Assembly (NCBI GenBank): GCA_016715645.1
Contig: JADJZR010000008.1
Span: forward strand, 48,241-112,240
Direction of reading: 5' to 3'
Origin: Elusimicrobiota bacterium
GTDB taxonomy: Bacteria; Elusimicrobiota; Elusimicrobia; FEN-1173
Length of the DNA stretch: 64,000 bases
Made by a program: the position numbers and the translations under genes. Position 1 is the first letter of the stretch. Each line of letters starts with the position of its first letter. Below, one piece after another: positions 1-64,000 of the stretch. The notes below the pieces were generated by a model that made no database searches, was not told where the DNA came from, and worked only from the letters and a program-made list of their open reading frames with translations.

Positions 1-1248
1 GCCAGGGGAGGGACCATTTTTCTCGGGGTTAACGATGAAAGTCAAATTATCGGCGAAAAGCTCACCAACCGGATGAAAGCGGAAATTCTGTCCCTGGCGA
101 GAAAGTGTGAACCGCCGGTGCCCCTCTCAAAAATTTCGCAGATCGGCAAGACGGTCGCTATCGAGGTGTCGGAGGGTCCGAAGAAACCTTACAGTTGCTC
201 CTCCGGCTATTTTCGCAGATTGGACGCGGTGACTCAAAAGATGACCCATGAGGAAGTGGGTCTTTTGTTCAGGAACGCCGATGAACTCTCGTTTGAGGAG
301 CGGCCTTGCCGGGACGTCTCCTGGACCGACATTTCAGAGGAAAAAATTAAAATTTTTTTCGAAGAAGCCGGAATCCATGCGGGAGAAAGAACCCCGCGGG
401 ATATTTTGACCAGTCTCAATCTCGCGTCGAAAGAAGGCATCAAAAACGCGGGCGTTCTTTTCTTTGCCCGAGAACCCCGACGTCCTCTGTTGCAATGCGA
501 AGCGATCCTTGTTTCTTTCAAGGGCACGAAGGGCGTGGATATTTTGGACCGAAAAGACATACAAGACGACCTCCGGACCCAGTATCAAGAGGCCATGGTT
601 TTTTTAAAACGGCATTTAAGCGTCAGAACCAATATCCAGGGGTTCGATCGCAAAGATTACTACGAAATCCCTCTGGAAGCGTTGCGCGAGGCGGTGGCCA
701 ACGCCGTCATTCATCGGGACTACGGGGTGCGCGGGACGAGCTTGATGGTGGAAGTTCACGAGGACCGGGTGGTGATCAAAAATCCGGGGGGGTTTCCAGC
801 GGGCATGAGCCGGCAGAAAATCGGAGATCTCTCGGTGCGGCGCAACGAATTGATCGCCGACATGTTTGCCCGCATGCACCGGGTGGAACGCATGGGTTCC
901 GGATTTAAGCGGATTCGCGAAAGCATGGAAAAGGCCGGGTTGCCCTTCCCTAAGATATCCAGCAACGGTTTTTTCATTATTGAATTTGCCAGGCCCCCGC
1001 TGGCTGAGCAGGCCGGGAATCAAAGTTCGGTGAAAAGTTCGGTGAAAAGTTCGGTGAAAATTGTTGATCTCATCCGCCAATACAAGGACATAACAATTCC
1101 TGTGATGGCGGAAAGATTAAATTTGACAACACGCGCTGTTGAAAAACAACTGGAGAAATTGCAGACGACCGGCCGTGTCCGCCGTGTGGGTCCCGACAAG
1201 GGGGGGCATTGGGTAATTACGGAGATTAAAGGTAGTGAAAACACGTGA
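1..1248 (+). CDS. Schlafen/AlbA_2 + HATPase_c_4 + C-terminal wHTH protein (COG2865, often annotated RecG-like transcriptional regulator); 5' end lies outside the window
   Basis: The reading frame is open from base 1 and joins ORF 73..1248. Motifs present: GTIFLGVNDES (AlbA_2), ALREAVANAVIHRDYGVRGTSLMVEV (HATPase_c_4), and a C-terminal HTH-like segment. An in-frame SSVKx3 tandem repeat occurs near the C-terminus. Confidence 0.7.
   Translation, partial: ARGGTIFLGVNDESQIIGEKLTNRMKAEILSLARKCEPPVPLSKISQIGKTVAIEVSEGPKKPYSCSSGYFRRLDAVTQKMTHEEVGLLFRNADELSFEERPCRDVSWTDISEEKIKIFFEEAGIHAGERTPRDILTSLNLASKEGIKNAGVLFFAREPRRPLLQCEAILVSFKGTKGVDILDRKDIQDDLRTQYQEAMVFLKRHLSVRTNIQGFDRKDYYEIPLEALREAVANAVIHRDYGVRGTSLMVEVHEDRVVIKNPGGFPAGMSRQKIGDLSVRRNELIADMFARMHRVERMGSGFKRIRESMEKAGLPFPKISSNGFFIIEFARPPLAEQAGNQSSVKSSVKSSVKIVDLIRQYKDITIPVMAERLNLTTRAVEKQLEKLQTTGRVRRVGPDKGGHWVITEIKGSENT
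1024..1059 (+). repeat. Perfect 12-nt x3 in-frame tandem repeat (agttcggtgaaa) encoding SSVK-SSVK-SSVK
   Basis: Read directly from the sequence; it lies inside the COG2865-like CDS. Confidence 0.9.
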
Positions 1249-1718
1249 ACAGGGCCATGCCACGCAATGGGGTAACGAATAGGGTCATAGCATCTTCCGG
1301 GAGTCCAATGAACCGGCCCATCGGAGAAATCCCGAAGGCGGTGAGTCTCCGCCGAATTCGAACTTCAAGTGACGCGCGCCCGCCGTCCCCCACCGCCCTG
1401 TTCGAATCCCTCTCCGAATCGCGGATCTCTGTTCTTTATCTAGCCCGCCAGGCCAAAGAAGGCAAGAACACTGACCTGGCCAAGCGATTGACCGCCCAAG
1501 GCCAATCCCTGCGCCAGGAAATAACCCGAATTCGCCAAACAGCGACCGCCGTCTGGACCAAAGAAACCCAATCGCTCATCGCCCAGGCCGGGACCGCCCA
1601 ATCCGAACTTGCTAAACTCATCAAAGACGCTGACAAAAGCGCAAAGAAAACGAAGGCCTTTGCCCGCGCCCTCGCCGCCGTATCAAACGTCCTCGCGTTA
1701 GCGAAAAAGGCGATCTAA
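1245..1718 (+). CDS. Hypothetical small alpha-helical protein, paralog A of a duplicated pair (true start may be the internal Met near 1308)
   Basis: ORF 1245..1718. Shares the conserved block STALFESLSESRISVLYLAR...AQSELAK...ALA..S.VLALAKK with ORF 2247..2612. No recognisable family. Confidence 0.45.
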   Translation: MNRAMPRNGVTNRVIASSGSPMNRPIGEIPKAVSLRRIRTSSDARPPSPTALFESLSESRISVLYLARQAKEGKNTDLAKRLTAQGQSLRQEITRIRQTATAVWTKETQSLIAQAGTAQSELAKLIKDADKSAKKTKAFARALAAVSNVLALAKKAI

Positions 1719-1728
1719 TGGAATCCGC

Positions 1729-2250
1729 ATGAAACCCCATTCAGGCTATATTCGATTGCTTAAGGCCATAGAAGGGACCAATGCCCACATGGCTGGTCGC
1801 GTTGCGACTGTGGTCAATCAGGCTCTGACCCTGCGGAATTGGCTGATCGGATCTCATATAGTGGAATATGAACAGCATGGTTTAGATCGGGCGAGATATG
1901 GAGTTCGGTTGCTGGATCGACTCTCCAAAGATCTGAAAAAGAAAGGGGTCCGCGGTCTGGATGTTCGTGCGCTGAGGGACTGTCGGTTGTTCTTTCGTTT
2001 CTATCCTCAAATTCGGGGGTCAGTGACCCCCGAATTGGTGGTCCCGCCACACCTAACGGCATTACTGAACCACTGCAGTGAAAAAGACCAGACCGTTGTT
2101 GAATTCACAACGGCTGGGATGGACAACAAGCTGTTTGTGTCCCGATATCAAACCTCCCTCCCATCGGTTGACCAGTTAAAAAAACTAGTGGAAGCCGATC
2201 GTGCCCAATTGAAATATAGTGGACCCTCTGTGAAGGGGAACCTCCCATGA
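1729..2250 (+). CDS. DUF1016 (YhcG) N-terminal-domain protein; short form that lacks the PDDEXK nuclease half
   Basis: Pattern ...VNQALTLRNWLIGSHIVEYEQHG..RARYGVRLLDRLSKDL...GLDVRALRDCRLFFRFYP resembles the YhcG N-terminal domain. At 173 aa it is about half of a full-length DUF1016 protein. Confidence 0.45.
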   Translation: MKPHSGYIRLLKAIEGTNAHMAGRVATVVNQALTLRNWLIGSHIVEYEQHGLDRARYGVRLLDRLSKDLKKKGVRGLDVRALRDCRLFFRFYPQIRGSVTPELVVPPHLTALLNHCSEKDQTVVEFTTAGMDNKLFVSRYQTSLPSVDQLKKLVEADRAQLKYSGPSVKGNLP

Positions 2251-2612
2251 ATCGGGTTTCAAATTCAACACACCAATCCCCCTCCACCGCCCTGTTCGAA
2301 TCCCTGTCCGAATCGCGGATCTCTGTCCTTTATCTGGCCCGCCGGGCCAAAGAAACCAAGGACATGGCCCTGGCCAAAGAATTAACCGAAAAAGGTCAAT
2401 CGCTCAAAATTGAAATGGCCAGAATTCGCCGAACACTCACTGTCGAATGGACCAAAGAGGCCGCCGCCCTTCTGAAACGCTCAAAAACCGCCCAATCCGA
2501 ACTGGCCAAACATGTGGCGGACGCGGAAAAAAGCGCCCGGAAAACAAAGGCCCTCGCCCGGGCCCTAACCGCTGTGTCAAAGGTCCTTGCGCTCGCGAAA
2601 AAGGTTCTTTGA
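2247..2612 (+). CDS. Hypothetical small alpha-helical protein, paralog B of the duplicated pair
   Basis: About 50% amino-acid identity to ORF 1245..1718, with a near-identical ~70-nt 5' segment. Its stop overlaps the next start (TGATG). Confidence 0.5.
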   Translation: MNRVSNSTHQSPSTALFESLSESRISVLYLARRAKETKDMALAKELTEKGQSLKIEMARIRRTLTVEWTKEAAALLKRSKTAQSELAKHVADAEKSARKTKALARALTAVSKVLALAKKVL

Positions 2613-3838
2613 TGGAATCCACGGACTTTCTCATCGTCGGCGCCGGAATCGTGGGGCTGGCCGTAGCCAATGAGTTACGTCGACGCCACCCCAAAGCCAA
2701 CATCGTCGTTTTGGAAAAGGAAACGGAAGTGGGTTGCCACGCCAGTGGCCGAAACAGCGGGGTGTTGCACTCGGGTATTTACTATTCGCCGGGGACACTC
2801 AAGGCGAAATTTTGCGCGGAAGGCGCCCGCCGAATGTTGGCGTTCGCTAAAGAAAATGGTGTGGCCCATCGCGTGGCGGGGAAAGTGATTCTCGCTGTCG
2901 GACCGGAAGACCTCCCCGGACTGGAGCGGTTGGAACAAAACGCCAAAGCCAACGGGATTCGCGCCGTCCGTTTGTCCGCCCAAACACTCATGGAGATCGA
3001 ACCCCACGCTACGCCAGGAGAAGCGATCCATTGTTTGGACACCGCGGTGGTGGACGCCCCGGCCGTGGTGCAAGCGTTGGCCGAAAAAGTGGAATTAAGC
3101 GGAACTCGTTTTTTCTTTGGCGAAGAGGTGATCGAGGCAGAAGAAACCGCGGTAATAACGCGTTCTGGTCGAAAGTTGAAATTTGAAAAGATGATTAATT
3201 GTGCGGGCGCCCACGCGGATAAAGTGGCCAGGCTGTTCGGCCTGGCCAAGGATCATATTTTGGTTCCCTTCAAAGGGCTCTATTGGAAACTGCGTAATGG
3301 GGCCGACCATTGGGTTCGCGAAAGCATCTACCCTGTTCCGGACCTCAATTTTCCGTTTTTAGGCATTCACCTGACCCGCGGCGTGGGGGGCGACGTCTAC
3401 GTGGGCCCCACCGCCATTCCCGCTTTCGGAAGGGAAAATTATGGACTGCTGGAAGGAATCACCCCTGGCGAAAGCGCTCAAATAATGGGACGATTAACGA
3501 AAATGTATTTCCAAAAAGACCCCACGTTTCGACGACTGGTCAACCGTGAGATGGGTCATTACGTGAAAACCGGTTTTCTCAAAGCGGTTCAACGTTTGGT
3601 GCCCGCTCTTTCGGTGGAAGATCTGGTCCCATCGAACAAAGTCGGCATCCGCCCTCAACTGGTCCGCCGTACCGGTGAACTGGAAATGGATTTCCATATG
3701 GAACAGACCGACAATTCGTTGCATGTGTTGAACGCGATTTCACCGGCGTTCACCTGTTCCCTCGCCTTTGCCGAAAAAATCGTTGACGAGGTGGAGAGAC
3801 AAGGCGGTGAAGTCAAAGAAGAGGTCAAGGTCGCATGA
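2612..3838 (+). CDS. FAD-dependent oxidoreductase, L-2-hydroxyglutarate oxidase (LhgO/YgaF)-like
   Basis: ATG at 2612 (MESTDFLIVGAGIVGLAVANEL, an FAD-binding GxGxxG). CHASGRNSGVLHSGIYYSPGTLKAKFC closely matches the LhgO family. The upstream in-frame extension of ORF 2447 is probably not translated. Confidence 0.65.
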   Translation: MESTDFLIVGAGIVGLAVANELRRRHPKANIVVLEKETEVGCHASGRNSGVLHSGIYYSPGTLKAKFCAEGARRMLAFAKENGVAHRVAGKVILAVGPEDLPGLERLEQNAKANGIRAVRLSAQTLMEIEPHATPGEAIHCLDTAVVDAPAVVQALAEKVELSGTRFFFGEEVIEAEETAVITRSGRKLKFEKMINCAGAHADKVARLFGLAKDHILVPFKGLYWKLRNGADHWVRESIYPVPDLNFPFLGIHLTRGVGGDVYVGPTAIPAFGRENYGLLEGITPGESAQIMGRLTKMYFQKDPTFRRLVNREMGHYVKTGFLKAVQRLVPALSVEDLVPSNKVGIRPQLVRRTGELEMDFHMEQTDNSLHVLNAISPAFTCSLAFAEKIVDEVERQGGEVKEEVKVA

Positions 3839-4467
3839 GAAAAAATAAAAGGCCCGTTTGGAAAAACCCCACCGGTCGTCACGCCATGAGTTTCCTCGTG
3901 AACTTGGAAGAGATTGAAAAAGAGTTCCAGGTGACGAACAAACACAAAAAGCCGCTCTCGCTCGTGGACGGGTTTGCCCAAGCGATGGGCTTGATGGTGG
4001 ACGCCGCGCGCCGGAATAAGAAGCTCATTTTTGTGGGAAACGGGGGAAGCGCCGCGATTGCCAGTCACCAAGCCGTGGATTTTTGGAAGAACGGGGGAAT
4101 TAAAGCCCTGACGTTTAATGACGCAAGTCTTTTAACGTGCCTAGGGAATGACTGCGGTTATGAGAACGTTTTTTCCGAGCCGGTGCGCCGATTCGCCGAG
4201 TCGGGGGATGTGGTGTTGGCCATCAGCAGTTCGGGTCGTTCGCCCAATATTCTCAACGCCGTCACCGCAGCCCGTTCGGTGGGGAGCCGTGTTATTACTT
4301 TCTCAGGATTTACCGGTGACAATCCTCTTCGGAAAATGGGTGACGTGAACTTTTTCGTTCCCGTGCGGGCTTATGGGTTGGTGGAAGTCAGTCATCTCAT
4401 CCTGATCCATGCCATGTTGCGGGAAATCATCTACATCAATCCTCATGTGAAGAAATCGGGATATTGA
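3835..4467 (+). CDS. gmhA: SIS-domain sedoheptulose-7-phosphate isomerase (GmhA-like)
   Basis: Matches the GmhA/DiaA SIS family: KLIFVGNGGSAAIASHQAVDF, VVLAISSSGRSPNILNAV, ITFSGFTG. The ATGA overlaps the upstream stop; an alternative start is the Met at 3886. Confidence 0.65.
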   Translation: MRKNKRPVWKNPTGRHAMSFLVNLEEIEKEFQVTNKHKKPLSLVDGFAQAMGLMVDAARRNKKLIFVGNGGSAAIASHQAVDFWKNGGIKALTFNDASLLTCLGNDCGYENVFSEPVRRFAESGDVVLAISSSGRSPNILNAVTAARSVGSRVITFSGFTGDNPLRKMGDVNFFVPVRAYGLVEVSHLILIHAMLREIIYINPHVKKSGY

Positions 4468-5471
4468 GGAACAATGTGATAAAAAAAGCGGTCGTCACCG
4501 GCGGGTTGGGGTTTATCGGAAGCCACCTTGCGGAAGCTCTATTGGCTCGGGAGATTCAAACGACCATTGTTGACAACGCCTCCACCGGTCGACACGAAAA
4601 CATTCGCACGTTCGCGAACCACCCTCTCCTGACGGTCCTCCAGGCGGACGTGGCTTCTGACGATTTGGCGGGAGGGTTTGGCAACGCCGACGTTGTTTTT
4701 CACTTGGCCGGGTTGGCGGACATCGTTCCTTCGATCCAGCGTCCCATGGATTATTGCCGGACCAACATCACGGGAACGTTGCGTGTTTTGGAAGCGGCCC
4801 GGCAGGCCAAAGTCTCCCGTGTCGTCTATGCCGCCTCCTCGTCCTGCTATGGCCTCCCCGACATTTTTCCAACACCGGAGACCGCCCCCATCCGTCCCCA
4901 ATACCCCTACGCGCTCTCGAAGTGGATGGGCGAAGAGGCCGTGCATCATTGGGGGCGTGTCTACGGTCTAAAAACCACGTCGCTTCGACTTTTTAATGTG
5001 TACGGGCCCCGTTCCCGCACGACCGGAGCCTACGGCGCCGTTTTTGGTGTTTTTCTGGCCCAAAAGCTGGCAGAGAAACCGCTAACCATTGTTGGAGATG
5101 GAACCCAACAGCGAGATTTTATTTATGTCTCAGATGTGGTGGAGGCGTTCCTGGCCGCTGGAGAATCGACTTTGTCAAGGGAAGTTTTTAATGTGGCGGG
5201 GGGAAACCCGGTTGCGGTGAACACGCTGGCCGGTTTGGTGGGAGGTTCTCGGGTGGAAATTCCAAAACGTCCCGGAGAACCGGATGTGACGCACGGGGAC
5301 ATCACAAAAATTAAATCGGCCTTGGGCTGGGCGCCGCGCGTGTCGTTTGAGCAAGGGGTCGCCCGGGTCATGGCGCGTCTGGACGATTGGCGGAATGCCC
5401 CCGTGTGGACCCCCGCGTCGATAGCGGAAGCCACGGCGGATTGGTTTGCCCATTTGGGCAAGGGGAAATAA
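4464..5471 (+). CDS. NAD-dependent sugar epimerase/dehydratase (extended SDR)
   Basis: VVTGGLGFIGSHL Rossmann motif, YxxxK (YPYALSK), typical WcaG-like length. Confidence 0.75.
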   Translation: MRNNVIKKAVVTGGLGFIGSHLAEALLAREIQTTIVDNASTGRHENIRTFANHPLLTVLQADVASDDLAGGFGNADVVFHLAGLADIVPSIQRPMDYCRTNITGTLRVLEAARQAKVSRVVYAASSSCYGLPDIFPTPETAPIRPQYPYALSKWMGEEAVHHWGRVYGLKTTSLRLFNVYGPRSRTTGAYGAVFGVFLAQKLAEKPLTIVGDGTQQRDFIYVSDVVEAFLAAGESTLSREVFNVAGGNPVAVNTLAGLVGGSRVEIPKRPGEPDVTHGDITKIKSALGWAPRVSFEQGVARVMARLDDWRNAPVWTPASIAEATADWFAHLGKGK

Positions 5472-6994
5472 TGGACTCAAAAAAAATTATGGAGTTGGAT
5501 GCGTTGGCACTACAAGTTACGGACTGGAAACGGCAGGGCAAACGGGTGGTGCAGTGCCACGGCGTCTTTGACCTGTTGCACGTGGGGCATATTCGCCATT
5601 TAAATGAGGCCAAACGGTTCGGAGACTATTTAATCGTCACGCTGACCCCCGACCATCTCGTGAACAAAGGCCCCCATCGCCCTGCGTTTCCCCAACATCT
5701 CCGGGCAGAGGTGATGGCGGCTCTGGACGTGGTGGACGGTGTTGCGATCAATCGATGGCCCTCTGCGGTGGAATCCATCGGCCTTCTCAAACCAAACGTC
5801 TACGCCAAGGGGCCGGACTATCGAAAGGCGTCGGACGACGTCACGGGCGGAATTCTCCGGGAAGAAGAGGCCGTCCGCGCGGTGGGGGGCGAAATCCGTT
5901 TTACCGATGACGTGACGTTTAGTTCATCCAGCCTGGTCAATCTCCATTTAGATCTGCTTCCCCCGGAAGTCAAATCGTTCCTGGATGGTTTCCGTAAGAA
6001 ATACACAAAGGACGATATTTTCCGCTACATCGAAAGTCTTAAGGGTTTGCGGGTTGCGGTGGTGGGAGAAACCATTTTGGATGAGTATGTTTATTGTGAA
6101 GCCATGGGGAAATCTTCCAAAGAACCCACTTTGGCTGTACTTCGCCGGTCCCAGGAATTATTCGCGGGGGGGGCTTTGGCCATTGCCAACCATCTGGCGC
6201 AATTCTGCTCGGAAGTAGAGGTGATCACCTATTTGGGCGAACGGGATTCACAGGAAGAATTTGTCCGGAAAAGCCTGAATCCGCGCGTGCGGCTGACGGC
6301 CGTGAAAAAGCCGGGAGCCCCCACCATTGTCAAACGTCGCTACGTGGAGTCGTATCTTTTGTCAAAAATGTTTGAAGTCTATGATATGGACGACGAGGCC
6401 CTGACGGGCATTGCGGAAAATTCACTTTGCCAAGCAATGGAGTCTTCTTTTTCTAAAGTCGATGCGGTTCTTGTGGCCGATTATGGGCACGGTCTCATGA
6501 CGTCTAAGGCGGTGGCCCTGGCCTGTCAAAAGGCGCCTTTTCTGACGGTCAATACCCAGATCAACGCCGCCAACATCGGATTCCATGCCATTTCCCGCTA
6601 TCCCAAAGCGAACCATGTGTGTATCCAGGAATCTGAGCTGCGGTTGGAATACCGAAGTCGCCGGGGCCCCGTCAATGCCATGGTAACCGATCTGGAACGT
6701 CGTCTTGCGTGCGAGCGGATAACGGTGACCCGCGGCAGAGCGGGTATTCTGGTCCATGACCAGAAAGGTGATTTCCATCAATCTCCTGCCTTTGCCGTTA
6801 AGGTTTTGGATCGGATTGGGGCGGGAGACGCGGTTCTTGCGCTCACGTCCCTTTGCGCCGTGGCTGGCGTTCCGCCGGACGTTTCGGCGTTCCTGGGCAA
6901 TCTGGCGGGCGCCCAAGCGGTCACGATCATCGGCAACAAGACTTCCATTGATAAGGCGCTCCTTTTAAAAGCCGCCGAAGCCATGCTGAAATAA
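5471..6994 (+). CDS. hldE: Bifunctional heptose-7-phosphate kinase / heptose-1-phosphate nucleotidyltransferase (HldE/RfaE-like) with reversed domain order
   Basis: The N-terminus is a cytidylyltransferase-fold domain (VVQCHGVFDLLHVGHIRHLNEAKRFGDYLIVTLTPD, the RfaE domain-II signature). The C-terminus is a PfkB/ribokinase-like kinase (DRIGAGDAVLA). ATG at 5471 directly follows the upstream stop. Confidence 0.7.
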   Translation: MDSKKIMELDALALQVTDWKRQGKRVVQCHGVFDLLHVGHIRHLNEAKRFGDYLIVTLTPDHLVNKGPHRPAFPQHLRAEVMAALDVVDGVAINRWPSAVESIGLLKPNVYAKGPDYRKASDDVTGGILREEEAVRAVGGEIRFTDDVTFSSSSLVNLHLDLLPPEVKSFLDGFRKKYTKDDIFRYIESLKGLRVAVVGETILDEYVYCEAMGKSSKEPTLAVLRRSQELFAGGALAIANHLAQFCSEVEVITYLGERDSQEEFVRKSLNPRVRLTAVKKPGAPTIVKRRYVESYLLSKMFEVYDMDDEALTGIAENSLCQAMESSFSKVDAVLVADYGHGLMTSKAVALACQKAPFLTVNTQINAANIGFHAISRYPKANHVCIQESELRLEYRSRRGPVNAMVTDLERRLACERITVTRGRAGILVHDQKGDFHQSPAFAVKVLDRIGAGDAVLALTSLCAVAGVPPDVSAFLGNLAGAQAVTIIGNKTSIDKALLLKAAEAMLK

Positions 6995-7080
6995 GGAGCC
7001 CCTTTTTTTCCTTCCCCTCTTGGGGGAAGGTGCCCCAAAGGGTCGGATGAGGGGAGGAATTTTTTCTTTAAGGAGTTAAA

Positions 7081-8082
7081 ATGGTTCGATTCAAAAAAAT
7101 TTTGGTCACTGGTGGAGCTGGCTATGTTGGTTCGGCCCTTGTGCCGGCCCTGCTGAAAGTCGGCTACACCGTGCGCGCGCTGGACTTGTATTTGTACGGC
7201 GACCCCTTAAAAGACGTCGCAACGAACCCCCAACTCGAACAGGTGAAAGGCGACCTCCGGGACCAGGTTGTTTTAGACAAAGCCGTCCAGGGCTGTGACG
7301 CGGTGATTCACTTAGCGTGTGTTTCCAACGATCCCAGCTTTGAATTGGATCCCGCTCTCGGAAAGTCCATCAACTACGACGCTTTCTTCGGACTCATGAA
7401 GGCCGTGCGAAAAGCCAGGGTTCAGCGGTTGATCTATGCGTCCAGTTCCAGCGTGTATGGTTTGCGGGAAGAACCGGATGTGCGCGAGGAAACCCCCTGC
7501 ACTCCTTTGACAGATTACTCGAAGTACAAGCTGATGTGCGAAGACGCGTTGCGCGCCGACGGCCTGGGCGGAGCGGAATACGTCATTGTTCGACCAGCCA
7601 CGGTCTGCGGCTACGCCCCGCGCATGCGGTTGGACCTTTCCGTCAATATCCTCACCATCCATGCCCTGGTCAAAAAACAGATCACTGTGTTCGGTGGCAG
7701 TCAACTTCGCCCCAACATCAATATTCTGGACATGGTGGACGTCTACAAGCTTTTGTTAGAGGCCCCAAAAGAAAAAATTCAGGGGGACGTTTTTAACGCG
7801 GGGTATGAGAACCTTTCCCTCTCTCGTATCGCTGAGATGGTCAAAAACCAACTCCAAGACCCGACCATCACCATTAAAGTGGAACCCACCAACGATCTGC
7901 GTTCCTATCACGTGAACTCCGACAAAATCGCCCGAATCCTGGGTTTCCGCGCGCGCCATACTGTCGAACAGGCGATTGAAAGCATTCACAAGGCTTTTCA
8001 GGAAGGAAAATTCCAAGACCCTCTGACGAACCCTCTTTATTACAACATCAAAACCATGCAACAGGCGAAGCTCGGGGGCTAA
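7081..8082 (+). CDS. NAD-dependent sugar epimerase/dehydratase (extended SDR)
   Basis: ILVTGGAGYVGSAL, YASSSSVYG, YxxxK (YSKYK). Confidence 0.75.
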   Translation: MVRFKKILVTGGAGYVGSALVPALLKVGYTVRALDLYLYGDPLKDVATNPQLEQVKGDLRDQVVLDKAVQGCDAVIHLACVSNDPSFELDPALGKSINYDAFFGLMKAVRKARVQRLIYASSSSVYGLREEPDVREETPCTPLTDYSKYKLMCEDALRADGLGGAEYVIVRPATVCGYAPRMRLDLSVNILTIHALVKKQITVFGGSQLRPNINILDMVDVYKLLLEAPKEKIQGDVFNAGYENLSLSRIAEMVKNQLQDPTITIKVEPTNDLRSYHVNSDKIARILGFRARHTVEQAIESIHKAFQEGKFQDPLTNPLYYNIKTMQQAKLGG

Positions 8083-8954
8083 TGGCATCTCCGGTTGACA
8101 TCGAAGCGTTGGATCTTAAGGCCTTGGCCCGGACCATCCGAGGCGACGTCATCGATATGTCCCACCGGGCAGAAACAGCCCATCTGGGGGGATCCCTTTC
8201 GGTGGTGGATATTTTGGTGGCGGCGTACTGGGGAGTTCTTTCTTTAGACCCGAAGGACCCCCTCGCCCCCGATCGGGATCTATTTATCTTTAGCAAGGGC
8301 CACGCCATCAGCGCTTTCTATTCTACGCTGGCCCACCGGGGTTTTTTCCCGATCCCCCTGCTGGAAACGTTTGCCGTTTCCGGTGGATCTCTTCCCGAAC
8401 ACCCCAGTCCTTCGTGTGTCCCCGGCCTAGAGTTCGCCACAGGGTCCCTCGGCCATGGGTTACCCGTTGGCCTTGGGATGGCCTGGGCCGCCCGGCGGCA
8501 GGGTCGTCTTTCGCGCGTGTTCGTCGTGATTAGCGACGGAGAAGCCAACGAGGGGTCCGTCTGGGAAGCCGCCCTTCTGGCGCCCGCCCAAAAGCTCGGC
8601 AACCTGGCGGTCATTGTCGATTACAACAAATGGCAAGCCACGGGCCGTAGCCACGAAGTGATGGCCCTTAATCCCCTAAAAGAAAAATGGCAATCCTTCG
8701 GCTGGAACGCGGTGGAGGTGGACGGACACGACATTCCCGCTCTGGTCGACGCTCTGAACAAACATCCCTATCATTCCTCCCAACCGTTGGCGATCGTGGC
8801 CCACACGGTGAAGGGGAAAGGTGTTTCTTTCATGGAAGATGACAACAACTGGCATTACCGCATTCCCACTGCCGATGAGGTCCGCCGGGACCGAGCGTTT
8901 TGTCCAGGAGGCCGAAAATTTGTGGAACTCGGGCCCTGGGCCAACCGGGGGTGA
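8082..8954 (+). CDS. Transketolase, N-terminal (ThDP/pyrophosphate-binding) subunit
   Basis: GHLGGSLSVVDILVAAYW, ISDGEANEGSVWEA and the GDG-like ThDP motif. Split form of about 290 aa. Confidence 0.8.
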   Translation: MASPVDIEALDLKALARTIRGDVIDMSHRAETAHLGGSLSVVDILVAAYWGVLSLDPKDPLAPDRDLFIFSKGHAISAFYSTLAHRGFFPIPLLETFAVSGGSLPEHPSPSCVPGLEFATGSLGHGLPVGLGMAWAARRQGRLSRVFVVISDGEANEGSVWEAALLAPAQKLGNLAVIVDYNKWQATGRSHEVMALNPLKEKWQSFGWNAVEVDGHDIPALVDALNKHPYHSSQPLAIVAHTVKGKGVSFMEDDNNWHYRIPTADEVRRDRAFCPGGRKFVELGPWANRG

Positions 8955-9880
8955 GAAATGCTTTCGCAAGTGAAATAACGGCGCTCGCTAAAAAGGACGA
9001 GCGGGTCGTCCTGGTGTCCGGCGATATCGGGAACCGGTTGTTTGACGAGTTCAAAATCGCAGCGCCCGGCCGGTTCGTCAACGCCGGCGCCGCCGAAGGA
9101 AACATGATCGGTTTGGCGGCCGGGATGGCTTTAAGCGGACTGCGCCCGGTCGTCTACACCATAAACTCATTTCTTACAACGCGCTGCTATGAGCAGATTC
9201 GCGTCGATCTATGCTACCACAACCTACCCGTGGTCCTAGCGGGAGTGGGCGCTGGACTGAGTTACGCGTCCTTGGGGGCCACCCACCATTCTCTGGAAGA
9301 CGTGGCGGCTCTTCGGGTCCTCCCCCGCATGGCGGTGGTTTGTCCAGGCGATCCGTTGGAGGTCCGTCTGGCGTTGCGCGCGGCTCTCCAACAGGAGGGC
9401 CCCGTCTTCATTCGAATGGGCAAAAAAGGGGAACCTCCGGTCCATGTCGAGCCACCCCCTTTTGCCATCGGCCGTGCCATTGTCGTCAAACCGGGAAACA
9501 GAATCTGCTTGCTTGGCAACGGGCACATCCTTTCAATGGTCATGAAAGCGGCCGACATTTTAGAGCAAAAGGGCGTCTCAACCCAAGTTGTCAGTTTTCA
9601 CACCGTAAAACCATTGGACAAAGAATTCCTTCAAGACGCATTCAAGCGGTTTCAGTTGGTGGCGACGGTGGAGGATCACGGCGTCCTGGGGGGCTTGGGG
9701 GGAAGCGTGGCGGAATGGTTGGCGGATCACCCTTCCCCGGCTCGCCTATGCCGGATCGGTACCCCCGACGAATTTTTGATGGAGACCATCGACAACGAAT
9801 CCGCTCGGCATCGGTGTGGCCTCACCCCCGACTCTGTGGCGGCCAAGGCGCTCGCGGCCCTGGCCCCCGAAACGGTTTAA
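8951..9880 (+). CDS. Transketolase, C-terminal (pyrimidine-binding) subunit
   Basis: GTG at 8951 overlaps the upstream stop (GTGA). VRNAFASEITALAKKDERVVLVSGDIG... is a typical split-transketolase C-subunit. Confidence 0.75.
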   Translation: MRNAFASEITALAKKDERVVLVSGDIGNRLFDEFKIAAPGRFVNAGAAEGNMIGLAAGMALSGLRPVVYTINSFLTTRCYEQIRVDLCYHNLPVVLAGVGAGLSYASLGATHHSLEDVAALRVLPRMAVVCPGDPLEVRLALRAALQQEGPVFIRMGKKGEPPVHVEPPPFAIGRAIVVKPGNRICLLGNGHILSMVMKAADILEQKGVSTQVVSFHTVKPLDKEFLQDAFKRFQLVATVEDHGVLGGLGGSVAEWLADHPSPARLCRIGTPDEFLMETIDNESARHRCGLTPDSVAAKALAALAPETV

Positions 9881-10486
9881 ATGCGCGTGGGAATAGATTT
9901 CGACAACACGCTGGTTTGTTGCGCACCCCTCTTTCATCGGGTTGCCCTGGAGCGGGGTCTTGTACCTCCCCATCTGCCCGCCACAAAGGACGCGGTGCGA
10001 AATTACTTGATGGATCTAGGGCGCGAAACAGATTGGACGGAACTACAGGGAACCGTCTACGGTCCACGTCTTTGTGAAGCGCTTCCTTTCCCAGGGGCAA
10101 GGGAGTTTGTGGTTCTGTGTCGCCAAAAAAATATCCCTGTGGGTGTGGTCAGCCATAAGACGCGCCACGCCTTGTGTGGTCCGGCCCACAACCTTCACGA
10201 TGCGGGGTATCGTTGGCTGGAGAGCGCTGGTTTTTTTGACCAGGATGTTATATCACGGGACCAGGTTTTTTTCGAGCCATCGCGAGCGGCCAAATTGAAC
10301 CGAATCCGCGCTTTGGGCTGTTCGCATTTTATTGACGATTTGAGAGAGGTCTTTTCTGAGCCACGCTTTCCCGTTGAAGTAAAAAAGTGGCTATTCGATC
10401 CGGATTCTTCCCAAAAGGGATCGAAGGACACCCGTTCTTTTTCGACCTGGGTCCAGCTTTCTGGGGCTCTCGAAGAAGACTTTTAG
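9881..10486 (+). CDS. HAD-superfamily phosphatase (possible heptose-bisphosphate phosphatase analogue)
   Basis: N-terminal GIDFDNTLV (DxDxT/V HAD motif I). Its start abuts the transketolase stop. Confidence 0.55.
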   Translation: MRVGIDFDNTLVCCAPLFHRVALERGLVPPHLPATKDAVRNYLMDLGRETDWTELQGTVYGPRLCEALPFPGAREFVVLCRQKNIPVGVVSHKTRHALCGPAHNLHDAGYRWLESAGFFDQDVISRDQVFFEPSRAAKLNRIRALGCSHFIDDLREVFSEPRFPVEVKKWLFDPDSSQKGSKDTRSFSTWVQLSGALEEDF

Positions 10487-10487
10487 A

Positions 10488-11534
10488 ATGACGCCCGGTG
10501 AAGTCGCTTCAGCCGTCTCCCGGGCCACGGGCGAGCGTCCCAAAGAGGTCGTTCTTTTAAAAGGCGTCGGGAACAATGTGGTGGCAAAGGTGAACATGGC
10601 CGCTGGTACTCGGGTCGCAAAAATCTATTTTCGTCACCCGGCCGACCCCCGGGATCGTTTGGGAACCGAATATGACATGTTGACGTTTTTGTGGGAGGCC
10701 GGGGTTCGCCGGGTTCCCCAGCCCTATGGGATGTTTCGCGACGACTCTTTGGGGCTTTATGAGTTCATTGATGGAGTTCCGTTGGCTCCCGGCGGCGTCA
10801 CATGGAAAGAGGTAGAACAGCTCATATCGTTTTTGGGGGAAATGTATAATTGCAAGGGTCGTCCAGGAGCGCAGAGACTGCCGACCGCTTCGGAGTATGC
10901 CCCTTCGTTGGCGGATTACCGGGAAAACGTTTCCCGACGATTTCAGCGTTTGCGACAAGGGATCGACCCAAAAATGGAGCCGACAGCAGCCGATTTCGTG
11001 AACGGCCCGCTCTTCCGGGCCCATGAAGACCTGGCCCGTTTTCTGGCGAATTGGTCGAAAGTGGGGATGAATCTTGACGACGTGTTGGATCCAGCCCAGC
11101 GAACGTTAAGTCCGGCTGATCACGGGTTTCAGAACACGCTGGCGCGAAACGGACAGTTGGTGTTTCTGGATTTTGAATACGCGGGGTGGGACGATCCAGC
11201 CCAGGTGATTGCCAACGCCTGCCTGCACCCGGCGGTGCCCATGCCGACGGCTTTTGTTCCTCGATTTGTCGAGGACCTGTCGGAACGGCTGAGGGGAGGG
11301 CTCGCGTTTCGAAGACGTTTACGGTGTCTTTACCCCCTGCTGGCGTTCAAATGGAGTCTCATCATGCTGAACGAGTTTCTTCCCGTAGACCGTGACCGAC
11401 GTGCGTTTACGGGGGCGGATGTGGAGTTGAAAAAAGGAATCCAGTTAAAAAAGTCAATTCTTCAACTGGATAAGGTCAAAGAAGCTCTGGCCGACGATTT
11501 TTTTCTCAAGGAGATGGTTCATGGAACAAATTGA
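10488..11534 (+). CDS. Aminoglycoside-phosphotransferase-fold (APH/ChoK-like) kinase, likely a sugar kinase
   Basis: HGFQNTLARNGQLVFLDFEYAGWDD matches the Brenner HxDhxxxN...D motif of the APH family. Confidence 0.6.
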   Translation: MTPGEVASAVSRATGERPKEVVLLKGVGNNVVAKVNMAAGTRVAKIYFRHPADPRDRLGTEYDMLTFLWEAGVRRVPQPYGMFRDDSLGLYEFIDGVPLAPGGVTWKEVEQLISFLGEMYNCKGRPGAQRLPTASEYAPSLADYRENVSRRFQRLRQGIDPKMEPTAADFVNGPLFRAHEDLARFLANWSKVGMNLDDVLDPAQRTLSPADHGFQNTLARNGQLVFLDFEYAGWDDPAQVIANACLHPAVPMPTAFVPRFVEDLSERLRGGLAFRRRLRCLYPLLAFKWSLIMLNEFLPVDRDRRAFTGADVELKKGIQLKKSILQLDKVKEALADDFFLKEMVHGTN

Positions 11535-12183
11535 TTTTATTCAAGCGCTCAATAAATCGACCAAACGCGACTACGTGGGCCGAGTGACGGAGTTCCCGAA
11601 GCCAGAGGCGGCGAAAATCGCCAAGCAATACGGAAAAGACTATTGGGATGGGGACAGAAAGTTCGGTTATGGGGGATACAAATACGATGGTCGATGGCTC
11701 CCGCTGGCCCAAACCATCGCCAAACACTATGGGATAAAAGCAGGCGACAAAATTCTTGATGTGGGGTGTGGCAAAGGATTTTTGCTTTACGAGTTCACCC
11801 GAGCGGTTCCTGGCGTGCAGGTCGCGGGCATCGATATTTCCACTTACGCCATTGAAAACGCCAAGGAGGAGGTTAAGCCGTTCCTGAAAGTGGGGAACGC
11901 CGTCAAACTCCCCTTCGCAGACAAAACCTTCGATTTTGTCTATTCCAACACGACATTCCACAATCTCCATAACTACGAACTTTTTGATGCGGTAAAGGAA
12001 GTCGAGCGCGTAGGGAAAAAAAACAAATACCTTTGCGTCGAATCCTACCGGAACGACGAAGAAAAAGCCAACTTACTGTATTGGCAACTCACCTGCGCCA
12101 GTTTCTATACCCCCCACGAGTGGGCGTGGTTCTATAAACTGTGCGGATACACAGGGGATTATGGTTTCATATACTTTGAGTAA
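11521..12183 (+). CDS. Class I SAM-dependent methyltransferase
   Basis: ILDVGCGKGFLLYEF (motif I), followed by a Methyltransf_11-like core. Confidence 0.65.
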   Translation: MEQIDFIQALNKSTKRDYVGRVTEFPKPEAAKIAKQYGKDYWDGDRKFGYGGYKYDGRWLPLAQTIAKHYGIKAGDKILDVGCGKGFLLYEFTRAVPGVQVAGIDISTYAIENAKEEVKPFLKVGNAVKLPFADKTFDFVYSNTTFHNLHNYELFDAVKEVERVGKKNKYLCVESYRNDEEKANLLYWQLTCASFYTPHEWAWFYKLCGYTGDYGFIYFE

Positions 12184-12186
12184 CCT

Positions 12187-12261
12187 ATGAAATTCAACGT
12201 CGCCGTCCTTGTCGAGAGCAGGGAGCCTAATGTCATCAAAGATTTTGAGAAACCACGATGA
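12187..12261 (+). pseudogene. 24-codon remnant of an MDR alcohol-dehydrogenase N-terminus (MKFNVAVLVESREPNVIKDFEKPR*)
   Basis: Close match to the N-terminus of the intact dehydrogenase at 13843 (MKFKAAVLVESRNPLVIEELE). It is terminated by TGA, which overlaps the ATG of the next gene. Confidence 0.5.
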
Positions 12262-13712
12262 AGGTCAAACGCGCTCTAAAACGAAATGTTTCCTCCCCTC
12301 CGTCGCTTTTAGAAAATCTGCAGGCTTGGGTGCGTTTAGGGGAGTCTGAAATTTTGGAGTTTAAACGCACGACAAATGAACGGAGAGAGGCTGTTCGCTC
12401 GCTTTGCGCAATGATCAACCATCGAGGGGGACGTGTGTTGTTCGGAGTTTCCTCTGCCGGAGAGATCCTCGGGCAGCAGGTCAGTGATCGCACCATTGAA
12501 GAATTGGCGCAAGAAATCAAGGAGATCGACCCCCCTGTTTTTCCATCCATCGAACGCATTGTCGTTTCCCGGGAGCGGGAAGCAATCGCCGTAACCGTTT
12601 TACCCGGGCCGTCAGGTCCCTACACCTACAAAGGGCGCGCCTATCGGCGCGTGGGGAACGCGAGTCTCGCGATGTCGAAGGATGAATGCAATCGTATTTT
12701 ACTCGAACGATTGCATGGCCAGAGCCGCTGGGAAAATCAGTTGTTGGAAGAATGGTCCGTCAAAGATTTGGACATTGGCGAAATCACGCGGACCATTGAC
12801 GAGTCCGTGCGCCGCGGTCGATCTGAGGATCCAGGCACGCGAGACCCCGAGATTATTCTTCGCGGGCTTGGCCTCATGAAAGGGAAGCGTCTTTTTCGAG
12901 CCGCCGCCGTTTTATTTGGCCGTCGCGACCTCCTCGCAGCGGAGTATCCCCAATGCCTCCTTCGGGTCGCTCGGTTTCGCGGGTCAGACAAGACAGTTTT
13001 CGTTGATAACCGTCAGTTTCAAGGCAACGTGTTTGACTTATTGTCCCATGCGGAGAGATTCCTGCGCGATAATTTGCCCGTCGCGGGGCGCGTGCTCCCA
13101 GGCCTTTTTGAACGAGTGGATGATCCTCTGTACCCTTCTCTTGCCTTGCGTGAATCTCTGGCCAACGCTTTTTGCCATCGGGATTACAGCATGGGGGGCG
13201 GCTCGGTTTCGCTCGCTGTTTATGACGACCGATTGGAGATCACGTCTTCAGGCCCTCTGCATTTTGGGCTCACAGAGGAAATGCTGTTCCTTCCACACGA
13301 ATCCCTTCCCTGGAATCCCCTGATCGCAAGGACCTTCTATCGGCGGGGCATCATTGAATCCTGGGGACGCGGCACTTTGAAAATGGCCGAGTTAATGCAC
13401 GCCGCCGGTCTTCCCCACCCGGAAATTGTTGAGGCCAGTGGATGCGTTATCGTTCGATTCCGACCGAAAGAGAGCCTCCCTCTTCATGCATCGGGGGACT
13501 TAAATGCGCAACAAAAAAATATAATCGCCCTCATCGTGGCCACCCCCATCGGGCTTTCGTTGCGTGACATTCGGAAAGGGATCCCATCCTCTCCGCCTGT
13601 GTGGAAACTGAAAAGGGAACTGGAGACGTTGAAAAATCTAGGCAAACTCGCGACGCGCGGGCGTGGCCTCGGCGCTCGCTGGCTCCTCCGAAAGGAGCCG
13701 AACGCCCCATGA
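12258..13712 (+). CDS. Schlafen/AlbA_2 + HATPase_c_4 + wHTH protein (COG2865), paralog of the gene at 1..1248
   Basis: ESEILEFKR (AlbA_2); ALRESLANAFCHRDYSMGGGSVSLAVYDDRLEITSSGPL (HATPase_c_4); C-terminal wHTH-like region. Confidence 0.7.
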   Translation: MKVKRALKRNVSSPPSLLENLQAWVRLGESEILEFKRTTNERREAVRSLCAMINHRGGRVLFGVSSAGEILGQQVSDRTIEELAQEIKEIDPPVFPSIERIVVSREREAIAVTVLPGPSGPYTYKGRAYRRVGNASLAMSKDECNRILLERLHGQSRWENQLLEEWSVKDLDIGEITRTIDESVRRGRSEDPGTRDPEIILRGLGLMKGKRLFRAAAVLFGRRDLLAAEYPQCLLRVARFRGSDKTVFVDNRQFQGNVFDLLSHAERFLRDNLPVAGRVLPGLFERVDDPLYPSLALRESLANAFCHRDYSMGGGSVSLAVYDDRLEITSSGPLHFGLTEEMLFLPHESLPWNPLIARTFYRRGIIESWGRGTLKMAELMHAAGLPHPEIVEASGCVIVRFRPKESLPLHASGDLNAQQKNIIALIVATPIGLSLRDIRKGIPSSPPVWKLKRELETLKNLGKLATRGRGLGARWLLRKEPNAP

Positions 13713-13715
13713 GCA

Positions 13716-13762
13716 CCAATGGCGCTCCAATGCGCTCCAATGGCGCTCCAATGCGCTCCAAT
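13716..13762 (+). repeat. Tandem repeat, roughly 21-nt unit (ggcgctccaatgcgctccaat) x2, with 10/11-nt sub-periodicity
   Basis: Read directly: ccaatggcgctccaatgcgctccaatggcgctccaatgcgctccaat, immediately 3' of the COG2865 paralog. Confidence 0.85.
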
Positions 13763-13842
13763 AACTTCAGGGGAGCACATCGGACGAAAGTTCCTGACCA
13801 CTTTCAATCCCTCGGTTTTAACTCCAATTATTTCATCCACCC

Positions 13843-14889
13843 ATGAAATTTAAAGCCGCCGTCCTCGTCGAAAGCCGCAACCCCCTCGTCATCGAGGAGC
13901 TCGAAGTCCCGGTCCTAAAATATGGCCAGGTCCTCGTGAAAATTATTTGCAGTGGCATCTGCGGAGCCCAAATCAACGAAATCGATGCCGTGAAAGGTCC
14001 GGACAAATTTCTCCCCCACCTGTTGGGCCATGAAGCGACAGCGGAAGTTGTGGACTGCGGCGAAGGCGTGACCACGGTAAAACCGGGCCAGCGGGTGGTC
14101 TGTCACTGGCGCAAAGGCGCGGGCCTCCAATCCCCCACACCCCAATACAAATCAAAGTTGGGCCTTGTGAATGCCGGTTGGGTGACCACGTTTAGCGAAT
14201 ACTCGGTGGTTTCTGAAAATAGACTAACACCAGTTTCCAGGGATTTGGACCCAGAAATTGGCGCTCTCATGGGGTGCGCCATCACCACAGCCATGGGCGT
14301 CATCAACAACGATGCCCGTTTGGGCATTGGAGAATCGATTGTTGTATTTGGAGCAGGCGGCGTAGGCCTGAGCATAATTCAATTTGCCGCCCTGGTGGGG
14401 GGCTATCCCATCGTTGCGATTGACCTGCATGAAAATAAACTCGAATTGGCAAAGAGTCTCGGCGCAACCCACACGTTCAAAGCCGGGGCCATTGACCTGG
14501 ACGAGGAAATCCGCAATATTGTCGGCACCGCTGGGGCAGACGTGGCCATCGAAAACACTGGGAACGCCGACGTTATTGAGATGGCCTACGCCCTGACAAA
14601 TGGGAAAGGAGGCCGCACGATTTTGGTGGGCGTCCCCCCTGTGACGGCCCGCCGCCCCAGCATCTACACCCTCCCTCTCCATTTCGACAAGGTACTCAAA
14701 GGAAGCGAAGGCGGTCATTGTCGACCCGAATCCGACATCCCGAAACTCCTGAAGCTTTGCCAAGTGGGTCGAGTTCGTTTCAATGGGCTGGTGGGGGTGC
14801 GATATCCGTTGGGTCGAGTCAATGACGCCTTGTTAGATCTTCGTTCTGGGCGTATTCCGGGCCGGTGCCTTCTTATGATGGGGCAGTGA
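13843..14889 (+). CDS. Zinc-dependent medium-chain dehydrogenase/reductase (alcohol/sugar dehydrogenase)
   Basis: GICGAQINE... and GHEATAEVVDCGEGV (Zn ligands); FGAGGVGLS Rossmann motif. Confidence 0.75.
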   Translation: MKFKAAVLVESRNPLVIEELEVPVLKYGQVLVKIICSGICGAQINEIDAVKGPDKFLPHLLGHEATAEVVDCGEGVTTVKPGQRVVCHWRKGAGLQSPTPQYKSKLGLVNAGWVTTFSEYSVVSENRLTPVSRDLDPEIGALMGCAITTAMGVINNDARLGIGESIVVFGAGGVGLSIIQFAALVGGYPIVAIDLHENKLELAKSLGATHTFKAGAIDLDEEIRNIVGTAGADVAIENTGNADVIEMAYALTNGKGGRTILVGVPPVTARRPSIYTLPLHFDKVLKGSEGGHCRPESDIPKLLKLCQVGRVRFNGLVGVRYPLGRVNDALLDLRSGRIPGRCLLMMGQ

Positions 14890-14924
14890 CGTGATTCAAT
14901 TTTTTTAAAAAGCGAATATTACCA

Positions 14925-16154
14925 ATGACCTCTTCCATTTGTCGGAGTTGTGGAACCGATGGGGTGACAGCGTTAATCGATTTTGGACCCCAACCACTCT
15001 GCAATAGGTTCCTCCCTTCTTCTCGCGGAGAGGAATACACTCATCTTCTGAAATTGGGATTTTGCCGACGATGCGGAGTGATTGAGCAAATGGTTCCAGC
15101 GCCGAATGATCAAATCAGACCCCGTTACGATTGGATAACCTACAGCGAACCGGAAGGCCACTTAGATGAATTGGTGGGAGAACTCACTCAACTTGCTGAC
15201 CTCGGTCCAGACTCCATGATCTGTGGGATAACTTTCAAGGACGATTCCACCCTAGCGAGATTTCGAAACAAAGGGTTCTCTCGCACCCGGCGGTTGGACC
15301 TTAAGGAAGACTTAGAGATCACTGACCCGGGGGCCGGTTTAGAGACCATCCAAGATCGATTGACTGTTGAGCGGGCGCGGAAATGGGCCCAACGATGGGG
15401 GAAGTGTCATCTCCTCGTGGTGCGGCATATTCTGGAGCACGCCCATGACCTTCCCCATTTCATGGATGCGCTGAGGGAGCTCGTTTCTCCGAAGGGCTAT
15501 GTCGTGTTTGAAATTCCCGATTGTGCGCGGGCCCTGGAAAAATTCGATTTCAGTTCCATTTGGGAGGAACATGTGTTTTATTTTACAGAGCCAACATATA
15601 AGCGAGCGTTGGCCCACCAGGGATTTTTCGTGGAGCAATTTAAAGTGATCCCCTATTCTTTGGAAAACTCTCTTGTGGCTATCGGTCAGTTCCATGATAG
15701 AAAATCCGTTACGAGTGACGATGTTCTTCCGTACGAAATGGAACAGGCGATGGCATTCGCCGGGGGTTTTGAAATAAAAAAGACCGAATGGCGGAAATTT
15801 CTCGCAGAGGCTCGGCGTCAAACACGCCCGATCGCGATGTTTGGCGCTGGGCACTCAAGTTGCGCTTTCATTAACCTTTTGGGTTTAAGCGATTTAATCG
15901 ATTTTTTTGTTGATGACAATCCCCACAAAAAAGGCCTTCTTATGCCCGGAAGTCGCTTGCCCATTTCTCCCTCCTCCTCGTTGATAGAAAAGGCTGTCAA
16001 ATTCTGTTTACTAAGCGTTAGCCCGGAAAATGAACCAAAGGTCATGGAAAAGAATCAATCGTATTTGAAGGCGGGGGGTCGATTCGTCTCAATTTTTCCG
16101 GACAGTCCCTATTCGTTTCAGAGGACGAAAACCCATGCGAACACGGCCATTTAA
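14925..16154 (+). CDS. NDP-hexose C-methyltransferase (TylC3 family: N-terminal Zn-ribbon + SAM methyltransferase + C-MT C-domain)
   Basis: CRSCGTDGVTALIDFGPQPLCNRF Zn-finger N-terminus, about 410 aa, central class-I methyltransferase core. Confidence 0.6.
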   Translation: MTSSICRSCGTDGVTALIDFGPQPLCNRFLPSSRGEEYTHLLKLGFCRRCGVIEQMVPAPNDQIRPRYDWITYSEPEGHLDELVGELTQLADLGPDSMICGITFKDDSTLARFRNKGFSRTRRLDLKEDLEITDPGAGLETIQDRLTVERARKWAQRWGKCHLLVVRHILEHAHDLPHFMDALRELVSPKGYVVFEIPDCARALEKFDFSSIWEEHVFYFTEPTYKRALAHQGFFVEQFKVIPYSLENSLVAIGQFHDRKSVTSDDVLPYEMEQAMAFAGGFEIKKTEWRKFLAEARRQTRPIAMFGAGHSSCAFINLLGLSDLIDFFVDDNPHKKGLLMPGSRLPISPSSSLIEKAVKFCLLSVSPENEPKVMEKNQSYLKAGGRFVSIFPDSPYSFQRTKTHANTAI

Positions 16155-16680
16155 TCAAGAAGTCTTGTATGCCGAGGACACGGTTGTGCGAGTCTCGACA
16201 GCGGATGTCCGGTCTTTGGCGAAACGGGCCCTGGGGGCTCCGCGCGGTCGAATTCGTTTGTGCGCCCATCCAAAAATAGAAGATCCTTTCCATGAAATGT
16301 TTATTGTCCATACGCGAAACGTTTATGTGCGTCCACACAAACATCTCGGGAAATCAGAATCTCTTCATGTGATTGCGGGAAAGGCTGATGTGGTCTTGTT
16401 CAGCGAATCTGGTTTGGTGGAGGACGTTTTTTCTCTTTCTCCCTATGGGGCTCGTTCAATCTTTTATTATCGAATTCCTGAAAATTTTTATCATGCGTTG
16501 ATCATTCGCTCCCATCGATTTGTTTTTCACGAGGCCACACCGGGACCGTTTGACCGTTCTAAAACGATTTTTGCGCCCTGGGCGCCGGAGCCGGGTAAAT
16601 CGCGCGATGTCTCCGATTGTTTGAAGTGGTTGAAAACCCGATCTGTTTGCCCCACCGGGTTGCGGGGTGGGGTTTTATGA
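16135..16680 (+). CDS. WbuC-family cupin-fold protein
   Basis: RIRLCAHPKIEDPFHEMFIVHTRNVYVRPHKH, typical of WbuC proteins found in O-antigen loci. Confidence 0.6.
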   Translation: MRTRPFNQEVLYAEDTVVRVSTADVRSLAKRALGAPRGRIRLCAHPKIEDPFHEMFIVHTRNVYVRPHKHLGKSESLHVIAGKADVVLFSESGLVEDVFSLSPYGARSIFYYRIPENFYHALIIRSHRFVFHEATPGPFDRSKTIFAPWAPEPGKSRDVSDCLKWLKTRSVCPTGLRGGVL

Positions 16681-17606
16681 AATATATAGTCTTTGGAGCT
16701 TCTGGTTTTCTTGGGCGACATTTTGTTCAACAAGCCCGTCAACACGGGCACGAAGTCCTTGGTACATATCACCTCCAAAAACGAGAAGGCCTGCTTCCCT
16801 TCAACTTAAAAAATAACCGGCTGAGCGAAATCGTGCCGGCGGATTTTTTTTCTTCTGGCCCTGTCTGTGCCGTTCTTTGTTCGTTCATTAGTCAGATCGA
16901 CGATTGTTTTCGCTGGAAAGACGAAGCGCGATTGTCCAATGTGGACGGGATGATCCGCTTGATCAATGATCTTTGCGAAAAAGACGCCTTTCCGGTCTTC
17001 CTCTCCACTTGTGCGGTGTTTGATGGAACTGCCGGTTACTATTCTGAGGAATCCCCGACAGGGCCCATCAACGAATACGGGCGGCAAAAACTCGCGGTCG
17101 AAGAATTTCTACGCGCACACGGGATGGCTTCCTCTATTCTTCGCTGCGACAAATTGATTGGCGACGATGCGGGAGAGTCCCATATGCTGTCCGAATGGTA
17201 TCGGTGGGCCAATGAGGGGCGACCTCTGGTCTGTATACAAGGGCAGATGATTTCGCCAACGCTGGTTACGGACGTGGCCCGGGCCATTGTAGTGGTTTGT
17301 GAAAAACGGCTAACGGGCGTTTTTCACGTCGCAAATCCACAACACTGCCTCAGAGAAGAGCTGGCCTTGGAATTTTTGAAAGCGCTCAATTTGCGGGGAA
17401 CAGTGGTGGGGAAAACTCAACAAGAATTGGGATTCGCGGATTTACGCCCGTTAAAGGCCCATCTGAACCCCTTAAAATTTATCAAGGCCACGGGTTTCCA
17501 ATTTACCCCCGTTCAGCGGATTTTTGAGGTATTCGCTCAATCAGCCAAGTGCCCGCCTAAACAAGTGAGTGGGCACGGCACCGTGAACGTTCTGCCGGGA
17601 AAATGA
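16677..17606 (+). CDS. dTDP-4-dehydrorhamnose reductase (RmlD)-like SDR
   Basis: ATG at 16677 (MKYIVFGASGFLGRHF). RmlD-like length and motifs. Confidence 0.55.
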   Translation: MKYIVFGASGFLGRHFVQQARQHGHEVLGTYHLQKREGLLPFNLKNNRLSEIVPADFFSSGPVCAVLCSFISQIDDCFRWKDEARLSNVDGMIRLINDLCEKDAFPVFLSTCAVFDGTAGYYSEESPTGPINEYGRQKLAVEEFLRAHGMASSILRCDKLIGDDAGESHMLSEWYRWANEGRPLVCIQGQMISPTLVTDVARAIVVVCEKRLTGVFHVANPQHCLREELALEFLKALNLRGTVVGKTQQELGFADLRPLKAHLNPLKFIKATGFQFTPVQRIFEVFAQSAKCPPKQVSGHGTVNVLPGK

Positions 17607-19408
17607 TTTCGATTAACAAACAGGAGACGAATGCTGAAATGAGTGTTTTTCGGTTTTTTTGTGAGATGTTTGAAAAATTTCCGCGGTTGCTTATGTTCAA
17701 TATCTCTCTTCTTTTTATCTCTGGGATCTTGGAAAGTTTAATCCTCATCACGTTGGTTCCTATCGTGGATTGTCTTTCAATGAGAGATCTGAACCTGGCC
17801 AGTCCGTGGACCCGCCATTTTTTTGCAGGGATGAATTTTGTCGGGTTGACCCCTACTTTAAAAAACCTCTTTGTCGTTCTTTTGATGTTCCAAATTGGTG
17901 CAAGCGGGTTTTTTATTATTGCCAACCATTCTGTTCTAAGGACGAAATACCTTATATCGGACAAATTGCTCGTGGAGGCCTTCCGGGATTTTTTTAGCGC
18001 GAGGTTTTGTTTTTTTAGTAACAATTCCCACGGCGCTTTACAAACGACCTTTGCCCGGTTGGTCAGCCAAGTGGGGGACGCTTTTGGAGGGCTGGGTTTG
18101 ATGGTTGTTGTGGTTTCCCGGATAATTTTTTATCTGGCTGTCCCGATGCTGATTTCATGGCAAGTGACTCTCTTGAGTGTCGTTTTATCCACAATTCTTG
18201 TTTGGCCGTTTATGAAAATGGGAAAAAGGTCATATCGTTGGGGTCAGGCGAACGTTACGACGGCCAATGACATGATGTCCCTCATCCAGGAGAGTATTGG
18301 TGGAGCCAGGGTCGTTATGGGGTTCGGAAATGAGCGGAAAAGCGAGGAGTCTCTTCGAGAAACCTATCGGAATCATTACAAAGTGTCTATTAAGTTTCAA
18401 ACGCTCAACAACATCATTCCGGTGGTTTTTAAGCCCCTGGGATTGGGGGTTTTGATCGTTGTGTTGTTCGTTGCTCGTCGCCTGGATATCCCTTTCTCAG
18501 AAATCACCATCATTGTTCTTTCATTTCTCCAGATGATTCCTTTGTTTGGCCAATTGGCAGCGAGTAAAAATGCGATTCAAAACGCCCTCCCATCCTACGA
18601 ACAAATTGAGTCATTGCGTCGGGAAGCTCGGCTCTTGGCGAACTCTTCGGGGACCCGAACGTTTTCGTCTCTAAAAGATGGAATTGAGTTTCATCATGTG
18701 GGTTTTTCCTATCGCGACCGTCCCCCCGTTCTGACGGATGTTTCGCTCAAGATCTCTCGGGGCCAGTTTGTGGCTATTGCAGGGGAGTCCGGCGTGGGAA
18801 AGTCAACTCTGGTTGATTTGATCATGGCCCTACACGATCCGTCCTCCGGCCAAATTACACTTGATGGAATCCCTTTGCGGGAGTTTGACGTAAAATCCTA
18901 TCGTAAACGCATCGGATATGTCCCTCAGGATTCCATGCTTTTCAACCGTAGTGTGAGGGAAAATCTGCTTTGGGCCAATGAAACCGCCTCAGAATCCGAC
19001 ATTCGGTTTGCCTGCCAAAGGGCCCACGCCGCAGAGTTCATTGAACAATTTCCCAAAGGATACGATACAATGATCGGCGATCGGGGCGTTCGTCTTTCGG
19101 GCGGCCAGGCTCAACGCGTGAGTCTGGCGAGGGCGATTTTGCGCGATCCACTTATCCTTATATTGGATGAGGCTACCAGCGCCTTGGACACGCAATCCGA
19201 ACGTTTAATTCAACAGGCGGTGGAAACCATTGCAAAAGGGACCACAGTCATCGCCATTGCCCATCGCCTATCCACGATCATGAATGCCGATCATATTGTT
19301 TTTTTGAGGGAAGGACGTGTGGCGGAGGAAGGGACCTACGCGAATTTGCTCAAACAAGGCGGTTATTTCGCCAAAATGGTTCAACTGCAAACGCTCAATG
19401 CTCAATAG
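17603..19408 (+). CDS. ABC exporter, fused permease + ATPase (MsbA/lipid-linked glycan flippase-like)
   Basis: Six predicted TM helices followed by Walker A GESGVGKST, signature LSGGQAQR and Walker B ILILDE. Confidence 0.85.
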   Translation: MISINKQETNAEMSVFRFFCEMFEKFPRLLMFNISLLFISGILESLILITLVPIVDCLSMRDLNLASPWTRHFFAGMNFVGLTPTLKNLFVVLLMFQIGASGFFIIANHSVLRTKYLISDKLLVEAFRDFFSARFCFFSNNSHGALQTTFARLVSQVGDAFGGLGLMVVVVSRIIFYLAVPMLISWQVTLLSVVLSTILVWPFMKMGKRSYRWGQANVTTANDMMSLIQESIGGARVVMGFGNERKSEESLRETYRNHYKVSIKFQTLNNIIPVVFKPLGLGVLIVVLFVARRLDIPFSEITIIVLSFLQMIPLFGQLAASKNAIQNALPSYEQIESLRREARLLANSSGTRTFSSLKDGIEFHHVGFSYRDRPPVLTDVSLKISRGQFVAIAGESGVGKSTLVDLIMALHDPSSGQITLDGIPLREFDVKSYRKRIGYVPQDSMLFNRSVRENLLWANETASESDIRFACQRAHAAEFIEQFPKGYDTMIGDRGVRLSGGQAQRVSLARAILRDPLILILDEATSALDTQSERLIQQAVETIAKGTTVIAIAHRLSTIMNADHIVFLREGRVAEEGTYANLLKQGGYFAKMVQLQTLNAQ

Positions 19409-19414
19409 GATTAT

Positions 19415-19423
19415 ACAAAGGCC
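19415..19423 (+). repeat. 9-bp target-site duplication (acaaaggcc), left copy
   Basis: An identical 9-mer directly abuts both inverted repeats of the IS element. Confidence 0.7.
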
Positions 19424-20739
19424 CACTACTGTCCGGTTAAGAAGTGATGAGCAGTAACTGTTTTCCGGCGAGGCGACTCTCGGTTTCCGAACGATTTTCC
19501 GAAAGTGACTGATTGATATCGCTTTTCTCGAAAATGGAAATGCTGAGGATCTGCAGGATTTCGTTCAGACTTCGAGAAATGTTCCGCTCTTTTTTGAGGA
19601 GAGCGACCAGGACGTAAACTGTGATGGCGATCCAGATTTGAGTCTTGACCGCATTCTCTGATGTCCCGTAGAACGTCTTGATGCGCAGATTTTGTTTGAT
19701 CCATTTGAAGAAAAGCTCCACCCGCCAGCGGGCCTTGTAAAGTTGCGCGATGGTCAAGGCAGGGAGAGAAAAGTTGTTGGTCAAAAAGACCAAATGCTTC
19801 TTTGTTTCGGGGTCGATGTAGTGAATGCGTCGGAGGACGTCTGGATAATTTTGAGATGGGTAGAACCCTCTCAAGCGGATGGTTTGATCGGAACAGAGTC
19901 CGGTGGTTTTGTCTACTGCCTGCGAAGACACGTGATTGAATTTCATATTTCGTTTGGCTCGGGTCACAAAGAAGGCCGCGCTCTGGGTGATGACATAAAG
20001 CCGGGAAAAATCGATGTAGCCCCGGTCCATCATGTAGAAAGCACCGGCCTCTAAAATAAGATGGTCCAGAGCGTTGACATCGTGGACTTTTCCGTCGGTA
20101 ATGTGAATAAAACAGGGAATGCTTCCCCGCAGATCGATGAGCGTATGGAGCTTGACGGCAGCCTTGTGTTTGCGAAAGCGAGCCCACGGGAACAGCGAGA
20201 GACAGAGATCGGTGGTTGTCGAATCGAATGCGTAGGCGGTCTGATTCAAATCGACACCGAAAGAATCTTTGGCGTATAGAGTTCTGGCTCGCTGAATCAG
20301 GATGTGAGCGAAGTCGGCATAGATGCGCCAATCGCGCGTTTCGTTGGCATCGGCCAAAGTGCTTTTGAACATTTGGCCACGAAAGCCCATGTGATAAAGT
20401 CGGGACTGCATCGGGCGCAAACACGTTTCGATATCTCGAAGGCTTTCCCGGTAAGTCAGCTGGGCAAAAGCCATCGATAAAAACTGGTCCCAGCAGGAGA
20501 ACCGGCGGAGACGACGATCTCCCCGATAGCGATGAACGCACTTTCTGAAATCGTGCAAAGGAACGTGATCCATGATTTGGGCAAACGCAGTCCGTCCGGT
20601 GTTCATAGGCCATCCCCTCCCCTGTGGAATGGCCAAAGAGTAACATGAATTTCAAATCGATTACAGGCATTATTGTTTTCAATCCTTTGTCTTTAATGCA
20701 TTTTCAGCAATTTCTGTTTCGCTTAACCGGACAGCAGTG
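19424..20739 (-). mobile_element. IS4-family (DDE) insertion sequence, about 1.3 kb, with 18-bp imperfect terminal inverted repeats (17/18 match)
   Basis: Left IR cactactgtccggttaag (19424-19441) versus the reverse complement of the right IR cttaaccggacagcagtg (20722-20739). A single transposase ORF lies inside. Confidence 0.75.
19437..20636 (-). CDS. IS4-family DDE transposase
   Basis: N-terminus MAIPQGRGW...FSCWDQFLSMAFAQLTYRESLRDIE is a typical IS4-family leader; 399 aa. The overlapping 418-aa ORF in another frame is taken to be an artefact. Confidence 0.75.
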   Translation of the reverse strand: MAIPQGRGWPMNTGRTAFAQIMDHVPLHDFRKCVHRYRGDRRLRRFSCWDQFLSMAFAQLTYRESLRDIETCLRPMQSRLYHMGFRGQMFKSTLADANETRDWRIYADFAHILIQRARTLYAKDSFGVDLNQTAYAFDSTTTDLCLSLFPWARFRKHKAAVKLHTLIDLRGSIPCFIHITDGKVHDVNALDHLILEAGAFYMMDRGYIDFSRLYVITQSAAFFVTRAKRNMKFNHVSSQAVDKTTGLCSDQTIRLRGFYPSQNYPDVLRRIHYIDPETKKHLVFLTNNFSLPALTIAQLYKARWRVELFFKWIKQNLRIKTFYGTSENAVKTQIWIAITVYVLVALLKKERNISRSLNEILQILSISIFEKSDINQSLSENRSETESRLAGKQLLLITS

Positions 20740-20748
20740 ACAAAGGCC
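20740..20748 (+). repeat. 9-bp target-site duplication (acaaaggcc), right copy
   Basis: See the left copy; it lies 3 nt upstream of the ATG of the downstream aminotransferase. Confidence 0.7.
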
Positions 20749-20751
20749 ATT

Positions 20752-21864
20752 ATGGACATTAAAAAAATAGACTGGTGGAGGACTTCATTCGGTCAAGAAG
20801 AAATCAGTATGTTGACGAAATCAATGTCCGAAGAACATATTAGCCAAGGTCCCGTCACGGCTGAATTTGAAGCGCAATTCGCCAAGGCGATGAATGTCCC
20901 CTACGCTGTTGCGACCACCAGCGGGAGTGTCGCTCTCCTGATGTCTCTTATGGCCATGGGCGTAAAGAGAGGGGATGAGGTGATCGTGTCCAATCGCACG
21001 TTCATTGCGACGGCTCATGCTCCTCTGATGTTGGGGGCAAAAGTCGTCCTTGTTGATGTTCACCGGGACGTCCCTGTTATGGACGTTTCTTTAATTAAGA
21101 AAAAAATCACGGCTCGGACCAAGGCCATTATGCCGGTACATCTGTGTGGTCGTGCGGTTGATCTGGCGGGAATTCATCGCCTTGCCAAGGCCTATGGGCT
21201 TTGTGTCATCGAGGATGCCTGTCAAGCGATGTTTTCAAAAAACGAGAGGGGGTATTTGGGCACACAATCCGATGTGGGTTGTTTTTCGTTGGGTGTCACT
21301 AAACTTATATCATCGGGACAGGGCGGGGTTGTTGTAACCAGCAATCGCCGCACATACGAAGAATTGAAATTAATTCGCAACCATGGAGTTCCTGGAACAT
21401 TCGAAGCCACCTATCCGCGGTTAGGGTTTAATTTCAAATTTACCGATATTCAGGCCGCCATCGGGTTGGCTCAACTCCGTCGAGTAAAGGATCGATTATT
21501 GAAGCTTCATTCCCTTTACCGGAAATACGAAGGTAACTTGAAGGAGCTCGATTTTCCGTTTCTGAGATTAATTCCCGTGAATGTGAACGCTGGCGAAGTC
21601 CCCCTTTATATTGAGGCGCTGTGTCAAAATAGAGATTCCGTTCGGAATTATCTAAACAGTCGAGGAATTGAGGTGCGGCCCTTTCTTCCCAATCTCAATC
21701 AATCCCCACATATCAAAAATGGAGGATCCTTCCCCCATTCGACCGAATTTTCAAAGCACGGGTTCTTTCTCCCCTCAGGCCCGGATCAATCAGACTCTAA
21801 CGTTGATCGGGTTCTAAACGCTATGCAATCTTATGTTAGAAGAAAAAAAATAGGTTTATTCTGA
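20752..21864 (+). CDS. DegT/DnrJ/EryC1/StrS-family PLP-dependent sugar aminotransferase
   Basis: ATG at 20752 (MDIKKIDWW). The ORF-track start at 20737 lies inside the IS inverted repeat. Typical DegT motifs are present, and the catalytic Lys is in ...SLGVTKLISSGQGG. Confidence 0.8.
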   Translation: MDIKKIDWWRTSFGQEEISMLTKSMSEEHISQGPVTAEFEAQFAKAMNVPYAVATTSGSVALLMSLMAMGVKRGDEVIVSNRTFIATAHAPLMLGAKVVLVDVHRDVPVMDVSLIKKKITARTKAIMPVHLCGRAVDLAGIHRLAKAYGLCVIEDACQAMFSKNERGYLGTQSDVGCFSLGVTKLISSGQGGVVVTSNRRTYEELKLIRNHGVPGTFEATYPRLGFNFKFTDIQAAIGLAQLRRVKDRLLKLHSLYRKYEGNLKELDFPFLRLIPVNVNAGEVPLYIEALCQNRDSVRNYLNSRGIEVRPFLPNLNQSPHIKNGGSFPHSTEFSKHGFFLPSGPDQSDSNVDRVLNAMQSYVRRKKIGLF

Positions 21865-22571
21865 TGGTGGATTCAAAAAAAGTCGCTGTTTTGGGATTTC
21901 AAGAAGGAGTTGCCGGTCAGGTGGACTCATGGTTTGAAATGGCCACGGGCCTTCAGATTTCTTGTTTTGTCCTTGAGGCGGATGATTTTCCCCCGATTGA
22001 CGTCGAGGCAGAAAATAGAAAACGTGTTTCCCAGCGAATGGAGTATCCAACAAAAGGCCAGTACAAAGGACGCCCCTTTATTATCGCGCTGGATTGGGCG
22101 AAGCATTTGAAAAGGCTTGGGATATCGAAAGTTCTCCCACTCACTCCGGATAACCGGGTTCGGTTTCATCAATTGGAGGTGTGTCATCAAGAAGGTTTTC
22201 AATTGATTTCCGCTATTCATCCAAGTGTAATCATTCTTCCCGGGGCCACGATCCAACCAGGGGTATGGATTAATGCGGGCAGTATCATCGGATATAAATC
22301 GGAAATTGAGGAAGGCGTCTTTATCAATACGGGCGTGAAGATTGACCACCATAACGTTTTAAAGCGGTGTTGTCAGGTGGACCCCGGCGTGGTAACGGCT
22401 GGGAATGTGACACTTCGGGAGTGTAGCCACGTTCATACCGCCGCCACCCTTATCAATCGTGTTGAAATTGGGGAAGACGCGATCGTGGGGGCGGGGGCGG
22501 TGGTCCTCGATTCAGTTCCGCCAAAAGTGGTCACGGTGGGAGTTCCATCGAAAGTGATTCGCCATGTCTAA
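21864..22571 (+). CDS. Sugar N/O-acetyltransferase, NeuD/PglD family (hexapeptide-repeat left-handed beta-helix)
   Basis: N-terminal Rossmann-like VAVLGFQEG followed by hexapeptide repeats (IGEDAIVGAGAVV). Confidence 0.65.
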   Translation: MVDSKKVAVLGFQEGVAGQVDSWFEMATGLQISCFVLEADDFPPIDVEAENRKRVSQRMEYPTKGQYKGRPFIIALDWAKHLKRLGISKVLPLTPDNRVRFHQLEVCHQEGFQLISAIHPSVIILPGATIQPGVWINAGSIIGYKSEIEEGVFINTGVKIDHHNVLKRCCQVDPGVVTAGNVTLRECSHVHTAATLINRVEIGEDAIVGAGAVVLDSVPPKVVTVGVPSKVIRHV

Positions 22572-24426
22572 GCTAAAAATTGGTTTGAGTTCATTGCTGA
22601 GCAATCATACGACAAAAGACATTTTCCTGCTCATTGGTGTGTATTTCTTAAGCTATGGGTTTATGTTGTTGAATCCGGGTATTTATTGGGACGACTGGTT
22701 TATATCAACACACACTTTGCCAGACCTAATTAGTCATTGGGGAATGTGTGGCGGGAGTTTGTTCATTCGGATTCATCATGGCATTCTCGGTTATGATAAT
22801 GCTGTTTTAATTTTCCGTTTGCTCATCTTCACGGCTTATTTTTTGGGGATGATTTTCTTTTACTTGTTTTTAAAAGAAATAAAAATACTCGGAGGATCAA
22901 AGCCATTTTGGTTATGTCTGCTGATCTCCGTATATCCTGTCAGCCAGGGAAGATTGGCTTTGATTCTAACTTATAATGCTTGGAGTTATTGTTTTTTTGC
23001 CTTAGGTTTGTGGTTGACATTGCTCTGGGTTCGTCGCCCGAACCTTGTATTTCGATGGGGGGCGCTTTTATCCTTTAATCTTTCTTTCTTCACCAATTCA
23101 TTCTTAGTCATTTACGCCGTTGTCCCTCTCCTCTTGCTTGGGGATTCAATTAAAAAATTCCCCAAGAATCTCCGGTCAATATGTATTGATGTATTGAAAC
23201 GGGTTGATTTTTTTGTTCTGCCGTTGTTATTTTGGCTAGCGAGATTGAAGTATTGGTCGCCGGACTCAGGTTCAGGTTACAATGAGATCGTATTCATGCC
23301 ATTACAAGTGCTCTTCATACAATTTACCAAGGCTTTCCATTCTTCATTTTTAGGTGTTTTTGAACTCCTTTTTGGTAGGCTGGACGGGTCACTGTCTCGA
23401 AGTGTGTTGTTCGCAGGCGCTTTCGTGCTATGTTTTAGAGCATTGATGGAAAAAGTGGGGGACACGAAGTGGAAGTTTGTCGCCACTGGATGGGGGCTTC
23501 TCTGTGTCGCCTCCTATTTTTATGTGCTTTACCCGTTTCCATATGTGGATGGATTTCCCGCCTCGGATTTATTTTTAATAATCACATGTCTTTTCGTTTT
23601 CGGGGAAACTTTTGAGACTGAAACCCTTGAGCCTGTTCAAAGGAACGAGGAACTCATGAATTGCGGATTGATACTCTGCGGTGCTTTCCTTTTCCTATTG
23701 GGGGTGTACCCCTACATTGCAGTCTGGAAGGTTCCCCGCCCGGTGGATTTTGATTCGCGTTACGAACTCATCGTTCCGTTCGGCGCTGGTTTTATGGTTT
23801 ATGGAACGGTTTGCCTTGTGGGTTCTCATTTTAAGTTTCGAAAGATTTACAACAAAATCTTATTAAGCACGTTGATCATTTTCTTTGTTGGATTGAATGT
23901 CAGGAGTTTATTTTTGTGGCAGTGTGATTACTACAAACAATGCGCCATTATGGCGCGCCTTCGTGTGATCCCTCCCCCCGTTTTTGATTCAAAGATAGTG
24001 GTGGTTGACGATGAAACAGGTGCAATTAATGCGTGGGGGCGAAAGTATTATCACTATGAATGGGAAGGGTTCATTCGTTTCGCTCTAAATAGTGATGAAC
24101 AGATTGGAACGGACTATAGGAATTTTAAGTGGATGGACTACCGGGGTGTCAGGAGAAAAGGGGGAGAATCAAAATTGATCGTAAGAAACACCTATGGGCG
24201 TCACCATCGACCCTGTCTTATCATCACAGCCCCTCCGCTTTCTCCGTTCGAGGAGCAGGAGAGCTCCCTCTCCTTCCCATCGAGATTTCGAAAGGATTGC
24301 CTGCGCCTCCTGTGGCTCGAACTGTTTTATCCGGAGGATTTCCAGAAAAAAATTGGTCAAATGCTTGATTTGAAATGGATTTGCACGTGTGAAATAAATG
24401 AAAAAAATCGCCATCGTTCAATCTAA
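22564..24426 (+). CDS. Polytopic membrane protein with C-terminal soluble domain; candidate GT-C glycosyltransferase/polymerase
   Basis: At least 11 hydrophobic segments over the first ~450 aa, then a ~170-aa hydrophilic tail. No specific family recognised. Confidence 0.35.
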
Positions 24427-25093
24427 TTATATTCCGTGGAAGGGCTACTTTGATTTGATTGCGGCTGTCGACGAATTTATCTTATATGATGATGTTCAAT
24501 ACACCCGGCGGGATTGGCGAAATCGGAATCAAATAAAGACTCCGCGGGGAGTGGAATGGATGACCGTGCCCGTGAAGGTCAAGGGTCGGTTTGAACAAAT
24601 CGTTCGCAAGACGGAGGTCGATGGGGTGAAATGGGCAAAGGATCACTGGAAATCGCTCGTGCAAAACTACCGATCCGCCCCTTGTTTTGGCGGAATAGCA
24701 TCCTGGCTTGAGCCACTTTACCTCAATGAGGAATATACCCACCTTTCGCAACTGAATCATCGGTTTATGAGCGCCATCTCCTCATTCCTTGGAATTACAA
24801 CACCGATTCGCCATTCGAGGGATTACCCCTTGTCGGAAGGCCGATCGAAACGATTGGCCGAGCTTTGTGTGTCCGTGGGGGCGACCGAATACATATCGGG
24901 TCCTGCAGCCAGAGAGTACATCGACGAAACCGTGTTTGCCGCACGTGGTATCACGCTAAAATGGTTCGATTACGCCGGCTATCCGGAGTATCCTCAACTT
25001 TGGGGGAAATTTGTTCATGGGGTTTCCATCCTGGATTTGTTGTTCAATTGCGGGAAGGACGCTCCACGATACATGAGGTATGTGCGATCATGA
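24398..25093 (+). CDS. WbqC-family protein
   Basis: [48 protein letters not shown] is diagnostic of the WbqC-like family. Confidence 0.7.
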
Positions 25094-26016
25094 AACTATC
25101 CATTGTTTCGACCCTTTATCGATCGGCTTCTCACCTTCCCGAGTTTTACTACCGTTCCAGCCAAGCCGCCCAGAAACTTGTTGGGGACGACTATGAGATT
25201 GTCTTGGTGAACGATGGTTCGCCCGATAACAGTTTGGAGATCGCGGTCAGCCTCGCGCAAAAGGACAAACACATCGTGGTTGTTGATTTGTCGCGCAACT
25301 TCGGTCATCACAAGGCTATGCGAACGGGTTTGGAGTATTCCTTAGGGGAGAGAATGTTTCTCATTGACAGTGATCTTGAAGAACAACCCGAGTGGCTCTT
25401 TACGTTTTCTTCGACCATGATGGAGGAATCGGCCGACGTGGTCTTTGGTGTCCAATTGAATCGTAAAGGCAATTGGTTTGAACGATGGAGTGGTTACATG
25501 TACTACTCTGTTTTCAAATGGTTGTGCAATATCCAGCATCCGCGGGATATCGTCACCGCTCGCCTCATGTCACGTCGTTACGTCAAGGCGTTCCTGCAGT
25601 TCCCTGAAAAGGAAGCCCCCATTTCTTGTCTTTGGTTGCTAACGGGATTTAAACAGTGCCAACAGGTTGTGAAAAAACAGATGCGTAGTCCATCGACCTA
25701 CTCCGTACCAAAAAAAATACAACTTGCGATGGACTCTATTACCTCATTTAGTGAGGTCCCTTTAAAGATCATTTTCTATTTGGGGGCATCGATTTTTATT
25801 TGCGCACTTTTTTACAGCGCTTATCTTGTGTTTATTCGTTTGGCGCATTCCCAAGCCGTTGATGGATGGACGTCTGTCATGGTGTCCGTTTGGCTTCTGG
25901 GGGGGGGGGGCATATCATTTATTGGCTTGTTGGGAATTTACATTTCCAAGATATTCCTGGAAGCAAAACAGCGGCCACACGCCATTGTGAGGGAAATCCA
26001 TGGGCGATCTCACTGA
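25090..26016 (+). CDS. GT2-family glycosyltransferase (polyprenyl-phosphate sugar transferase-like; C-terminal TM helices)
   Basis: ATGA overlap start at 25090. [14 protein letters not shown] and DLSRNFGHH (a DxD region). The C-terminal membrane anchor contains the G12 tract. Confidence 0.75.
25899..25910 (+). repeat. Homopolymeric G12 tract inside the GT2 coding sequence (encodes GGGG in the C-terminal TM region)
   Basis: Read directly: ctgg-gggggggggg-cat. Confidence 0.9.
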
Positions 26017-26695
26017 CAACATCAATTCTCGCTACGAACAATTCTATGGAAAGAGAACCGGCCTTCGTGTGTATCCAACGGAATTCGTCGTTCGAACTTT
26101 TTTGGCAAACTATCCAAATTTGACTTTTCCTAAGCCTAGCCCCGGCAATCGTGTGCTTGATGTGGGATTTGGCGATGGTCGGAATACTATTTTCCTCTGC
26201 GATCAGGGTTTTGCCGTGAGTGGTACTGAAATCACACAGGGGATTGTTGATCAGACGAAGGCCAGGGTTCAGAGGTTGGGTTTTCGAGCGGATTTGAAGG
26301 TTGGCAGAAACAGCCATCTTCCCTTCGGCGATGAATTCTTCGACTACCTTCTCGCCTGCCATTGTTGTTATTATTGTGACGAGGGGGTATCTTTTTCTGA
26401 CAACCTAAACGAGTATGCCCGGGTTTTAAAGAGCGGGGCCTATTTGGTGGCATCGGTGGCCAGCCGTTCGTCTTTCATATTCGACCAGGCGGTTGCGCTC
26501 GATGACGGATCGCTTGTCGTTAAGTTAGATCCATACGGTAATCGCAATGGATATCGTTTGCAAGCATTTGACACGAAGGAACAGATCCGCGATTATTTTT
26601 CTCGTTGGTTCAGTAATTTTTCATTCGGGTATGCGGATAATGACTACTATGGTATTTCAGAGCGTGTTTTCTGGGTTGTTTGCCAAAGGATTTGA
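26000..26695 (+). CDS. Class I SAM-dependent methyltransferase
   Basis: VLDVGFGDGRNTIFL motif I. Confidence 0.6.
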   Translation: MGDLTDNINSRYEQFYGKRTGLRVYPTEFVVRTFLANYPNLTFPKPSPGNRVLDVGFGDGRNTIFLCDQGFAVSGTEITQGIVDQTKARVQRLGFRADLKVGRNSHLPFGDEFFDYLLACHCCYYCDEGVSFSDNLNEYARVLKSGAYLVASVASRSSFIFDQAVALDDGSLVVKLDPYGNRNGYRLQAFDTKEQIRDYFSRWFSNFSFGYADNDYYGISERVFWVVCQRI

Positions 26696-26698
26696 GAT

Positions 26699-27676
26699 AT
26701 GAGCAATAATTCTGTCTATTGTTGCATTGAGCCTGCATGTTTAAAGGGGCGTTTAGCTAAAGGCCAAGAGGGCCTTTCTTGTTGTAACGGACATTTTATT
26801 CCATTTATCCCGTCCACGGATGTCCCCGTTTTTAATTGTGACCCGAAAGATTCAAATGAGTATACGCGTTTAAACGCGGGGGAAATACATGAAAATTCAC
26901 TCCGCTGGCTTTTTTCAACTTTTGGCGACGACGAAGTCAGTTTTAGGGAGCGGCTCATTACTCGGCTGTTTCTAAAAAAAGGGTCTCGGGTGCTGGTCAC
27001 CGGCGCGGGAGCTGGTAACGACTTGCCTTTCTTGATCCGCGCGCTGGAGGGAAAGGGAGAAATCTTTGCACAGGACATCGCGAAGGAAATGATCCTTGTT
27101 GGAATTTCTCGATATAAAAATGATTTCCCTCGTTCTGATGTTAATGTGTATTTTTCAGTTTCCGATGCGACTACTCTTCCTTTTTTAGATGATTTCTTTG
27201 ACTCCGCCTACCATTTCGGCGGCATCAACTTGTTTTCGAATATCAAACGCGGTATCGCCGAGATGAACCGTGTGGTAAAGGCGGAGGGGCGTGTTGTGAT
27301 CGGTGATGAAGGACTCGCCCCCTGGCTTACGCGAACCGAATATGGGGAGATGCTGGTTAAAAATAACCCGCTCTATTCTTGTGCGCCTCCCCTCTCGGCC
27401 ATTCCGGAAACAGCGAGGGCGGTTAATCTTTCTTGGGAATTGGGCAATTGTTATTACATTATTGAATTTCAAGTGTCCAAAACCCCCTTATCGATCAATA
27501 TTGATATTCCACACAAGGGCAAGCGGGGGGGCACCCTTCGGACACGCTACTATGGACAACTGGAAGGGGTTGACCCCAACTTACGCGATAGAATTTATGC
27601 GGAAGCGGAGCGGCAGGGTGTCAGCCGGGTTAATTTCCTTGAATCAATTTTGCGTGCATCCCTTCGGGGGGATTGA
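26699..27676 (+). CDS. Methyltransferase-like protein with N-terminal Cys-rich (Zn-ribbon-like) segment
   Basis: An N-terminal Cys cluster (CCIEPACL...CCNGH) followed by VLVTGAGAGNDLPFL (motif-I-like). The C-terminus is unrecognised. Confidence 0.4.
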   Translation: MSNNSVYCCIEPACLKGRLAKGQEGLSCCNGHFIPFIPSTDVPVFNCDPKDSNEYTRLNAGEIHENSLRWLFSTFGDDEVSFRERLITRLFLKKGSRVLVTGAGAGNDLPFLIRALEGKGEIFAQDIAKEMILVGISRYKNDFPRSDVNVYFSVSDATTLPFLDDFFDSAYHFGGINLFSNIKRGIAEMNRVVKAEGRVVIGDEGLAPWLTRTEYGEMLVKNNPLYSCAPPLSAIPETARAVNLSWELGNCYYIIEFQVSKTPLSINIDIPHKGKRGGTLRTRYYGQLEGVDPNLRDRIYAEAERQGVSRVNFLESILRASLRGD

Positions 27677-28641
27677 TGTTCGAAGGGAATGGGATTAAAC
27701 GTTATCTGTCTCAGTCACACCCATTCCCTTGGCAAAAAAGAGGTTTGATATTTGAGCCCGTTGGCTTGGATTATTCGCACGGTAGCCATCCCTGCGCATT
27801 TCATTTAAAAGAGGATCTTTTCCTTATTGCATTCACCCGTCGGGATGCCCAACAACGATCTCACATCTTTTTGTCCCACGCCACGGTTTCTGAAGGTCGG
27901 GTCGTGTTGCATGGAAATCCAACGCTCGCCTTGCGTCCTGGAAATACCGGTTGCTTTGATTGCGATGGGGTCATCAGTGTCTGTTTTGTGGCCCATCAGG
28001 GGCAAACGTATTTGTATTTTGTAGGTTGGCAAAATCTTCCGGAGGGCATGTGGATATGCGACACGGGTCGGGCACGGCTCGATTTCAATCAGCTCACGTT
28101 AACGAAAGAGTTTCCAGGTCCCGTGCTTGGTCGCGATAAATCAAATCCGCTTTTCGCCGCCGCCACAGCTTTCCACATAACGGAGGATGGTCTTTGGCAG
28201 ACGTGGTATAACTCCGGGATTAAATGGGAAAAGACTTCCCAAGGAATGAAGCCTATTTATGGGATCCATTACGCCCACTCATTAGATGGCATTGAATGGG
28301 TTTGTCACCCTGGTTTATGTTTGCCGTTTGCCGATGAATTTGAATATGCATTTGGGCGGCCAAGTGTGGTTAAAGTTGACGATACTTATTTCATGTGGTA
28401 TGCGCACCGTGCCTCGAGGAACATAGATAGTTATCGGATGGGATTTTCCTCTTCAACGGATGGACGTTATTGGTGTCGAAACGATCTCTTGGCAGGAATT
28501 GATGTTTCTGTATCGGGATGGGATAGTGAAATGATTTGTTATCCCTATGTGTTTAGCCATAAGGGATGGATGTATATGCTCTACAATGGAAACGGGTTTG
28601 GGAAAACGGGTTTTGGTTTAGCGGTGCTGGAGCCATCGTAA
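27673..28641 (+). CDS. Beta-propeller protein, glycoside-hydrolase/sialidase-like (GH43/GH130/BNR-type); function uncertain
   Basis: Repeated W/Y-rich blade-like segments and an Asp-box-like SSSTDGRYW. Assignment is by composition and pattern only. Confidence 0.3.
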   Translation: MMFEGNGIKRYLSQSHPFPWQKRGLIFEPVGLDYSHGSHPCAFHLKEDLFLIAFTRRDAQQRSHIFLSHATVSEGRVVLHGNPTLALRPGNTGCFDCDGVISVCFVAHQGQTYLYFVGWQNLPEGMWICDTGRARLDFNQLTLTKEFPGPVLGRDKSNPLFAAATAFHITEDGLWQTWYNSGIKWEKTSQGMKPIYGIHYAHSLDGIEWVCHPGLCLPFADEFEYAFGRPSVVKVDDTYFMWYAHRASRNIDSYRMGFSSSTDGRYWCRNDLLAGIDVSVSGWDSEMICYPYVFSHKGWMYMLYNGNGFGKTGFGLAVLEPS

Positions 28642-29312
28642 TGAAAAGAATCGTTCTGGCGGGCAATGCCATCACCGCAAGGGTTCTTATTCCCCTCTTA
28701 CGGGGTGACAAAAGGTATGAGGTCGTGGGTTTTGTCGTTGATGATGAGTTTCTTATAAAGGAGAGCCGTGAGGATTTTGCGACTGTGGGAATGTCTCGCG
28801 TTAGAGACGTCTATACTCCCAATCAGTGTCGGGTGGTGATGGCGGTCGGCTACAACGACCTTAACCGTGTGCGTGAATCCTTGTTTGCCCGACTCAAGAG
28901 CATGGGATATGAAATGGAGACCTACGTCCATCCGGACGCGCGGGTCTATACCGCACATCCGCTTGGCGAAGGTTGTGTCGTGTTTCCCGGAGCAGTGATT
29001 GAACCGGAAGCGTATCTCGGCGCCAATACCATGGTCTGGAGCAACGTGACTCTCGCGCACCACAGTCGTGTGGCGGAAAACTGTTGGATCGCCGCAGGGG
29101 CCGTTATTTCAGGACAAGCCAAGGTGTTGCGAAACACGTTTGTTGGTGTGAATGCAACGGTGGTCAACGACGTTACTGTGGGAGAGTACAATATTGTGGG
29201 AGCAAATGCCCTCATTTCCAAAGACACAAAACCTCAATCCGTTCATTTGGCTCGCTCAGCGGAAACTGTGCGGTTTTTGGCGGAAGATTACAAGAAGTTT
29301 TTCAGGATCTGA
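28641..29312 (+). CDS. Sugar acetyltransferase, NeuD/PglB family (hexapeptide repeat)
   Basis: ATG at 28641 (TAATG overlap). MKRIVLAGNAITARVL Rossmann-like N-terminus and hexapeptide repeats (VGVNATVVNDVTVGEYNIVGANALI). Confidence 0.65.
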   Translation: MKRIVLAGNAITARVLIPLLRGDKRYEVVGFVVDDEFLIKESREDFATVGMSRVRDVYTPNQCRVVMAVGYNDLNRVRESLFARLKSMGYEMETYVHPDARVYTAHPLGEGCVVFPGAVIEPEAYLGANTMVWSNVTLAHHSRVAENCWIAAGAVISGQAKVLRNTFVGVNATVVNDVTVGEYNIVGANALISKDTKPQSVHLARSAETVRFLAEDYKKFFRI

Positions 29313-29313
29313 A

Positions 29314-29553
29314 ATGAATAAACGGTTGGCTTCGATCCTTGCCGAAGTGTTTCATATTCGAGAAACTGAAATTCATCCTAAACTTACCAAAGCCGATGTG
29401 GGGGCTTGGGATTCCTTAAAACAAATGGATTTAGTCGTTGTCCTGGAAAGATCCTATGGGATCGAATTAAGCATCCCCGACATTCTTCGAATGGGATCGG
29501 TTTCTGCCATCATGGATGTGTTGAAGGAAAAAGGGGTGAACCTTGGAGATTAG
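29314..29553 (+). CDS. Acyl/peptidyl carrier protein (stand-alone, DltC/ACP-like)
   Basis: 79 aa. The GAWDSLKQMDLVVVLE segment contains the conserved DSL phosphopantetheine-attachment serine in a 4-helix-sized protein. Confidence 0.65.
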   Translation: MNKRLASILAEVFHIRETEIHPKLTKADVGAWDSLKQMDLVVVLERSYGIELSIPDILRMGSVSAIMDVLKEKGVNLGD

Positions 29554-30283
29554 AGGGACCGTCGCATTGGTCACGGGAGGGGCTCAGGGATTGGGATTGG
29601 CCATTGTGAACCATCTGGTCGCACTGGGGGCCACTGTTATTGTCGCTGACCGGGACGACCAGGCAATCAAAAAGCTCCCCAAAAATTTGGAGGCGGTCCA
29701 CATGGACGTCACCCAAGTCGAGTCGGTCAGGACCGGGGTGGCGGGCATTGTCGACCGTCACGGTCGTCTCGACATACTTGTAAATAATGCCGGGGTGATA
29801 TCGAGCGAGCCATTTGTAAACATAATGAATCCCGCAGGAATCATGCATGATTACGGGCGCTTCCGTGAATCCATCACGGTAAATTTGGATTCAGTTTTTA
29901 TCGTTACCTCCGCTGTGGTGGAGTTTATGGTCAAACGCAGGACCAAAGGTGTTATCGTTAATATCAGCTCCATCAGCGCTTGCGGCAATGAAGGACAAAC
30001 GGCCTATTCGGCCGCCAAAGCGGGAGTAGACGCTATGACGGTCACCTGGTCAAAAGAATTGGGCCCCTGGGGAATTCGTTGTAATGCCGTGGCTCCCGGC
30101 TTTATCGGAACAGAATCCACCCGCCGCGCCTTAAAGGAACCCATTCTGAAACATATCCAAACAGACACGCCTCTGGGGCGACTGGGGGATGCTCACGAAG
30201 TGGCTCAAACCGTCGGTTTTGTCATTCAAAATGACTTCATCAACGGCGCCGTCTTGAATGTGAACGGAGGGTTGAGAATATAA
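29543..30283 (+). CDS. Short-chain dehydrogenase/reductase (FabG-like 3-oxoacyl reductase)
   Basis: TGGAQGLGLAIV (TGxxxGxG); NNAG; catalytic YSAAK. Confidence 0.8.
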   Translation: MEIRGTVALVTGGAQGLGLAIVNHLVALGATVIVADRDDQAIKKLPKNLEAVHMDVTQVESVRTGVAGIVDRHGRLDILVNNAGVISSEPFVNIMNPAGIMHDYGRFRESITVNLDSVFIVTSAVVEFMVKRRTKGVIVNISSISACGNEGQTAYSAAKAGVDAMTVTWSKELGPWGIRCNAVAPGFIGTESTRRALKEPILKHIQTDTPLGRLGDAHEVAQTVGFVIQNDFINGAVLNVNGGLRI

Positions 30284-30284
30284 A

Positions 30285-31073
30285 ATGATCAAATTGACAA
30301 GCTCACATTATCCCCAGGCGTACGAGCTTTATTACCAGCATAAAGCGTTCTTCCCAATAATTGCTGGGGTATTGCTTTGTGAGCAAGATGGTGTTGTCTA
30401 CACCGACAATCTTGCTGTGCCCAGTCAATTCTATGTGGAGCATACTTTTGGATTTGCACAGATCTTCGGTTTGCCGGTTTTTCCTTTTGAGGCGGACTTA
30501 CGCGATTATCTGTTCTATCGCCGGGATTTTTTGTCCTCAAAAGTTCGGTTGTATACGCCAAATCATCCAAGCTTTCTGGAATCGCCGGAATGGGAAAGAT
30601 TGTGTTCCAAACGTCAACGATTTACTCTTTCTCCTTTTGGTGACATGAGGGTCGAAAAGTTGGGTGGACTTCACTTCCCACAAACCGTTGAAATTGAAGA
30701 CGTAGATAGCAGCAATGTCGAGTTGATCCAAAAACATTTCGGTGTGGTTAGCCGATTTTGGCGAACGGCCGGAGACTTTATTTCTAAGGGTAAACCTGTT
30801 GTGGCCTTCTTTAAGGGAATTCCAGCCGCCATTTGTTACGCCGCTGCTGTTGCAGATGATCAGGCGGAAATTGATGTGTTCACTGTCCCTGATTACAGGT
30901 GTTTGGGATTAGGGAGGTTGGTTGTTCAACTTTTCCTTAAGCAATGCCAGTCTACAGGGATGATACCGGTTTGGGATTGCTTCATTAACAATGTCGGTTC
31001 GATGGCCCTATGTCAATCGACTGGTTTTGTCCCGGCCGGTGCCCCCTACCCGTTTTTTACAATTGCCAAATAA
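30285..31073 (+). CDS. Hypothetical protein with C-terminal GNAT-like acyltransferase fold
   Basis: RCLGLGRLVVQLF resembles GNAT motif A (R/Q-x-x-G-x-G/A). The N-terminal half is unrecognised. Confidence 0.35.
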   Translation: MIKLTSSHYPQAYELYYQHKAFFPIIAGVLLCEQDGVVYTDNLAVPSQFYVEHTFGFAQIFGLPVFPFEADLRDYLFYRRDFLSSKVRLYTPNHPSFLESPEWERLCSKRQRFTLSPFGDMRVEKLGGLHFPQTVEIEDVDSSNVELIQKHFGVVSRFWRTAGDFISKGKPVVAFFKGIPAAICYAAAVADDQAEIDVFTVPDYRCLGLGRLVVQLFLKQCQSTGMIPVWDCFINNVGSMALCQSTGFVPAGAPYPFFTIAK

Positions 31074-31093
31074 ATTTTTATACTGGACACCTT

Positions 31094-32644
31094 GTGTTTC
31101 CTCATTATTTTAACCTCGGTGTTCCTTTCGCTCAAATCCTGGCAACTTACGCCACGCATACGGCTCTTCACTATTCGGAGAGGGTGTATCGCTACGAGAC
31201 ACTAAGTCAATGGATGGATTCTCTTTGTGCATTGTTGTTAGTCCGTGGGGTGAAAAAGGGAGATGTCATTGCCATCGCCCATACCAAACAGCCCCTGGCC
31301 TACGCATTAATGCTGGCCGGGATTCGGTTAGGGGTGACTTACGTTATCATCGATGTTGCGTCCCCCGCCACACGCCTCCATCGGATTCTTGATATCAGTA
31401 AACCTTCCCATCTTTTTTTCGATGACCCGGGTGACCAAAAGGCGATGTCTGATTTAGCAGAAAAGCAGGGTTGCCCCTTGTGGTTGTTGGAGGAAGCCAC
31501 TTTGCCTGAGGTGACCGATGCTGATCGGACTGAGCAGCATCGTCTTTCTCGGTTGGTGGATGGATCCTGTATCGCTTACATTATGTTTACCTCGGGATCA
31601 ACCGGAGTGCCCAAAGGCGTTGCCATCACCCACCAGAACGTGCTGCACTTTATCGCCTGGGGCCAAGAACGCTTTGGTATTACCGAAAAAGATAATTTTG
31701 CGAATCTGAGTCCGATGTTCTTCGACAATTCCGTTTTTGATTTTTTTGTCGGCCTATTTTCTGGGGCGTCGCTCTCCCCTGTGCGTCGTGAAGTTCTGAC
31801 GAATCCATATGAATTAGTCCCGTATGTGGGCCGGATGGGTTGCACCGTATGGTTTTCGGTTCCCTCGTTGCTCATTTATCTTATGACCATGAAGGCGCTG
31901 ACGCCGGGGTCTCTGCCAGCTTTGAGAACCATCGTGTTTGGTGGGGAAGGGTATCCCAAGGTCGAGTTGAAGAAGCTCTATGATCTCTTTTCAAGGCAGG
32001 CCACACTCGTTAATGTATATGGCCCAACAGAATGCACGTGCATTTGCAGCAGCCACTCACTGGGGGCGGACGATTTTATCGACCTAGAGGGCTTGCCAAC
32101 ACTGGGGTTTCTTAATCCAAACTTCGATTATCGTATCTTTGATGAACAAGGCCGGGATGCCACCCGTGGAGAGCTGTGTCTGATTGGTCCGAACGTGGGG
32201 GCCGGCTATTTCAATGATCCGGAGCTTACCGGTTCAGTTTTTCGCACCCTTATGGACTCCAATCGTTTCATGAAGCGCATGTATTGTACTGGCGATCAAG
32301 TGCGAGAGGTTAATGGAAGACTTGATTTCATTGGAAGGAAAGATAACCAAATCAAACATTTGGGCTATCGCATTGAATTGGAAGAAATTGAGTGTGCGTT
32401 GCTGAAACTGACCCACGTGCATCAGGCCGCGGTGGTCTACCACCGTGTGAATGCCGCTTATGGAAAGCTGGTAGCTTATGTAGCTTCTTCCGAGCCATTA
32501 GACGGTGGTGATTTGCTCAAAGCACTAGCCAGGTCCCTGCCTGATTATATGGTTCCCAGCAAAGTCTTTGTGATGTCGAAATTGCCGATAAACCCAAATG
32601 GAAAAGTTGACCGTTTGACCCTGCGGGAAATGTTAGACAATTAA
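31094..32644 (+). CDS. Stand-alone adenylation (AMP-binding) domain enzyme, NRPS-A/DltA-like carrier-protein ligase
   Basis: GTG start inferred at 31094. YIMFTSGSTGVPKGV (A3 core), YGPTE (A5), YCTGDQV (A7), GRKDNQIKHLGYRIELEEIE (A8), PNGKVDR (A10). Confidence 0.75.
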   Translation: MFPHYFNLGVPFAQILATYATHTALHYSERVYRYETLSQWMDSLCALLLVRGVKKGDVIAIAHTKQPLAYALMLAGIRLGVTYVIIDVASPATRLHRILDISKPSHLFFDDPGDQKAMSDLAEKQGCPLWLLEEATLPEVTDADRTEQHRLSRLVDGSCIAYIMFTSGSTGVPKGVAITHQNVLHFIAWGQERFGITEKDNFANLSPMFFDNSVFDFFVGLFSGASLSPVRREVLTNPYELVPYVGRMGCTVWFSVPSLLIYLMTMKALTPGSLPALRTIVFGGEGYPKVELKKLYDLFSRQATLVNVYGPTECTCICSSHSLGADDFIDLEGLPTLGFLNPNFDYRIFDEQGRDATRGELCLIGPNVGAGYFNDPELTGSVFRTLMDSNRFMKRMYCTGDQVREVNGRLDFIGRKDNQIKHLGYRIELEEIECALLKLTHVHQAAVVYHRVNAAYGKLVAYVASSEPLDGGDLLKALARSLPDYMVPSKVFVMSKLPINPNGKVDRLTLREMLDN

Positions 32645-32671
32645 AGGGGTCGGAGGTATGGCTTTGAGGAA

Positions 32672-33550
32672 GTGTCCGTGATTGTCTGTCCCTCTTGTGG
32701 ATCGACAGAAATAAACCCGCAAGTCGGGTGTGCCTGTTGCGGGTTCAAAACCATGCGTGTGGATGGTTTCCCAGCCTGGGCGACCGATCTGACAAAACGG
32801 GATGAAGGGTTTTCCGCCCAAAATTTTGAAAGGCTAGCACAGGTTGAGGCCGATTCATTTTGGTTTCGGTCCAGAAATGCGCTTATCCTGTGGGTGATTC
32901 ATAAAGATGTTCACCGAATCGGGTCCTTGCTTGAGGTTGGGTGCGGCACGGGTTTTGTTCTGGCCGCTATTGCGAAAAAATTCCCGGGCGTGAGAATCGT
33001 GGGGGCCGATACCCATACAGCTGGACTGTCATTTGCTGCCCATCGTGTGCCCACTGCCGAACTTCTCCAAATGGACGCTCGGCAACAAATTTTCGTGGAC
33101 GAATTTGATGTAATAGCCGCATTCGACGTTATTGAGCACATACAGGAAGACGAAACAGTCCTTCGTAACTTCCACCGAGCGATTAAACCCGGTGGGACAT
33201 GCCTGATCACAGTCCCCCAACACCCCCGGTTGTGGAGCTCAATTGACGAGGAATCGTGCCACAAGAGGCGCTATCGCTCCAAAGAACTTCATGAAAAATT
33301 GGAATCGGCCGGTTTCCGAATTGTTCGAAGCACTTCTTTCGTCACCTTTCTATTGCCTTTTCTTTTTCTCTCAAGGATGACCACAGGAGTCATTGGTAAA
33401 AAGGTGAATGATCGGGCTCTCCATCTGAACCCGTTACTTGATATCGTTCTGGAGGCGGTCATGTTTTTGGAACGCCAACTAATCAAACTTGGGTTTTCAT
33501 TGCCCCTGGGGGGGTCACGGCTCGTGGTGGCTGTGCGAAAAGATGATTAA
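32672..33550 (+). CDS. Class I SAM-dependent methyltransferase with N-terminal Zn-ribbon
   Basis: CPSCGS...CACCGF followed by LLEVGCGTGFVL motif I. GTG start. Confidence 0.6.
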   Translation: MSVIVCPSCGSTEINPQVGCACCGFKTMRVDGFPAWATDLTKRDEGFSAQNFERLAQVEADSFWFRSRNALILWVIHKDVHRIGSLLEVGCGTGFVLAAIAKKFPGVRIVGADTHTAGLSFAAHRVPTAELLQMDARQQIFVDEFDVIAAFDVIEHIQEDETVLRNFHRAIKPGGTCLITVPQHPRLWSSIDEESCHKRRYRSKELHEKLESAGFRIVRSTSFVTFLLPFLFLSRMTTGVIGKKVNDRALHLNPLLDIVLEAVMFLERQLIKLGFSLPLGGSRLVVAVRKDD

Positions 33551-33748
33551 CCTCTCCGAATCAGCCCGATCGCCTAGTGGCTGGACTCTGTCTGCCCGCG
33601 ATGGGGTCATCCTGTTTCGCTGCTTTTCGAAATGGTTAACCAAAAGAATTCAGTTGACGGAGCACTTGCGTCCGGGAGGGTTCATTAATTCTGCTCCAAT
33701 CACTGTCGACGGTAGCCCCGCTCCAACCGGGGAATCCCGGTTAATCAA

Positions 33749-34894
33749 ATGAATTCAGATATTATCCCATTCAATCGTCCATATTTGACGGGAAAGGAAC
33801 TTTCCAATATTTCCCAGGCGTATTCCAATTCACAACTGGCGGGGGATGGGCCCTTTTCTCGGCGTTGCCATCAATGGCTTCAAAAACAAACAGGAAGTAA
33901 GAGCGCTTTGTTAACCCATTCGTGCACGGCAGCGCTCGAGATGGCCGCGTTGTTGCTTGATATTTGTCCTGGTGATGAAATCATAATGCCTTCATACACT
34001 TTTGTTTCAACCGCCAACGCTTTTGTCCTTCGGGGGGGAGTCCCTGTGTTTGTCGATATTCGGTATGATACACTCAATATTAATGAGCAATTAATTGAGG
34101 TGGCCATCACATCACGAACGAAGGCCATAGTCGCCGTGCACTACGCCGGGGTGGCCTGTGAAATGGATTCAATTCTTGCTGTTGCCAAACGACATTCGGT
34201 TAGAGTCGTGGAGGATGCGGCGCAGGGAGTGATGGCGAGATACAAAGGGCGGCCCCTGGGGAGTCTTGGAGATCTTGGCGCTTACAGCTTTCATGAAACC
34301 AAGAACGTGATTTCCGGAGAAGGGGGGTGCCTGCTTGTAAATAATCCGGAATGGGTGACGCGGGCAGAAATTCTCAGACAAAAAGGGACAGACCGGAGTC
34401 GTTTCGATCGTGGAGAAGTTGATCGATATACCTGGAGGGATATGGGGTCTTCATTTCTTCCAGGTGAATTAACGGCGGCTTTCCTATGGGCTCAATTGGA
34501 AGAGGCAGATCAAATCACTCGAGAGAGAGTGAAAATTTGGCGTCGATATCAGGATCTGACATTAACCTGGGAAGAGAAGGGCGTGCTGCGTCGACCCGTT
34601 GTGCCGCAAGATTGTCAGCATAATGGCCACACATTTTTCGTCCTTTTGCCGGATGGCGTAGACAGGAAAATGGTTATCAAGGGGCTCTCAGATGAAAGAA
34701 TCAACGCGATATTCCATTTTGTCCCTCTCCACTCATCCCCTTACGGAAAGGCTCGCGGTCGCACCAGTGGACCCATGACGAACACGGAAAATCTTTCGTT
34801 AAGGATTATTCGACTTCCCCTGTGGATCGGAATGACCAACGATCAACAAACGCGGGTTGTGGAAACTTTAGGAAACATGCTCACGCGGCGATGA
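33749..34894 (+). CDS. wecE: dTDP-4-amino-4,6-dideoxygalactose-type sugar transaminase (WecE/RffA-like DegT family)
   Basis: Very close to the E. coli WecE pattern throughout: IPFNRPYLTGKEL...GDGPFSRRCHQWL...LLTHSCTAALEMAALLLDI.PGDEIIMPSYTFVSTANAFVLRGG.PVFVD...HYAGVACEMD...VVEDAAQGVM..YKGR.LG...FHETKN...GEGG. Confidence 0.8.
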   Translation: MNSDIIPFNRPYLTGKELSNISQAYSNSQLAGDGPFSRRCHQWLQKQTGSKSALLTHSCTAALEMAALLLDICPGDEIIMPSYTFVSTANAFVLRGGVPVFVDIRYDTLNINEQLIEVAITSRTKAIVAVHYAGVACEMDSILAVAKRHSVRVVEDAAQGVMARYKGRPLGSLGDLGAYSFHETKNVISGEGGCLLVNNPEWVTRAEILRQKGTDRSRFDRGEVDRYTWRDMGSSFLPGELTAAFLWAQLEEADQITRERVKIWRRYQDLTLTWEEKGVLRRPVVPQDCQHNGHTFFVLLPDGVDRKMVIKGLSDERINAIFHFVPLHSSPYGKARGRTSGPMTNTENLSLRIIRLPLWIGMTNDQQTRVVETLGNMLTRR

Positions 34895-34907
34895 GGAGGG
34901 ATGAGTC

Positions 34908-35603
34908 ATGAAACAAAAAACAACCAAAGAAGTCCAATACATGGACCATTTATTACTGAAGGAGGCCCAGGGTCTGACGCCATTGGGCCTGCGGGCGAAC
35001 ATGACGTGGCATGAGGACCCTCGCCGGTTCATGATTGTCCTTTCCCGTTATAAATTCGTTGCAAAAATGTTGAGCGGAAAAAAGAGGGTGTTGGAAGTCG
35101 GGTGTGGGGACGCATTTGGTTCCCGCCTTCTTCTTCAGGAGGTTGGTTCTCTCTGCGCCATTGATTTCGATCCGGTCTTTGTGGAGGACGTCAAAAACCG
35201 GATGGATAAGAATTGGGCATTTGATTGCAGGGTCCATGACATTCTTTCAGGGCCTGTGGAGAAAGAGGCTTTTGACGCCGCCTATGCGCTTGACATCATT
35301 GAACATATTCCAAAGACAGAAGAGCAACGCTTCATGACCAATATAACGAGATCATTAAAAAACGACGGAGTTTTAATTCTTGGAACACCCTCTGTGCAGT
35401 CCCAAATCTATGCCTCCAAATGGAGTCGTGAAGGGCACATCAATTGTAAGGATCACAAGGAACTGAAGGAATTAGTTCTGGGTTATTTTGAGAACGTTTT
35501 TCTTTTTTCAATGAACGATGAAGTGGTCCACACGGGTTTTTCCCCCATGGCCCATTATCTCTTTGTCATTGCTTGCGGAAAAAAACCTGAAAGAAATTTC
35601 TAA
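34908..35603 (+). CDS. Class I SAM-dependent methyltransferase
   Basis: VLEVGCGDAFGSRLL motif I; DIIEHIP. Confidence 0.6.
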   Translation: MKQKTTKEVQYMDHLLLKEAQGLTPLGLRANMTWHEDPRRFMIVLSRYKFVAKMLSGKKRVLEVGCGDAFGSRLLLQEVGSLCAIDFDPVFVEDVKNRMDKNWAFDCRVHDILSGPVEKEAFDAAYALDIIEHIPKTEEQRFMTNITRSLKNDGVLILGTPSVQSQIYASKWSREGHINCKDHKELKELVLGYFENVFLFSMNDEVVHTGFSPMAHYLFVIACGKKPERNF

Positions 35604-35627
35604 AAGCCGAAAGGTTTTAAGGGCAAA

Positions 35628-36874
35628 ATGACCCGTGGTATGGATTTTTTTGTTAACCAATTCAACCAAATTCGGAAAGGAGGTCGGCCAGCCTTTTTTC
35701 AAAGGATCTGGAACCTCACCGGCCTGCTACTAGCCGTCGTCCCGGTTGTATTGATTCGACTCCTCCGGCCGTTTGTTTTAATCCGACTGGGAAGGCTGGA
35801 AAGCAGGCGAATAGGACATTTCATCTCGGACCCTGAATTTTATCTTTCCGAGAAAGAGTGTGGAATGCAGCCTCTCCGGACCATTGACATATTTTGTTAC
35901 GCGGCATGGATATGCAATAAACAGATTAAGAAAATGTGTGATCGCGCTCTTCACACGACAAGGGTATTTCGACATATGTACCGAGTCAACCAACTATTGC
36001 CGGGTGGAAAACCCCACACGATTTCCATCATCACGGCGGAGCGGCACAACAGTCGGGATGTTCTTGGTCTTTTGCGTAAAACCCCAGTGCACTTAAAGTT
36101 AACCGCCCAAGAGGAAAAGCGTGGGATGCGTGAACTTCAAGCTTTTGGAGTCCCAGAGGGGGGCCCTTTTGTTTGTTTTCATGCTCGGGATTCGGTCTAC
36201 CTGAACACCGTCATGCCGGGGTTTGATTTTAGTTATCATGATTATCGGGACAGCGAGATATTAAACTACTTACAAGCCGCGGAAGAGCTGACTCGCAGGG
36301 GCTATTTCGTCTTTAGAATGGGGGCCCACATTGGGAAAAAGCTCCCGACTGGAAATCCAATGATTATTGACTATGCCAGTCATTGGCGAACAGACTTTAT
36401 GGATATTTATCTCGCCGCGAAATGTCGTTTCTTCTTGGGCTGTAGCTCGGGAATAGATTTTGTTGCAACTATCTATCGGCGACCAATCGCCTACGTTAAT
36501 GTTCTCCCTTTCGAGTTAGTTCCAAGTTGGGGTCCCGAGGATTTGTTTATCCCTAAAAAGTTGCGGTTGATTCGCGAAAACCGATTCATGAGTTTTCAAG
36601 AAATACTGACATCTGGCGCCGGCAAATTCAGTTCTACGCAGGATTATTCCAGGCGGGGGATCCAAGTGGTTGAAAACTCCCCAAATGAAATTGCCGACTT
36701 GACAACCGAAATGGATGAAAGACTAAAGGGAACATGGAATATTTTGGAAGAGGATAAAGAATTGCAAAAGCGATTTTGGTCTCTTTTTAAATTCAGCAAA
36801 GTTCATGGAGAGATCTTGTCCCCTGTGGGCGCTGTCTTCTTGCGACAAAACCGCCAACTTCTCGAGTCGAACCC

Positions 36875-36878
<4 letters not shown>
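35628..36878 (+). CDS. Hypothetical protein (possible glycosyltransferase of the O-antigen-locus TIGR04372-like type); family not confidently recognised
   Basis: One N-terminal hydrophobic segment, 416 aa, no canonical motifs identified. Confidence 0.25.
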
Positions 36879-39952
<3,074 letters not shown>

Positions 39953-39956
<4 letters not shown>

Positions 39957-40741
39957 TCCTGGGTATCGTTCAGGCGAGGATGGGCTCTTCTCGTTTACCG
40001 GGAAAAACCCTCATGCCAATCGTCGGTCGTCCAATGTTGGAACTTCTTCTTGAACGTGTGAGACGTTCTCGCCTATTAAACCGGATCGTGGTGGCGACAA
40101 CTCAGGAACCGGAAGATCTCGCGATTGCGAACTTGTGTGAAAAGCTAGGGATAGGTTGTCAGAGGGGATCGACCCACGATGTGCTGGACCGATTTTACCA
40201 GGCTGCTCGTTTCTGCCACCCCTTGCATGTAGTCCGAATCACGGGAGATTGTCCCTTGATTGACCCGACTCTTATCGACGAAATGATTGAATTTTATATC
40301 CATGGAGAATTTGATTATGTGAGCAACGCCCTTATCCCATCGTTTCCAGACGGCCTCGACGCGGAAATCTTTCGTTTCGCTGTTCTTGAACGGGTTTGGA
40401 GGGAAGCCACTCTTACATCGGAACGGGAGCATGTGACCCCTTTAATTTACAAACATCCGGAGATCTTTCGCGTGAAAAATTATTCGAGCATTCAAGGTCT
40501 TTCTTCTTTGCGCTGGACGGTTGACGCACACGAAGATTTCCTTTTCGTCTCGCGCATTTTCGAGGCTCTTTATACTTTTAACGCCGCATTTGGTTATACG
40601 GATGTGTTGGATCTCCTCCACCGCCATCCGGAACTTTTGACTTTGAATGCTCGGTTTAGGCGAAACGAGGGTTATGCCCATTCTTTAGAAACAGATCTTC
40701 CCTTCCAAGGACAGGTTAACAAAGGAGGATTCAATGGTTAA
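39953..40741 (+). CDS. pseF: Cytidylyltransferase of the acylneuraminate-CMP-transferase/SpsF family (candidate CMP-pseudaminic acid synthetase)
   Basis: MILGIVQARMGSSRLPGKTL (ATGA overlap start). Co-located with pseB/C/G/H/I. Confidence 0.6.
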
Positions 40742-42026
40742 TCCTCACGAACAGTCACAAAATCTATTGAAACGAGCCCTGAAAGTTATTCCACTAGGGG
40801 CTCAAACCTTTAGCAAAAGCATCACGCAATATCCCCTTGGGATATCGCCCCATTTCGCGACACACGCCCGCGGAAGCAAGATATGGGATGTCGATGGAAA
40901 TGAATATATAGATTTCGTAAACGCCTTGGCCGCCGTTACCTTGGGGTATGGGGATCCTGACGTTATAAGGGCCGTGCAAGATCAGATGGAGAGGGGGAGC
41001 CTCTTTTCCCTTTCTCACCCCCTCGAAATCGATGTCGCGGAGGCTCTTGTTGAAATGGTCCCGTGTGCAGAAATGGTTCGGTTTGGGAAGAATGGGTCTG
41101 ACGTGACCACGGCCGCTGTGCGTTTGTCAAGAGCGTTTACCCAACGGGACCACGTGGCCCTTTGCGGATACCATGGGTGGCAGGACTGGTCCATTGGGAC
41201 GACCGCGCGGCGCAAAGGAGTTCCTGAACCGGTGAGTCGACTAAGTCATCCGTTCAATTACAATGACCTGGATTCGTTACATCATCTTTTTAATTCTTAT
41301 CCGGACCAAATCGCTGCCGTCATTCTTGAACCTATGAGTATCGAATTTCCCCGGGACGGTTTTTTACAGGGGGTAAGGGATCTTTGTAATCGACATAAGT
41401 CCGTTATGATATTTGACGAGGTGGTCACGGGCTTTCGCCTGGCCCGTGGAGGAGCCCAGGAACTGTTTGGGGTCACACCCGACTTGGCGTGTTTTGGGAA
41501 GGGGATGGCAAACGGGTTTCCCCTTTCTGCGATCGTTGGCCGTGAAGAGCTCATGCGGCTTCTCGAAGAAGTATTCTTTTCATTCACGTTTGGGGGCGAT
41601 GTATTGTCTTTGGCGGCCGCCCGAGCGACATTGAAGAAGGTACGGAATGAACCTGTCGTGGAGGAATTGGAGCGTCGCGGTCGGGTGGTAATGGAAGGCG
41701 CCCAGCGGCTATTGCAACAATTTAAAATGGAACAGTATATTTCTCTATCAGGACATCCATCATGGAGTTTTCTCCGGTTTCACAGCATAGAGGCAGTGGA
41801 TGAGTGGGAAATGAAAACGTTATTTTTGCAAGAAGTCTTCGCTCGTGGGGTTTTAACGATCGGCACACACAACATGAGTTACGCCCATACGCAGGGGGAC
41901 CTGGATCGGCTTCTAGCGGTCTATGCAGAGGTGTTTTCGGTGATCGCGGAGGCTGTCCGGTCCAACGGCGTGGCGAAGCGACTCCGCTGTGAGGCGCTGA
42001 AACCACTTTTCAAGTTGAGAGGATAA
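40734..42026 (+). CDS. Class III PLP aminotransferase (glutamate-1-semialdehyde aminomutase-like)
   Basis: Pattern resembling the GSA-aminomutase family: SKIWDVDGNEYIDFV, FDEVVTGFR, FGKGMANGFPLSA (a likely PLP-Lys region). Confidence 0.65.
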   Translation: MVNPHEQSQNLLKRALKVIPLGAQTFSKSITQYPLGISPHFATHARGSKIWDVDGNEYIDFVNALAAVTLGYGDPDVIRAVQDQMERGSLFSLSHPLEIDVAEALVEMVPCAEMVRFGKNGSDVTTAAVRLSRAFTQRDHVALCGYHGWQDWSIGTTARRKGVPEPVSRLSHPFNYNDLDSLHHLFNSYPDQIAAVILEPMSIEFPRDGFLQGVRDLCNRHKSVMIFDEVVTGFRLARGGAQELFGVTPDLACFGKGMANGFPLSAIVGREELMRLLEEVFFSFTFGGDVLSLAAARATLKKVRNEPVVEELERRGRVVMEGAQRLLQQFKMEQYISLSGHPSWSFLRFHSIEAVDEWEMKTLFLQEVFARGVLTIGTHNMSYAHTQGDLDRLLAVYAEVFSVIAEAVRSNGVAKRLRCEALKPLFKLRG

Positions 42027-42030
42027 ATCA

Positions 42031-43101
42031 ATGAAAGTGGTTATTCGTGTGGATGGTTCCCGTGCGATTGGGACGGGACATATCGTTCGTTGTCTGACAT
42101 TAGCAAAGGCCTTACGTTCAAAGGCCGCACAAGTCTCATTTATTGTTAACGATATGGAAAATAGATGGGCGAGATGGATATCAAGCGCTGGATACAAGGT
42201 GCATCGAATCTTAATTAATCCAGTGGCCAACTTTTCTTGGAAGCGTGACGCGGACCAAACACTCTGTTTCCTGGAAAGGCAAGGGTCTCTTTGGGACGTT
42301 TTAATCGTAGATCATTACGGATTGGATCAAAAATGGGAAAGGGCAGTTCGATATTCCACCCGAGTTCTCCTTGTCATTGATGATATTTGTGGGCGGTATC
42401 ATGATTGTGATATTCTCCTAAACACATCCGATTATCGGACAATTTCTCAAAGGTCCTCGCGGCGACGGGGAACAAGCCCCATTCTGTTAAGGGGGGGGGC
42501 GTATGCTCTTTTGGAGACAGATTTTTTGAAAGGACATAATCGGTTGAAAGAGAAGGAGGATCGACCTCCCAACACGGTCCATGTATTTTTTGGTGGGGTT
42601 GATGATCCTAATTACACTGAACGCTTTTCCCGGTGGGTCGCGACCTCTTTCCCCAATTTAAAACTCCAGATTGTGGTGAGTCGGTGGTACCCTCACATCC
42701 GTTCCCTGACAAGGCTTAAGAAGGATTTTAGGGGTTCTGTAAACTGGGCCAGAAATGTAAAGATGGCATTGCCTATGGCGAAATGTGACCTAGCTCTTGG
42801 TACGCCTGGGGCTACCACATGGGAAAGGGCTTGTCTTGGTCTGGCTCCGGCATACGTGTCTGTGGCGGAGAATCAGAAACCCATTCTTCGGCGTCTTCAG
42901 AACGATGGTTTGTGTTCTTATTTGGGTGAAGCCGGAAAATTAACTGAGGATGTTTTTTTGAAGCGTTTTTCTGCATTCCTGTCAGATCAATGCGGTCTCA
43001 CCCGCATGCGCCGGAATGGCATGTCCATGGTCGATGGGGACGGGGTTAGAAGAGTGGTCGAGACGGTATTCGCTAGGTTAAGGGAAGGCGGCCCAAGGTG
43101 A
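42031..43101 (+). CDS. pseG: UDP-2,4-diacetamido-2,4,6-trideoxy-beta-L-altropyranose hydrolase (PseG)
   Basis: MKVVIRVDGSRAIGTGHIVRCLTLAKAL is the PseG N-terminal signature. About 350 aa, GT-B fold. Confidence 0.7.
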   Translation: MKVVIRVDGSRAIGTGHIVRCLTLAKALRSKAAQVSFIVNDMENRWARWISSAGYKVHRILINPVANFSWKRDADQTLCFLERQGSLWDVLIVDHYGLDQKWERAVRYSTRVLLVIDDICGRYHDCDILLNTSDYRTISQRSSRRRGTSPILLRGGAYALLETDFLKGHNRLKEKEDRPPNTVHVFFGGVDDPNYTERFSRWVATSFPNLKLQIVVSRWYPHIRSLTRLKKDFRGSVNWARNVKMALPMAKCDLALGTPGATTWERACLGLAPAYVSVAENQKPILRRLQNDGLCSYLGEAGKLTEDVFLKRFSAFLSDQCGLTRMRRNGMSMVDGDGVRRVVETVFARLREGGPR

Positions 43102-43622
43102 ATCAGGGGATAAGACTTCAAGAATATAATTCGGCGTTTGATCGATCGACCGTGCGCTGGTTGAATTATCCCAGTGTTCGGCGAGGGTTTGGTCTAACTT
43201 ATCGGATATCTTTGTCGTCGCACCGTCAATGGAGGCGGGGGCAGAAAAATCTTCTGTTTTGGGGAATTTTGGATGAAAAGGGACGTCACCAGGGGAATGT
43301 TTTGGTTCATTGCAACCCTCGTCATCGAAGTGGTTATCTGCAGATGTATATTGGCAGCCCACGCAAAAGAGGGAAAGGTCTCGGACAAGGAGCTTTGGTG
43401 GCTGCGTTGGATGACCTATTTTTTCGAAGAGGATTCCATCGCGTTTGGTTGCATACGCTTTGTCGAAATTCCCGCGTTGAAAAATTTTACCGTAGACTGG
43501 GGTTTTCTTCCGAGGGGGTTGAAAGAGGGTCTTTTTTTCGTGCGGGTCGCTTTGAGGATCAACGCCGTTGGTCTATACTTGCCTCAGAATGGAGAAAAAA
43601 CCCAGGTCGCACGATACAATGA
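43098..43622 (+). CDS. pseH: GNAT N-acetyltransferase (PseH-like)
   Basis: 174 aa GNAT with RGKGLGQGAL motif A. It directly follows pseG with a GTGA overlap. Confidence 0.55.
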   Translation: MNQGIRLQEYNSAFDRSTVRWLNYPSVRRGFGLTYRISLSSHRQWRRGQKNLLFWGILDEKGRHQGNVLVHCNPRHRSGYLQMYIGSPRKRGKGLGQGALVAALDDLFFRRGFHRVWLHTLCRNSRVEKFYRRLGFSSEGVERGSFFRAGRFEDQRRWSILASEWRKNPGRTIQ

Positions 43623-44314
43623 TGTGTGTGATTATGCAACCAACATATTTTCCGTGGCCAGGGTATTTTAACCTGATCGCCTCGGCGGATGTGTTCGTTT
43701 TCTTGGATGACGTTGCGTATGAAAAAACCTCTTGGCAAAACAGGAACCGTGTTTTGGTGTCCGGGCGACCGCATTGGATCACCGTTCCTGCCCGACGCAT
43801 GTTTTTGGGACAACAGCTTCGGAACGTTGAAGTATCAGAAAACAATCGGTGGCGGGACAAGCATTTTCGATTGTTAAAAGAATCGTATGCGAGGCACCCA
43901 CACTACACGGACATGATGGACATCGTCTCGATACTGAGGGATGAATCGTTAAAATCCTTGGTGGATCTCAACACCAAAATCATTCGAACAGTGTGCGATC
44001 GATTGGGTCTTTTGGCTTCCTTTCGAAGTTCTGGGCAGATGGGAATTTTGGGGGACCGCTCGGAACGGTTGTCGAAAATTTGTGTGGCTCTCGGATGCGA
44101 CACTTATCTCAGTCCGATTGGAGCTAAAGAATACCTGGAAAATGATCATTTCAGTTCCACTGGATCGGTTCGTCTCCTTTTCCAGGATTATTCTCCTCAA
44201 TCCTATCCACAAATGGGATCGAAGAACTTTTTCGACCATCTCTCAATTTTGGACCTCATTGCCAACGTGGGATTTTCACATGCCGCGGCTTATGTGAAAA
44301 GTGGCGGTTCGTGA
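43619..44314 (+). CDS. WbqC-family protein (second copy)
   Basis: MMCVIMQPTYFPWPGYFNLIASADVFVFLDDVAYEKTSWQNRNRV is paralogous to the gene at 24398. Confidence 0.7.
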   Translation: MMCVIMQPTYFPWPGYFNLIASADVFVFLDDVAYEKTSWQNRNRVLVSGRPHWITVPARRMFLGQQLRNVEVSENNRWRDKHFRLLKESYARHPHYTDMMDIVSILRDESLKSLVDLNTKIIRTVCDRLGLLASFRSSGQMGILGDRSERLSKICVALGCDTYLSPIGAKEYLENDHFSSTGSVRLLFQDYSPQSYPQMGSKNFFDHLSILDLIANVGFSHAAAYVKSGGS

Positions 44315-44335
44315 CTTTAATTTTGGAGGATCATT

Positions 44336-45259
44336 GTGGAACACCAATACAAACTTGAAAAGGATCCGGTTTATGGTTTTTTCCGAGTTGTTCCATGCCC
44401 AAGTTCCAAAGAACTTCAGGAATACTACTCGCGTGAATTTTATTCAGCTCAATACTCAAATTGCAACGACTCCTCTATTGAAATTCAAGAAAAAGACAAA
44501 GAATTCTATCAAGGGCATTTTGAGGACATTTGCTGCGCTATTGAAGAAACCAGTCGAAGACCGTCAACGGGTCTCCGGGTTTTAGATATCGGGTGCGGGT
44601 GGGGCCAGGCTCTGTTGCATTTCAGGAAAAGAGGGATGCAGTGTGTAGGGTTGGACCCTGCCCCAGAGGCGGTTCGCTACGCTCGTGCCCAAGGCCTTGA
44701 GGTGTACGAATCCAATATGGGGGATGTATCTATACTGAATGAGCGGAAATTTGATGTTGTTTGTCTATTAAATGTTCTCGAACACCTTCCAGATCCGGGA
44801 TTGGTCCTTGAGACCATTCACGGAAAGCTCTTAGCAGAGGGCGGTTTACTAATCGTAGAGGTCCCAAATGAGTTTAACGCTTTTCAAGTGTGTGCTGATG
44901 AAGAGTTTCAATTGGCTCAATGGTGGGTGGCTCCGCCCGCCCATCTGAATTACTTTACTGTCGACACGTTGACATCTTTTATGGAGGGACATGGATTTTC
45001 GGTTCGCCTCAAAGAGGCGTCATTTCCAATGGAGATGTTTTTGCTGTTCGGCGAAAATTATGTCAAAAAAAACCGTCGCGGGCGAACGTGCCATAAAAAG
45101 AGGATGAATTTTGAACACCATCTGAGATCAACGGGACGAACGGATGTGCTTCGACGGTTCTATCGATCATTGGCCGAACAAAACTTGGGACGCCAAATCT
45201 TTGTTGTTGCTGAGCGAAGGCCATTGTTTGTCCGGGCACGCCGGCCCCCCATTCAATGA
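44336..45259 (+). CDS. Class I SAM-dependent methyltransferase
   Basis: VLDIGCGWGQALL motif I; LLNVLEHLPDP. Confidence 0.65.
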   Translation: MEHQYKLEKDPVYGFFRVVPCPSSKELQEYYSREFYSAQYSNCNDSSIEIQEKDKEFYQGHFEDICCAIEETSRRPSTGLRVLDIGCGWGQALLHFRKRGMQCVGLDPAPEAVRYARAQGLEVYESNMGDVSILNERKFDVVCLLNVLEHLPDPGLVLETIHGKLLAEGGLLIVEVPNEFNAFQVCADEEFQLAQWWVAPPAHLNYFTVDTLTSFMEGHGFSVRLKEASFPMEMFLLFGENYVKKNRRGRTCHKKRMNFEHHLRSTGRTDVLRRFYRSLAEQNLGRQIFVVAERRPLFVRARRPPIQ

Positions 45260-46551
45260 AAATAGAAAATTTGGGTGGGGCGACAGCTATCGTTACCCAT
45301 AAAGGGAAGCGCATCCTTTTTGACCCTTGGCTCAATGATGGGATATTCCATGGGGCCTGGTACCATTTTCCACCTCTTCAAAAAAAGATCGGAGATCTGG
45401 GACGGGTCGACTGGATCTTTATTTCCCACATCCATGAGGATCATTGTGCGGAAGGAACTCTTCGCTATATTAATAGGGATGCAGAGGTGATTCTGATGGA
45501 TCGTCAGCCCGATTATGTTGGACAATTTTTAAGTAATCGTGGATTTCGGTTCAAAAAAATTCATTGTGTTAAACCGTTTACTTCCAAACGAATAACTTCT
45601 CTTCTCTCAGTCGATATGATCCCGGCGGATCCCTCCCACACCTATAATTATTCCATTGATTCAGCCCTTGTCATGAAGTGGGATGGTTGGGTGATCTATA
45701 ATGCCAATGACTGCCCGCCTTATGACCAAGGGATGGCGTATTTGTCTGGAAGATATGGCCATGTGGACTTGGCTCTTTTGCCCTACACGGGGGGGTCCGG
45801 GTATCCAGCGTGTTACAGCAACCTTTCGGCGAACCAGAAACACAACGAGAAAAAACGTTTGCGTGAAGAAGGTGTGAAAAGTTTTCTCAGAACGGTTACC
45901 CAAATCGCCCCGACATTCGCGATGCCATTTGCGGATCAATATGTTGTCGCAGGTTCCCGTTCAATACTCAACCGTTTTTTGCCGCACCCCCCGTGTCCGG
46001 GCGACCTCCTTGAGCGCTATAATAAGGCCAACCTTGTTTCAAAGCTGCTCTTGTTAAATCCAGGGCAGGCTTTTGATCTAGGAACAGGTCGAAAAAATCC
46101 GCCGGGCGCTTATCGAGTTTACACGGAGAGTGATCGAAAAAAGCATATCTCATCGCTTAAAGGGAAAATCTATGATCATGAAAAAATAAATGTGAGCCGA
46201 TCGGTTCCTATCTCTCGGTTGCTGGCGTTGGCGAGGGAACATCTTTGGAAAAAGCAATTGACATCTAAATATTTTCCAAAATTCTCCTACCTAATTCATA
46301 TTTCGGATTGGGACCGATTATTCCTACTGGATTTACAAAAACCGTCTCCAATGGAGATCACGAACTCGATGAAAAAAGTTCAGATGGAACCCTATCTGCG
46401 TGTGAGTGTCTCAAGCACTCTTTTGCTTTTGCTCTTAGTTGGTCATGTGTCGTGGAACATCGCGGATGCCGCTCTTTTCCTGGACTATGAACGAGTCCCC
46501 AATCACTACGACCCCACTATTCATGAATTTCTTAATCACCTAAAAATATGA
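45256..46551 (+). CDS. MBL-fold metallo-hydrolase
   Basis: IFISHIHEDHC (HxHxDH Zn motif) after an N-terminal beta-lactamase-fold lead-in. Confidence 0.65.
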   Translation: MKIENLGGATAIVTHKGKRILFDPWLNDGIFHGAWYHFPPLQKKIGDLGRVDWIFISHIHEDHCAEGTLRYINRDAEVILMDRQPDYVGQFLSNRGFRFKKIHCVKPFTSKRITSLLSVDMIPADPSHTYNYSIDSALVMKWDGWVIYNANDCPPYDQGMAYLSGRYGHVDLALLPYTGGSGYPACYSNLSANQKHNEKKRLREEGVKSFLRTVTQIAPTFAMPFADQYVVAGSRSILNRFLPHPPCPGDLLERYNKANLVSKLLLLNPGQAFDLGTGRKNPPGAYRVYTESDRKKHISSLKGKIYDHEKINVSRSVPISRLLALAREHLWKKQLTSKYFPKFSYLIHISDWDRLFLLDLQKPSPMEITNSMKKVQMEPYLRVSVSSTLLLLLLVGHVSWNIADAALFLDYERVPNHYDPTIHEFLNHLKI

Positions 46552-47636
46552 TCCTTCGCGATATTCGCATTGGAAATCAATCCATCGGCGAAAACCATAT
46601 CCCCTGGATTGTGGCAGAAATGTCAGCCAACCACGGGCAATCGCTTGAACACGCTCTTAGCATTGTTGACGCAGCCGCAAAAGCCGGCGTTCAGGCTCTC
46701 AAACTCCAAACGTACAAAGCAGAGACGATGACATTGGATCTCTCCACCTCGGATTTTATGATTGAAGATCCTGGTAACATATGGAAAGGTCAATCTTTGT
46801 ATAACCTTTATCAAATGGCGCACTGTCCTTGGGAATGGCATGAGCCTATTTTCCGTCGGTGTCGTGCGCTTGGTCTGGTGGGTTTTAGTACTCCATTTGA
46901 TGTAACCGCCGTCGACTTTTTAGAAGATTTGGGGGTTCCTATGTATAAGGTGGCGTCTTTTGAGAACAACGATCTCCCATTAATACGAAAAATTGGAAAA
47001 ACCGGAAAACCCCTTATGTTGTCAACAGGAATGGCCACCCTGAACGAATTGGAGGAGGCTGTTTCGGCCGCCCGTGAAGCTGGTTGTGAAGACATTGTCC
47101 TCTTGAAATGTACCAGCGCATACCCCGCCCCAGCTGAGGAGGCCAACTTGGCGACCATTCCGGATCTGAAAGAAAGGTTTCAATGCCTCGTGGGGATTTC
47201 GGATCATTCGAATGGGATCGGGATTTCTATGGCCAGCGTGGCGCTCGGTGCTCGGGTCATTGAAAGACATTTCATCGACTCCCGTCTGAGCGGAGGACCG
47301 GACGCATCGTTTTCTCTTGAGCCAATGGAAATGCAACAATTGGTCGAAGAGTCCCAAAAAATTTTTTTGGCGCAGGGGAAAGTTTTTTATGGATCTACCC
47401 ACACCGAAATGAAATCCGCAAGGTATCGACGTTCCCTGTATATCACGGAACCCCTTAAAAAGGGCGATCGCTTGACACCCTATAACCTGAGATCTATACG
47501 TCCAGGCATGGGGCTTGCGCCAAAATATCTTGAAAAAGTTCTCGACCTCCCAGTCGAACGGGATGTGAGTAAGGGCACTCCTCTAACATGGGATATCGTT
47601 GGCGGAAAACCTCCTTCTATGAAAGGGGAGGCTTAA
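46548..47636 (+). CDS. pseI: Pseudaminic acid synthase (NeuB/PseI family, with C-terminal SAF domain)
   Basis: IGENHIPWIVAEMSANHGQSLEHALSIVDAAAKAGVQALKLQTY...GFSTPFD...KVASFENNDLPLI matches the NeuB family. It is assigned to Pse because of the flanking pseBCGH genes. Confidence 0.8.
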   Translation: MILRDIRIGNQSIGENHIPWIVAEMSANHGQSLEHALSIVDAAAKAGVQALKLQTYKAETMTLDLSTSDFMIEDPGNIWKGQSLYNLYQMAHCPWEWHEPIFRRCRALGLVGFSTPFDVTAVDFLEDLGVPMYKVASFENNDLPLIRKIGKTGKPLMLSTGMATLNELEEAVSAAREAGCEDIVLLKCTSAYPAPAEEANLATIPDLKERFQCLVGISDHSNGIGISMASVALGARVIERHFIDSRLSGGPDASFSLEPMEMQQLVEESQKIFLAQGKVFYGSTHTEMKSARYRRSLYITEPLKKGDRLTPYNLRSIRPGMGLAPKYLEKVLDLPVERDVSKGTPLTWDIVGGKPPSMKGEA

Positions 47637-47639
47637 TCC

Positions 47640-48710
47640 ATGGAGTTGATTGACTTGTCCCGTTATGCAACCATTCGTTCACCCGCAATCATTCCACCGT
47701 TTTCTTCTCTTCGGAATTCTGATTCCATCTCATTCACCCCAAATTTGGAGTTAGTGGAGACACCTGAAAATCTACATCGTGTGGACCAACTGATAAAAGC
47801 AGGTTGGCGCGTGGCTCGCGTGCATCGCATTCCGCCCGACACCCCGTTCCCTTTTCGAAAAACATTCCCCCGCCGAATTCTTTTCGAAATGACAAGCAAT
47901 TGCAACTACAGGTGTCGTATGTGTCCTCAAAACAATCTCACTCGTCCCCGAATCCATATGGAGGGGGATCTGTATCGAAGGGGTTTAGATGAAATTGATG
48001 TTCATGGTGTTGAGGGATTGTGGCTCTACCATCTCGGCGAATCTATTTTACATCCCGAATTTCGAGAAATACTCCAATACGTTAGCAGTAAGAAACATTT
48101 AGGCACAGTTTGGATGAGCACCAATGGGCGATATTTTGACGAACAAATGGCACGTTTTGTCATGGAATCTTCGGTCGATTATGTCAACTTCTCTGCCCAT
48201 GGGGTGACTCAATCTGCCTATGAAAGCGTCATCCCCGGTGGGGCTTTTGAGATTGTCCAAAGAAACCTTGAAGCGTTCTATAGGCTCAAAGGATCCCCTC
48301 GAATCAAACGAAAACCATTCATCCATACACAAATGATCGAGCAGGAATCAACCCAGGGCGAAGTGGATTCATTTATCGCACAGCACATCGATCGAGCCGA
48401 CCTAGTGAGCATAAACATGCTGGAATACGTCAATCTTCCCAAAAATCAATTTGGAATCCAACAGAGGGATCGTCCCCCTTTGCGTTCCTGTTTGCGAGTA
48501 GAACGAAACGATTGCTTCATTTGTTCTAACGGCAGCGTTACTCTTTGTGACGCCGCCTACAACGGAGAAATTTTCTTAGGGGACATCCATACTCAGACCA
48601 TTGAAGAGATTTGGAACGGGGAAAAAAGGAAAGAAATCTTGGAACTGAGTCGCTCCGGGCGTATGGGCGAAATCGAATTTTGCCGTCACTGCACCGATTA
48701 CGACATTTGA
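47640..48710 (+). CDS. Radical SAM enzyme with C-terminal SPASM/twitch-like Cys cluster
   Basis: CNYRCRMC (CxxxCxxC) in FEMTSNCNYRCRMCPQN, and a C-terminal CFICSNGS...CDAAY...CRHC. Confidence 0.7.
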   Translation: MELIDLSRYATIRSPAIIPPFSSLRNSDSISFTPNLELVETPENLHRVDQLIKAGWRVARVHRIPPDTPFPFRKTFPRRILFEMTSNCNYRCRMCPQNNLTRPRIHMEGDLYRRGLDEIDVHGVEGLWLYHLGESILHPEFREILQYVSSKKHLGTVWMSTNGRYFDEQMARFVMESSVDYVNFSAHGVTQSAYESVIPGGAFEIVQRNLEAFYRLKGSPRIKRKPFIHTQMIEQESTQGEVDSFIAQHIDRADLVSINMLEYVNLPKNQFGIQQRDRPPLRSCLRVERNDCFICSNGSVTLCDAAYNGEIFLGDIHTQTIEEIWNGEKRKEILELSRSGRMGEIEFCRHCTDYDI

Positions 48711-48816
48711 ATGTTACTTTTTGGTGATGATTCTAGTCCGGGATCCAGAAATAACATTGGGGGAACAAGGGTAAAAGAATAACGGAAGGTGGTTGCCGGA
48801 CGACTGAGATGATCCC

Positions 48817-49689
48817 ATGGAGAAAGAAATTATGACGGATGACATTAAATCATTGTATCTTGGACTTTTGAAAAAATCCCTCACCTTCAATATATGGCCG
48901 GAACCGCTGGTTCCTGTATCCTTTTTTAATTCCGGTCGGTCGTGGTTGATCCGTTGCCTCTTCGCGACTGCAACTAAATTGTTAGGCCCGTGGGGCCTGG
49001 TGCTTGCCCGGCAGTACGGTCATCATTCGGTAGACCTTGCGGAAGGGAAAAGTTTTGCGCTCTTTGCGGACACGATGGTTGGACTTAAACGCCTTGACAA
49101 TCTTCAAACTTGCCTAGAGACTGTGTTGCGGGAAGGGATTCCAGGCGAAATGATAGAAACGGGGGTTTGGAGAGGTGGAGCGTGTATATTTATGCGGGGC
49201 GTTTTAGCCGCGCATGGAGTAACGGATCGGAAGGTTTTTGTAGCCGATTCGTTTGAAGGGCTTCCTAAACCAGACGTCGACCTGTTCCCTGAGGATAAGG
49301 GAGATCGCCATTCCCGATGGCGGTTCTTAGCGGTTTCGCTGGAGGAAGTCAAAAATAATTTTCTACGGTATGGGCTTTTAGATGATCAAGTTGTATTCGT
49401 TAAAGGGTTTTTCCACGACTCCCTTCCTCATGCGCCGATTGGAAGTCTCTCCGTTCTTCGGTTGGACGGAGATATGTACGGATCTACAATGGACGTGCTT
49501 GAAAATCTCTATAAAAAACTTAACCCGGGGGGATTTTGTATCATTGACGATTATGCGCTTCCAGGCTGTCGCAAGGCAGTGAACGATTTTAGGGAAAAAC
49601 ATGGGATTTGTGAACCTATGATAGAAATTGATTGGACCGGTTGTTATTGGCGCAAGGGAGAGGCTGTTTGCAAAGGGCAGCTGACTTGA
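48817..49689 (+). CDS. TylF/MycF-family sugar O-methyltransferase
   Basis: The LRLDGDMYGST...GGFCIIDDY metal-binding motifs are characteristic of macrocin-O-methyltransferase-like enzymes. Confidence 0.7.
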   Translation: MEKEIMTDDIKSLYLGLLKKSLTFNIWPEPLVPVSFFNSGRSWLIRCLFATATKLLGPWGLVLARQYGHHSVDLAEGKSFALFADTMVGLKRLDNLQTCLETVLREGIPGEMIETGVWRGGACIFMRGVLAAHGVTDRKVFVADSFEGLPKPDVDLFPEDKGDRHSRWRFLAVSLEEVKNNFLRYGLLDDQVVFVKGFFHDSLPHAPIGSLSVLRLDGDMYGSTMDVLENLYKKLNPGGFCIIDDYALPGCRKAVNDFREKHGICEPMIEIDWTGCYWRKGEAVCKGQLT

Positions 49690-49805
49690 TGCTGGAACAG
49701 TTTGCGAAGAATGATCGGGTAAGGAAGAGAGGGTTGTTTTTTCCATTAGTTTATAGGCGAGTGCCATCACCTATGACCCGTTGGATTTGCTAGAGGGCGA
49801 CCTCC

Positions 49806-50690
49806 ATGTGGTCAATGAAGGAACTTCTCAAAAGTGGATTTGAAAGGATGGGGTTGTTAGGGGCATTGCGAAAGGTAAAACGTCGGAGCCTTGTCTGGGC
49901 CGACCATTTGATTCATGGCCCCCTCTTTAAGAAAAGGCTAGCGGATGTGGTCGGAGATCGGGCAGCGATCCTCGATATTGGTTTTGGTCATTATGAGACG
50001 ATGGCGAAACCTTATTTGGCAGCCCGGGCTAAATCATATGTGGGGGTCGATTCAAACCCGGAATATGTCGCGAATGCCAAAGCGGCAATCGATTTGGGTT
50101 TCTTACCAGACAAGTGCCAATTCATTAACCGGCCAATCGAGGAATGTGCTTTTCCTGAACAGTCCTTCGATGTCATTTTTTCAAGCTCAGCTCTGGTGCT
50201 TATTCCCACTTACGCAGAGGTTATTCGGAATTGTGCGAATTGGATAAGTCCACAGGGGCGCCTTATCCTTTGTCTTGGAGCGCGCCACCCATCTAAGAAG
50301 AACAATGCCATACTGAGGGCCGCTTTCCGGTGTCTCCACCCATTCGCGAAACCGGCCGAGGTGCTGGAAGGAGTTAATGGCTGGCTGGACTGGAATCGCA
50401 AGGGCGCACGCGATGGTCAGTTTGGACACCTGCCTGGAAAGCGTATGATCCAAGAAGATGCGATCTTGACCGAAGTGGAGAAGTTCTTTTTCCTTTCGGA
50501 TTCATTCGGTTGTCGTCCCTTCATTGATATTATCACTAAAGACCTTAACGAACTGAGGCTCCTAGGCGCTGTCCTCGTGAAACCCATTGATTTTATTTTG
50601 AATATTACCGGGCTAATGGACCCAACCTACTTCACCTATGTGTTTCGACCTAAATTACCTAAGCCTGCCCATACGATTCCCTTTCCATGA
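49806..50690 (+). CDS. Class I SAM-dependent methyltransferase
   Basis: ILDIGFGHYE motif I; DVIFSSSALV. Confidence 0.5.
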   Translation: MWSMKELLKSGFERMGLLGALRKVKRRSLVWADHLIHGPLFKKRLADVVGDRAAILDIGFGHYETMAKPYLAARAKSYVGVDSNPEYVANAKAAIDLGFLPDKCQFINRPIEECAFPEQSFDVIFSSSALVLIPTYAEVIRNCANWISPQGRLILCLGARHPSKKNNAILRAAFRCLHPFAKPAEVLEGVNGWLDWNRKGARDGQFGHLPGKRMIQEDAILTEVEKFFFLSDSFGCRPFIDIITKDLNELRLLGAVLVKPIDFILNITGLMDPTYFTYVFRPKLPKPAHTIPFP

Positions 50691-50831
50691 AATCTGGTGT
50701 AGAGTCGATTTTCTATTGGAAAATTGTCGACATCGTAAATTCCGATATTTTGCTTTGTGTGTAATGGGTTTTCTCGATTGTGCGATTCTCAAATAATGTC
50801 ATGATTATGACCCTGTAATCCAGAGGAGTTC

Positions 50832-52676
50832 TTGGACCTCTATTTTGCATTCGATATTGATGCGCTGAAGAACTTCCGCCATTGTGCCAACCCAACCCGT
50901 GTTCGTTTCTTTGGAGGGCAATGGTCGGTGTTGGATTACCTCCAACAGAGTGGGCTCCCGTTAGTTGATGAGGGCAATCTTCTGGATGTGGACACGGCAT
51001 GCACCCTCAATAAATTTGCCCATGCCTGAGTTAGAGACTGGTACATTGACCTGGAAGGAAATGATTTTACATTGTTCCGCGGAATTTCTCTGGGAAAACT
51101 TTTTGAGACTCTCTTGGGTGTGCACCATTTTGTCCAACTCTACAAATTTGATCTGATCGGCCGCGTCTTAATTACCCGAGAGTGTCCTTCGGTTGTCTGG
51201 ACGGATCGAGGTTGTCCAGAACTTTTAACATTAATTTTGGACCAGATTCAGAGTGAGTCACGACCAAGGTTCATTTTATCTCAGCAGGAGGGGGCGGGCC
51301 CAAGCACAAGGGCCATGCCAGTTAAGGGCCATCGTACGCTCAAAATTTTTACTTCCCATAGAGTTAAGAATGTTGTGGAAAGCATCTTCCACAAGGTCTA
51401 TAACTACGGCGTAGGAATCCTGAAATTTATTCAGCCCCGTATTCAACGACGGGTGATGGTTTCTTATTTCCATACGCTGTCCGGGTTGTTTGAGGCTTTG
51501 TTGTCTCCGCGCTGGCGTAAAGAATTTCACGTGACGCTTATTCAGAGGCCTGGGAAAAAAATAGTAGGTCGGTGTTTTCGAACCGGCTGGCCCATCTTGC
51601 AGTCCGATGTTTCGGGAGAAATAGCCAATTGCCCGCCGGCGCTAACCGTGGTCGATAAGACTCGCCTCCGCGAAATTCGGTCCCGTTGGGAGGAACTCAA
51701 TAAATCGTTAGACTACCGTCAGCGATTTATTTTTCGGGAAAAACCGCCCTGGAAAGCATTGGAAAATGTATTGGAAGAAGAGTTTTTCGAGCGATTGGAT
51801 CACACGGCCAATTGGCTGGCTTTCCTTGAAAATTATTTCACAAGGAATCGGTTGGGCGCGGTCATTCTCGCCGACGATTCCTTGCCAGTCTCTTTGTCAG
51901 TCGTTGTCGTCGCACGACGTTTTGGCGTTCCCAGTTTTGTTGTCCTTCATGGTTTGCTCAGTGACAATCAAAATCAAGGCATGCTCTATGGTGCTGGCGC
52001 AGACCACGTGGCTGTGTCCGGACCTGAAATCCGTTCGCAATTCGACGTTTCATCCAAGGGGGGGGAAAGGGTCTTAGTTAATAGTAGCCCTCTCTTCGAT
52101 CGATATGCGGCTCGGCAACATTCGTTTTCTCCTTCTACGGGTTTGGTTCGGCGTGTTTTGGCGCTGACCCATCCCTTCGACTTTGGCAACACACTCTCTT
52201 GTGTCGGTGATTCAGAGAGACATGTGTTGACGGTTGCGCGTTTATTGTCTGGGTTCCAAGAGGTAACAGGGACGATTAAGCTGCATCCCTCGGAGAATTT
52301 GGACTATTACCTGAAATTGATGAAGGGATTTCCGGGGATCAAGGTGGTTAAAAAAGGGGACATTGATAGATTCATCCTTGCCCACGATTTTGTTCTGGCC
52401 ACAACATCAACGGTATTGTTACAGGCAGCTTTGCTGGGGAGGAGAATTGTCTATGTTAACTTTTCGCGAGCAAATTACGATGATCCATTCAGAGAGGGAT
52501 GGGGGTTCCCTGTCGCTCGGACTCCAAGCGATTTGGAGAAAATTCTTCGGCGGGAGTTCTCTTCGGATCCTGGTCCCGCGCCGGATTACTCCGCTCTCAT
52601 TCAGGGTTTTGCTGGAAGAATCGATGGGGACGGCGCTAGACGATTTCTCGAAAAAGTGCGAAGCACTGTTCAATGA
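50832..52676 (+). CDS. GT-B-like hypothetical protein (putative glycosyl/pseudaminyl transferase) interrupted by one in-frame TGA at 51027-51029; alternatively a shorter gene starting at TTG 51072
   Basis: ORFs 50832..51029 and 51072..52676 share a frame and are separated only by the TGA. The C-terminal region (ILAHDFVLATTSTVLLQAALLGRRIVYVN) resembles a GT-B C-domain. Confidence 0.4.
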
Positions 52677-53716
52677 CTGACTTCAAGCGATTGCGGGTCG
52701 GGTATGTCCCCTACAGTCAATCCTTGGACTCCCCGGGGGACCGTCGCCGGTTCGTTTTCTATGCTGGACGGCGAGGGATTCCGTTTGAAGTAGCGGACCC
52801 ATCGAAGAAATATGATGTTGTCGTGGCGAGCGGGAACGCGGACCTGAGCCTGTGGACCCGTTACCAAGGATCGCCACTATTTTTCGATTACATCGATTCT
52901 TATTTCGCTGTTCCCTGTTTGAGCGTTCGTGGTCTTTTGCGCGGGGTGGCTCATTTTTCAACGGGTCGCAGCCGATGGCTTCAGTTGATCCATCGAAAAT
53001 CCCTGGAACGAATGTTCCAGAGGGCCGATGCGGTCATATGCGCCACCACCGAACAACGTCAACAGGTCCTGCCATATTGCCGAAATGTCCACGCCATTCT
53101 GGATTCCCATGCCCTCTATCATTCCACTAAGACCGATTACTCCGCGGGAGATATTTTCCGTCTTGTATGGGAGGGACAACCTCAGAATGTGGAACATTTT
53201 GGAGTGATCGCCCGCGCCTTGAAATCGGTGGGAAAAGATCAAAAACTGGAATTGAATCTCGTGACAAACCCTCGGTATTTTCGTTTTCTGGGGAAGGTTT
53301 GGCCCCGAGACACCATGAGAGTCGCGCGTTCTTTCTTTAATTCGATCCACTTCCATCATTGGGATGAAATAACTTCTCCGTCCTTCATGACATCCTGCGA
53401 TATGGCTGTGATCCCCCTTCCTCTGGATGACCCCTTTAACGCAGGGAAACCCGAGAACAAACTTCTCATTTTTTGGAAGATGGGAATCCCGGCAATAGTG
53501 TCAGCCACTCCGGCCTATTCCCGAGCGATGAAGGCCGCAGGGTTGTCCATGGACTGTCGGACGACGGAAGAGTGGATTATTGCTTTGGAAAAATTCATTA
53601 AAAATGGAGAGCTTCGCCGTCAAGCAGGTATTCAAGGGAAGGCCTTTGTCGAAACCCATCACAATGATGAAATTCTTGTAACCCAATGGGACGCTCTTTT
53701 CTCCTCAATATTATGA
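52673..53716 (+). CDS. Hypothetical GT-B-like protein, paralog 1 of a tandem pair (candidate glycosyltransferase)
   Basis: About 35-40% identity to the next ORF over the full length. The C-terminal LIFWKMGIPAIVSATPAYSRAM resembles the GT-B donor-binding region. Confidence 0.35.
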   Translation: MTDFKRLRVGYVPYSQSLDSPGDRRRFVFYAGRRGIPFEVADPSKKYDVVVASGNADLSLWTRYQGSPLFFDYIDSYFAVPCLSVRGLLRGVAHFSTGRSRWLQLIHRKSLERMFQRADAVICATTEQRQQVLPYCRNVHAILDSHALYHSTKTDYSAGDIFRLVWEGQPQNVEHFGVIARALKSVGKDQKLELNLVTNPRYFRFLGKVWPRDTMRVARSFFNSIHFHHWDEITSPSFMTSCDMAVIPLPLDDPFNAGKPENKLLIFWKMGIPAIVSATPAYSRAMKAAGLSMDCRTTEEWIIALEKFIKNGELRRQAGIQGKAFVETHHNDEILVTQWDALFSSIL

Positions 53717-54765
53717 AGAATATTTCCCACCCTCTTCTGTTAGGATATGTTCCCTATGATTCCTCCCTGACCCATCCGGCGGATCGTCGTCGCTTTTGTC
53801 GCTATGCCCAACGGAAAGGGCTCACCTTTGAAATCGCTGACCCGAAGAAAGCCTATGATGTGGTGATCGTATCGGAAGGCGGTGACTTAAGTGTTTGGAG
53901 CCGCTATAGGAAAGGGAAAGTTATTTTCGATATGGTGAACGCCTACCTCGACGTTCCTTTAACAGAGATCAAGGGCCTGTTCCGTGGGGTGGCCAAGTAT
54001 GTGACGGGCCAATGCCAGCGTTTGACGGTGAGTTACTGGAAGGCGGTTCAAGAGATGTGTGGTCATGCAGGGGCCGTCGTTTGCGGTTCTCCTGAGCAAG
54101 CCGATCGAATTCGTTCTTTCCAGGCGAACGTCCACCCCATATTGGATTATCATGGGATGTACGATAAAGTGAAAGAAAACTACGAGTCAGGAAGTCCGTT
54201 TCGGTTGGTCTGGGAAGGACTTCCTCATAATGTGGAGTTTTTTAGTGAAATTCGCAAGGCGCTCCTCTCTTTGCATCAAAAATTTCCTCTGTCGTTGCAT
54301 GTCATCACCGCGCCTCAATCGAAGAAATATTTGCGAAAGTTTTGGACCGTCGAAACAAAAGACATCCTCCCATCTTTCCCATTTCCCACCGTCCTTCACC
54401 CCTGGGATGAACGAACCGTTTCCGATATCATTCGTTCCTGCGATCTTGCCCTGATCCCACTCCCTGCGGGGAGCCCGTTCAATACGCTCAAGCCCGAAAA
54501 CAAACTGTTGATATTTTGGCGAATGGGGATGCCCACCGTCACCTCCGCCATTCCGTCTTACGTCCGGGTCATGGGTGAAGCGGGCCTGTCCATGTTTTGC
54601 CGGAGCAGTGAGCAGTGGCAACAGACCCTGGAGAAATTTATCATCAGCACCTCCGCCCGTTCGGCAGCCGGGGAAAAAGGGAAGAGGTATTTGGAAAGTC
54701 ATTGTGGTGAAGCCGGATGGCTGGAAAAATGGGACGCGGTCTTTGAATCCATCGGAAAGGTATAG
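53713..54765 (+). CDS. Hypothetical GT-B-like protein, paralog 2 of the tandem pair
   Basis: ATGA overlap start at 53713 (MKNISHPLLLGYVPYD), collinear with paralog 1 (LLIFWRMGMPTVTSAIPSYVRVM). Confidence 0.35.
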   Translation: MKNISHPLLLGYVPYDSSLTHPADRRRFCRYAQRKGLTFEIADPKKAYDVVIVSEGGDLSVWSRYRKGKVIFDMVNAYLDVPLTEIKGLFRGVAKYVTGQCQRLTVSYWKAVQEMCGHAGAVVCGSPEQADRIRSFQANVHPILDYHGMYDKVKENYESGSPFRLVWEGLPHNVEFFSEIRKALLSLHQKFPLSLHVITAPQSKKYLRKFWTVETKDILPSFPFPTVLHPWDERTVSDIIRSCDLALIPLPAGSPFNTLKPENKLLIFWRMGMPTVTSAIPSYVRVMGEAGLSMFCRSSEQWQQTLEKFIISTSARSAAGEKGKRYLESHCGEAGWLEKWDAVFESIGKV

Positions 54766-54797
54766 CGAATCCTCCCGACCACCGCGTTTCCTCTCGC

Positions 54798-55142
54798 ATG
54801 GGAAAAGGGGAGATTCGTCAAAAGGATAAATGGGAATTGAGCCTGGGAATACCAACAGTGTCCGGACGTCGATGGATTTTCATTTTTCTCGTTGGGTGTG
54901 GGGTTGTCAATGCACAGGCGTACCCCGGGGATTTGGAACACACCCCGCCCCGACAATACGCCGCGGTGGTCGGGAAAGAAATTCAGAAAGTCAAATCGTC
55001 CGTCACGCTCTGCCTCTATCTTTTCAATCTGCAAACACAACGACACGATTCTCCCGTTTTACAATTAGCGGAATCCCTTCGAAAAGCCCATCACTCCGTT
55101 GTTCGCGTTGACGTGATCCTTGATCAAAATATTCCGGTTTAG
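54798..55142 (+). CDS. Hypothetical small protein with a predicted signal peptide; possibly a fragment of a gene disrupted by the downstream IS
   Basis: RRWIFIFLVGCGVVNAQA looks like a signal sequence. There is no family match. It sits in the 640-bp gap before the IS1634 remnant. Confidence 0.2.
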   Translation: MGKGEIRQKDKWELSLGIPTVSGRRWIFIFLVGCGVVNAQAYPGDLEHTPPRQYAAVVGKEIQKVKSSVTLCLYLFNLQTQRHDSPVLQLAESLRKAHHSVVRVDVILDQNIPV

Positions 55143-55405
55143 AGATTCAATTCGGCAACCCCGGATGGACGCTGCGCTGAAACTCATTGCCCAGAAAAAC
55201 CCCGACAATCCCCTGCGTTCCATCGCCTCCCTCATCGCGACAGTGAAGAATATGGAATGACGGACCCGACTTTGACAGATAAATTCAACTTTTGAGGGTC
55301 CCATCGTCGAAGGCGGGTTTTCAAAACCGAAAATGTAGTTACACGATTTTTATTTTTCTGTGATTTTCTATTGACGATATCGGTAAAAGTTAATGTAATG
55401 TTGCC

Positions 55406-56395
55406 ATGTTCGTCAGACTCAATCGCAACTCTCAGGGCAAAGCCTACCTCCAATTCGTCCGCAGTTATCGAGAGGGGGGCAAGGTCCGTCAACAGATTCT
55501 CTTGACGTTGGGTCGGTTGGATGTTCTTCAATCGACGGGGCAAATTGACAACCTCGTGGCGGCGTTGGGACGATACGCCACGAGGGAAAAGCTGGTGGAC
55601 CTGAGCAAAGACATCTCCGTTGATCAGGTCTATTTTCTGGGTGCGGCGCACGTGGTGAGCCGGATGATGGAACGGCTGAAACTGACGGCGATGTTTACCC
55701 GATTGAGGGCGAAGCATCCGAAGATGAAGTTGCCCTGGGTAGGGATTATCACCGGGATGATTGTGAGTCGATTTATCGCGCCGTGCTCGAAACGGCGGCT
55801 GAACATGGAACAGTGGGGGCGAATCTATCCCGGGATTTTGGAAATGGAGGCGCCGCCCCTGAAAAGTTTTTACCGAGCGATGGACGTGTTGTGGAAACAT
55901 CGGGAGGACGTTGAGGGAGCCCTGTTTGACCGCGGGGGCCAGCGGGATCTTTTCAACCGCGGGTTGGACGTCGTTTTTTACGATTTAACGACACTGCGTT
56001 TTGAAAGCACCAACGCGACGGACGGGGAACTTCGACGGTTCGGGTATTCAAAAGAACACTGGAGCGATTGCACACAAGTGATCCTGGGCTTGTTGGTGGA
56101 CCGGGACGGGGTGCCGGTGGGCTACGAACTTTTCCCGGGCAACACGTATGAACCTCACAGCTTGCCGAAGATTCTGGAGAAGATGAAAACGAAGTATCAC
56201 ATCGAACGCGTGATCGTGGTGGCAGATCGGGGGTTGGTGACGCAGGAGAACGTCGGGGAACTGAGCAAGAACGGGATGGATTTCATTCTGGGGATGAAAT
56301 TGTGGTCGATGTCGGAGGCCGATCAGGACCAAGAAAATCCGATAAAACCGTTCCTTAGAGGGAAAAGGAGACCCGCTGCTTCACCAAATTGGTGA
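55406..56395 (+). CDS. IS1634-family transposase, N-terminal ~60% only (truncated/disrupted)
   Basis: MFVRLNRNSQGKAYLQFVRSYREGGKVRQQILLTLGRL is the hallmark IS1634 N-terminus. The ORF ends prematurely where the IS1380-like element begins. Confidence 0.65.
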   Translation: MFVRLNRNSQGKAYLQFVRSYREGGKVRQQILLTLGRLDVLQSTGQIDNLVAALGRYATREKLVDLSKDISVDQVYFLGAAHVVSRMMERLKLTAMFTRLRAKHPKMKLPWVGIITGMIVSRFIAPCSKRRLNMEQWGRIYPGILEMEAPPLKSFYRAMDVLWKHREDVEGALFDRGGQRDLFNRGLDVVFYDLTTLRFESTNATDGELRRFGYSKEHWSDCTQVILGLLVDRDGVPVGYELFPGNTYEPHSLPKILEKMKTKYHIERVIVVADRGLVTQENVGELSKNGMDFILGMKLWSMSEADQDQENPIKPFLRGKRRPAASPNW

Positions 56396-56619
56396 AAAAT
56401 GAAGGGCTCTTTATAGGGGGCCCTGAAAGCGGGAATTCGTGTGGTTTTTTGGGGACCCCGGTAAAAGGTAAAGAGGTGGGGGCTCTCCCATGTGTGGGAG
56501 GGTGGGGTCTGAAGGGCCGCAAGAGGAGGAGGGGTGGGGGCACCTTGGCCAGCGGGAGAGGTCAAAATCAAATAAAATGCCTCGTCGAAAGACGGACATC
56601 TTCACGACGAGGCGAAACC

Positions 56620-57924
56620 ATGATAACACGTGTGCTTGAAAAATACAAAGTATCGATGACGAATCTAGCGGTGACGTCGTATGCGGGGTTGCCGCTGTTG
56701 TTGGGAATGGCGAAGAGCTTGGGTTTGGAAGAGAGGCTGAACGGTTTACCCGTGAAGGAAAGGGCGCGAGGCTATCGACCGGCGGAAACGATCTTCAGCT
56801 TAATGGGGTTGTTGCAATCGGGTGGAGTGGCGTTGGACGACATGGATCTGTTAAATGGCGACGAGGGATTGAGGGCGCTTCTAGGGAAATTCCCGGCGGC
56901 GAATACGGTGGGCGAATTGCTGAGACGGTTCGGGAATTCGGCGATACACCGGTTGGGTCAAATCCAATTGGAAACGGCGGTGAAGGTGATTCGATCGGCG
57001 GGGTTGAAATCGGTGGTTGTGGACGTGGACTCGTTTTTTGTTGAGTCACAGAAGTCGGATGCGGTGATGAACTATGAAGGGAAAACGGGATACAATCCCG
57101 TGGCGGTGACGTGCGCAGAGCTGAAGATGCCGATGGCGGGTTTGTTTCGTCCCGGGAACGCATCGGCGATGGCGAACGTGGCGGGCCTGTTGGAGCGAGT
57201 GTTGGAGGCGGTGAAAGGGATCGGCGTGCGAGTGCGAAGCGACAGTGCGGGTTTTCAGGCGGATGTGGTGCGGGTGTTGAGGGCGAAGGGGGCGCGGTTC
57301 ACGATTACGGCGCGCAAAGACGCGGCGGTTCTCGAGACGATCCGGGGGATAAAGCCAGAGTGTTGGCGTAAGTATGAGGGTGGGGCGTGGGAGAACCGGG
57401 AAACGGAGATTGCGCAGACGGTTCATGCGTTCGGGGCGGAGGATCTTGCGGCGCATCGAATGATTGTGATCCGATGGAAAAAAACGAATCCGGAATTGTT
57501 TGACAAAGAGCCCTATGAATATCATGCGGTGATCACGAACATGGATGACTGGTCGGGGGAAATGGTTCTTCAATTTCATCGAACACGCCAGGATGGATCG
57601 GAAAACGTGAACAAGGAATTGAAGGGTGGGATTGGTTTATCCAAGTTACCCTGTCGGGCGATGAAAGCGAACGCGGCGTATTTTCAGGTGGCTCTTCTGG
57701 CGTATACGGTGTTTGCGGCGACAAAACATTTGGCGTTGCCCAAGAGCTGGGGATCCTTGACGATCGAGACGGTGAGATCACGGCTGATTCGACTGGCGGG
57801 GGTCGTGGCGAAGAGGGCCCGGTATGTCTGGTTGAAGATCGGGAAGGGGTATCCGTATATGAAGTGTTTTGAGGACGCACGGTGGCGGATTATAGGGCTA
57901 TCGGTTGAAATAGCGACGGGATAG
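56620..57924 (+). CDS. IS1380-family DDE transposase
   Basis: ATG at 56620 (MITRVLEKYKV). YNPVAVTCAELKMPMAGLFRPGNASAMANVAGLLERVLEAVKGIGVRVRSDSAGFQADVV is an IS1380-like catalytic region. Confidence 0.65.
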   Translation: MITRVLEKYKVSMTNLAVTSYAGLPLLLGMAKSLGLEERLNGLPVKERARGYRPAETIFSLMGLLQSGGVALDDMDLLNGDEGLRALLGKFPAANTVGELLRRFGNSAIHRLGQIQLETAVKVIRSAGLKSVVVDVDSFFVESQKSDAVMNYEGKTGYNPVAVTCAELKMPMAGLFRPGNASAMANVAGLLERVLEAVKGIGVRVRSDSAGFQADVVRVLRAKGARFTITARKDAAVLETIRGIKPECWRKYEGGAWENRETEIAQTVHAFGAEDLAAHRMIVIRWKKTNPELFDKEPYEYHAVITNMDDWSGEMVLQFHRTRQDGSENVNKELKGGIGLSKLPCRAMKANAAYFQVALLAYTVFAATKHLALPKSWGSLTIETVRSRLIRLAGVVAKRARYVWLKIGKGYPYMKCFEDARWRIIGLSVEIATG

Positions 57925-58213
57925 ATTTTCGAAGGAATCGCATCGAATCGGTCGGTGATTGAGAGATCAGGCTCGTTTAAAACGACGGGAGGGAGGGGCA
58001 CGCAAAAAGGGTTGTGGATAACCCGCGGACAGCGAACCAAGACCATGTCTGACGGGCGCAAAGCGCCCCGGAGAGATGAGAACGTCGCGTGGGAGGTCAC
58101 AAAACCGCTCACAAGACAGGATGGACCGGAGGATTTTTGAATTTCGGGGATCTTCCACGCCCCCAGGTCGGTCAGAAAAAAGTTACGTGATTTTTTGGGG
58201 AAAACCGTGTCCC

Positions 58214-58242
58214 TTGACAGCCTCTGGGTCGGGCTGTATAAT
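58214..58242 (+). promoter_or_regulatory. Consensus sigma70 promoter: TTGACA, 17-bp spacer, TATAAT, upstream of vapBC
   Basis: Read directly: cccTTGACAgcctctgggtcgggctgTATAATtaactgg, about 30 nt before the antitoxin start. Confidence 0.6.
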
Positions 58243-58275
58243 TAACTGGTCAGACTAGTTTGTGGAGGGTGTGTT

Positions 58276-58563
58276 ATGTCTCTCAAATATCGAAGCCGGT
58301 TTGGACGCGGGTGTTGGCAGGTTCAGGAGGCCAAGGCCCGGTTCAGCGAATTGTTTCGAAAAGCTCGGACCGAAGGTGTTCAGCGGGTGGCGCATCACGG
58401 GAAAGAGGCGGTGGTGGTGTTGTCGCAGGAAGAGTTTGATCGGCTTTGCCATCGAACAGCACGCAAAGAGGGGCTCGTTGAATTTATGGAGCGTTCGCCC
58501 TGGGCTGGACTGAAAACGGATCTCCATCGAACCAAAGACGATTTCCGGTCGGTGGACATATGA
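58276..58563 (+). CDS. vapB: Type II antitoxin (Phd/YefM-like), VapB partner
   Basis: WQVQEAKARFSELFRKA...GKEAVVVLSQEEFDRL is a Phd/YefM-type N-terminus. Its stop overlaps the vapC start (ATGA). Confidence 0.6.
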   Translation: MSLKYRSRFGRGCWQVQEAKARFSELFRKARTEGVQRVAHHGKEAVVVLSQEEFDRLCHRTARKEGLVEFMERSPWAGLKTDLHRTKDDFRSVDI

Positions 58564-58982
58564 GTGGATTTCTTTTGGACACGAATGTCCTTTCCGAGCT
58601 TGTGAAACCGAAACCCCACCCCCCTGTTGTTCGGTGGATTAACGATGCGGACGAAGACTCCCTCTATTTGAGCGTTCTGACGTTGGGTGAAATTCGAAAG
58701 GGTATTGCGGGTTTGCCCCAGGGACCCCGGAAATCTCATTTGGAAACATGGCTTCAACAGGACCTTCCGGATCGATTCCTGGGTCGCATTCTGCCGGTCA
58801 CGGAACGAATTGCAACCCGATGGGGGTTGATCACCGCTCCGTCACTGATGCACGGTAAGACGTTGCATGTAATTGATGGGCTCCTGGCGGCAACGGCCCT
58901 CGACCACAATCTTGTGTTCGTTACCAGAAACGTGAACGACGTGGCCCCCACCGGTGTCCCCTATCAAAACCCCTGGGGATAA
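58560..58982 (+). CDS. vapC: VapC PIN-domain ribonuclease toxin
   Basis: MSGFLLDTNVLSELVKPKP... contains the canonical PIN acidic residues (DTN, E, D...D). 140 aa. Confidence 0.85.
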   Translation: MSGFLLDTNVLSELVKPKPHPPVVRWINDADEDSLYLSVLTLGEIRKGIAGLPQGPRKSHLETWLQQDLPDRFLGRILPVTERIATRWGLITAPSLMHGKTLHVIDGLLAATALDHNLVFVTRNVNDVAPTGVPYQNPWG

Positions 58983-59057
58983 TGCCGGGGGATTCCAGAT
59001 AAAACCAATCCGAAATATGGGCAATACGCTTTCTTCCGTTGGGGGGGGATTGGTCAT

Positions 59058-60191
59058 TTGAACGTGTTGATCGCGCCAAACGCGTTTAAGGGGTCCCTGA
59101 CCGCCACACAGGCGGCACGGGCCATGGCCGTCGGCGTTCGCCGGGCGGGCGGTGCGGCCGTTTTGTTGCCGTTGGCCGACGGAGGGGATGGGACGTTGGA
59201 TGTCCTTCAAAATCCGCTTGGATTAAAAATGAGACGATCCAGGGTGATGGATCCTGTGGGTCGGCCGGTGACGGCGCGGTGGGGATATAATCCAAAAACC
59301 CTATGGGCGGTGGTTGAAATGGCCCGGGCTTCCGGTCTGGCCCTGTTAAAACATCACGAACGGAATCCTCTGAAAACAACCAGTTTCGGCACGGGGCAAC
59401 TGATCCGCGCGGCGGTTCGGGCTGGGGCCAGGAAAATATTTCTGGGGCTCGGAGGAAGCGCGACCGTGGATGGGGGGCTTGGCCTTCTCCAGGCGTTGGG
59501 GGCCACGGTCACAATTAGAAAAAACGGACAGACGGTGTATCTCGACCGGCCCGTCACCGGGGAGGATTTAGAGACGCTCGAAGAAGTTAATCCTTCTCCT
59601 GTGATGCGATTCATGAAAGGTGTTCAACTTCGCGTTCTCTGCGATGTGCGTAACTCACTTCTGGGCCCCCGGGGGGCCGCGCGGGCGTTCGGGCCTCAAA
59701 AAGGAGCGACGCTAAAAGGGGTGGTTCGGCTGGAGCGAGGGCTCAAACGAATGGCGGCGTTGGCTCGGGCGGAGGGGAAAGATATTTCAAAAATCCCTGG
59801 AACCGGTGCGGCGGGGGGAGCGGCGGGGGGGCTCCTGGGATTTACGAACGCGCGGCTTGAAAGGGGGACGGACACCCTTTTTCGCCTCAAGGGTTTGGAA
59901 AAGCAGATTCAGCGGGCGGATGTCGTGATGACCGGGGAAGGCCGGGTGGACCGAACGTCCTGGGAAGGCAAGGCGTTGGGAGAACTCGTTCGCCTCTGCC
60001 GCCGACACAAAAAACCTTTGATTGTCCTGGCGGGGGAAATCGGTCCCGGCGGCCCTCGCCGGGGGGTGGACGTCGTAGGAGTGGGAACTCCCCGAATGAG
60101 CCGGAAAGAGAAAATGCACAAAGCCAAACAGCTTATCGCGAAAGCCGCGGCGGGTTGTTGGAAGATCCAACTGAAAACAACGAATTTATAG
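59058..60191 (+). CDS. Glycerate kinase (GlxK/GarK family)
   Basis: MNVLIAPNAFKGSLTA...LPLADGGDGTLDVL... matches the glycerate kinase I family end to end. Confidence 0.8.
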   Translation: MNVLIAPNAFKGSLTATQAARAMAVGVRRAGGAAVLLPLADGGDGTLDVLQNPLGLKMRRSRVMDPVGRPVTARWGYNPKTLWAVVEMARASGLALLKHHERNPLKTTSFGTGQLIRAAVRAGARKIFLGLGGSATVDGGLGLLQALGATVTIRKNGQTVYLDRPVTGEDLETLEEVNPSPVMRFMKGVQLRVLCDVRNSLLGPRGAARAFGPQKGATLKGVVRLERGLKRMAALARAEGKDISKIPGTGAAGGAAGGLLGFTNARLERGTDTLFRLKGLEKQIQRADVVMTGEGRVDRTSWEGKALGELVRLCRRHKKPLIVLAGEIGPGGPRRGVDVVGVGTPRMSRKEKMHKAKQLIAKAAAGCWKIQLKTTNL

Positions 60192-61370
60192 TTCAGCCAG
60201 TATGTCTTTTGTTTGGTGCCAGGGGAGAGCGACGCCGTGGCGGAACGTCTGTGGGCGTGGAACGCGACAGATCAAATATCCCCCCTTTGCTTTTTCCTGG
60301 GTTTGGAAAGCCGCAAGACCGTCGAAATCGGATTCCCGAGGGGTTTCGGTCCATTTAATCTCGATGGGAACCCGGCGGTTTTCTTTCTCAATAACAAGGT
60401 CAACTTCTTCTCCCCGTTTCGTGCGCCAATAAGTGAGCCGGGCACCCGGCTGAACTGTTGCGATGAGTTCGAGGATAACGGCGTGTTCAAACAGAGTTCC
60501 CTTTTGAAGAGGGAGAATTCCTGGAGAGTGTTCAAGGCCGGCGGCGGCGTTTCGGACCCCCATATCGAAAAAGTAGTAACGTGGTTTTCGTAGAGTGGAG
60601 GCCCGGTGAGCGCCAAAGGCGGGAATTCGATGAAGGATGAGGCTATCTTCCAAAACGGTGTAATACTGGGCCAGGGTCGTATGGGACACTCCCACGTCCG
60701 TTGCGATTTTTGAGAAGTTGGGGCTTTGCCCCGATTCCAAGGCGGCAAGGCGTAGAAAAGCGGCGAACGGCGGGAGCCGCCGCACGGCGGCTTCCTGGCG
60801 AATTTCTTCCTCTAAGTACAGGGCCGTGTAAGACGTCAAATAATCGCGCCGGACGGCAACGTCCGGTTCGCGCAGGATGCCAGGCAATCCTCCGTAAAGC
60901 ATTCGCTCTTCCAGGAGCGGCTGTCGGTCTTCTTTGGAGGCGAGCATCCCCCGCTCTTCCCAGGTCAACGGATGAAGATGTCGCAGATGGATCCTTCCCG
61001 GAAGCCAGTTCTTCGCGCCGTGACGCATTTTCCGCGCCGAAGACCCCGATGCCACCAACACAATCCGTTTTTCATCCAATAGATATTGCAGAACATCCAT
61101 CAAAGCGGGATTTTTTTGGATCTCGTCTATAAAGACGACCTGCGGGGGGCCTCTCTTCCCCGCTTCCCGGACCAACACTTCGGGGTCCTGTTCCAGCCGT
61201 GTTCGGACGGAAGGGAGTTGCAACGGATACTCCAGCGCTCCCGGGAACGCGGAAAGAACCTCCTTGATGAGCGTGGATTTCCCCGTCTGGCGGGGGCCGA
61301 GCAGGAGAGTCGACCGTCCGTGTCGAAGGTCTTCGGCCAAAGGGGCCGTGAGTAACCGTTTGAAACTCAT
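60186..61370 (-). CDS. AAA+ ATPase with C-terminal DUF4143 domain
   Basis: Start taken at MSFKRLL (61370). Walker A GPRQTGKST and Walker B VFIDEIQ. The C-terminal half is typical of the DUF4143 family. Confidence 0.65.
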   Translation of the reverse strand: MSFKRLLTAPLAEDLRHGRSTLLLGPRQTGKSTLIKEVLSAFPGALEYPLQLPSVRTRLEQDPEVLVREAGKRGPPQVVFIDEIQKNPALMDVLQYLLDEKRIVLVASGSSARKMRHGAKNWLPGRIHLRHLHPLTWEERGMLASKEDRQPLLEERMLYGGLPGILREPDVAVRRDYLTSYTALYLEEEIRQEAAVRRLPPFAAFLRLAALESGQSPNFSKIATDVGVSHTTLAQYYTVLEDSLILHRIPAFGAHRASTLRKPRYYFFDMGVRNAAAGLEHSPGILPLQKGTLFEHAVILELIATVQPGARLTYWRTKRGEEVDLVIEKENRRVPIEIKWTETPRESDFDGLAAFQTQEKAKGGYLICRVPRPQTFRHGVALPWHQTKDILAEL

Positions 61371-61483
61371 GATTTCAAAAAGTATACAATTTTGCAATAA
61401 CAACTTGCAAATGGTTCCATCGTTTGGTCGACCGGGAGGAAAATGGTAAATTGGGTGTCCAATGATCCTCCGAGGCAATTTTC

Positions 61484-63028
61484 GTGATTAAGGCCGAAGA
61501 AATTCCGAAACCGACGGATGCGGCCGGGCTGTTGCGGCGGGAACCCCGGGAAGGGTTTCGACGGGGAGCTCACCTTCGGTTGGCGGACCTGGCCGACGGG
61601 GGGGTGACGCGGTTTTTGTCCGCGGAGGCCGCGCCGGTCTATTTGACGATTCTTTACGCCCTGCTCTTGTTTCGCCGTCGGCACGAACTGGATCCCCTGC
61701 ACACCGTCCTTTACGACGACATTCGGCCCGTGGTGGAAAGCCAGACCGCCGCGCCCTATTCCCTGGACGCGTTCGCGTCCGACGTGAACCAGCTGGTGGA
61801 GTGGGGCTGTTTAAAACGGGAAGTGGAAGCCGCCCGCATTCGCGGCTACCGCGACCGAAGCCGGGACCATTTTCGATACACTCTCACCTCCGACACAGTT
61901 TCTTTTCTGGAATGGCTGGAAGGCCGGTTGGATCACCGTGTTCACGGCACGCTCCAGGACGGCCGCGATCTCCTGCTGGATCTAACCCAACGGTTGAACG
62001 AAGCGGCCAAAATTGTCCGTCGGTTGCGGGAGGGCGGTGACGAGGAAGACGCGCGCCGGTTGATTTATTTGCTGGAATCGGCCGACAACGAAATGGACGC
62101 GATCGGGCGGGACCTCACCGTGTTGCGAGCCGAGATGCACGCCTACGCCCGGGGGTTGGCCACCGCGGACGATTTGCGCCGGGTGGTGGACGGGCTGGAA
62201 CGATACGTGGCCCGTTACGTGCGCCGGTTGCGGGAGTTGGGCGGGCGGGCTTACATGGCGGCGCGGCGGCTGACGCGTAAAACGGCGCTGGACGTTCTTC
62301 GCCGGGCCCAGGAAAAAATCGCCGCTGACAGTCTGGGGGGCCGCTCCACCCGACGGGACACGGCGGAACTCCTTCAAAACGCCATTGTGCCGTTTTTGCG
62401 TCCCAACGGACGGCTGTTGGACACCTGTTCGCGGGTGGAAGAAATGGCGGCCCAGGTGGTTCAGCGCATCCACCGACGGTTGCGGGACCTGGAACTGCGC
62501 AATTTCCGGCTGGAAGAAATTGGCGCGCGGCTTAAAGAGATGGCCGCGATGGAGGAAACCGATCGTCGGCCGGGCCTTTTCCTGCGACGGCTGACGGCGC
62601 TTGTTCATGTCCCGTTGGATCCCAACTTACAGTCCGAAGGGAAATCCCGGTTGCCCCTGGTGCGGGCTTTCCGGGAATGGACCGACCGGGGCGCGCCCGA
62701 ACCCCTGCGCCGGCCGACGGCCCGGCCCGAGGACGCGTTGACACAAGACGATGACCGTCGGGCGCGTCTGCGGGCGTATGTGCACAACACTCTGTTGCGG
62801 GGCGCGTGGTCGGGCCGGTTGTCCAACGCCCGGCTGGAGAGCGGGGAAAATCCGTTCGAGTGGTTGGCCGTGGCCAAGGCGGGATTTTTAAGCCAGGGCC
62901 GCGACCTGGACCGGGCCGGTGTCCATATCCAAGACGAGGCGGGTTCGGCCCATCTGTCGGCCGACGGCCGCCATGTGGCCACCGTCGATCACACCCTGGT
63001 GGTGATGGAAAAATCCCATGGAACCTGA
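61484..63028 (+). CDS. jetA: Wadjet/condensin-like subunit A (JetA/MksF-like; DUF3375-type) - tentative
   Basis: 514-aa Arg/Leu-rich helical protein (GTG start). It is the first gene of an operon whose third gene has an SMC/JetC-type Walker-A N-terminus. Assignment is by size, order and composition. Confidence 0.4.
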   Translation: MIKAEEIPKPTDAAGLLRREPREGFRRGAHLRLADLADGGVTRFLSAEAAPVYLTILYALLLFRRRHELDPLHTVLYDDIRPVVESQTAAPYSLDAFASDVNQLVEWGCLKREVEAARIRGYRDRSRDHFRYTLTSDTVSFLEWLEGRLDHRVHGTLQDGRDLLLDLTQRLNEAAKIVRRLREGGDEEDARRLIYLLESADNEMDAIGRDLTVLRAEMHAYARGLATADDLRRVVDGLERYVARYVRRLRELGGRAYMAARRLTRKTALDVLRRAQEKIAADSLGGRSTRRDTAELLQNAIVPFLRPNGRLLDTCSRVEEMAAQVVQRIHRRLRDLELRNFRLEEIGARLKEMAAMEETDRRPGLFLRRLTALVHVPLDPNLQSEGKSRLPLVRAFREWTDRGAPEPLRRPTARPEDALTQDDDRRARLRAYVHNTLLRGAWSGRLSNARLESGENPFEWLAVAKAGFLSQGRDLDRAGVHIQDEAGSAHLSADGRHVATVDHTLVVMEKSHGT

Positions 63029-63710
63029 ATCCGCCGAACTCCCCGAATCCGCCTCGCTTCAGCGGCTCAACCAGGATCTTGTGCGCCGCGTGATGAACGT
63101 GTTGACCGAAGCCCCGTTTTTTTATCTGGAAGACGATCGGGCCCTGTTTCAATACGCCCGGCGCCATCGCGCCGCGTTTCGGGATTTCGCGAAATATTAT
63201 TTCGGCTGGGACCTGGTGATCGACGCGCGGTGCGCCCGCCTGGTCAAACGGGGGGACCGGGAAAATCCCGAACTCAAAAGCGCTCACGTGGACACGTTTC
63301 ATCTTCCGCGCCGAAACCTGTCCTTGGTGTTTTTAATTCTGCTGGAACTGTTTGAAATCGAACAACGTCGAGTCAATTGGCAATACGAGCGGGACGCGTA
63401 TTTGCGTTTTTTCCACAACGACTTTTTTGAATACGCCAAAACGCGGTTTCGGGCCCTGCTGGGGGACCGCGCGCCGGACGACAGCGCTCTGCGTCGGGAC
63501 ATCCAGGAGACATGGACAATTTTGATCAAATACCGGTTCATCCGGCCCATTCCCCCCACGCCGGCGGAACTGTTGGTGATGGACCGCAAACAAGGCGAGC
63601 TGTATGAGTTTTTGCCCGGTGTGACCTGTTACGACTCCAACGTGTTGCGGGACGCCGATTGGGTAGCGCGGCTAAAAGTTCAACCGGAAGAGGAGCCCCC
63701 TTCGTCATGA
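63018..63710 (+). CDS. jetB: Wadjet/condensin-like subunit B (JetB/MksE-like; DUF4194-type) - tentative
   Basis: 230-aa acidic protein overlapping both neighbours. Matches JetB in size and position. Confidence 0.4.
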   Translation: MEPESAELPESASLQRLNQDLVRRVMNVLTEAPFFYLEDDRALFQYARRHRAAFRDFAKYYFGWDLVIDARCARLVKRGDRENPELKSAHVDTFHLPRRNLSLVFLILLELFEIEQRRVNWQYERDAYLRFFHNDFFEYAKTRFRALLGDRAPDDSALRRDIQETWTILIKYRFIRPIPPTPAELLVMDRKQGELYEFLPGVTCYDSNVLRDADWVARLKVQPEEEPPSS

Positions 63711-64000
63711 CCACTTACCGAATCCGCTCGGTGCGGCTCATCAACTTCCACAATTTCATCGACGTGGAGATCCCGGTCCAAGGCCACCTCTTTTTGGTGG
63801 GCGACAACGCCTCGGGTAAAACCACCGTTTTGGACGCGGTCCAATGGGCCTTGTCGGGGGGACAAGATTTGGAGTTCAACGCCGCGGCCCAACTGTGGGG
63901 CGTGAAACAGGATGGCCGGACCCTGCGCGGCGCGGTTTTGCGCACGGACTTGGAAAAAGGCGACCAACGCACCGGCCGAACCATCACCTATGCCGCCGTC
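63707..64000 (+). CDS. jetC: SMC-like ATPase N-terminus (JetC/MksB-like); 3' end lies outside the window
   Basis: MTTYRIRSVRLINFHNFIDVEIPVQGHLFLVGDNASGKTTVLDAVQWAL is an SMC/Rad50-type Walker A head. Confidence 0.55.
   Translation, partial: MTTYRIRSVRLINFHNFIDVEIPVQGHLFLVGDNASGKTTVLDAVQWALSGGQDLEFNAAAQLWGVKQDGRTLRGAVLRTDLEKGDQRTGRTITYAAV

Follow-up and report, generated by a model that had tools for sequence, protein, structure and literature searches.

What do a small carrier protein, an SDR, a GNAT protein and a stand-alone adenylation enzyme contribute to the glycan locus in which they are embedded? The question arises from four consecutive genes at positions 29314-32644 of a 64,000-nucleotide stretch of an Elusimicrobiota contig (the window), which a sequence-only reading had taken for a DltA/DltC-style module that tethers an acid to the carrier, optionally reduces it, and plausibly installs it on an amino sugar or on pseudaminic acid. 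Our analysis places these genes in a broader context—within a 13-gene cassette that is common to many bacterial phyla, and for which no description was found in the searchable literature, they make up the half that supplies the acyl donor.

Gene content and conservation of the cassette

All four reading frames are present on the + strand of the window (Table 1), and their domains and core motifs were confirmed: an adenylation enzyme, a dedicated carrier and tailoring enzymes do sit amid glycan genes, as had been described. The modifiable attachment serine of the carrier is Ser34, the phosphopantetheine site in W32-D33-S34-L35—a WDSL motif invariant in 67/67 homologues—and the protein reached no AcpP or DltC equivalog cutoff. 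Y155-S-A-A-K159, S142/S143 and N149 of the SDR do not vary across 71/71 homologues, nor does Asp36 at the end of β2. Because Asp36 is an NAD(H) signature, as opposed to the NADPH signature of biosynthetic FabG, the enzyme, a classical SDR of FabG/3-hydroxyacyl-thioester dehydrogenase type, is predicted to prefer NAD(H); in the PDB it is closest to two FabG homologues (4nbu, 4nbw) and to human 3-hydroxyacyl-CoA dehydrogenase type II (1so8). The SDR is the best-conserved protein of the cassette (73-78% identity) and the GNAT the worst-conserved (47-55%); the C-terminal part of the latter also matches PF00583 (2.3e-6), and WecD models gave no match to it.

The longest reading frame of the adenylation enzyme spans 31010-32644, with the true start at the GTG codon at 31094, and the 516-aa product is 100% identical to the NCBI entry 'AMP-binding protein [Elusimicrobia bacterium]'. 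Its core motifs A3 (FTSGSTGVPKG, residues 165-175), A4 (FDNS, 210-213), A5 (NVYGPTE, 307-313), A7 (YxTGD, 397-401), A8 (GRKDNQIKHxGYRIELEEIE, 414-433) and A10 (PxNxNGKVDR, 498-507) are invariant in 12 orthologues. The closest PDB entries are the A domains of LgrA (best, 3e-101), PltF and DltA, and the best matches are all amino-acid-activating domains.

Table 1. Positions and assignments of the cassette genes and the neighbouring Pse genes in the window
Feature	Position	Strand	Assignment
Polytopic membrane protein	22564-24426	+	620 aa; first ~450 aa with at least 9 predicted TM helices, then a ~170-aa C-terminal domain
WbqC-family protein	24398-25093	+	PF08889 (1.4e-80)
GT2 glycosyltransferase	25090-26016	+	PF00535; polyprenyl-phosphate type (ArnC/GtrB/PgfS-like)
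MT1	26000-26695	+	class I SAM methyltransferase; PF08241, PF13649
MT2	26699-27676	+	class I SAM methyltransferase; PF13847, PF01209; UbiE-like core, Cys-rich N-terminus
Beta-propeller protein	27673-28641	+	322 aa, cytosolic; related to GH130 beta-mannoside phosphorylases
LbH acyltransferase	28632-29312	+	left-handed beta-helix, NeuD/PglB/VioB type
Carrier protein	29314-29553	+	79 aa; dedicated acyl/peptidyl carrier; PF00550, 31.1 bits (cutoff 20.8)
SDR	29543-30283	+	246 aa; classical; PF00106 (2.4e-48), also PF13561
GNAT	30285-31073	+	262 aa; tandem-domain; PF12746 GNAT_acetyltran (PamZ/ZmaR family; 2.4e-17)
Adenylation enzyme	31094-32644	+	516 aa; stand-alone, NRPS-type; GTG start; PF00501 (3.3e-66), PF13193 (1.7e-7), TIGR01733 (291.5 bits)
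MT3	32672-33550	+	class I SAM methyltransferase, N-terminal Cys4 motif; PF08242, PF13489
Aminotransferase (AT)	33749-34894	+	WecE-type, PLP; NF008687, 579 bits (cutoff 375); TIGR02379, 578 bits (cutoff 434.85)
Pse genes	PseC/PseB 36875-39042; PseI 46548-47636		neighbouring pathway

The unit to which these genes belong is larger than the stretch to which it had been confined. The LbH gene ends at 29312, immediately before the carrier start at 29314, the SDR stop (30283) and GNAT start (30285) are equally close, and the carrier and SDR genes share 11 nt—an overlap that recurs identically in 36 other loci; the LbH, carrier, SDR, GNAT and adenylation genes are thus translationally coupled. The whole cassette covers positions 22564-34894, and its synteny extends to at least 44 complete loci in other phyla. 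These 44 main-family loci were identified among 80 fetched and, together with 14 loci of a sister family, make up 58 complete loci. The order polytopic membrane protein, WbqC, GT2, MT1, MT2, propeller, LbH, carrier, SDR, GNAT, adenylation enzyme, (GtrA), MT3, AT is kept in Pleomorphomonas, Variovorax and Pseudomonas from WbqC to the adenylation enzyme, followed there by GtrA, (MT3) and AT. Since the same order recurs in dozens of unrelated genomes, the four-gene arrangement is far beyond chance. Most cassette proteins match the Elusimicrobia copies at 60-78% identity. The sister family, with A domains at 43-48% identity, retains the adenylation enzyme, carrier, SDR (13/14 loci) and LbH, plus the propeller, WbqC and MT2.

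Among the remaining genes, the propeller is a core member (44/44 loci of the main family, 12/14 of the sister family), and a profile built from 24 homologues matches the 1,2-beta-oligomannan phosphorylase 9fj8 (1.9e-13). LbH and carrier are likewise found in 44/44 loci. MT1 (36/44, missing from a Desulfovibrio subgroup) and MT3 (23/44) are accessory, and MT2 occurs in 36/44 main-family and 10/14 sister-family loci. For the GT2, 66-67% identical among orthologous cassettes, the top NCBIfam matches are PgfS (4.8e-49) and ArnC (4.7e-36), both under their equivalog cutoffs, and a hydropathy scan placed two C-terminal TM helices, one spanning residues 235-253 and the other residues 267-285. Neither a sequence nor a profile search found a PDB relative of the WbqC protein, and Foldseek returned nothing at E<=0.001 for its AF2 model, itself poor (pLDDT 60.6). 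The 620-aa membrane protein has no Pfam or NCBIfam match and fits no GT-C family model. From its position and topology, it is a putative GT-C-like transferase, passing a lipid-linked sugar to a periplasmic acceptor. A multi-TM gene of 520-780 aa edges the cassette in other loci, with ~30% identity over short stretches only; this protein is the variable part of the cassette. Most orthologous loci carry GtrA and a polytopic membrane protein. The window has no GtrA gene, and RmlA and RmlB were not found among its scanned ORFs.

The acyl group and its candidate transferase

The specificity code of the adenylation enzyme in the window reads D-N-F-F-V-G-V-C-I-K, and DNFF[VISTAL]GVCIK, with Asp235 and Lys517, is retained in 81/81 homologues, even those at 43-48% identity. 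Asp235 is the ligand of the alpha-amino group, and the conserved code points to a single alpha-amino acid as the substrate. The pocket is small and hydrophobic, with an unusual Asn236; a Thr/Val-like residue would be our guess. We know of no textbook A-domain code that matches DNFFxGVCIK; the closest is that for Ile (DGFFLGVVYK)—a substrate that would leave the SDR without an obvious job.

A second line of evidence comes from the slot held by the GNAT in the window, which is filled by a GNAT in 37/44 loci and by an Fmt-like formyltransferase in 7/44, never by both and never by neither. This swap fits the capping of a free amine. PamZ, the closest solved relative of the GNAT, acetylates an N-terminal amino group, and the closest PDB relatives of the formyltransferase, Met-tRNA formyltransferase and the LgrA F domain (LgrA, 5.5e-12), both formylate carrier-bound amino acids. 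Of the two groups offered by the sequence-only reading, hydroxy-acyl and aminoacyl, the latter is favoured by the swap together with the invariant Asp235 and Lys517. That reading had also regarded the reduction as optional; the SDR is in fact core (43/44 loci), and it is the GNAT that is a replaceable capping enzyme.

Which enzyme moves the acyl group? Most likely it is the upstream LbH protein, not the GNAT. It scores 154 bits against TIGR03570, under the cutoff of 160.8, and its nearest PDB relatives are the GDP-perosamine N-acetyltransferase PerB (4ea7; 2e-15), PglB, PglD and VioB (7txp). His143 of the LbH, invariant in 61/61 homologues, aligns with the position at which wild-type and mutant PerB entries differ (H to N or A), and the LbH gene lies directly upstream of the carrier gene in 44/44 loci. 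Further support comes from a simpler cassette in Pseudomonas koreensis and Caballeronia, which comprises a membrane protein, WbqC, GT2, MT, LbH, EamA and AT without adenylation enzyme, carrier, SDR or GNAT; the Caballeronia copy holds a propeller homologue (39% identity). Between simple and full cassettes, the WbqC, GT2 and AT proteins are orthologous at 56-72% identity, whereas the LbH reaches only 29-30%, which indicates that the LbH co-varies with the acyl donor. The WbqC protein, at 66-71% identity to orthologous cassettes and 71-72% to the simple one, belongs to the constant 'sugar' part. We propose that the LbH acts as a carrier-protein-dependent N-acyltransferase on a dTDP-4-amino sugar. 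The distant LpxA and LpxD use an acyl-carrier protein, but to our knowledge no enzyme of this LbH subfamily does. The AT (65-67% identical to orthologous cassettes and 67-69% to the simple one) is predicted to make the proposed acyl acceptor, a dTDP-4-amino-4,6-dideoxyhexose (Fuc4N or Qui4N). The most plausible product remains an amino sugar that bears a non-acetyl N-acyl group, and the cassette's own sugar replaces the previously suggested pseudaminic acid: the Pse genes belong to a neighbouring but distinct pathway and do not occur in orthologous cassettes.

The capping evidence has a second side. The formyltransferase profile matches dTDP-Qui4N formyltransferases and the sugar N-formyltransferases VioF and PseJ only slightly less well than Fmt and the LgrA F domain (2e-11 vs 1.5e-12; NF005755, 40 bits), and the GNAT or formyltransferase could therefore act instead on the sugar amine. 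The GNAT or formyltransferase would then N-acetylate or N-formylate the 4-amino group (cf. WecD, VioB, VioF) while the LbH esterifies a sugar hydroxyl with the carrier-borne amino acid—if true, a genuine Dlt-like ester decoration, although we consider it unlikely. Such a route would parallel the known alternatives Qui4NAc and Qui4NFo; in the ECA pathway, the WecE-type aminotransferase is normally paired with an acetyltransferase that acts on the sugar, and the NeuD/PglB/VioB family also includes O-acetyltransferases, within the NeuD branch of TIGR03570. However, the GNAT belongs to the PamZ/ZmaR family and is not matched by WecD models, and the nearest solved LbH relatives are all N-acetyltransferases of 4-amino sugars, with the catalytic His kept. 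Moreover, a homologous LbH is the only candidate N-acyltransferase of the simple cassette, and nine sister cassettes keep the adenylation enzyme, carrier, SDR, LbH and AT with neither GNAT nor formyltransferase. Gene-by-gene inspection of five of these cap-less cassettes found no acyltransferase beside the AT other than the LbH, which must then acylate the sugar amine there, if anything does.

A quite improbable alternative holds that the supposed A domain is a short-chain acyl-carrier-protein synthetase, with the SDR reducing a 3-oxoacyl-carrier to a 3-hydroxyacyl group (e.g., 3-hydroxybutyryl) that the LbH passes to the sugar amine. The FabG-like relatives of the SDR would suit this role; among the non-acetyl N-acyl groups of amino sugars, 3-hydroxybutyryl is the commonest, and in the viosamine island of Pseudomonas syringae a ketoacyl synthase and a reductase make such a group. 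Tabulated structures also show 3-hydroxybutyryl to be frequent on Qui4N and related sugars (PMC10609480). Against this, the adenylation enzyme is NRPS-type by its TIGR01733 score, PDB matches and Asp235/Lys517 pair, no cassette examined contains a ketosynthase or thiolase, the obligatory capping slot would be pointless on a hydroxyacyl group, and Asp36 of the SDR departs from the signature of biosynthetic FabG. Finally, it is highly improbable that the four genes just happen to lie inside a glycan island and serve either a small NRPS-like metabolite or the aminoacylation of lipid A or another lipid: stand-alone adenylation-carrier pairs do serve many pathways, and AlmE (4oxi), from a Gram-negative Dlt-like system acting on LPS (AlmEFG; PMC4278540), is among the PDB matches, but the four genes are coupled to the LbH gene, never occur apart from the WecE-type AT, WbqC and propeller set in the 58 complete loci of two divergent families, lack any accompanying condensation domain, thioesterase domain or LpxL/AlmG-like acyltransferase, and in Pseudomonas sp. 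MAC6 lie in a cassette that is a self-contained island between unrelated genes.

Relation to known systems and proposed pathway

The Dlt comparison stands as an analogy only. DltA/DltC (D-alanylation of teichoic acid) and AlmE/AlmF/AlmG (glycine on Vibrio cholerae lipid A) likewise use an NRPS-type enzyme to load a small dedicated carrier for the decoration of a cell-envelope polymer, and DltA structures and AlmE are among the better PDB matches. Orthology to Dlt was rejected on the equivalog scores (DltA, 276.6 vs a cutoff of 559.85; DltC, 18 vs 68), and the partners DltB (MBOAT), DltD and AlmG (LpxL-type) are absent; the partner in the cassette is an LbH acyltransferase for NDP-sugars, and an SDR and an amine-capping enzyme come in between. 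The acceptor differs as well: a polymer or lipid A in those systems, a cytoplasmic nucleotide sugar in our proposal. The DltA code, as read in the B. subtilis sequence, is unlike that of the cassette.

Compared by description, the rfbK-rfbO region of Vibrio cholerae O1 shares the proposed N-acylation of a 4-amino-4,6-dideoxyhexose; this O-antigen locus encodes a small acyl carrier protein, oxidoreductases, an AMP-forming ligase and an acyltransferase with hexapeptide repeats, reportedly proposed from genetics of the 1990s to synthesize the 3-deoxy-L-glycero-tetronyl group found in N-acyl-perosamine and to put it in place. We know of no reconstitution of that pathway. Its acyl group is a hydroxy acid, its ligase is acyl-CoA-synthetase-like rather than NRPS-type, and it has neither an amine-capping enzyme nor a GT2/GtrA lipid-carrier branch. 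In butirosin biosynthesis (BtrI/BtrJ/BtrK/BtrO/BtrH), a dedicated carrier holds an acyl chain of amino-acid origin while the chain is assembled and modified; its free amine is transiently capped, and the chain is moved as an amide to an amino-sugar amine. There, however, an ATP-grasp ligase does the loading in place of an A domain, the transferase BtrH is not an LbH enzyme, and an aminoglycoside instead of an NDP-sugar receives the chain, in a secondary-metabolite setting. The LgrA initiation module (F-A-PCP) of linear gramicidin synthetase formylates the alpha-amine of an aminoacyl-S-carrier, yet within one multidomain megasynthase that feeds condensation domains, whereas the cassette proteins are separate, have no C domain and would deliver to a sugar. 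PerB, VioB, PglB and PglD share fold family, catalytic His and 4-amino-sugar acylation with the cassette LbH; the PerB, VioB and PglD enzymes use acetyl-CoA, whereas the cassette LbH gene is always coupled to a carrier gene. Finally, the ArnC/PgfS-like GT2, with GtrA and the polytopic membrane protein, resembles the Arn/Gtr/Pgf three-component systems—although that last protein matches no GT-C family model—and points to an undecaprenyl-phosphate-linked periplasmic decoration route, which the sequence-only reading had missed.

With moderate confidence, we propose that the four genes and the upstream LbH form the acyl-donor branch of a cassette whose product, an N-(modified aminoacyl) 4-amino-4,6-dideoxyhexose, travels on a polyprenyl-phosphate carrier to an acceptor at the cell surface. 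As judged from family and motifs, the adenylation enzyme would adenylate one alpha-amino acid and load it onto Ser34 of the carrier, where the SDR would carry out a redox step, most simply on a beta-carbon hydroxyl or keto group. The slot swap suggests that the PamZ-like GNAT would acetylate the alpha-amino group of the residue, or the Fmt-like enzyme formylate it in one sixth of cassettes. The LbH would then acylate the dTDP-sugar at its 4-amino group, taking the acyl group from the carrier, and the methyltransferases, WbqC and the GH130-like protein may tailor the sugar or the acyl group. By analogy with the Arn/Gtr/Pgf systems, the GT2 would load the sugar onto undecaprenyl phosphate, a GtrA-type protein would flip the lipid-linked sugar, and the variable membrane protein would pass it to LPS or another periplasmic acceptor. 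Most likely, then, this cassette, which would have spread horizontally, couples a modified amino acid to a 4-amino-6-deoxy sugar that is only afterwards exported to the cell surface.

The adenylation, carrier, reductase and capping genes

The window comes from an Elusimicrobia MAG; NCBI has proteins of this origin that match its adenylation (A) enzyme and its WbqC protein at 100% identity. Four co-directional, closely packed open reading frames, spanning 29314-32644, encode a carrier protein, a short-chain dehydrogenase/reductase (SDR), a GNAT protein and the A enzyme, for which the GTG at 31094 is the best start because orthologues align from there and the NCBI annotation agrees. The sequence-only reading had described a carrier with a DSL attachment serine, an SDR with a YSAAK motif, a protein with a GNAT-like C-terminal part and a 516-residue adenylation enzyme with cores A3, A5, A7, A8 and A10. 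Each element was recovered: the carrier matches PF00550 and keeps W-D-S-L in 67/67 homologues; Y155-SAA-K159 was read in the SDR, which matches PF00106; the tandem GNAT family PF12746 scores above its gathering threshold, with PF00583 over the C-terminal part; and the adenylation motifs were read and are invariant in 12 orthologues. That observation is confirmed in every detail and the general idea behind it is right, but four points are to be corrected: where the unit begins and ends, which sugar accepts the acyl group, which enzyme transfers it, and the name 'Dlt'.

Genes and loci discussed in the text (window coordinates, or coordinates within loci fetched from other genomes where an L number is given)
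Feature	Location	Description
Carrier		79 aa; PF00550, 31.1 bits vs 20.8 cutoff; Ser34 in WDSL
SDR		246 aa; classical; PF00106 164.7 bits, PF13561; TGGAQGLG, S142, Y155-SAA-K159
GNAT		262 aa; PF12746
A enzyme	start GTG 31094	516 aa; NRPS-type adenylation; PF00501 + PF13193
LbH (left-handed beta-helix acyltransferase)	28632-29312
Formyltransferase (FT)	L016:9129-10004; L023:8890-9765; L024:8912-9787; L026:9126-10004; L042:9121-9990; L054:9107-9994	in otherwise orthologous cassettes
GtrA, examples	L003:11562-11969; L004:11561-11968	PF04138
Simple cassette	L085:8424-14634; L086:8406-15474	Pseudomonas koreensis; Caballeronia cordobensis; EamA-like protein 124 aa; aminotransferase WecE-type
Acetolactate-synthase-like ThDP enzyme	L067:6424-8235	Sulfurimonadaceae MAG, sister family
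Sulfotransferase	L065:12197-13051	Arcobacter MAG, sister family
FemAB-like protein	L084:8009-8944	Acetyltransf_6, sister family
IS4/DDE transposase	19437-20636, - strand	DUF4372 + DDE_Tnp_1
Second DegT-type aminotransferase	20737-21864
Second hexapeptide acyltransferase	21864-22571
Second WbqC paralogue	43568-44314	PF08889, 212 bits
GNAT beside second WbqC	43098-43622
Methyltransferase beside second WbqC	44336-45259
PseC/PseB-like genes	36875-39042
Cytidylyltransferase	39941-40741
PseI	46548-47636
Split transketolase-like pair and Schlafen/AlbA_2 + HATPase_c_4 protein	8082-9880; 12258-13712	pair: N-terminal ThDP; pyrimidine-binding + C-terminal domains

The A enzyme matches PF00501 (224 bits) and PF13193 (32.5 bits), both above cutoff, and carries core motifs A3, A4, A5, A7, A8 and A10, all invariant among 12 orthologues. 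With 291.5 bits it narrowly misses TIGR01733 (cutoff 317.4), and it falls below both DltA equivalogs (TIGR01734, 276.6 bits vs 559.85; NF003417, 287.8 vs 476); its best solved relatives are both LgrA A domains, the prolyl-carrier ligase PltF and DltA. Judged by these profiles, it is a divergent stand-alone branch of the NRPS-type adenylation domains. The substrate was to be predicted from the 10-residue specificity code, which we read by hand, anchoring positions on the A4, A5 and A10 motifs with GrsA numbering. The result, D-N-F-F-V-G-V-C-I-K in the window and DNFF[V/I/S/T/A/L]GVCIK in 81/81 homologues, including those only 43-48% identical, indicates the substrate class and matches none of the textbook codes compared. 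We take D211 (in FDNS) to correspond to Asp235, the alpha-amino ligand, and K504 (in NGKVDR) to Lys517 in GrsA numbering; the invariance of both points to an alpha-amino acid substrate, while the invariance of the code suggests one and the same amino acid everywhere. The predicted pocket, formed at Phe239, Phe278, Val322 and Ile331, would be shallow and hydrophobic, and Asn236 stands out as unusual. Among textbook codes, that for Ile (DGFFLGVVYK) comes closest; comparison by hand with the codes of DltA, Gly, Ala, Ser, Thr, Pro and Cys gave no match to DNFFxGVCIK.

The carrier scores below the AcpP and DltC equivalog levels (DltC, 18 bits vs 68), and its Ser34 is the predicted phosphopantetheine site. 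Its gene overlaps that of the SDR by 11 nt in the window and in 36 other loci. A 322-aa carrier-SDR fusion in a gammaproteobacterial MAG (L060:8244-9212) was dropped as Rosetta-stone evidence, since the many split cassette genes in the same MAG make a sequencing indel the probable cause. The SDR cofactor motif runs T11-G-G-A-Q-G-L-G18, and S142, Y155 and K159 are invariant in 71/71 homologues, as is Asp36 at the end of beta2; under the standard SDR cofactor rule, an Asp in this place signifies NAD(H) rather than NADPH. The nearest structures are the FabG homologues 4nbu and 4nbw and the human 3-hydroxyacyl-CoA dehydrogenase type II (HSD17B10), and both FabG equivalogs are missed (TIGR01830, 198.6 bits vs 297.75; NF006072, 221.7 vs 298). 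By kinship, the protein would be a 3-hydroxy/3-oxo-acyl-thioester oxidoreductase; to go by the equivalog scores it is not FabG, and it is more likely an NAD-linked enzyme than a biosynthetic FabG.

The GNAT protein matches PF12746 over residues 32-249 (63.9 bits vs 26) and PF00583 over residues 170-248. Its best PDB match is PamZ (7b3a), in line with membership of the PamZ/ZmaR family, and its proposed activity is amine acetylation. The slot between the SDR and the A enzyme is occupied by either GNAT or FT—never both and never neither—in all 44 complete cassettes of the main family (A enzymes 54-71% identical to that of the window), with FT replacing GNAT in 7/44, including Thiocapsa roseopersicina, Labrenzia, Sulfuritalea and a Desulfovibrio MAG. 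FT is an Fmt-like protein of ~290 aa with Formyl_trans_N and Formyl_trans_C domains (PF00551 + PF02911). A free primary amine is classically capped by one of two groups, acetyl or formyl. A profile of FT places Met-tRNA formyltransferase and the LgrA F domain on top, both of which formylate the alpha-amine of a carrier-bound amino acid; sugar N-formyltransferases are within one order of magnitude, too close for the ranking to decide between capping of the amino acid and of the sugar.

Gene order, mobility and distribution of the cassette

Metagenomes contain many close homologues of the A enzyme (64-71% identity), and cultivated Proteobacteria have them too. The window, Pleomorphomonas oryzae, Variovorax sp. 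KK3 and Pseudomonas sp. MAC6 share one gene order: large multi-TM protein, WbqC, GT2, two methyltransferases and a 318-aa Pfam-less protein, followed by LbH, carrier, SDR, GNAT, A enzyme, GtrA (missing in the window), a methyltransferase and a DegT-type aminotransferase. In the window this set spans 22564-34894. Comparing the Elusimicrobia copy with the proteobacterial ones gives 59-74% identity for all proteins except the membrane protein and GNAT; of the cassette proteins the SDR is conserved best (73-74%) and GNAT least (47-52%); identities of 60-78% link Elusimicrobia with Alpha-, Beta- and Gamma-proteobacteria and Desulfobacterota. The cassette, with its 12-14 genes, is compact and clearly mobile. 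It forms a self-contained island with unrelated genes on either side in Pseudomonas sp. MAC6, and is also found in the cultivable Pleomorphomonas oryzae DSM 16300, Legionella quinlivanii, Thiocapsa roseopersicina DSM 217, Neorhizobium vignae, Bosea lupini and Variovorax sp. KK3. A tblastn search of PLSDB for plasmid carriage returned only generic NRPS domains at 32-34% identity.

In the window, the cassette lies in a stretch of 44-50% GC with flanks of 53-62% GC (glycan region ~16000-54000), and an IS4/DDE transposase gene lies directly upstream of the cassette region. The GC contrast is consistent with horizontally acquired islands. A second DegT-type aminotransferase and a second hexapeptide acyltransferase directly precede the cassette membrane protein; neither belongs to the cassette as conserved elsewhere, and their product is probably another N-acetyl amino sugar. 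Farther upstream, the sugar-gene region holds a split transketolase-like pair and, between glycan genes, a Schlafen/AlbA_2 + HATPase_c_4 protein.

Two family-specific peptides were scanned against one genome per species (185,579 species), identifying relatives in 188, from which 80 loci were fetched. The main family spans Alpha-, Beta- and Gammaproteobacteria (including Legionella quinlivanii, Thiocapsa roseopersicina, Neorhizobium vignae, Bosea lupini, Labrenzia and Roseomonas), Desulfobacterota (Desulfovibrio, Syntrophobacteraceae, Desulfarculales), Bdellovibrionota and one Chlamydiia MAG. A sister family, with A enzymes 43-48% identical to that of the window, occurs in Accumulibacter, Arcobacter, Sulfurimonadaceae, Crocinitomicaceae, Acidobacteriota and others. 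A blastn search of 5,426 E. coli genomes with a low-GC orthologue as query gave no hit at the nucleotide level, which leaves room for distant homologues; a link to the aminoacyl-Qui4N O-antigens of E. coli (O121, O123) gained no support from it.

Cassette gene families in loci with enough flanking DNA (44 main, 14 sister), counted by scoring the same cassette-family HMMs on all ORFs of both families (MT1 and MT2, cassette methyltransferases; propeller, GH130-like protein)
Family	Main	Sister
LbH	44/44	14/14
Carrier	44/44	12/14
Propeller	44/44	12/14
SDR	43/44	13/14
GT2	40/44	6/14
Aminotransferase	39/44	11/14
WbqC	37/44	11/14
MT1	36/44	2/14
MT2	36/44	10/14
GtrA	29/44	2/14

These counts define a deep functional core of A enzyme, carrier, SDR and LbH, which sits in a sugar context of WbqC, propeller and aminotransferase. 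The extent first drawn, 29314-32644, thus held the right four genes but omitted LbH, their most constant partner. Beside this core, sister cassettes carry extra tailoring genes, among them an acetolactate-synthase-like ThDP enzyme, a sulfotransferase and a FemAB-like protein, a sign that the acyl group or the sugar may be chemically varied further.

Acceptor sugar, acyl transfer and competing readings

The gene for LbH ends one base before that of the carrier begins. LbH scores 154.2 bits against TIGR03570, slightly under the cutoff of 160.8, and 58 bits against the hexapeptide-repeat family PF00132. Its closest structures—PerB (GDP-perosamine N-acetyltransferase), PglB, PglD and VioB—are all 4-amino-sugar N-acetyltransferases, and the His that is mutated between the wild-type and mutant entries of PerB aligns with His143 of the window LbH, invariant in 61/61 cassette homologues. 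LbH would accordingly fall in the NeuD/PglB/VioB family, with the carrier protein as the proposed acyl donor; this subfamily is not known to use any donor other than acyl-CoAs. The aminotransferase passes two equivalog thresholds of the WecE/VioA group of dTDP-4-keto-6-deoxyglucose 4-aminotransferases (NF008687, 579 bits vs 375; TIGR02379, 578 vs 434.85), and the WecE match identifies the sugar as a dTDP-4-amino-4,6-dideoxyhexose (Fuc4N or Qui4N). The idea of amino-sugar N-acylation is likely to be right, and its proposed acceptor is corrected to this WecE-type product.

A comparison with a simpler arrangement separates the sugar part from the acyl part. WbqC homologues at ~70% identity far outnumber those of the A enzyme, and a simple cassette, apparently much commoner, has the order membrane protein, WbqC, GT2, methyltransferase, LbH, (GH43-related), EamA-like protein and aminotransferase. 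A enzyme, carrier, SDR and GNAT are absent from both examples, in Pseudomonas koreensis and Caballeronia cordobensis. By analogy, it looks like an ArnC/ArnE-style system that would place an N-acyl 4-amino-6-deoxyhexose onto a surface acceptor. Identity to the window proteins is 56-72% for its WbqC, GT2 and aminotransferase, so the sugar and lipid-carrier part is constant, but only 29-30% for its LbH: LbH changes along with the acyl-donor genes, as expected if it reads the donor.

The GT2 scores 167 bits against PgfS and 124 bits against ArnC, both under the equivalog cutoffs, and has two C-terminal TM helices. The polytopic protein at the cassette edge is variable (520-780 aa among loci), and that of the window (620 aa, at least 9 TM helices) has no Pfam or NCBIfam match even at E<=1. 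GtrA follows the A enzyme in 29/44 complete orthologous cassettes and is absent at 32644-32672 in the window, with no GtrA-like ORF anywhere in the 64 kb (tblastn); the window cassette may rely on a flippase gene at another location, or it may be a defective copy. The propeller profile reaches beta-1,2-mannan phosphorylases at 1.9e-13. For WbqC, neither phmmer nor a 24-sequence profile found a PDB relative, and AF2 modelling with 26 homologues gave a poor structure (pLDDT 60.6), for which Foldseek returned no PDB hit at E<=0.001; the sole hint on its function is a Shewanella gene beside dTDP-Qui4N genes, annotated 'putative glycine transferase' (PMC7253198). A role for WbqC as the aminoacyl transferase of the module was rejected, given its equal conservation in the cassette that has no A enzyme or carrier and the presence of a paralogue in a pseudaminic-acid-type cluster of the window. 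This second WbqC, located between a GNAT and a methyltransferase gene within that cluster, indicates that WbqC proteins accompany different amino-sugar pathways.

Drawing from these observations, we consider it likely that the amino sugar of the cassette receives an acyl group which derives from an amino acid and is delivered by the module on the carrier. We lean slightly towards a full seven-step chain, each chemical step of which is proposed from domains, conserved residues and gene associations. The A enzyme would load one alpha-amino acid onto the carrier; the NAD(H)-type SDR would oxidize or reduce the tethered residue; GNAT or FT would cap its alpha-amine; and LbH would take the acyl group off the carrier and attach it to N-4 of the dTDP-4-amino-4,6-dideoxyhexose. 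The three methyltransferases, WbqC and the GH130-like propeller would add further tailoring of an unspecified kind, the ArnC/PgfS-like GT2 would place the finished sugar onto undecaprenyl phosphate, and GtrA would flip the lipid-linked sugar for the variable polytopic protein to hand it to an acceptor.

The capping enzyme could instead act on the sugar amine, with LbH esterifying a hydroxyl with the amino acid, an arrangement to which the proximity of the FT profile to sugar N-formyltransferases lends some weight. We regard it as unlikely, since nine sister cassettes contain neither GNAT nor FT and, in the five checked gene by gene, LbH is the sole acyltransferase by the aminotransferase—a finding hard to square with GNAT or FT acylating the sugar amine.

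Considerably less probable is a more specific proposal, that the module builds 3-hydroxy-3-methyl- or 3-hydroxy-2,3-dimethyl-5-oxoprolyl (pyroglutamoyl) N-acyl groups from threonine. Such 5-oxoprolyl substituents belong to the cyclic N-acyl groups of bacterial O-antigens; Vibrio, Plesiomonas and Campylobacter coli have them on Qui3N, Fuc3N and viosamine (PMC10609480; bioRxiv 10.1101/050328). L-Thr would be loaded onto the carrier and oxidized by the NAD+-dependent SDR to a 2-amino-3-oxobutanoyl thioester, the amino analogue of the 2-methyl-3-hydroxybutyryl-CoA reaction of HSD17B10; a methyltransferase would C-methylate the activated alpha-carbon and GNAT would N-acetylate the amine, whereupon the acetyl methyl would attack the 3-keto group in an intramolecular aldol reaction, closing the lactam that LbH would move to the 4-amino sugar. 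This route would employ every conserved enzyme of the acyl branch and account for an SDR that is both obligatory and NAD(H)-linked. Two points oppose it: the A-domain code differs from the canonical one for Thr, and FT-bearing variants could not cyclise. A FabG-style synthesis of a 3-hydroxyacyl group appears about equally doubtful, given the NRPS-type code of the A enzyme, the lack of a ketosynthase in the cassettes and the presence of an amine-capping slot. That the module is unrelated to the sugar, serving an AlmEFG-like or small-metabolite pathway, is hardly credible in view of the universal synteny and translational coupling.

Relation to known systems and implications

In its logic, the amino-acid-to-sugar route resembles Dlt and AlmEFG, which use a stand-alone A enzyme and carrier for envelope decoration, as well as the V. 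cholerae O1 tetronate genes, the butirosin BtrI/BtrH route and the F-A-PCP module of LgrA. The label 'DltA/DltC-style' is apt only as an analogy: the DltA and DltC equivalog cutoffs are missed and neither DltB (MBOAT) nor DltD is among the cassette genes of the window, the slots of other loci all being filled by the families listed here, so by its gene content and scores the cassette is not a member of the Dlt family. Unlike all of these systems, it couples an NRPS-type A enzyme and carrier to an NDP-sugar acyltransferase of PerB/VioB type, includes an obligatory on-pathway SDR and an interchangeable acetyl or formyl capping enzyme, and is embedded in a decoration cassette of lipid-carrier type. 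Three-component systems for lipid-linked glycan modification (GtrA/GtrB/GtrC, ArnC/E/F/T, PgfS/M) combine a polyprenyl-phosphate GT2 bearing C-terminal TM helices, a small flippase and a polytopic GT-C transferase; of these, the cassette GT2 has a counterpart by similarity to PgfS and ArnC, the window has no GtrA, and its membrane protein matches no family.

Amino acids amide-linked to amino sugars of many O-antigens, capsules and glycoprotein glycans are well documented chemically, for example on Qui4N, Fuc4N and related sugars; they include glycyl, alanyl, seryl, allo-threonyl and aspartyl residues, N-acetyl, N-formyl and N-hydroxybutyryl forms, and lactams (PMC10609480). A review of E. coli O-antigens names only a putative gene for one aminoacyl group (Lea3, 'alanyltransferase'; PMC7685785), and no biochemical characterisation of genes for such groups was found in the literature searched. 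Full-text searches, which leave most subscription journals uncovered and absence therefore unproven, returned no description of the cassette or of A-domain/carrier-dependent NDP-sugar N-acylation.

Aminoacyl and lactam groups on amino sugars dominate serological specificity, and the cassette offers a concrete, testable route to them, in which an A enzyme and a carrier would feed an LbH N-acyltransferase, with on-carrier tailoring and amine capping. For glyco-engineering, it would be a portable module for non-acetyl N-acyl groups on deoxy-amino sugars. Its presence in cultivable strains makes genetics and glycan chemistry feasible—and makes this widespread, compact cassette a tractable candidate for amide-linking amino acids to the amino sugars of bacterial surfaces.

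Follow-up and report, generated by a model that had tools for sequence, protein, structure and literature searches.

A stop-interrupted candidate CMP-pseudaminate-derivative transferase gene and two GT4-like paralogs at the tail of an Elusimicrobia surface-glycan island

The segment 50832-54765 of the window, the 64,000-nucleotide stretch of DNA analyzed here, forms the tail end, with translationally coupled genes, of a large surface-glycan island found in a metagenome-assembled Elusimicrobia genome. Its three genes, A, B and C, encode GT-B glycosyltransferases of two unrelated families, one represented by A and the other by B and C (Table 1), and ATGA overlaps are found at both the A/B and the B/C junctions. 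The Pse genes reported upstream of the trio in the initial annotation are indeed present. The CMP-pseudaminate-type block encodes PseC, PseB, an aldo-keto reductase, a cytidylyltransferase, a HemL-like aminotransferase and PseG, followed by a PseH-like protein, WbqC, a methyltransferase, an MBL-fold protein and PseI; PseB, PseG and PseI exceed their NCBIfam cut-offs and PseC falls 1.8 bits short. The pseI gene is located 3.2 kb upstream of gene A on the same strand, with a SAM-dependent methyltransferase gene directly preceding A. At other loci, homologs of A have methyltransferases as flanking genes or as fusions. Scanning of 50500-55500 for promoters and terminators gave signals at chance level only. 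Two other transferases of the island are a TIGR04372 glycosyltransferase at 35628 and a GT2 enzyme at 24865. Tests including BLASTP found that neither the TIGR04372 protein nor the 620-aa ORF at 22564-24426 is A-like.

Table 1. Positions of the genes and features at the tail of the island, numbered within the window.
Feature	Position	Strand	Basis or remark
CMP-pseudaminate-type pathway genes	36875..47636	+	NCBIfam/annotation
SAM-dependent methyltransferase	49806..50690	+	directly upstream of gene A
Gene A in full (614 codons, starting with TTG)	50832..52676	+	homolog lengths, upstream frame, N-terminal profile
In-frame TGA, codon 66 of gene A	51027..51029	+	sequence; collinear homolog alignment
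Gene B, 347 aa, GT-B, divergent GT4-like family	52673..53716	+	ATGA overlap with A stop
Gene C, 350 aa, deep paralog of B	53713..54765	+	ATGA overlap with B stop
Phospholipase-D-family gene remnant	54879..55251	+	residues 17-102 and 455-486 left

The start of the first gene, previously placed at 51072, had to be corrected. The homologs of A are about 600 aa long, and residue 1 of the 51072 ORF aligns with their residue ~80. The reading frame is open upstream as far as the TTG at 50832, with a single TGA as its only interruption, which divides the gene into a 65-codon N-terminal piece and a 534-codon ORF. A profile of the family N-terminus, made from sequences outside the window, was run against all 1,828 peptides obtained by six-frame translation of the window, and the upstream peptide was its sole match (E 4.3e-5). 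The alignment of A with two homologs, P0122 and P0123, is collinear through the TGA, and all family-invariant residues 3' of it are kept.

The in-frame stop therefore indicates that gene A was recently inactivated or that one base was mis-called. Recoding of the TGA was ruled out: homologs carry Leu, Ala or Ser at this position, and TGA terminates 15 of the 20 genes of the island. If the TGA stems from faulty assembly or consensus calling, or from a minority variant, the gene would be intact and functional. Such an origin would be in keeping with a lone stop codon flanked by collinear alignment on both sides, with the invariant residues present downstream of it, and with the origin of the sequence in a metagenome-assembled genome. 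However, we regard it as somewhat unlikely, given that TGA is an ordinary stop codon in this island, that the adjoining phospholipase-D (PLD) gene is plainly decayed and that IS transposases lie on the flanks of the locus. With a decayed PLD gene and IS elements nearby, genuine decay of gene A is plausible, and gene loss seems to be ongoing at this end of the island. The B-C-PLD arrangement is kept in a related metagenome contig (L107) at 71-73% identity, where the PLD gene after the B-C pair is intact.

Word-indexed searches with A, either as a single sequence or as a profile, returned A alone, so an exhaustive HMMER search was needed to find its homologs; this search yielded 887 cluster representatives at E <= 0.001. 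Those members that were looked up are publicly annotated as 'hypothetical'. The predicted structure of A has a GT-B fold, with UDP-GlcNAc 2-epimerases as the nearest structures and TagF/TarL next. Two motifs are invariant in 40 A-family sequences, H293-G294 in the N-domain and H405-P406 (KLHPxE) in the C-domain. In a profile alignment to PDB sequences, covering the C-terminal half only, the His-Pro of the family was aligned to that of KpsC, a CMP-Kdo transferase. The sequence D269-D270-S follows an N-domain strand of A; this column is mainly Asp in the family and is not kept as D/E-D/E-G. A search of PDB sequences by phmmer with two A-family members gave no usable residue-level alignment to TagF/TarL.

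In the profile libraries, A has no match in Pfam. It reaches 24.5 bits (E 1.3e-5) against NF046086, the BFO_1060 glycosyltransferase family, over residues 389-532 only and with a cut-off of 200, and 38 bits against TIGR04396, below the cut-off of 125 and confined to the C-terminal domain. Sub-threshold matches to NF046086 (best 1e-22) and to TIGR04396 are each seen in 38 of 40 A-family members, and to TIGR04326 in 22 of 40. The MAF_flag10 domain of the Maf flagellin nonulosonate transferases (PF01973) is absent from A, B and C and from the members of both families. The A-family proteins are distantly related to nonulosonic-acid transferases of Tannerella forsythia (Tanf_01245/BFO_1060).

The initial annotation also attributed to the first protein the same C-terminal architecture as the other two. 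This likeness is found at the level of the fold and does not extend to the sequence, as BLASTP detects no A-B or A-C similarity at E 1e-3 and a profile-profile comparison of A with the B/C pair by hhalign gives a probability of 4%. B and C, described there as collinear tandem paralogs, do align without gaps over 340 aa at 46% identity (E 1e-114). Homology to gene C begins with the ATG at 53713, although its ORF is open from 53686. The two proteins are not mutual closest relatives, since 152 of 195 relatives score nearer to B than C does. The motifs pointed out earlier, GYVPY..P.DRRRF and ENKLLIFW.MG.P, are both found and are invariant or near-invariant in 38 family members. Structure prediction gives the expected GT-B fold for B as it does for A. 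The B model (pLDDT 93.4) is nearest to GT4 enzymes, with 2jjm, BshA, PimA, PglA and MshA as top matches (Foldseek E ~1e-9, TM 0.6-0.67), and the fold of C was assigned through its identity to B. In the EX7E region, inspection of the alignment shows an invariant E261 in GKPENKLL with Lys/Arg eight positions on, and no clear EX7E signature is seen in the family. The His-Pro motif is absent from the B/C family.

B and C give weak matches to Glyco_trans_1_2/1_4 that stay under the Pfam gathering thresholds (14.9 bits versus 25 for B; 16.5 bits versus 27 for C), and 17 of 38 relatives match PF13692 (Glyco_trans_1_4) at E <= 0.01. The earlier statement that none of the three proteins matches a named glycosyltransferase family is thus correct at curated thresholds and has to be qualified by these weak matches and by the sub-threshold TIGR04396 and BFO_1060-family matches of A. 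The description as an unrecognized family needs a similar adjustment: neither family reaches a curated model, but both fall within known GT-B superfamilies.

The genomic neighborhoods distinguish the two families. Among 26 A-family loci, 15 have NeuB or CMP-sugar synthetase genes beside the A homolog, and 10 of 14 do so among loci of at least 10 kb. The A homolog is directly 3' of NeuB in L083 and of CTP_transf_3 in L086 and L081, and is within 10 kb of NeuB/CTP_transf_3 in L087-L090, L093-L095, L100, L104-L106 and L110. The other 11 loci, including one from Elusimicrobiota that spans 17.7 kb (L109), show neither NeuB nor a cytidylyltransferase; many of these are short contigs or weak matches (19-25% identity). 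By BLASTP, neither the 612-aa protein that follows the A homolog in L083 nor a 351-aa PF13524 protein in L088 is A-like or B-like. The B/C family is widespread, highly conserved and usually present as a single copy. In 80 B-family loci from many phyla, a NeuB homolog within 10 kb was found in 2 and a cytidylyltransferase homolog in 1. Co-occurrence with nonulosonate genes is therefore a property of the A family and not of the B/C family (15/26 versus 3/80 loci, Fisher p 7e-9). B-family genes usually have AsnB-like and CDP-sugar pathway genes as neighbors; the conserved ones encode an AsnB-like amidotransferase, RfbF, an RfbC-like cupin, a C-methyltransferase and SDR enzymes. When these partner genes were searched for in the window, no RfbF, AsnB or RfbC-like match was obtained; the partner types present are only a distant C-methyltransferase, SDR genes and DegT-type aminotransferases (20737, 33749, 36875). 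The cupin at 16135 is of the WbuC type.

We favor, with moderate confidence, gene A as a candidate CMP-pseudaminate-derivative transferase gene, possibly inactivated, with B and C adding other sugars. Most likely, A would take the CMP-activated form of the modified pseudaminic acid produced by the upstream pathway and transfer the sugar onto the growing glycan, and B and C would extend this glycan with two other sugars, both NDP-activated. The invariant His-Pro of the C-domain may contact the CMP phosphate, and the invariant His-Gly of the N-domain may work near the acceptor. Several observations weigh against such a role for A: its NF046086 and TIGR04396 scores are far below the cut-offs and limited to the C-terminal domain, the A family shows no conserved strict D/E-D/E-G motif, the nonulosonate genes are missing from the 11 loci noted above, and because of the stop codon the gene may be without function in this organism. 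If A is non-functional, the TIGR04372 or GT2 enzyme of the island could place the sugar instead. The top structural matches of A are also UDP-GlcNAc 2-epimerases rather than transferases, and 14 of 40 relatives give no more than weak Epimerase_2 (PF02350) matches. As an alternative, A could be read as an enzyme that modifies nucleotide sugars, of the UDP-GlcNAc 2-epimerase/NeuC type, for instance a hydrolyzing epimerase in nonulosonate biosynthesis; the genomic logic speaks against this role, which we consider quite improbable.

The initial annotation had proposed all three proteins as candidate pseudaminyl/glycosyl transferases. A pseudaminyl-transferase role fits the family of the first gene, which is stop-interrupted here, better than it fits the tandem pair. 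A new Pse-specific family comprising B and C would agree with the operon tail shared with the Pse genes, the ATGA-coupled starts, the GT-B fold and the sub-threshold scores against all curated families. Against it stand the rarity of NeuB and cytidylyltransferase genes at B-family loci, the conserved CDP-sugar neighbors, the missing His-Pro motif and the NDP-sugar GT4 enzymes as structural neighbors. Proximity to nonulosonate genes in only 3 of 80 loci implies that this is not a dedicated pseudaminyl-transferase family, and we regard the proposal as very unlikely for the pair. Least probable of all is a TagF-like phosphotransferase function for A, with transfer of a phospho-alditol or phospho-sugar from a CDP donor and no nonulosonic acid involved. 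TarL and TagF are among its near structural neighbors and 12 of 40 members show weak Glyphos_transf matches, but the cytidylyltransferases close to A homologs belong to the CTP_transf_3 (CMP-sugar synthetase) type and are accompanied by NeuB, and genes for making CDP-glycerol or CDP-ribitol were not observed beside the homologs.

More tentatively than the transferase assignment of gene A itself, we suggest that the ~600-aa A family may be a distinct, widespread and unclassified group of general non-flagellar Pse/Leg-derivative transferases of environmental bacteria, among them Elusimicrobiota and Chloroflexota. On this view, catalysis would follow a two-histidine mechanism like that of TagF, and the additional N-terminal domain would recognize the acceptor. 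To our knowledge, very few examples of Pse/Leg transferases for non-flagellar glycans are known. If confirmed, the A family would allow such enzymes to be recognized by sequence across many uncultured lineages, and would supply intact homologs for assay, one of them encoded immediately 3' of NeuB in L083. Of lesser importance is the B/C family, a highly conserved GT4-like branch without a curated model; its AsnB-like and CDP-sugar partners point to a conserved glycan module of its own. In this genome, the annotation of gene A should be extended beyond its present length and marked with an internal stop. Overall, the trio is a useful annotation outcome and does not constitute a new kind of system.

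Comparison with known systems places B near the retaining GT4 enzymes (BshA, PimA, PglA, MshA, TarM) by structure, whereas the B/C family appears to have an invariant GKPENKLL..W in place of the EX7E region and an unusual N-terminal GYVPY..PGDRRRF. For A, the UDP-GlcNAc 2-epimerases/NeuC (Epimerase_2) share the fold and a weak C-terminal sequence match, but their N-terminal catalytic half is not alignable to A in sequence. The teichoic-acid polymerases TagF/TarL and the beta-Kdo transferase KpsC are GT-B enzymes that use CDP or CMP donors; their substrates differ, and A has no significant sequence match to TagF/TarL. TIGR04396 and TIGR04326, the 'surface carbohydrate biosynthesis proteins', resemble the A family in sub-threshold HMM similarity and in a similar gene-cluster setting. 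They are uncharacterized NCBIfam families; in a full-text literature search, a single paper turned up, which just contains the phrase 'surface carbohydrate biosynthesis protein', and no paper citing either accession was found.

The closest functional parallel is in T. forsythia, where Tanf_01245, whose counterpart in strain 92A2 is BFO_1060, is genetically required for Pse/Leg transfer and has HP and D/E-D/E-G motifs (PMC5420450). A-family proteins, at ~600 aa, have about 200 extra N-terminal residues compared to the 442-445 aa of this type, and A differs further in matching NF046086 through its C-terminal half only and in showing no conserved strict D/E-D/E-G. In strain UB4, the NulO genes are followed by a methyltransferase and then by the transferase (PMC5420450). 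Like Tanf_01245/TFUB4_00887/BFO_1060, A has a GT-B/TagB-like fold with a His-Pro in the C-terminal domain, and its gene lies just downstream of CMP-Pse/Leg genes, separated from them by a methyltransferase gene as it is in UB4.

Three open reading frames, A, B and C, occupy one strand of the interval (see the table of features). The stop codon of A and the start of B share an ATGA overlap, as do the stop of B and the C ATG at 53713, and the three genes are therefore translationally coupled. A word-indexed homolog search with A returned A itself alone, and an exhaustive HMMER search gave 887 representatives at E ≤ 0.001, 125 of them at E ≤ 1e-10. These homologs are mostly ~600 aa long, and it is their residue ~80 that aligns to residue 1 of the 534-aa ORF first seen, because the reading frame continues upstream, past one in-frame TGA, to a TTG at 50832. 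The sequence encoded from this TTG (MDLYFAF...) agrees with the N-terminal consensus of the A family. A profile of the first 77 family columns, built with the window sequence excluded, matched a single one of 1,828 six-frame window peptides (50811-51026, E 4.3e-5). With TGA being the normal stop codon in the island, gene A thus spans 614 codons, of which codon 66 is a premature stop; the GenBank annotation starts internally and gives a 433-aa product. The TGA is either an assembly error or a real nonsense mutation, and genuine decay is plausible given the decayed phospholipase-D (PLD)-family gene and IS elements next door. On a metagenome contig (L107), orthologs of B and C (71% and 72% identity) are followed by an intact PLD-family gene. 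The remnant in the window reflects an internal deletion and adjoins IS elements.

Features of the window and of homolog loci (L083, L088, L090, L110)
Feature	Location	Coordinates	Remarks
Gene A	window	50832-52676 (+)	ORF first seen 51072-52676; TGA 51027-51029
Gene B	window	52673-53716 (+)	347 aa
Gene C	window	53686/53713-54765 (+)	350 aa
Methyltransferase gene	window	49806-50690	
PLD-family remnant	window	54879-55251	residues 17-102 and 455-486 left of 491 aa; secreted type
DDE transposase genes	window	55406-57924; 19437-20636 (-)	downstream end of island; within island
WbqC-like genes	window	24398-25093; 43568-44314	
DegT-type aminotransferases	window	20737; 33749; 36875	
620-aa ORF	window	22564-24426	no Pfam or NCBIfam match
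322-aa ORF	window	27673-28641	no Pfam match; weak NCBIfam match, beta-1,2-mannobiose phosphorylase model (E 3e-7, 30 vs 450 bits)
Small gene pair	window	58276-58982	by eye, looks like antitoxin + PIN-domain (VapC-like) toxin
HATPase_c_4 (RecG-C-like) genes	window	73-1248; 12258-13712	one also with Schlafen/AlbA_2 domain
CTP_transf_3 + HemL-like module	window	39039-42026	
	L083	5056-7107	the two fused
	L088	4405-6479	
	L110	242-3894	
612-aa protein	L083	11867-13705	directly after A homolog; no Pfam family, no BLASTP similarity to A
P0135 (A homolog)	L090	10001-12637	fused to methyltransferase

The initial annotation described B and C as collinear paralogs, and the two products are indeed 46% identical over 340 gapless residues (E 1e-114), with N-terminal GYVPY..P.DRRRF and C-terminal ENKLLIFW.MG.P motifs in common. 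They are not recent duplicates: of 195 relatives, 152 come out closer to B in score than C. An Elusimicrobia MAG contains a 'hypothetical protein' identical to B, and the family counts at least 719 homologs, whose identity is typically 45-50% even though their lineages are very distant. In genomes they extend from the archaeon Methanoperedens to Polaromonas, Acidobacteriota, Prochlorococcus and Saccharimonadales. Group-1 glycosyltransferase models of Pfam and NCBIfam match B and C only below threshold; among 38 relatives, 17 matched Pfam Glyco_trans_1_4 and none reached an NCBIfam family. The AlphaFold model of B (38 sequences) is confident (pLDDT 93.4, pTM 0.90) and bears out the GT-B fold proposed earlier, its best PDB matches being the GT4 enzymes BA1558, BshA, PimA, PglA, MshA and TarM.

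The suggestion that B and C are pseudaminic acid (Pse)-specific transferases fared less well. The co-occurrence check proposed in the initial annotation covered 80 B-family genome loci with flanks of up to 10 kb; 2 had a NeuB homolog and 1 had a homolog of the island cytidylyltransferase. Recurrent neighbours were SDR enzymes (66), an RfbC-like cupin (47), a C-methyltransferase (44), GT4 (43) and RfbF (37), with an AsnB-like amidotransferase just downstream in 53; none of the 80 loci carries more than one copy of the family. Rather than a Pse-specific family, B and C most likely represent a pair of GT4-like transferases for other sugars. The usual position of the family, between a GT2 or methyltransferase and the AsnB-like amidotransferase and near the CDP-sugar genes RfbF, cupin and C-methyltransferase, looks like a conserved, uncharacterised glycan module.

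The trio forms the end of a ~40-kb, lower-GC glycan island (about 15-55 kb; GC 0.44-0.51 vs 0.53-0.66 in the flanks), with transposase genes downstream. The island encodes PseC, PseB, an aldo-keto reductase, a cytidylyltransferase, a HemL-like aminotransferase, PseG, a PseH-like acetyltransferase and PseI (453.8 bits, cut-off 340), so that the genes were correctly placed downstream of the Pse genes. It also holds WbqC, methyltransferases, an MBL-fold protein, a radical-SAM/SPASM enzyme and a TylF-type methyltransferase; further sugar-modifying genes, an ABC exporter, a GT2 and a TIGR04372 glycosyltransferase lie more distantly upstream. This one island has two WbqC-like genes, and also three DegT-type aminotransferases, which suggests more than one amino-sugar pathway. 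The 620-aa ORF was rejected as a relative of A after comparison with the A family. Heptose- and transketolase-type sugar genes are flanked by the two HATPase_c_4 genes. CTP_transf_3 and the HemL-like class-III aminotransferase recur as a module alongside nonulosonate genes, often accompanied by an aldo-keto reductase.

Homologs of A keep different company from those of B. NeuB or CTP_transf_3 occurs at 15 of 26 distinct A-family loci (16 of them added from metagenomes) and at 10 of the 14 loci ≥ 10 kb, vs 3/80 for the B family (Fisher p 7e-9 and 3e-8, respectively). The negatives include an Elusimicrobiota locus (L109), and several are short contigs or weak matches (19-25% identity). Downstream of the closest homolog (34% identity) come CTP_transf_3 and a DegT aminotransferase, P0123 (L083) starts at the NeuB stop within a complete Pse-like cluster, and P0126 is preceded by CTP_transf_3. 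P0130, P0131, P0133, P0135 and P0140 have NeuB and/or CTP_transf_3 within 10 kb, in Pse-like and legionaminic acid (Leg)-like clusters. SAM methyltransferase genes flank A homologs in L085, L086, L088 and L089 (also L090), which, with the P0135 fusion, hints at a coupled methylation step. A further uncharacterised partner may be the 612-aa protein of L083.

The evidence best supports A as the candidate transferase that would move a CMP-activated pseudaminic-acid derivative onto a glycan, which B and C would lengthen with other sugars; H293 and H405 of A would be catalytic, and donor and acceptor are likewise putative. What the analysis establishes is the folds, the B/C paralogy, the limits of the genes, the stop codon, the conservation of the motifs, the remote family relationship and the genomic association. 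Structural ranking favours instead an epimerase- or hydrolase-like role for A, the main rival. However, PseG is already present in the window, Leg-type loci have separate Epimerase_2 genes, and the family-wide HMM similarity points to transferases. This similarity is the most telling clue on A: of 40 family members, 38 have hits to NF046086 (BFO_1060 family glycosyltransferase, best E 1e-22) and TIGR04396, none of which reaches the cut-offs. Gene A as the nonulosonate candidate and the revised gene limits are the useful corrections to the initial annotation. Its 'unrecognised family' holds in that neither family has a curated model, but known GT-B superfamilies include both, and a distant relative of A has been characterised; public records do label both 'hypothetical' or generic 'glycosyltransferase', as anticipated.

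BFO_1060 of strain 92A2 corresponds to Tanf_01245/TFUB4_00887. Genetic evidence supports these T. forsythia proteins as transferases of Pse and Leg derivatives, and they are TagB-like with HP and D/E-D/E-G motifs (PMC5420450). Their genes lie just after the CMP-nonulosonate genes, and in one strain a methyltransferase alone intervenes (PMC5420450). Similarly, a methyltransferase gene lies directly upstream of gene A in the window.

What the first reader, a model, noticed from the sequence alone, without database searches (positions are those of the whole stretch)
60186..64000. Wadjet/MksBEF-like three-gene condensin operon (JetA-JetB-JetC N-terminus), divergent from a DUF4143 AAA ATPase
Genes of 514 aa and 230 aa are followed by an SMC-type Walker-A N-terminus (NFHNF...VGDNASGKTTVLDA), with overlapping stops and starts. 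This matches the JetABC(D) anti-plasmid system layout. The window ends inside jetC, so jetD cannot be seen. Its location next to an addiction module and IS elements supports a defense island.
Basis: inference. Interest (0 to 1): 0.5.

Follow-up and report, generated by a model that had tools for sequence, protein, structure and literature searches.

The report
Divergent Wadjet anti-plasmid SMC operon
The end of the window carries the first three genes (jetA, jetB, start of jetC) of a Wadjet plasmid-cutting defence system. It is a known kind of system, but this lineage combines type II-like small subunits with a short, single-copy JetB and a type I-sized motor protein.

Summary
Three co-oriented, overlapping genes lie at 61484-64000, divergent from an AAA_14/DUF4143 ATPase. 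JetA (514 aa) hits DUF2397 and JetB (230 aa) hits DUF2398. Predicted folds match N. vireti JetA/JetB best, then MukF/MukE and type I JetA/JetB.

A contig 99.3% identical over the shared 2.6 kb extends jetC to 1134 aa, with intact Walker A, signature and Walker B motifs. All 11 distinct relatives whose sequence continues past jetC carry a Toprim JetD, adjacent in ten. In the two closest lineages a SWIM-SNF2 helicase gene follows jetC, and in the one contig that continues, jetD follows that helicase.

So this is a Wadjet system. It most likely restricts circular plasmids by loop extrusion followed by JetD cleavage; that mechanism is inferred from studied Wadjets.

It fits no canonical type: JetB is single-lobe rather than the type II tandem KITE, JetC is type I-sized, and the curated type II models are missed. 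The same architecture recurs across phyla, for example in Pontiella.

The locus is a variable island with a toxin-antitoxin pair, IS elements and small repeats. Interest is modest: a sub-type variant of a known system.

The parts
61484..63028 (+). jetA: kleisin subunit (MukF/JetA class), 514 aa, GTG start
   Evidence: PF09660 DUF2397 E=1.2e-11, residues 42-340 on model positions 1-293 of 483. PADLOC JetA2 E=1.2e-7. TIGR02677 scores only 32 bits against a cutoff of 166. The AF2 model has pLDDT 73. Its best PDB fold hits are N. vireti Wadjet-II JetA 9qe0_E (E=2.4e-7), MukF 9gm7_C (1.4e-5) and E. coli JetA 8as8_E (4e-3). The C-terminal winged helix matches 9qe1_J with TMt 0.78.
63018..63710 (+). 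jetB: KITE subunit (MukE/JetB class), 230 aa, single lobe of two winged-helix domains; its start overlaps the end of jetA by 11 nt
   Evidence: PF09661 DUF2398 E=2.2e-10, but only model positions 3-87 of 363. DUF4194 is sub-threshold. PADLOC JetB2 E=1.2e-11 and JetB1 E=4e-7. The AF2 model has pLDDT 82.8 and pTM 0.77. Fold hits: nvJetB 9qe0_D (E=1.3e-6, TMt 0.35, so about half of the tandem KITE), MukE 9gmb_E (2.9e-5), PA14 JetB 8dk1_E (TMt 0.70) and E. coli JetB 8as8_C. All 16 database homologues are 227-251 aa.
63707..64000 (+). jetC, 5' end (98 of 1134 codons): N-terminal half of the SMC/MukB-like ATPase head with Walker A GDNASGKT; ATGA overlap with the jetB stop
   Evidence: AAA_29 E=1.8e-13 and PADLOC JetC1 E=8e-17. 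The 98 residues are 100% identical to the start of the 1134-aa JetC of L001. That protein hits JetC1 at 4.9e-56, JetC2 at 1.1e-31 and SbcC_Walker_B at 1e-12. It carries Walker A at residue 32, the GSGGE signature at 1030 and Walker B LLFDE at 1059-1066.
61371..61483 (.). 113-bp divergent intergenic region between the DUF4143 gene and jetA; presumed to hold the jet promoter and ribosome-binding site (inferred)
   Evidence: Read from the sequence. The consensus scan found one promoter-like site on the minus strand only, no more than shuffled sequence gives. L001 and L002 carry a 220-bp insertion here with a REP-like palindrome that the window lacks.
60186..61370 (-). Neighbour, not shown to belong to the system: AAA_14 + DUF4143 ATPase, 394 aa from the ATG at 61370
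   Evidence: DUF4143 E=5e-34 and AAA_14 E=2e-19. PADLOC candidate PDC-S01 E=3e-62. It is present divergently upstream of jetA in L005, L012, L013 and L014. It is replaced by Fic in L017, a transposase in L007 and HEPN/NTase pairs in L009.

Best explanation
The region is the promoter-proximal part of a Wadjet (JetABCD / MksBEFG-type) defence operon.

Shown here:
- JetC is an SMC-family ABC ATPase.
- JetA is a MukF-like kleisin.
- JetB is a MukE-like KITE with two winged-helix domains.
- The three genes overlap head to tail, which suggests translational coupling.

Inferred from the biochemistry and structures of type I and type II Wadjets:
- A JetC dimer is closed by JetA, which also binds a JetB dimer.
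- Two such motor units pair through the JetA N-terminus.
- The complex loads on DNA and extrudes loops using ATP.
- On a small circular DNA, extrusion runs to completion and stalls.
- The stalled complex recruits a dimeric Toprim nuclease, JetD, which cuts the plasmid. The large chromosome is spared.

The jetD gene lies beyond the window end. In this strain it most probably sits downstream of a SWIM-SNF2 helicase gene that has been inserted between jetC and jetD.

The system belongs to a distinct Wadjet lineage. Its kleisin, KITE and JetD sequences are closest to type II. Its architecture (single KITE of about 230 aa, JetC of about 1130-1190 aa) is like type I.
For: Family hits:
- JetA to DUF2397/JetA2, JetB to DUF2398/JetB2 (also JetB1), JetC to JetC1 and JetC2.

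Folds:
- The JetB and JetA models match Wadjet-II JetB/JetA first, then MukE/MukF and type I JetB/JetA.
- The JetB profile's only PDB sequence hit of note is nvJetB, E=0.017. Our WHD1 aligns to its residues 15-68 and WHD2 to 134-172, with a weaker echo on lobe 2.

JetC:
- It is complete at 1134 aa in L001, which is 99.3% identical to the window over 2582 bp.
- All ATPase motifs are present.

JetD:
- Of the 14 distinct jet loci examined, 11 continue past the end of jetC and all 11 encode a JetD of 391-447 aa.
- These are L005, L007, L009, L012, L013, L014, L017, L025, L030, L036 and L037.
- The other three (the window, L001 and L011) end before that point.
- The JetD proteins carry JetD_C/DUF2399 domains.
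- Across six aligned sequences the Toprim-type motifs TxEN(E/D)A and HWGDTDLAG are invariant.

SNF2 insertion:
- L017 (JetC 90% identical) reads jetA-jetB-jetC-SNF2-jetD.
- The SNF2 fragment of L001 is 92% nt identical to that of L017.

Mechanism:
- It rests on Roisne-Hamelin et al. 2025 (bioRxiv 10.1101/2025.03.10.642339) and the review PMC10586767.
Against: - jetD is not in the window (tblastn), and nothing beyond position 64000 can be seen.
- The one near-identical contig ends inside the SNF2 gene. JetD in this strain is therefore inferred from a relative whose JetC is 90% identical.
- Matches to curated type II models are weak: TIGR02677 scores 32 bits against a cutoff of 166, and TIGR02678 scores 24 against 125.
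- No PDB chain is hit by single-sequence search.
- Close relatives show decay. L012 lacks jetB and parts of jetA and jetC. jetA in L017 appears frameshifted. Activity in any given strain is not assured.
- No experiment exists for this lineage.
Confidence: 0.85

Rival explanations
1. This is a nuclease-free MksBEF-type condensin that organises the chromosome rather than a defence system. JetD has been lost or uncoupled in this strain.
For: - No jetD lies in the window or directly after jetC in L001.
- In L005 the operon sits about 5 kb from dnaA, dnaN and recF.
- The literature proposes that MksBEF arose from Wadjet by loss of JetD.
Against: - Every related locus that continues past jetC retains jetD with intact Toprim motifs, including L017, which has the SNF2 insertion.
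- The operon's position and content vary between strains that are 88-99% identical.
- Its GC content is 0.60-0.62 in the close relatives and the window, against flanks of 0.50-0.59.
- It diverges faster than its flanks: jetABC 88-91% and jetD 81%, against 95-96% for the dsbA-M48 block in L014 versus L017.
- These features suit an accessory defence locus better than a housekeeping condensin.
Confidence: 0.05
2. The SWIM-SNF2 helicase inserted between jetC and jetD is a functional accessory. It would make this a five-gene Wadjet variant in which a second DNA translocase helps or regulates JetABC/JetD.
For: - It is on the same strand, 63-180 nt after jetC and 244 nt before jetD.
- It is present in two lineages whose jetABC differ by 12%.
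- Its helicase core resembles defence-associated SNF2 proteins: ZorD E=5e-58 and DpdE E=7e-55.
Against: - It is absent from all other jet loci examined, including L014, whose JetC is 96% identical.
- It is flanked by REP-like palindromes, consistent with insertion or recombination.
- The PADLOC hits cover only the generic helicase core.
- SWIM-SNF2 helicases are common stand-alone bacterial genes (general knowledge, not tested here).
Confidence: 0.08
3. The operon in this strain is a decaying, non-functional remnant of a Wadjet system.
For: - Sister strains carry a MITE between jetA and jetB (L014) and a MITE-associated deletion of jetB (L012).
- jetA is split in L017.
- A gene is inserted before jetD.
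- IS elements lie nearby in the window.
Against: - In the window, jetA, jetB and the visible part of jetC are intact and overlapping, with no MITE.
- JetC in L001 keeps all catalytic motifs.
- JetB is 100% conserved in four independent assemblies.
Confidence: 0.1
4. It is a different SMC-like ATPase system, such as Lamassu LmuB, RecN/RecF, SbcCD or Gabija/Septu-type AAA_15/21 ATPases.
For: The 98-residue N-terminus alone also hits RecF, PtuA, MAD3, GajA and LmuB models at E=1e-7 to 1e-11.
Against: - These hits cover only the shared Walker A region.
- The full protein is 1134 aa and matches JetC models end to end.
- It is preceded by a kleisin and a KITE, which those systems lack.
Confidence: 0.01

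Closest known systems
Wadjet type II (JetABCD of Neobacillus vireti; PDB 9QE0/9QE1; Pfam DUF2397, DUF2398, DUF3323+DUF2399; TIGR02677-02680)
   Same: - The kleisin and KITE fall in the same Pfam families (DUF2397, DUF2398).
- JetD in relatives carries DUF2399 with a faint DUF3323 signal.
- The best structural matches of the JetA and JetB models are nvJetA and nvJetB.
- The gene order is jetA-B-C-D.
   Different: - JetB is 230 aa with two winged helices. nvJetB is 388 aa with four (a tandem KITE).
- Only the first ~87 positions of the 363-position DUF2398 model are matched.
- JetC is 1134 aa, against 1355-1365 for the PADLOC JetC2 models, and scores higher on JetC1.
- The TIGR02677 and TIGR02678 cutoffs are missed by a wide margin.
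Wadjet type I (E. coli GF4-3 and P. aeruginosa PA14 JetABCD; PDB 8AS8, 8DK1; Pfam DUF3375, DUF4194, DUF3584, DUF3322+JetD_C)
   Same: - Overall architecture: a single KITE of about 200-240 aa and a JetC of about 1100-1150 aa.
- The best JetC model hit is JetC1 at 4.9e-56.
- The JetB model superposes on PA14 JetB with TMt 0.70.
- The presumed extrusion-cleavage mechanism is the same.
   Different: - JetA does not hit DUF3375.
- JetB is below the DUF4194 cutoff.
- There is no sequence-level PDB hit.
- In relatives, the JetD N-terminal region shows no DUF3322.
MukBEF / MksBEF condensins
   Same: - The same three-subunit SMC-kleisin-KITE logic.
- MukE and MukF are among the top fold matches.
- There is a weak MksE Pfam signal in relatives' JetB.
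   Different: - Relatives of this operon always carry the JetD nuclease gene.
- JetC is much shorter than MukB (general knowledge).
- The locus is strain-variable and island-like.
MksBEFG (Corynebacterium glutamicum) / EptABCD (Mycobacterium smegmatis)
   Same: These are four-gene SMC-plus-Toprim-nuclease plasmid defence systems, that is, other names for Wadjet.
   Different: No direct sequence comparison was made here.

Membership tests
Wadjet (JetABCD) family | SMC/MukB-like ABC ATPase (JetC) with N- and C-terminal head halves separated by a long coiled coil and hinge | tested here: met
   The window holds the Walker A half. The full 1134-aa protein from L001 (100% identical over the 98 shared residues) matches JetC1 and JetC2 models at both ends. 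It carries Walker A, signature and Walker B motifs.
Wadjet (JetABCD) family | MukF-like kleisin (JetA) encoded upstream | tested here: met
   PF09660 is above its cutoff. The fold matches nvJetA, MukF and ecJetA, and the C-terminal WHD matches with TMt 0.78. Global TM-scores are low because the model is an extended multi-domain chain with pTM 0.39.
Wadjet (JetABCD) family | MukE-like KITE (JetB) with tandem winged-helix domains | tested here: met
   PF09661 is above its cutoff. The confident model (pLDDT 82.8) matches nvJetB, MukE, PA14 JetB and ecJetB at E=1e-6 to 1e-4.
Wadjet (JetABCD) family | Toprim nuclease JetD encoded in the same operon | tested here: inconclusive
   jetD is not in the window, and the window ends in jetC. 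It is present in all 11 related loci that continue past jetC, with invariant E and DxD motifs in the six sequences aligned. In the closest lineage with enough sequence (L017) it follows an inserted SNF2 gene.
Wadjet type I | JetA = DUF3375 and JetB = DUF4194 | tested here: not met
   There is no DUF3375 hit. DUF4194 scores 16.4 bits against a cutoff of 32.7.
Wadjet type II | JetA = DUF2397 and JetB = DUF2398 (the domain-based definition) | tested here: met
   Both are above the Pfam gathering scores. The matches are partial, and the curated TIGR02677 and TIGR02678 cutoffs are not reached.
Wadjet type II | Tandem KITE: one JetB of about 380-460 aa with four winged-helix domains (Roisne-Hamelin et al. 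2025) | tested here: not met
   JetB is 230 aa and modelled with two winged helices. All homologues are 220-251 aa. PADLOC JetB2 models are 384-462 positions long. Feature as described in the paper.
Wadjet type II | Long JetC (about 1360 aa) with extended elbow-distal coiled coil | tested here: not met
   JetC is 1134-1189 aa across the clade. JetC2 models are 1355-1365 positions and JetC1 models 1097-1149. Coiled-coil geometry itself was not modelled.
Wadjet type III | Match to type III subunit models | tested here: not met
   No JetA3, JetB3 or JetC3 appears among the listed PADLOC hits. There is only a marginal JetD3 hit (E=0.0018) for the JetD of L005. For JetC only the best 25 of 55 families were shown.
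MksBEF/MukBEF condensin (nuclease-free) | Absence of a JetD/MksG nuclease gene | tested here: inconclusive
   This cannot be seen for the window's genome. It is not the case in any relative with enough sequence.

The most novel reading that the evidence does not exclude
This clade may be a fourth, so far unnamed Wadjet lineage.
- Its features: DUF2397-like kleisin, single-lobe DUF2398-like KITE, type I-sized JetC and DUF2399-type JetD.
- It is found from Elusimicrobia-like MAGs to Pontiella and Deltaproteobacteria.
- It could preserve the unduplicated KITE from which the type II tandem KITE arose by gene duplication and fusion. That would give a natural 'before' state for that event.
- In this species a SWIM-SNF2 translocase has additionally been recruited between jetC and jetD.
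Probability: 0.3. Interest if true: 0.5.

Novelty: new variant of a known kind. Interest (0 to 1): 0.35.

Why it matters
Wadjet is one of the few defence systems that recognise foreign DNA by shape and size through an SMC loop-extrusion motor. Structures or biochemistry exist only for type I and one type II system.

A lineage whose small subunits are type II-like in sequence, but whose KITE is a single lobe and whose SMC is short, bears on how the type II tandem KITE and long coiled coil evolved. It could also serve as a comparison point for which features are needed for extrusion-cleavage.

For annotation, it shows that domain-based typing (DUF2397/DUF2398 = type II) groups architecturally different systems.

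For the window itself the result is mostly ordinary: a known defence system in a variable island.

Tried and rejected
- **Single-sequence PDB searches.** Searches with JetA, JetB, JetC and JetD found nothing relevant. The JetA profile also found nothing. Only fold comparison and the JetB profile reached Wadjet structures.
- **Genome scan.** The scan of species-representative genomes with the JetA profile returned one locus, an Elusimicrobia MAG. The host species could not be named.
- **Exact look-up of the window's JetA.** It is not on record. JetB was found, and that gave the extending contigs.
- **'jetD has been lost'.** I first read L001 (jetC followed by SNF2) this way. I dropped that reading when L017 showed jetD after the SNF2 gene.
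- **JetA 'fusion' proteins.** Five proteins of about 950-970 aa looked like fusions, possibly to the DUF4143 ATPase or to JetD. Their N-terminal ~450 aa has no Pfam hit, no similarity to any locus protein, and an Ala/Gly/Arg/Asp/Glu-rich composition typical of shadow ORFs in high-GC DNA. I treat them as start-codon miscalls.
- **DUF4143 ATPase as a component.** I considered this because it co-travels with jetABCD in three different genomic contexts, and in L005 as a paralogue only 33% identical. I left it as a neighbour because the loci of L007, L009, L017, L036 and L037 lack it.
- **Promoter/terminator scan.** Nothing above shuffled expectation.
- **Rfam.** No RNA family in the window.
Full report
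**1. Observation**

The last 2.5 kb of the window holds three co-oriented genes.
- jetA lies at 61484-63028 (514 aa, GTG start).
- jetB lies at 63018-63710 (230 aa). Its ATG is 11 nt inside the end of jetA.
- A third gene starts at 63707 in an ATGA stop/start overlap and runs off the window after 98 codons. These contain the Walker A loop GDNASGKT.

Divergently upstream, after a 113-bp spacer, lies an AAA_14 + DUF4143 ATPase at 60186-61370. It is 394 aa from the ATG at 61370; the 430-aa ORF that the tool lists starts at an upstream TTG.

**2. What the proteins are**

Pfam results:
- JetA falls in DUF2397, E=1.2e-11 (44.5 bits, cutoff 28.5).
- JetB falls in DUF2398, E=2.2e-10 (40.6 bits, cutoff 26.9).
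- DUF4194 is sub-threshold at 16.4 bits against 32.7.

PADLOC agrees: JetA2 at 1.2e-7, JetB2 at 1.2e-11, JetB1 at 4e-7, and the JetC N-terminus on JetC1 at 8e-17. The curated NCBIfam type II models are missed by far: TIGR02677 scores 32 bits against a cutoff of 166, and TIGR02678 scores 24 against 125. The proteins are therefore distant from canonical type II.

I modelled JetB and JetA from alignments of database homologues.
- The JetB model is confident, with pLDDT 82.8 and pTM 0.77.
- It shows two winged-helix domains.
- Its best PDB matches are N. vireti Wadjet-II JetB (9qe0_D, E=1.3e-6), MukE (9gmb_E, 3euh), P. aeruginosa JetB (8dk1_E, TMt 0.70) and E. coli JetB (8as8_C).
- The JetA model has pLDDT 73.
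- It matches nvJetA (9qe0_E, E=2.4e-7), MukF (9gm7_C, 7nz2) and E. coli JetA (8as8_E). Its C-terminal winged helix superposes on 9qe1_J with TMt 0.78.
- At sequence level only the JetB profile reaches a solved structure, nvJetB at E=0.017. It aligns to lobe 1 of that tandem protein, with a weak echo on lobe 2.

**3. Extending beyond the window**

The exact JetB sequence occurs on four public contigs.
- L001 (GCA_018060765.1, 7.7 kb) is 99.3% identical to the window over 2582 bp.
- Its JetC is 100% identical over the 98 shared residues.
- In L001 jetC is 1134 codons long.
- The protein matches JetC1 (4.9e-56) and JetC2 (1.1e-31) models at both ends and has SbcC_Walker_B.
- It carries Walker A at residue 32, the GSGGE signature at 1030 and Walker B LLFDE at 1059-1066.

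After jetC, L001 shows a 180-bp spacer and then a SWIM + SNF2 helicase gene, where the contig ends. No JetD-like sequence exists in the window or in L001.

**4. Where JetD is**

Across the 14 distinct jet loci examined, 11 continue past the end of jetC and all 11 encode a JetD of 391-447 aa. The other three (the window, L001 and L011) end before that point.

| Locus | Relation to the window's system | Arrangement |
|---|---|---|
| L005 | JetA 84% identical | jetD directly after jetC |
| L013 | JetA 80% | jetD directly after jetC |
| L007 | JetA 71% | jetD directly after jetC |
| L009 | JetA 54% | jetD directly after jetC |
| L014 | JetC 96% | jetD directly after jetC |
| L012 | 92-94% nt | jetD directly after jetC |
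| L025, L030 | JetA 28-35% | jetD directly after jetC |
| L037 | Pontiella sulfatireligans | jetD directly after jetC |
| L036 | Deltaproteobacteria MAG | jetD adjacent but divergent |
| L017 | JetC 90% | jetD after the SNF2 gene (section 4 text) |

These JetD proteins carry JetD_C and DUF2399, with a faint DUF3323 signal. In an alignment of six of them the Toprim-type motifs TxEN(E/D)A and HWGDTDLAG are invariant.

The key locus is L017, a 331-kb JGI contig. It reads jetA-jetB-jetC, then a 936-aa SWIM-SNF2-Helicase_C gene, then jetD (401 aa, motifs intact), then dsbA. The SNF2 fragment of L001 is 92% nt identical to that of L017.

The window's strain therefore most probably has jetABC-SNF2-jetD. 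I put this at about 0.8, given the 99.3% identity to L001. This is inference, since nothing beyond position 64000 can be seen.

**5. A distinct Wadjet lineage**

The clade shows one constant architecture, from 99% down to 28% JetA identity and across phyla. Members include Elusimicrobia-labelled MAGs, Kiritimatiellota including the isolate Pontiella, and Deltaproteobacteria. Myxococcales and Rokubacteria appear among the JetC hits.

| Subunit | Size | Family signal |
|---|---|---|
| JetA | about 510-545 aa | DUF2397 |
| JetB | 220-251 aa | only the N-terminal part of DUF2398, sometimes with weak MksE/DUF4194 signals |
| JetC | 1134-1189 aa | JetC1 above JetC2 |
| JetD | 391-447 aa | JetD_C, DUF2399 |

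Canonical type II differs, according to the only structural study (bioRxiv 10.1101/2025.03.10.642339).
- Its JetB is a tandem KITE of 388 aa with four winged helices.
- Its JetC has a longer coiled coil.
- That paper states that 'most or all' type II KITE genes are large and proposes that the tandem KITE arose by duplication and fusion.
- PADLOC's JetB2 models are 384-462 positions and its JetC2 models 1355-1365.

The system here is therefore type II-like in sequence family but type I-like in architecture. It fails the type I test on domains and the type II test on tandem KITE and JetC length.

A profile search of 1.84 billion cluster representatives with the JetA alignment found only 172 proteins at E<=1e-3. 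The JetA sub-family is small and well separated.

**6. Mechanism**

Shown:
- The subunit identities.
- Intact ATPase motifs.
- Overlapping genes, which suggests translational coupling.
- Intact Toprim motifs in relatives' JetD.

Inferred from type I and II work:
- JetC dimers closed by JetA and decorated with a JetB dimer form motor units.
- Two motor units pair through the JetA N-terminus.
- ATP-driven loop extrusion runs to completion only on small circular DNA.
- The stalled complex then licenses the JetD dimer to cleave.

That JetB acts as a homodimer here, rather than as a tandem monomer as in type II, is inferred from its size and fold.

**7. Context**

- In the window, a Phd/YefM-PIN pair, two DDE transposase ORFs and a glycerate kinase gene precede the DUF4143 gene.
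- Comparing strains that are 88-99% identical, the segment between a polysaccharide-biosynthesis cluster and a conserved dsbA-mauE-degT-M48 block varies:
  - GlyK / DUF4143 / jetABCD in L014.
  - GlyK / Fic / jetABC-SNF2-jetD in L017.
  - Fic / PLD / DUF4143 / jetABCD / GlyK in L013.
- The jet genes have a higher GC content than their surroundings: 0.60-0.62 in the close relatives and the window, against flanks of 0.50-0.59.
- They also diverge faster than the flanks. Between L014 and L017, jetABC is 88-91% and jetD 81% identical, against 95-96% for the downstream housekeeping block.

The DUF4143 ATPase (PADLOC candidate PDC-S01, E=3e-62) travels with jetABCD in three different contexts. In L005 it does so as a paralogue only 33% identical to the window's. 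Other loci lack it. I treat it as a neighbour whose linkage is unproven.

**8. Decay and repeats**

- A 266-bp MITE with 33-bp terminal inverted repeats sits between jetA and jetB in L014.
- In L012 the same element marks a deletion that removes the 3' end of jetA, all of jetB and the 5' end of jetC, equivalent to window 62751-63787.
- A 45-nt REP-like palindrome flanks the SNF2 gene in L001 and L017. It also lies in a 220-bp insertion upstream of jetA in L001 and L002 that the window lacks, and at window 7007-7054.
- jetA in L017 appears frameshifted.
- The window's own jetA, jetB and jetC 5' end are intact.

**9. Verdict**

- The system is a Wadjet and is not categorically new. It belongs to an apparently unnamed lineage that mixes type II sequence families with a single KITE and a short SMC. 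In this species it carries a gene inserted between jetC and jetD.
- Interest is modest at 0.35. It bears on SMC and Wadjet evolution and on defence-system typing but does not overturn anything.

Noticed in passing
L001 6335-7655; L017 13468-16278 (beyond the window end): A 936-aa SWIM + SNF2 + Helicase_C gene sits between jetC and jetD in the two closest lineages. It is absent from all other jet loci examined, including one whose JetC is 96% identical.
   Followed up: partly
L014 9040-9310; L012 11265-11556: A 266-bp MITE with 33-bp terminal inverted repeats lies between jetA and jetB. In L012 it marks a deletion equivalent to window 62751-63787, which removes the 3' end of jetA, all of jetB and the 5' end of jetC.
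   Followed up: partly
window 7007-7054; L001 ~300-347 and 6247-6291; L017 16349-16393: A 45-nt REP-like palindrome (CCTTCTCCTCTTGGGAGAAGGTGGCCCGGAGGGCCGGATGAGGG) recurs in intergenic spacers. It flanks the SNF2 gene and lies in a 220-bp insertion upstream of jetA that the window lacks.
   Followed up: partly
window 60186-61370 (-); L005 8448-9590: A DUF4143 ATPase (PADLOC candidate PDC-S01) lies divergently upstream of jetA in three different genomic contexts. In L005 it is a paralogue only 33% identical to the window's, while JetA is 84% identical. This could be recurrent linkage or coincidence.
   Followed up: partly
window 55406-57924: Two adjacent DDE transposase ORFs. The first (329 aa, DDE_Tnp_1) looks truncated. 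The second (511 aa, DDE_Tnp_1_4) is 89% nt identical to a copy at a different position in L017.
   Followed up: no
window 51072-54765: Three consecutive ORFs of 534, 347 and 359 aa have no Pfam or PADLOC hit. They lie at the end of a long co-oriented, lower-GC (0.47-0.50) gene cluster that resembles the polysaccharide-biosynthesis cluster of related contigs.
   Followed up: no
P0158-P0163, P0191: JetA homologues called as proteins of 733-972 aa have an Ala/Gly/Arg/Asp/Glu-rich N-terminal ~450 aa with no family hit. These are probably shadow-ORF start miscalls in high-GC genomes rather than fusions.
   Followed up: partly
L028 8231-9040; L026 840-1649: JetD-like genes with no detectable jetA, jetB or jetC in the 8 kb upstream (L028). 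They may be orphan JetD genes or a different gene order.
   Followed up: no
L014 versus L017: Between two strains the jet genes are much more diverged (jetABC 88-91%, jetD 81% nt) than the flanking dsbA-mauE-degT-M48 block (95-96%). This suggests fast evolution or allele exchange at the defence locus.
   Followed up: no
L005 1-9590: In one relative the DUF4143-jetABCD block lies next to uvrA and about 5 kb from dnaA, dnaN and recF, that is, near the replication origin.
   Followed up: no
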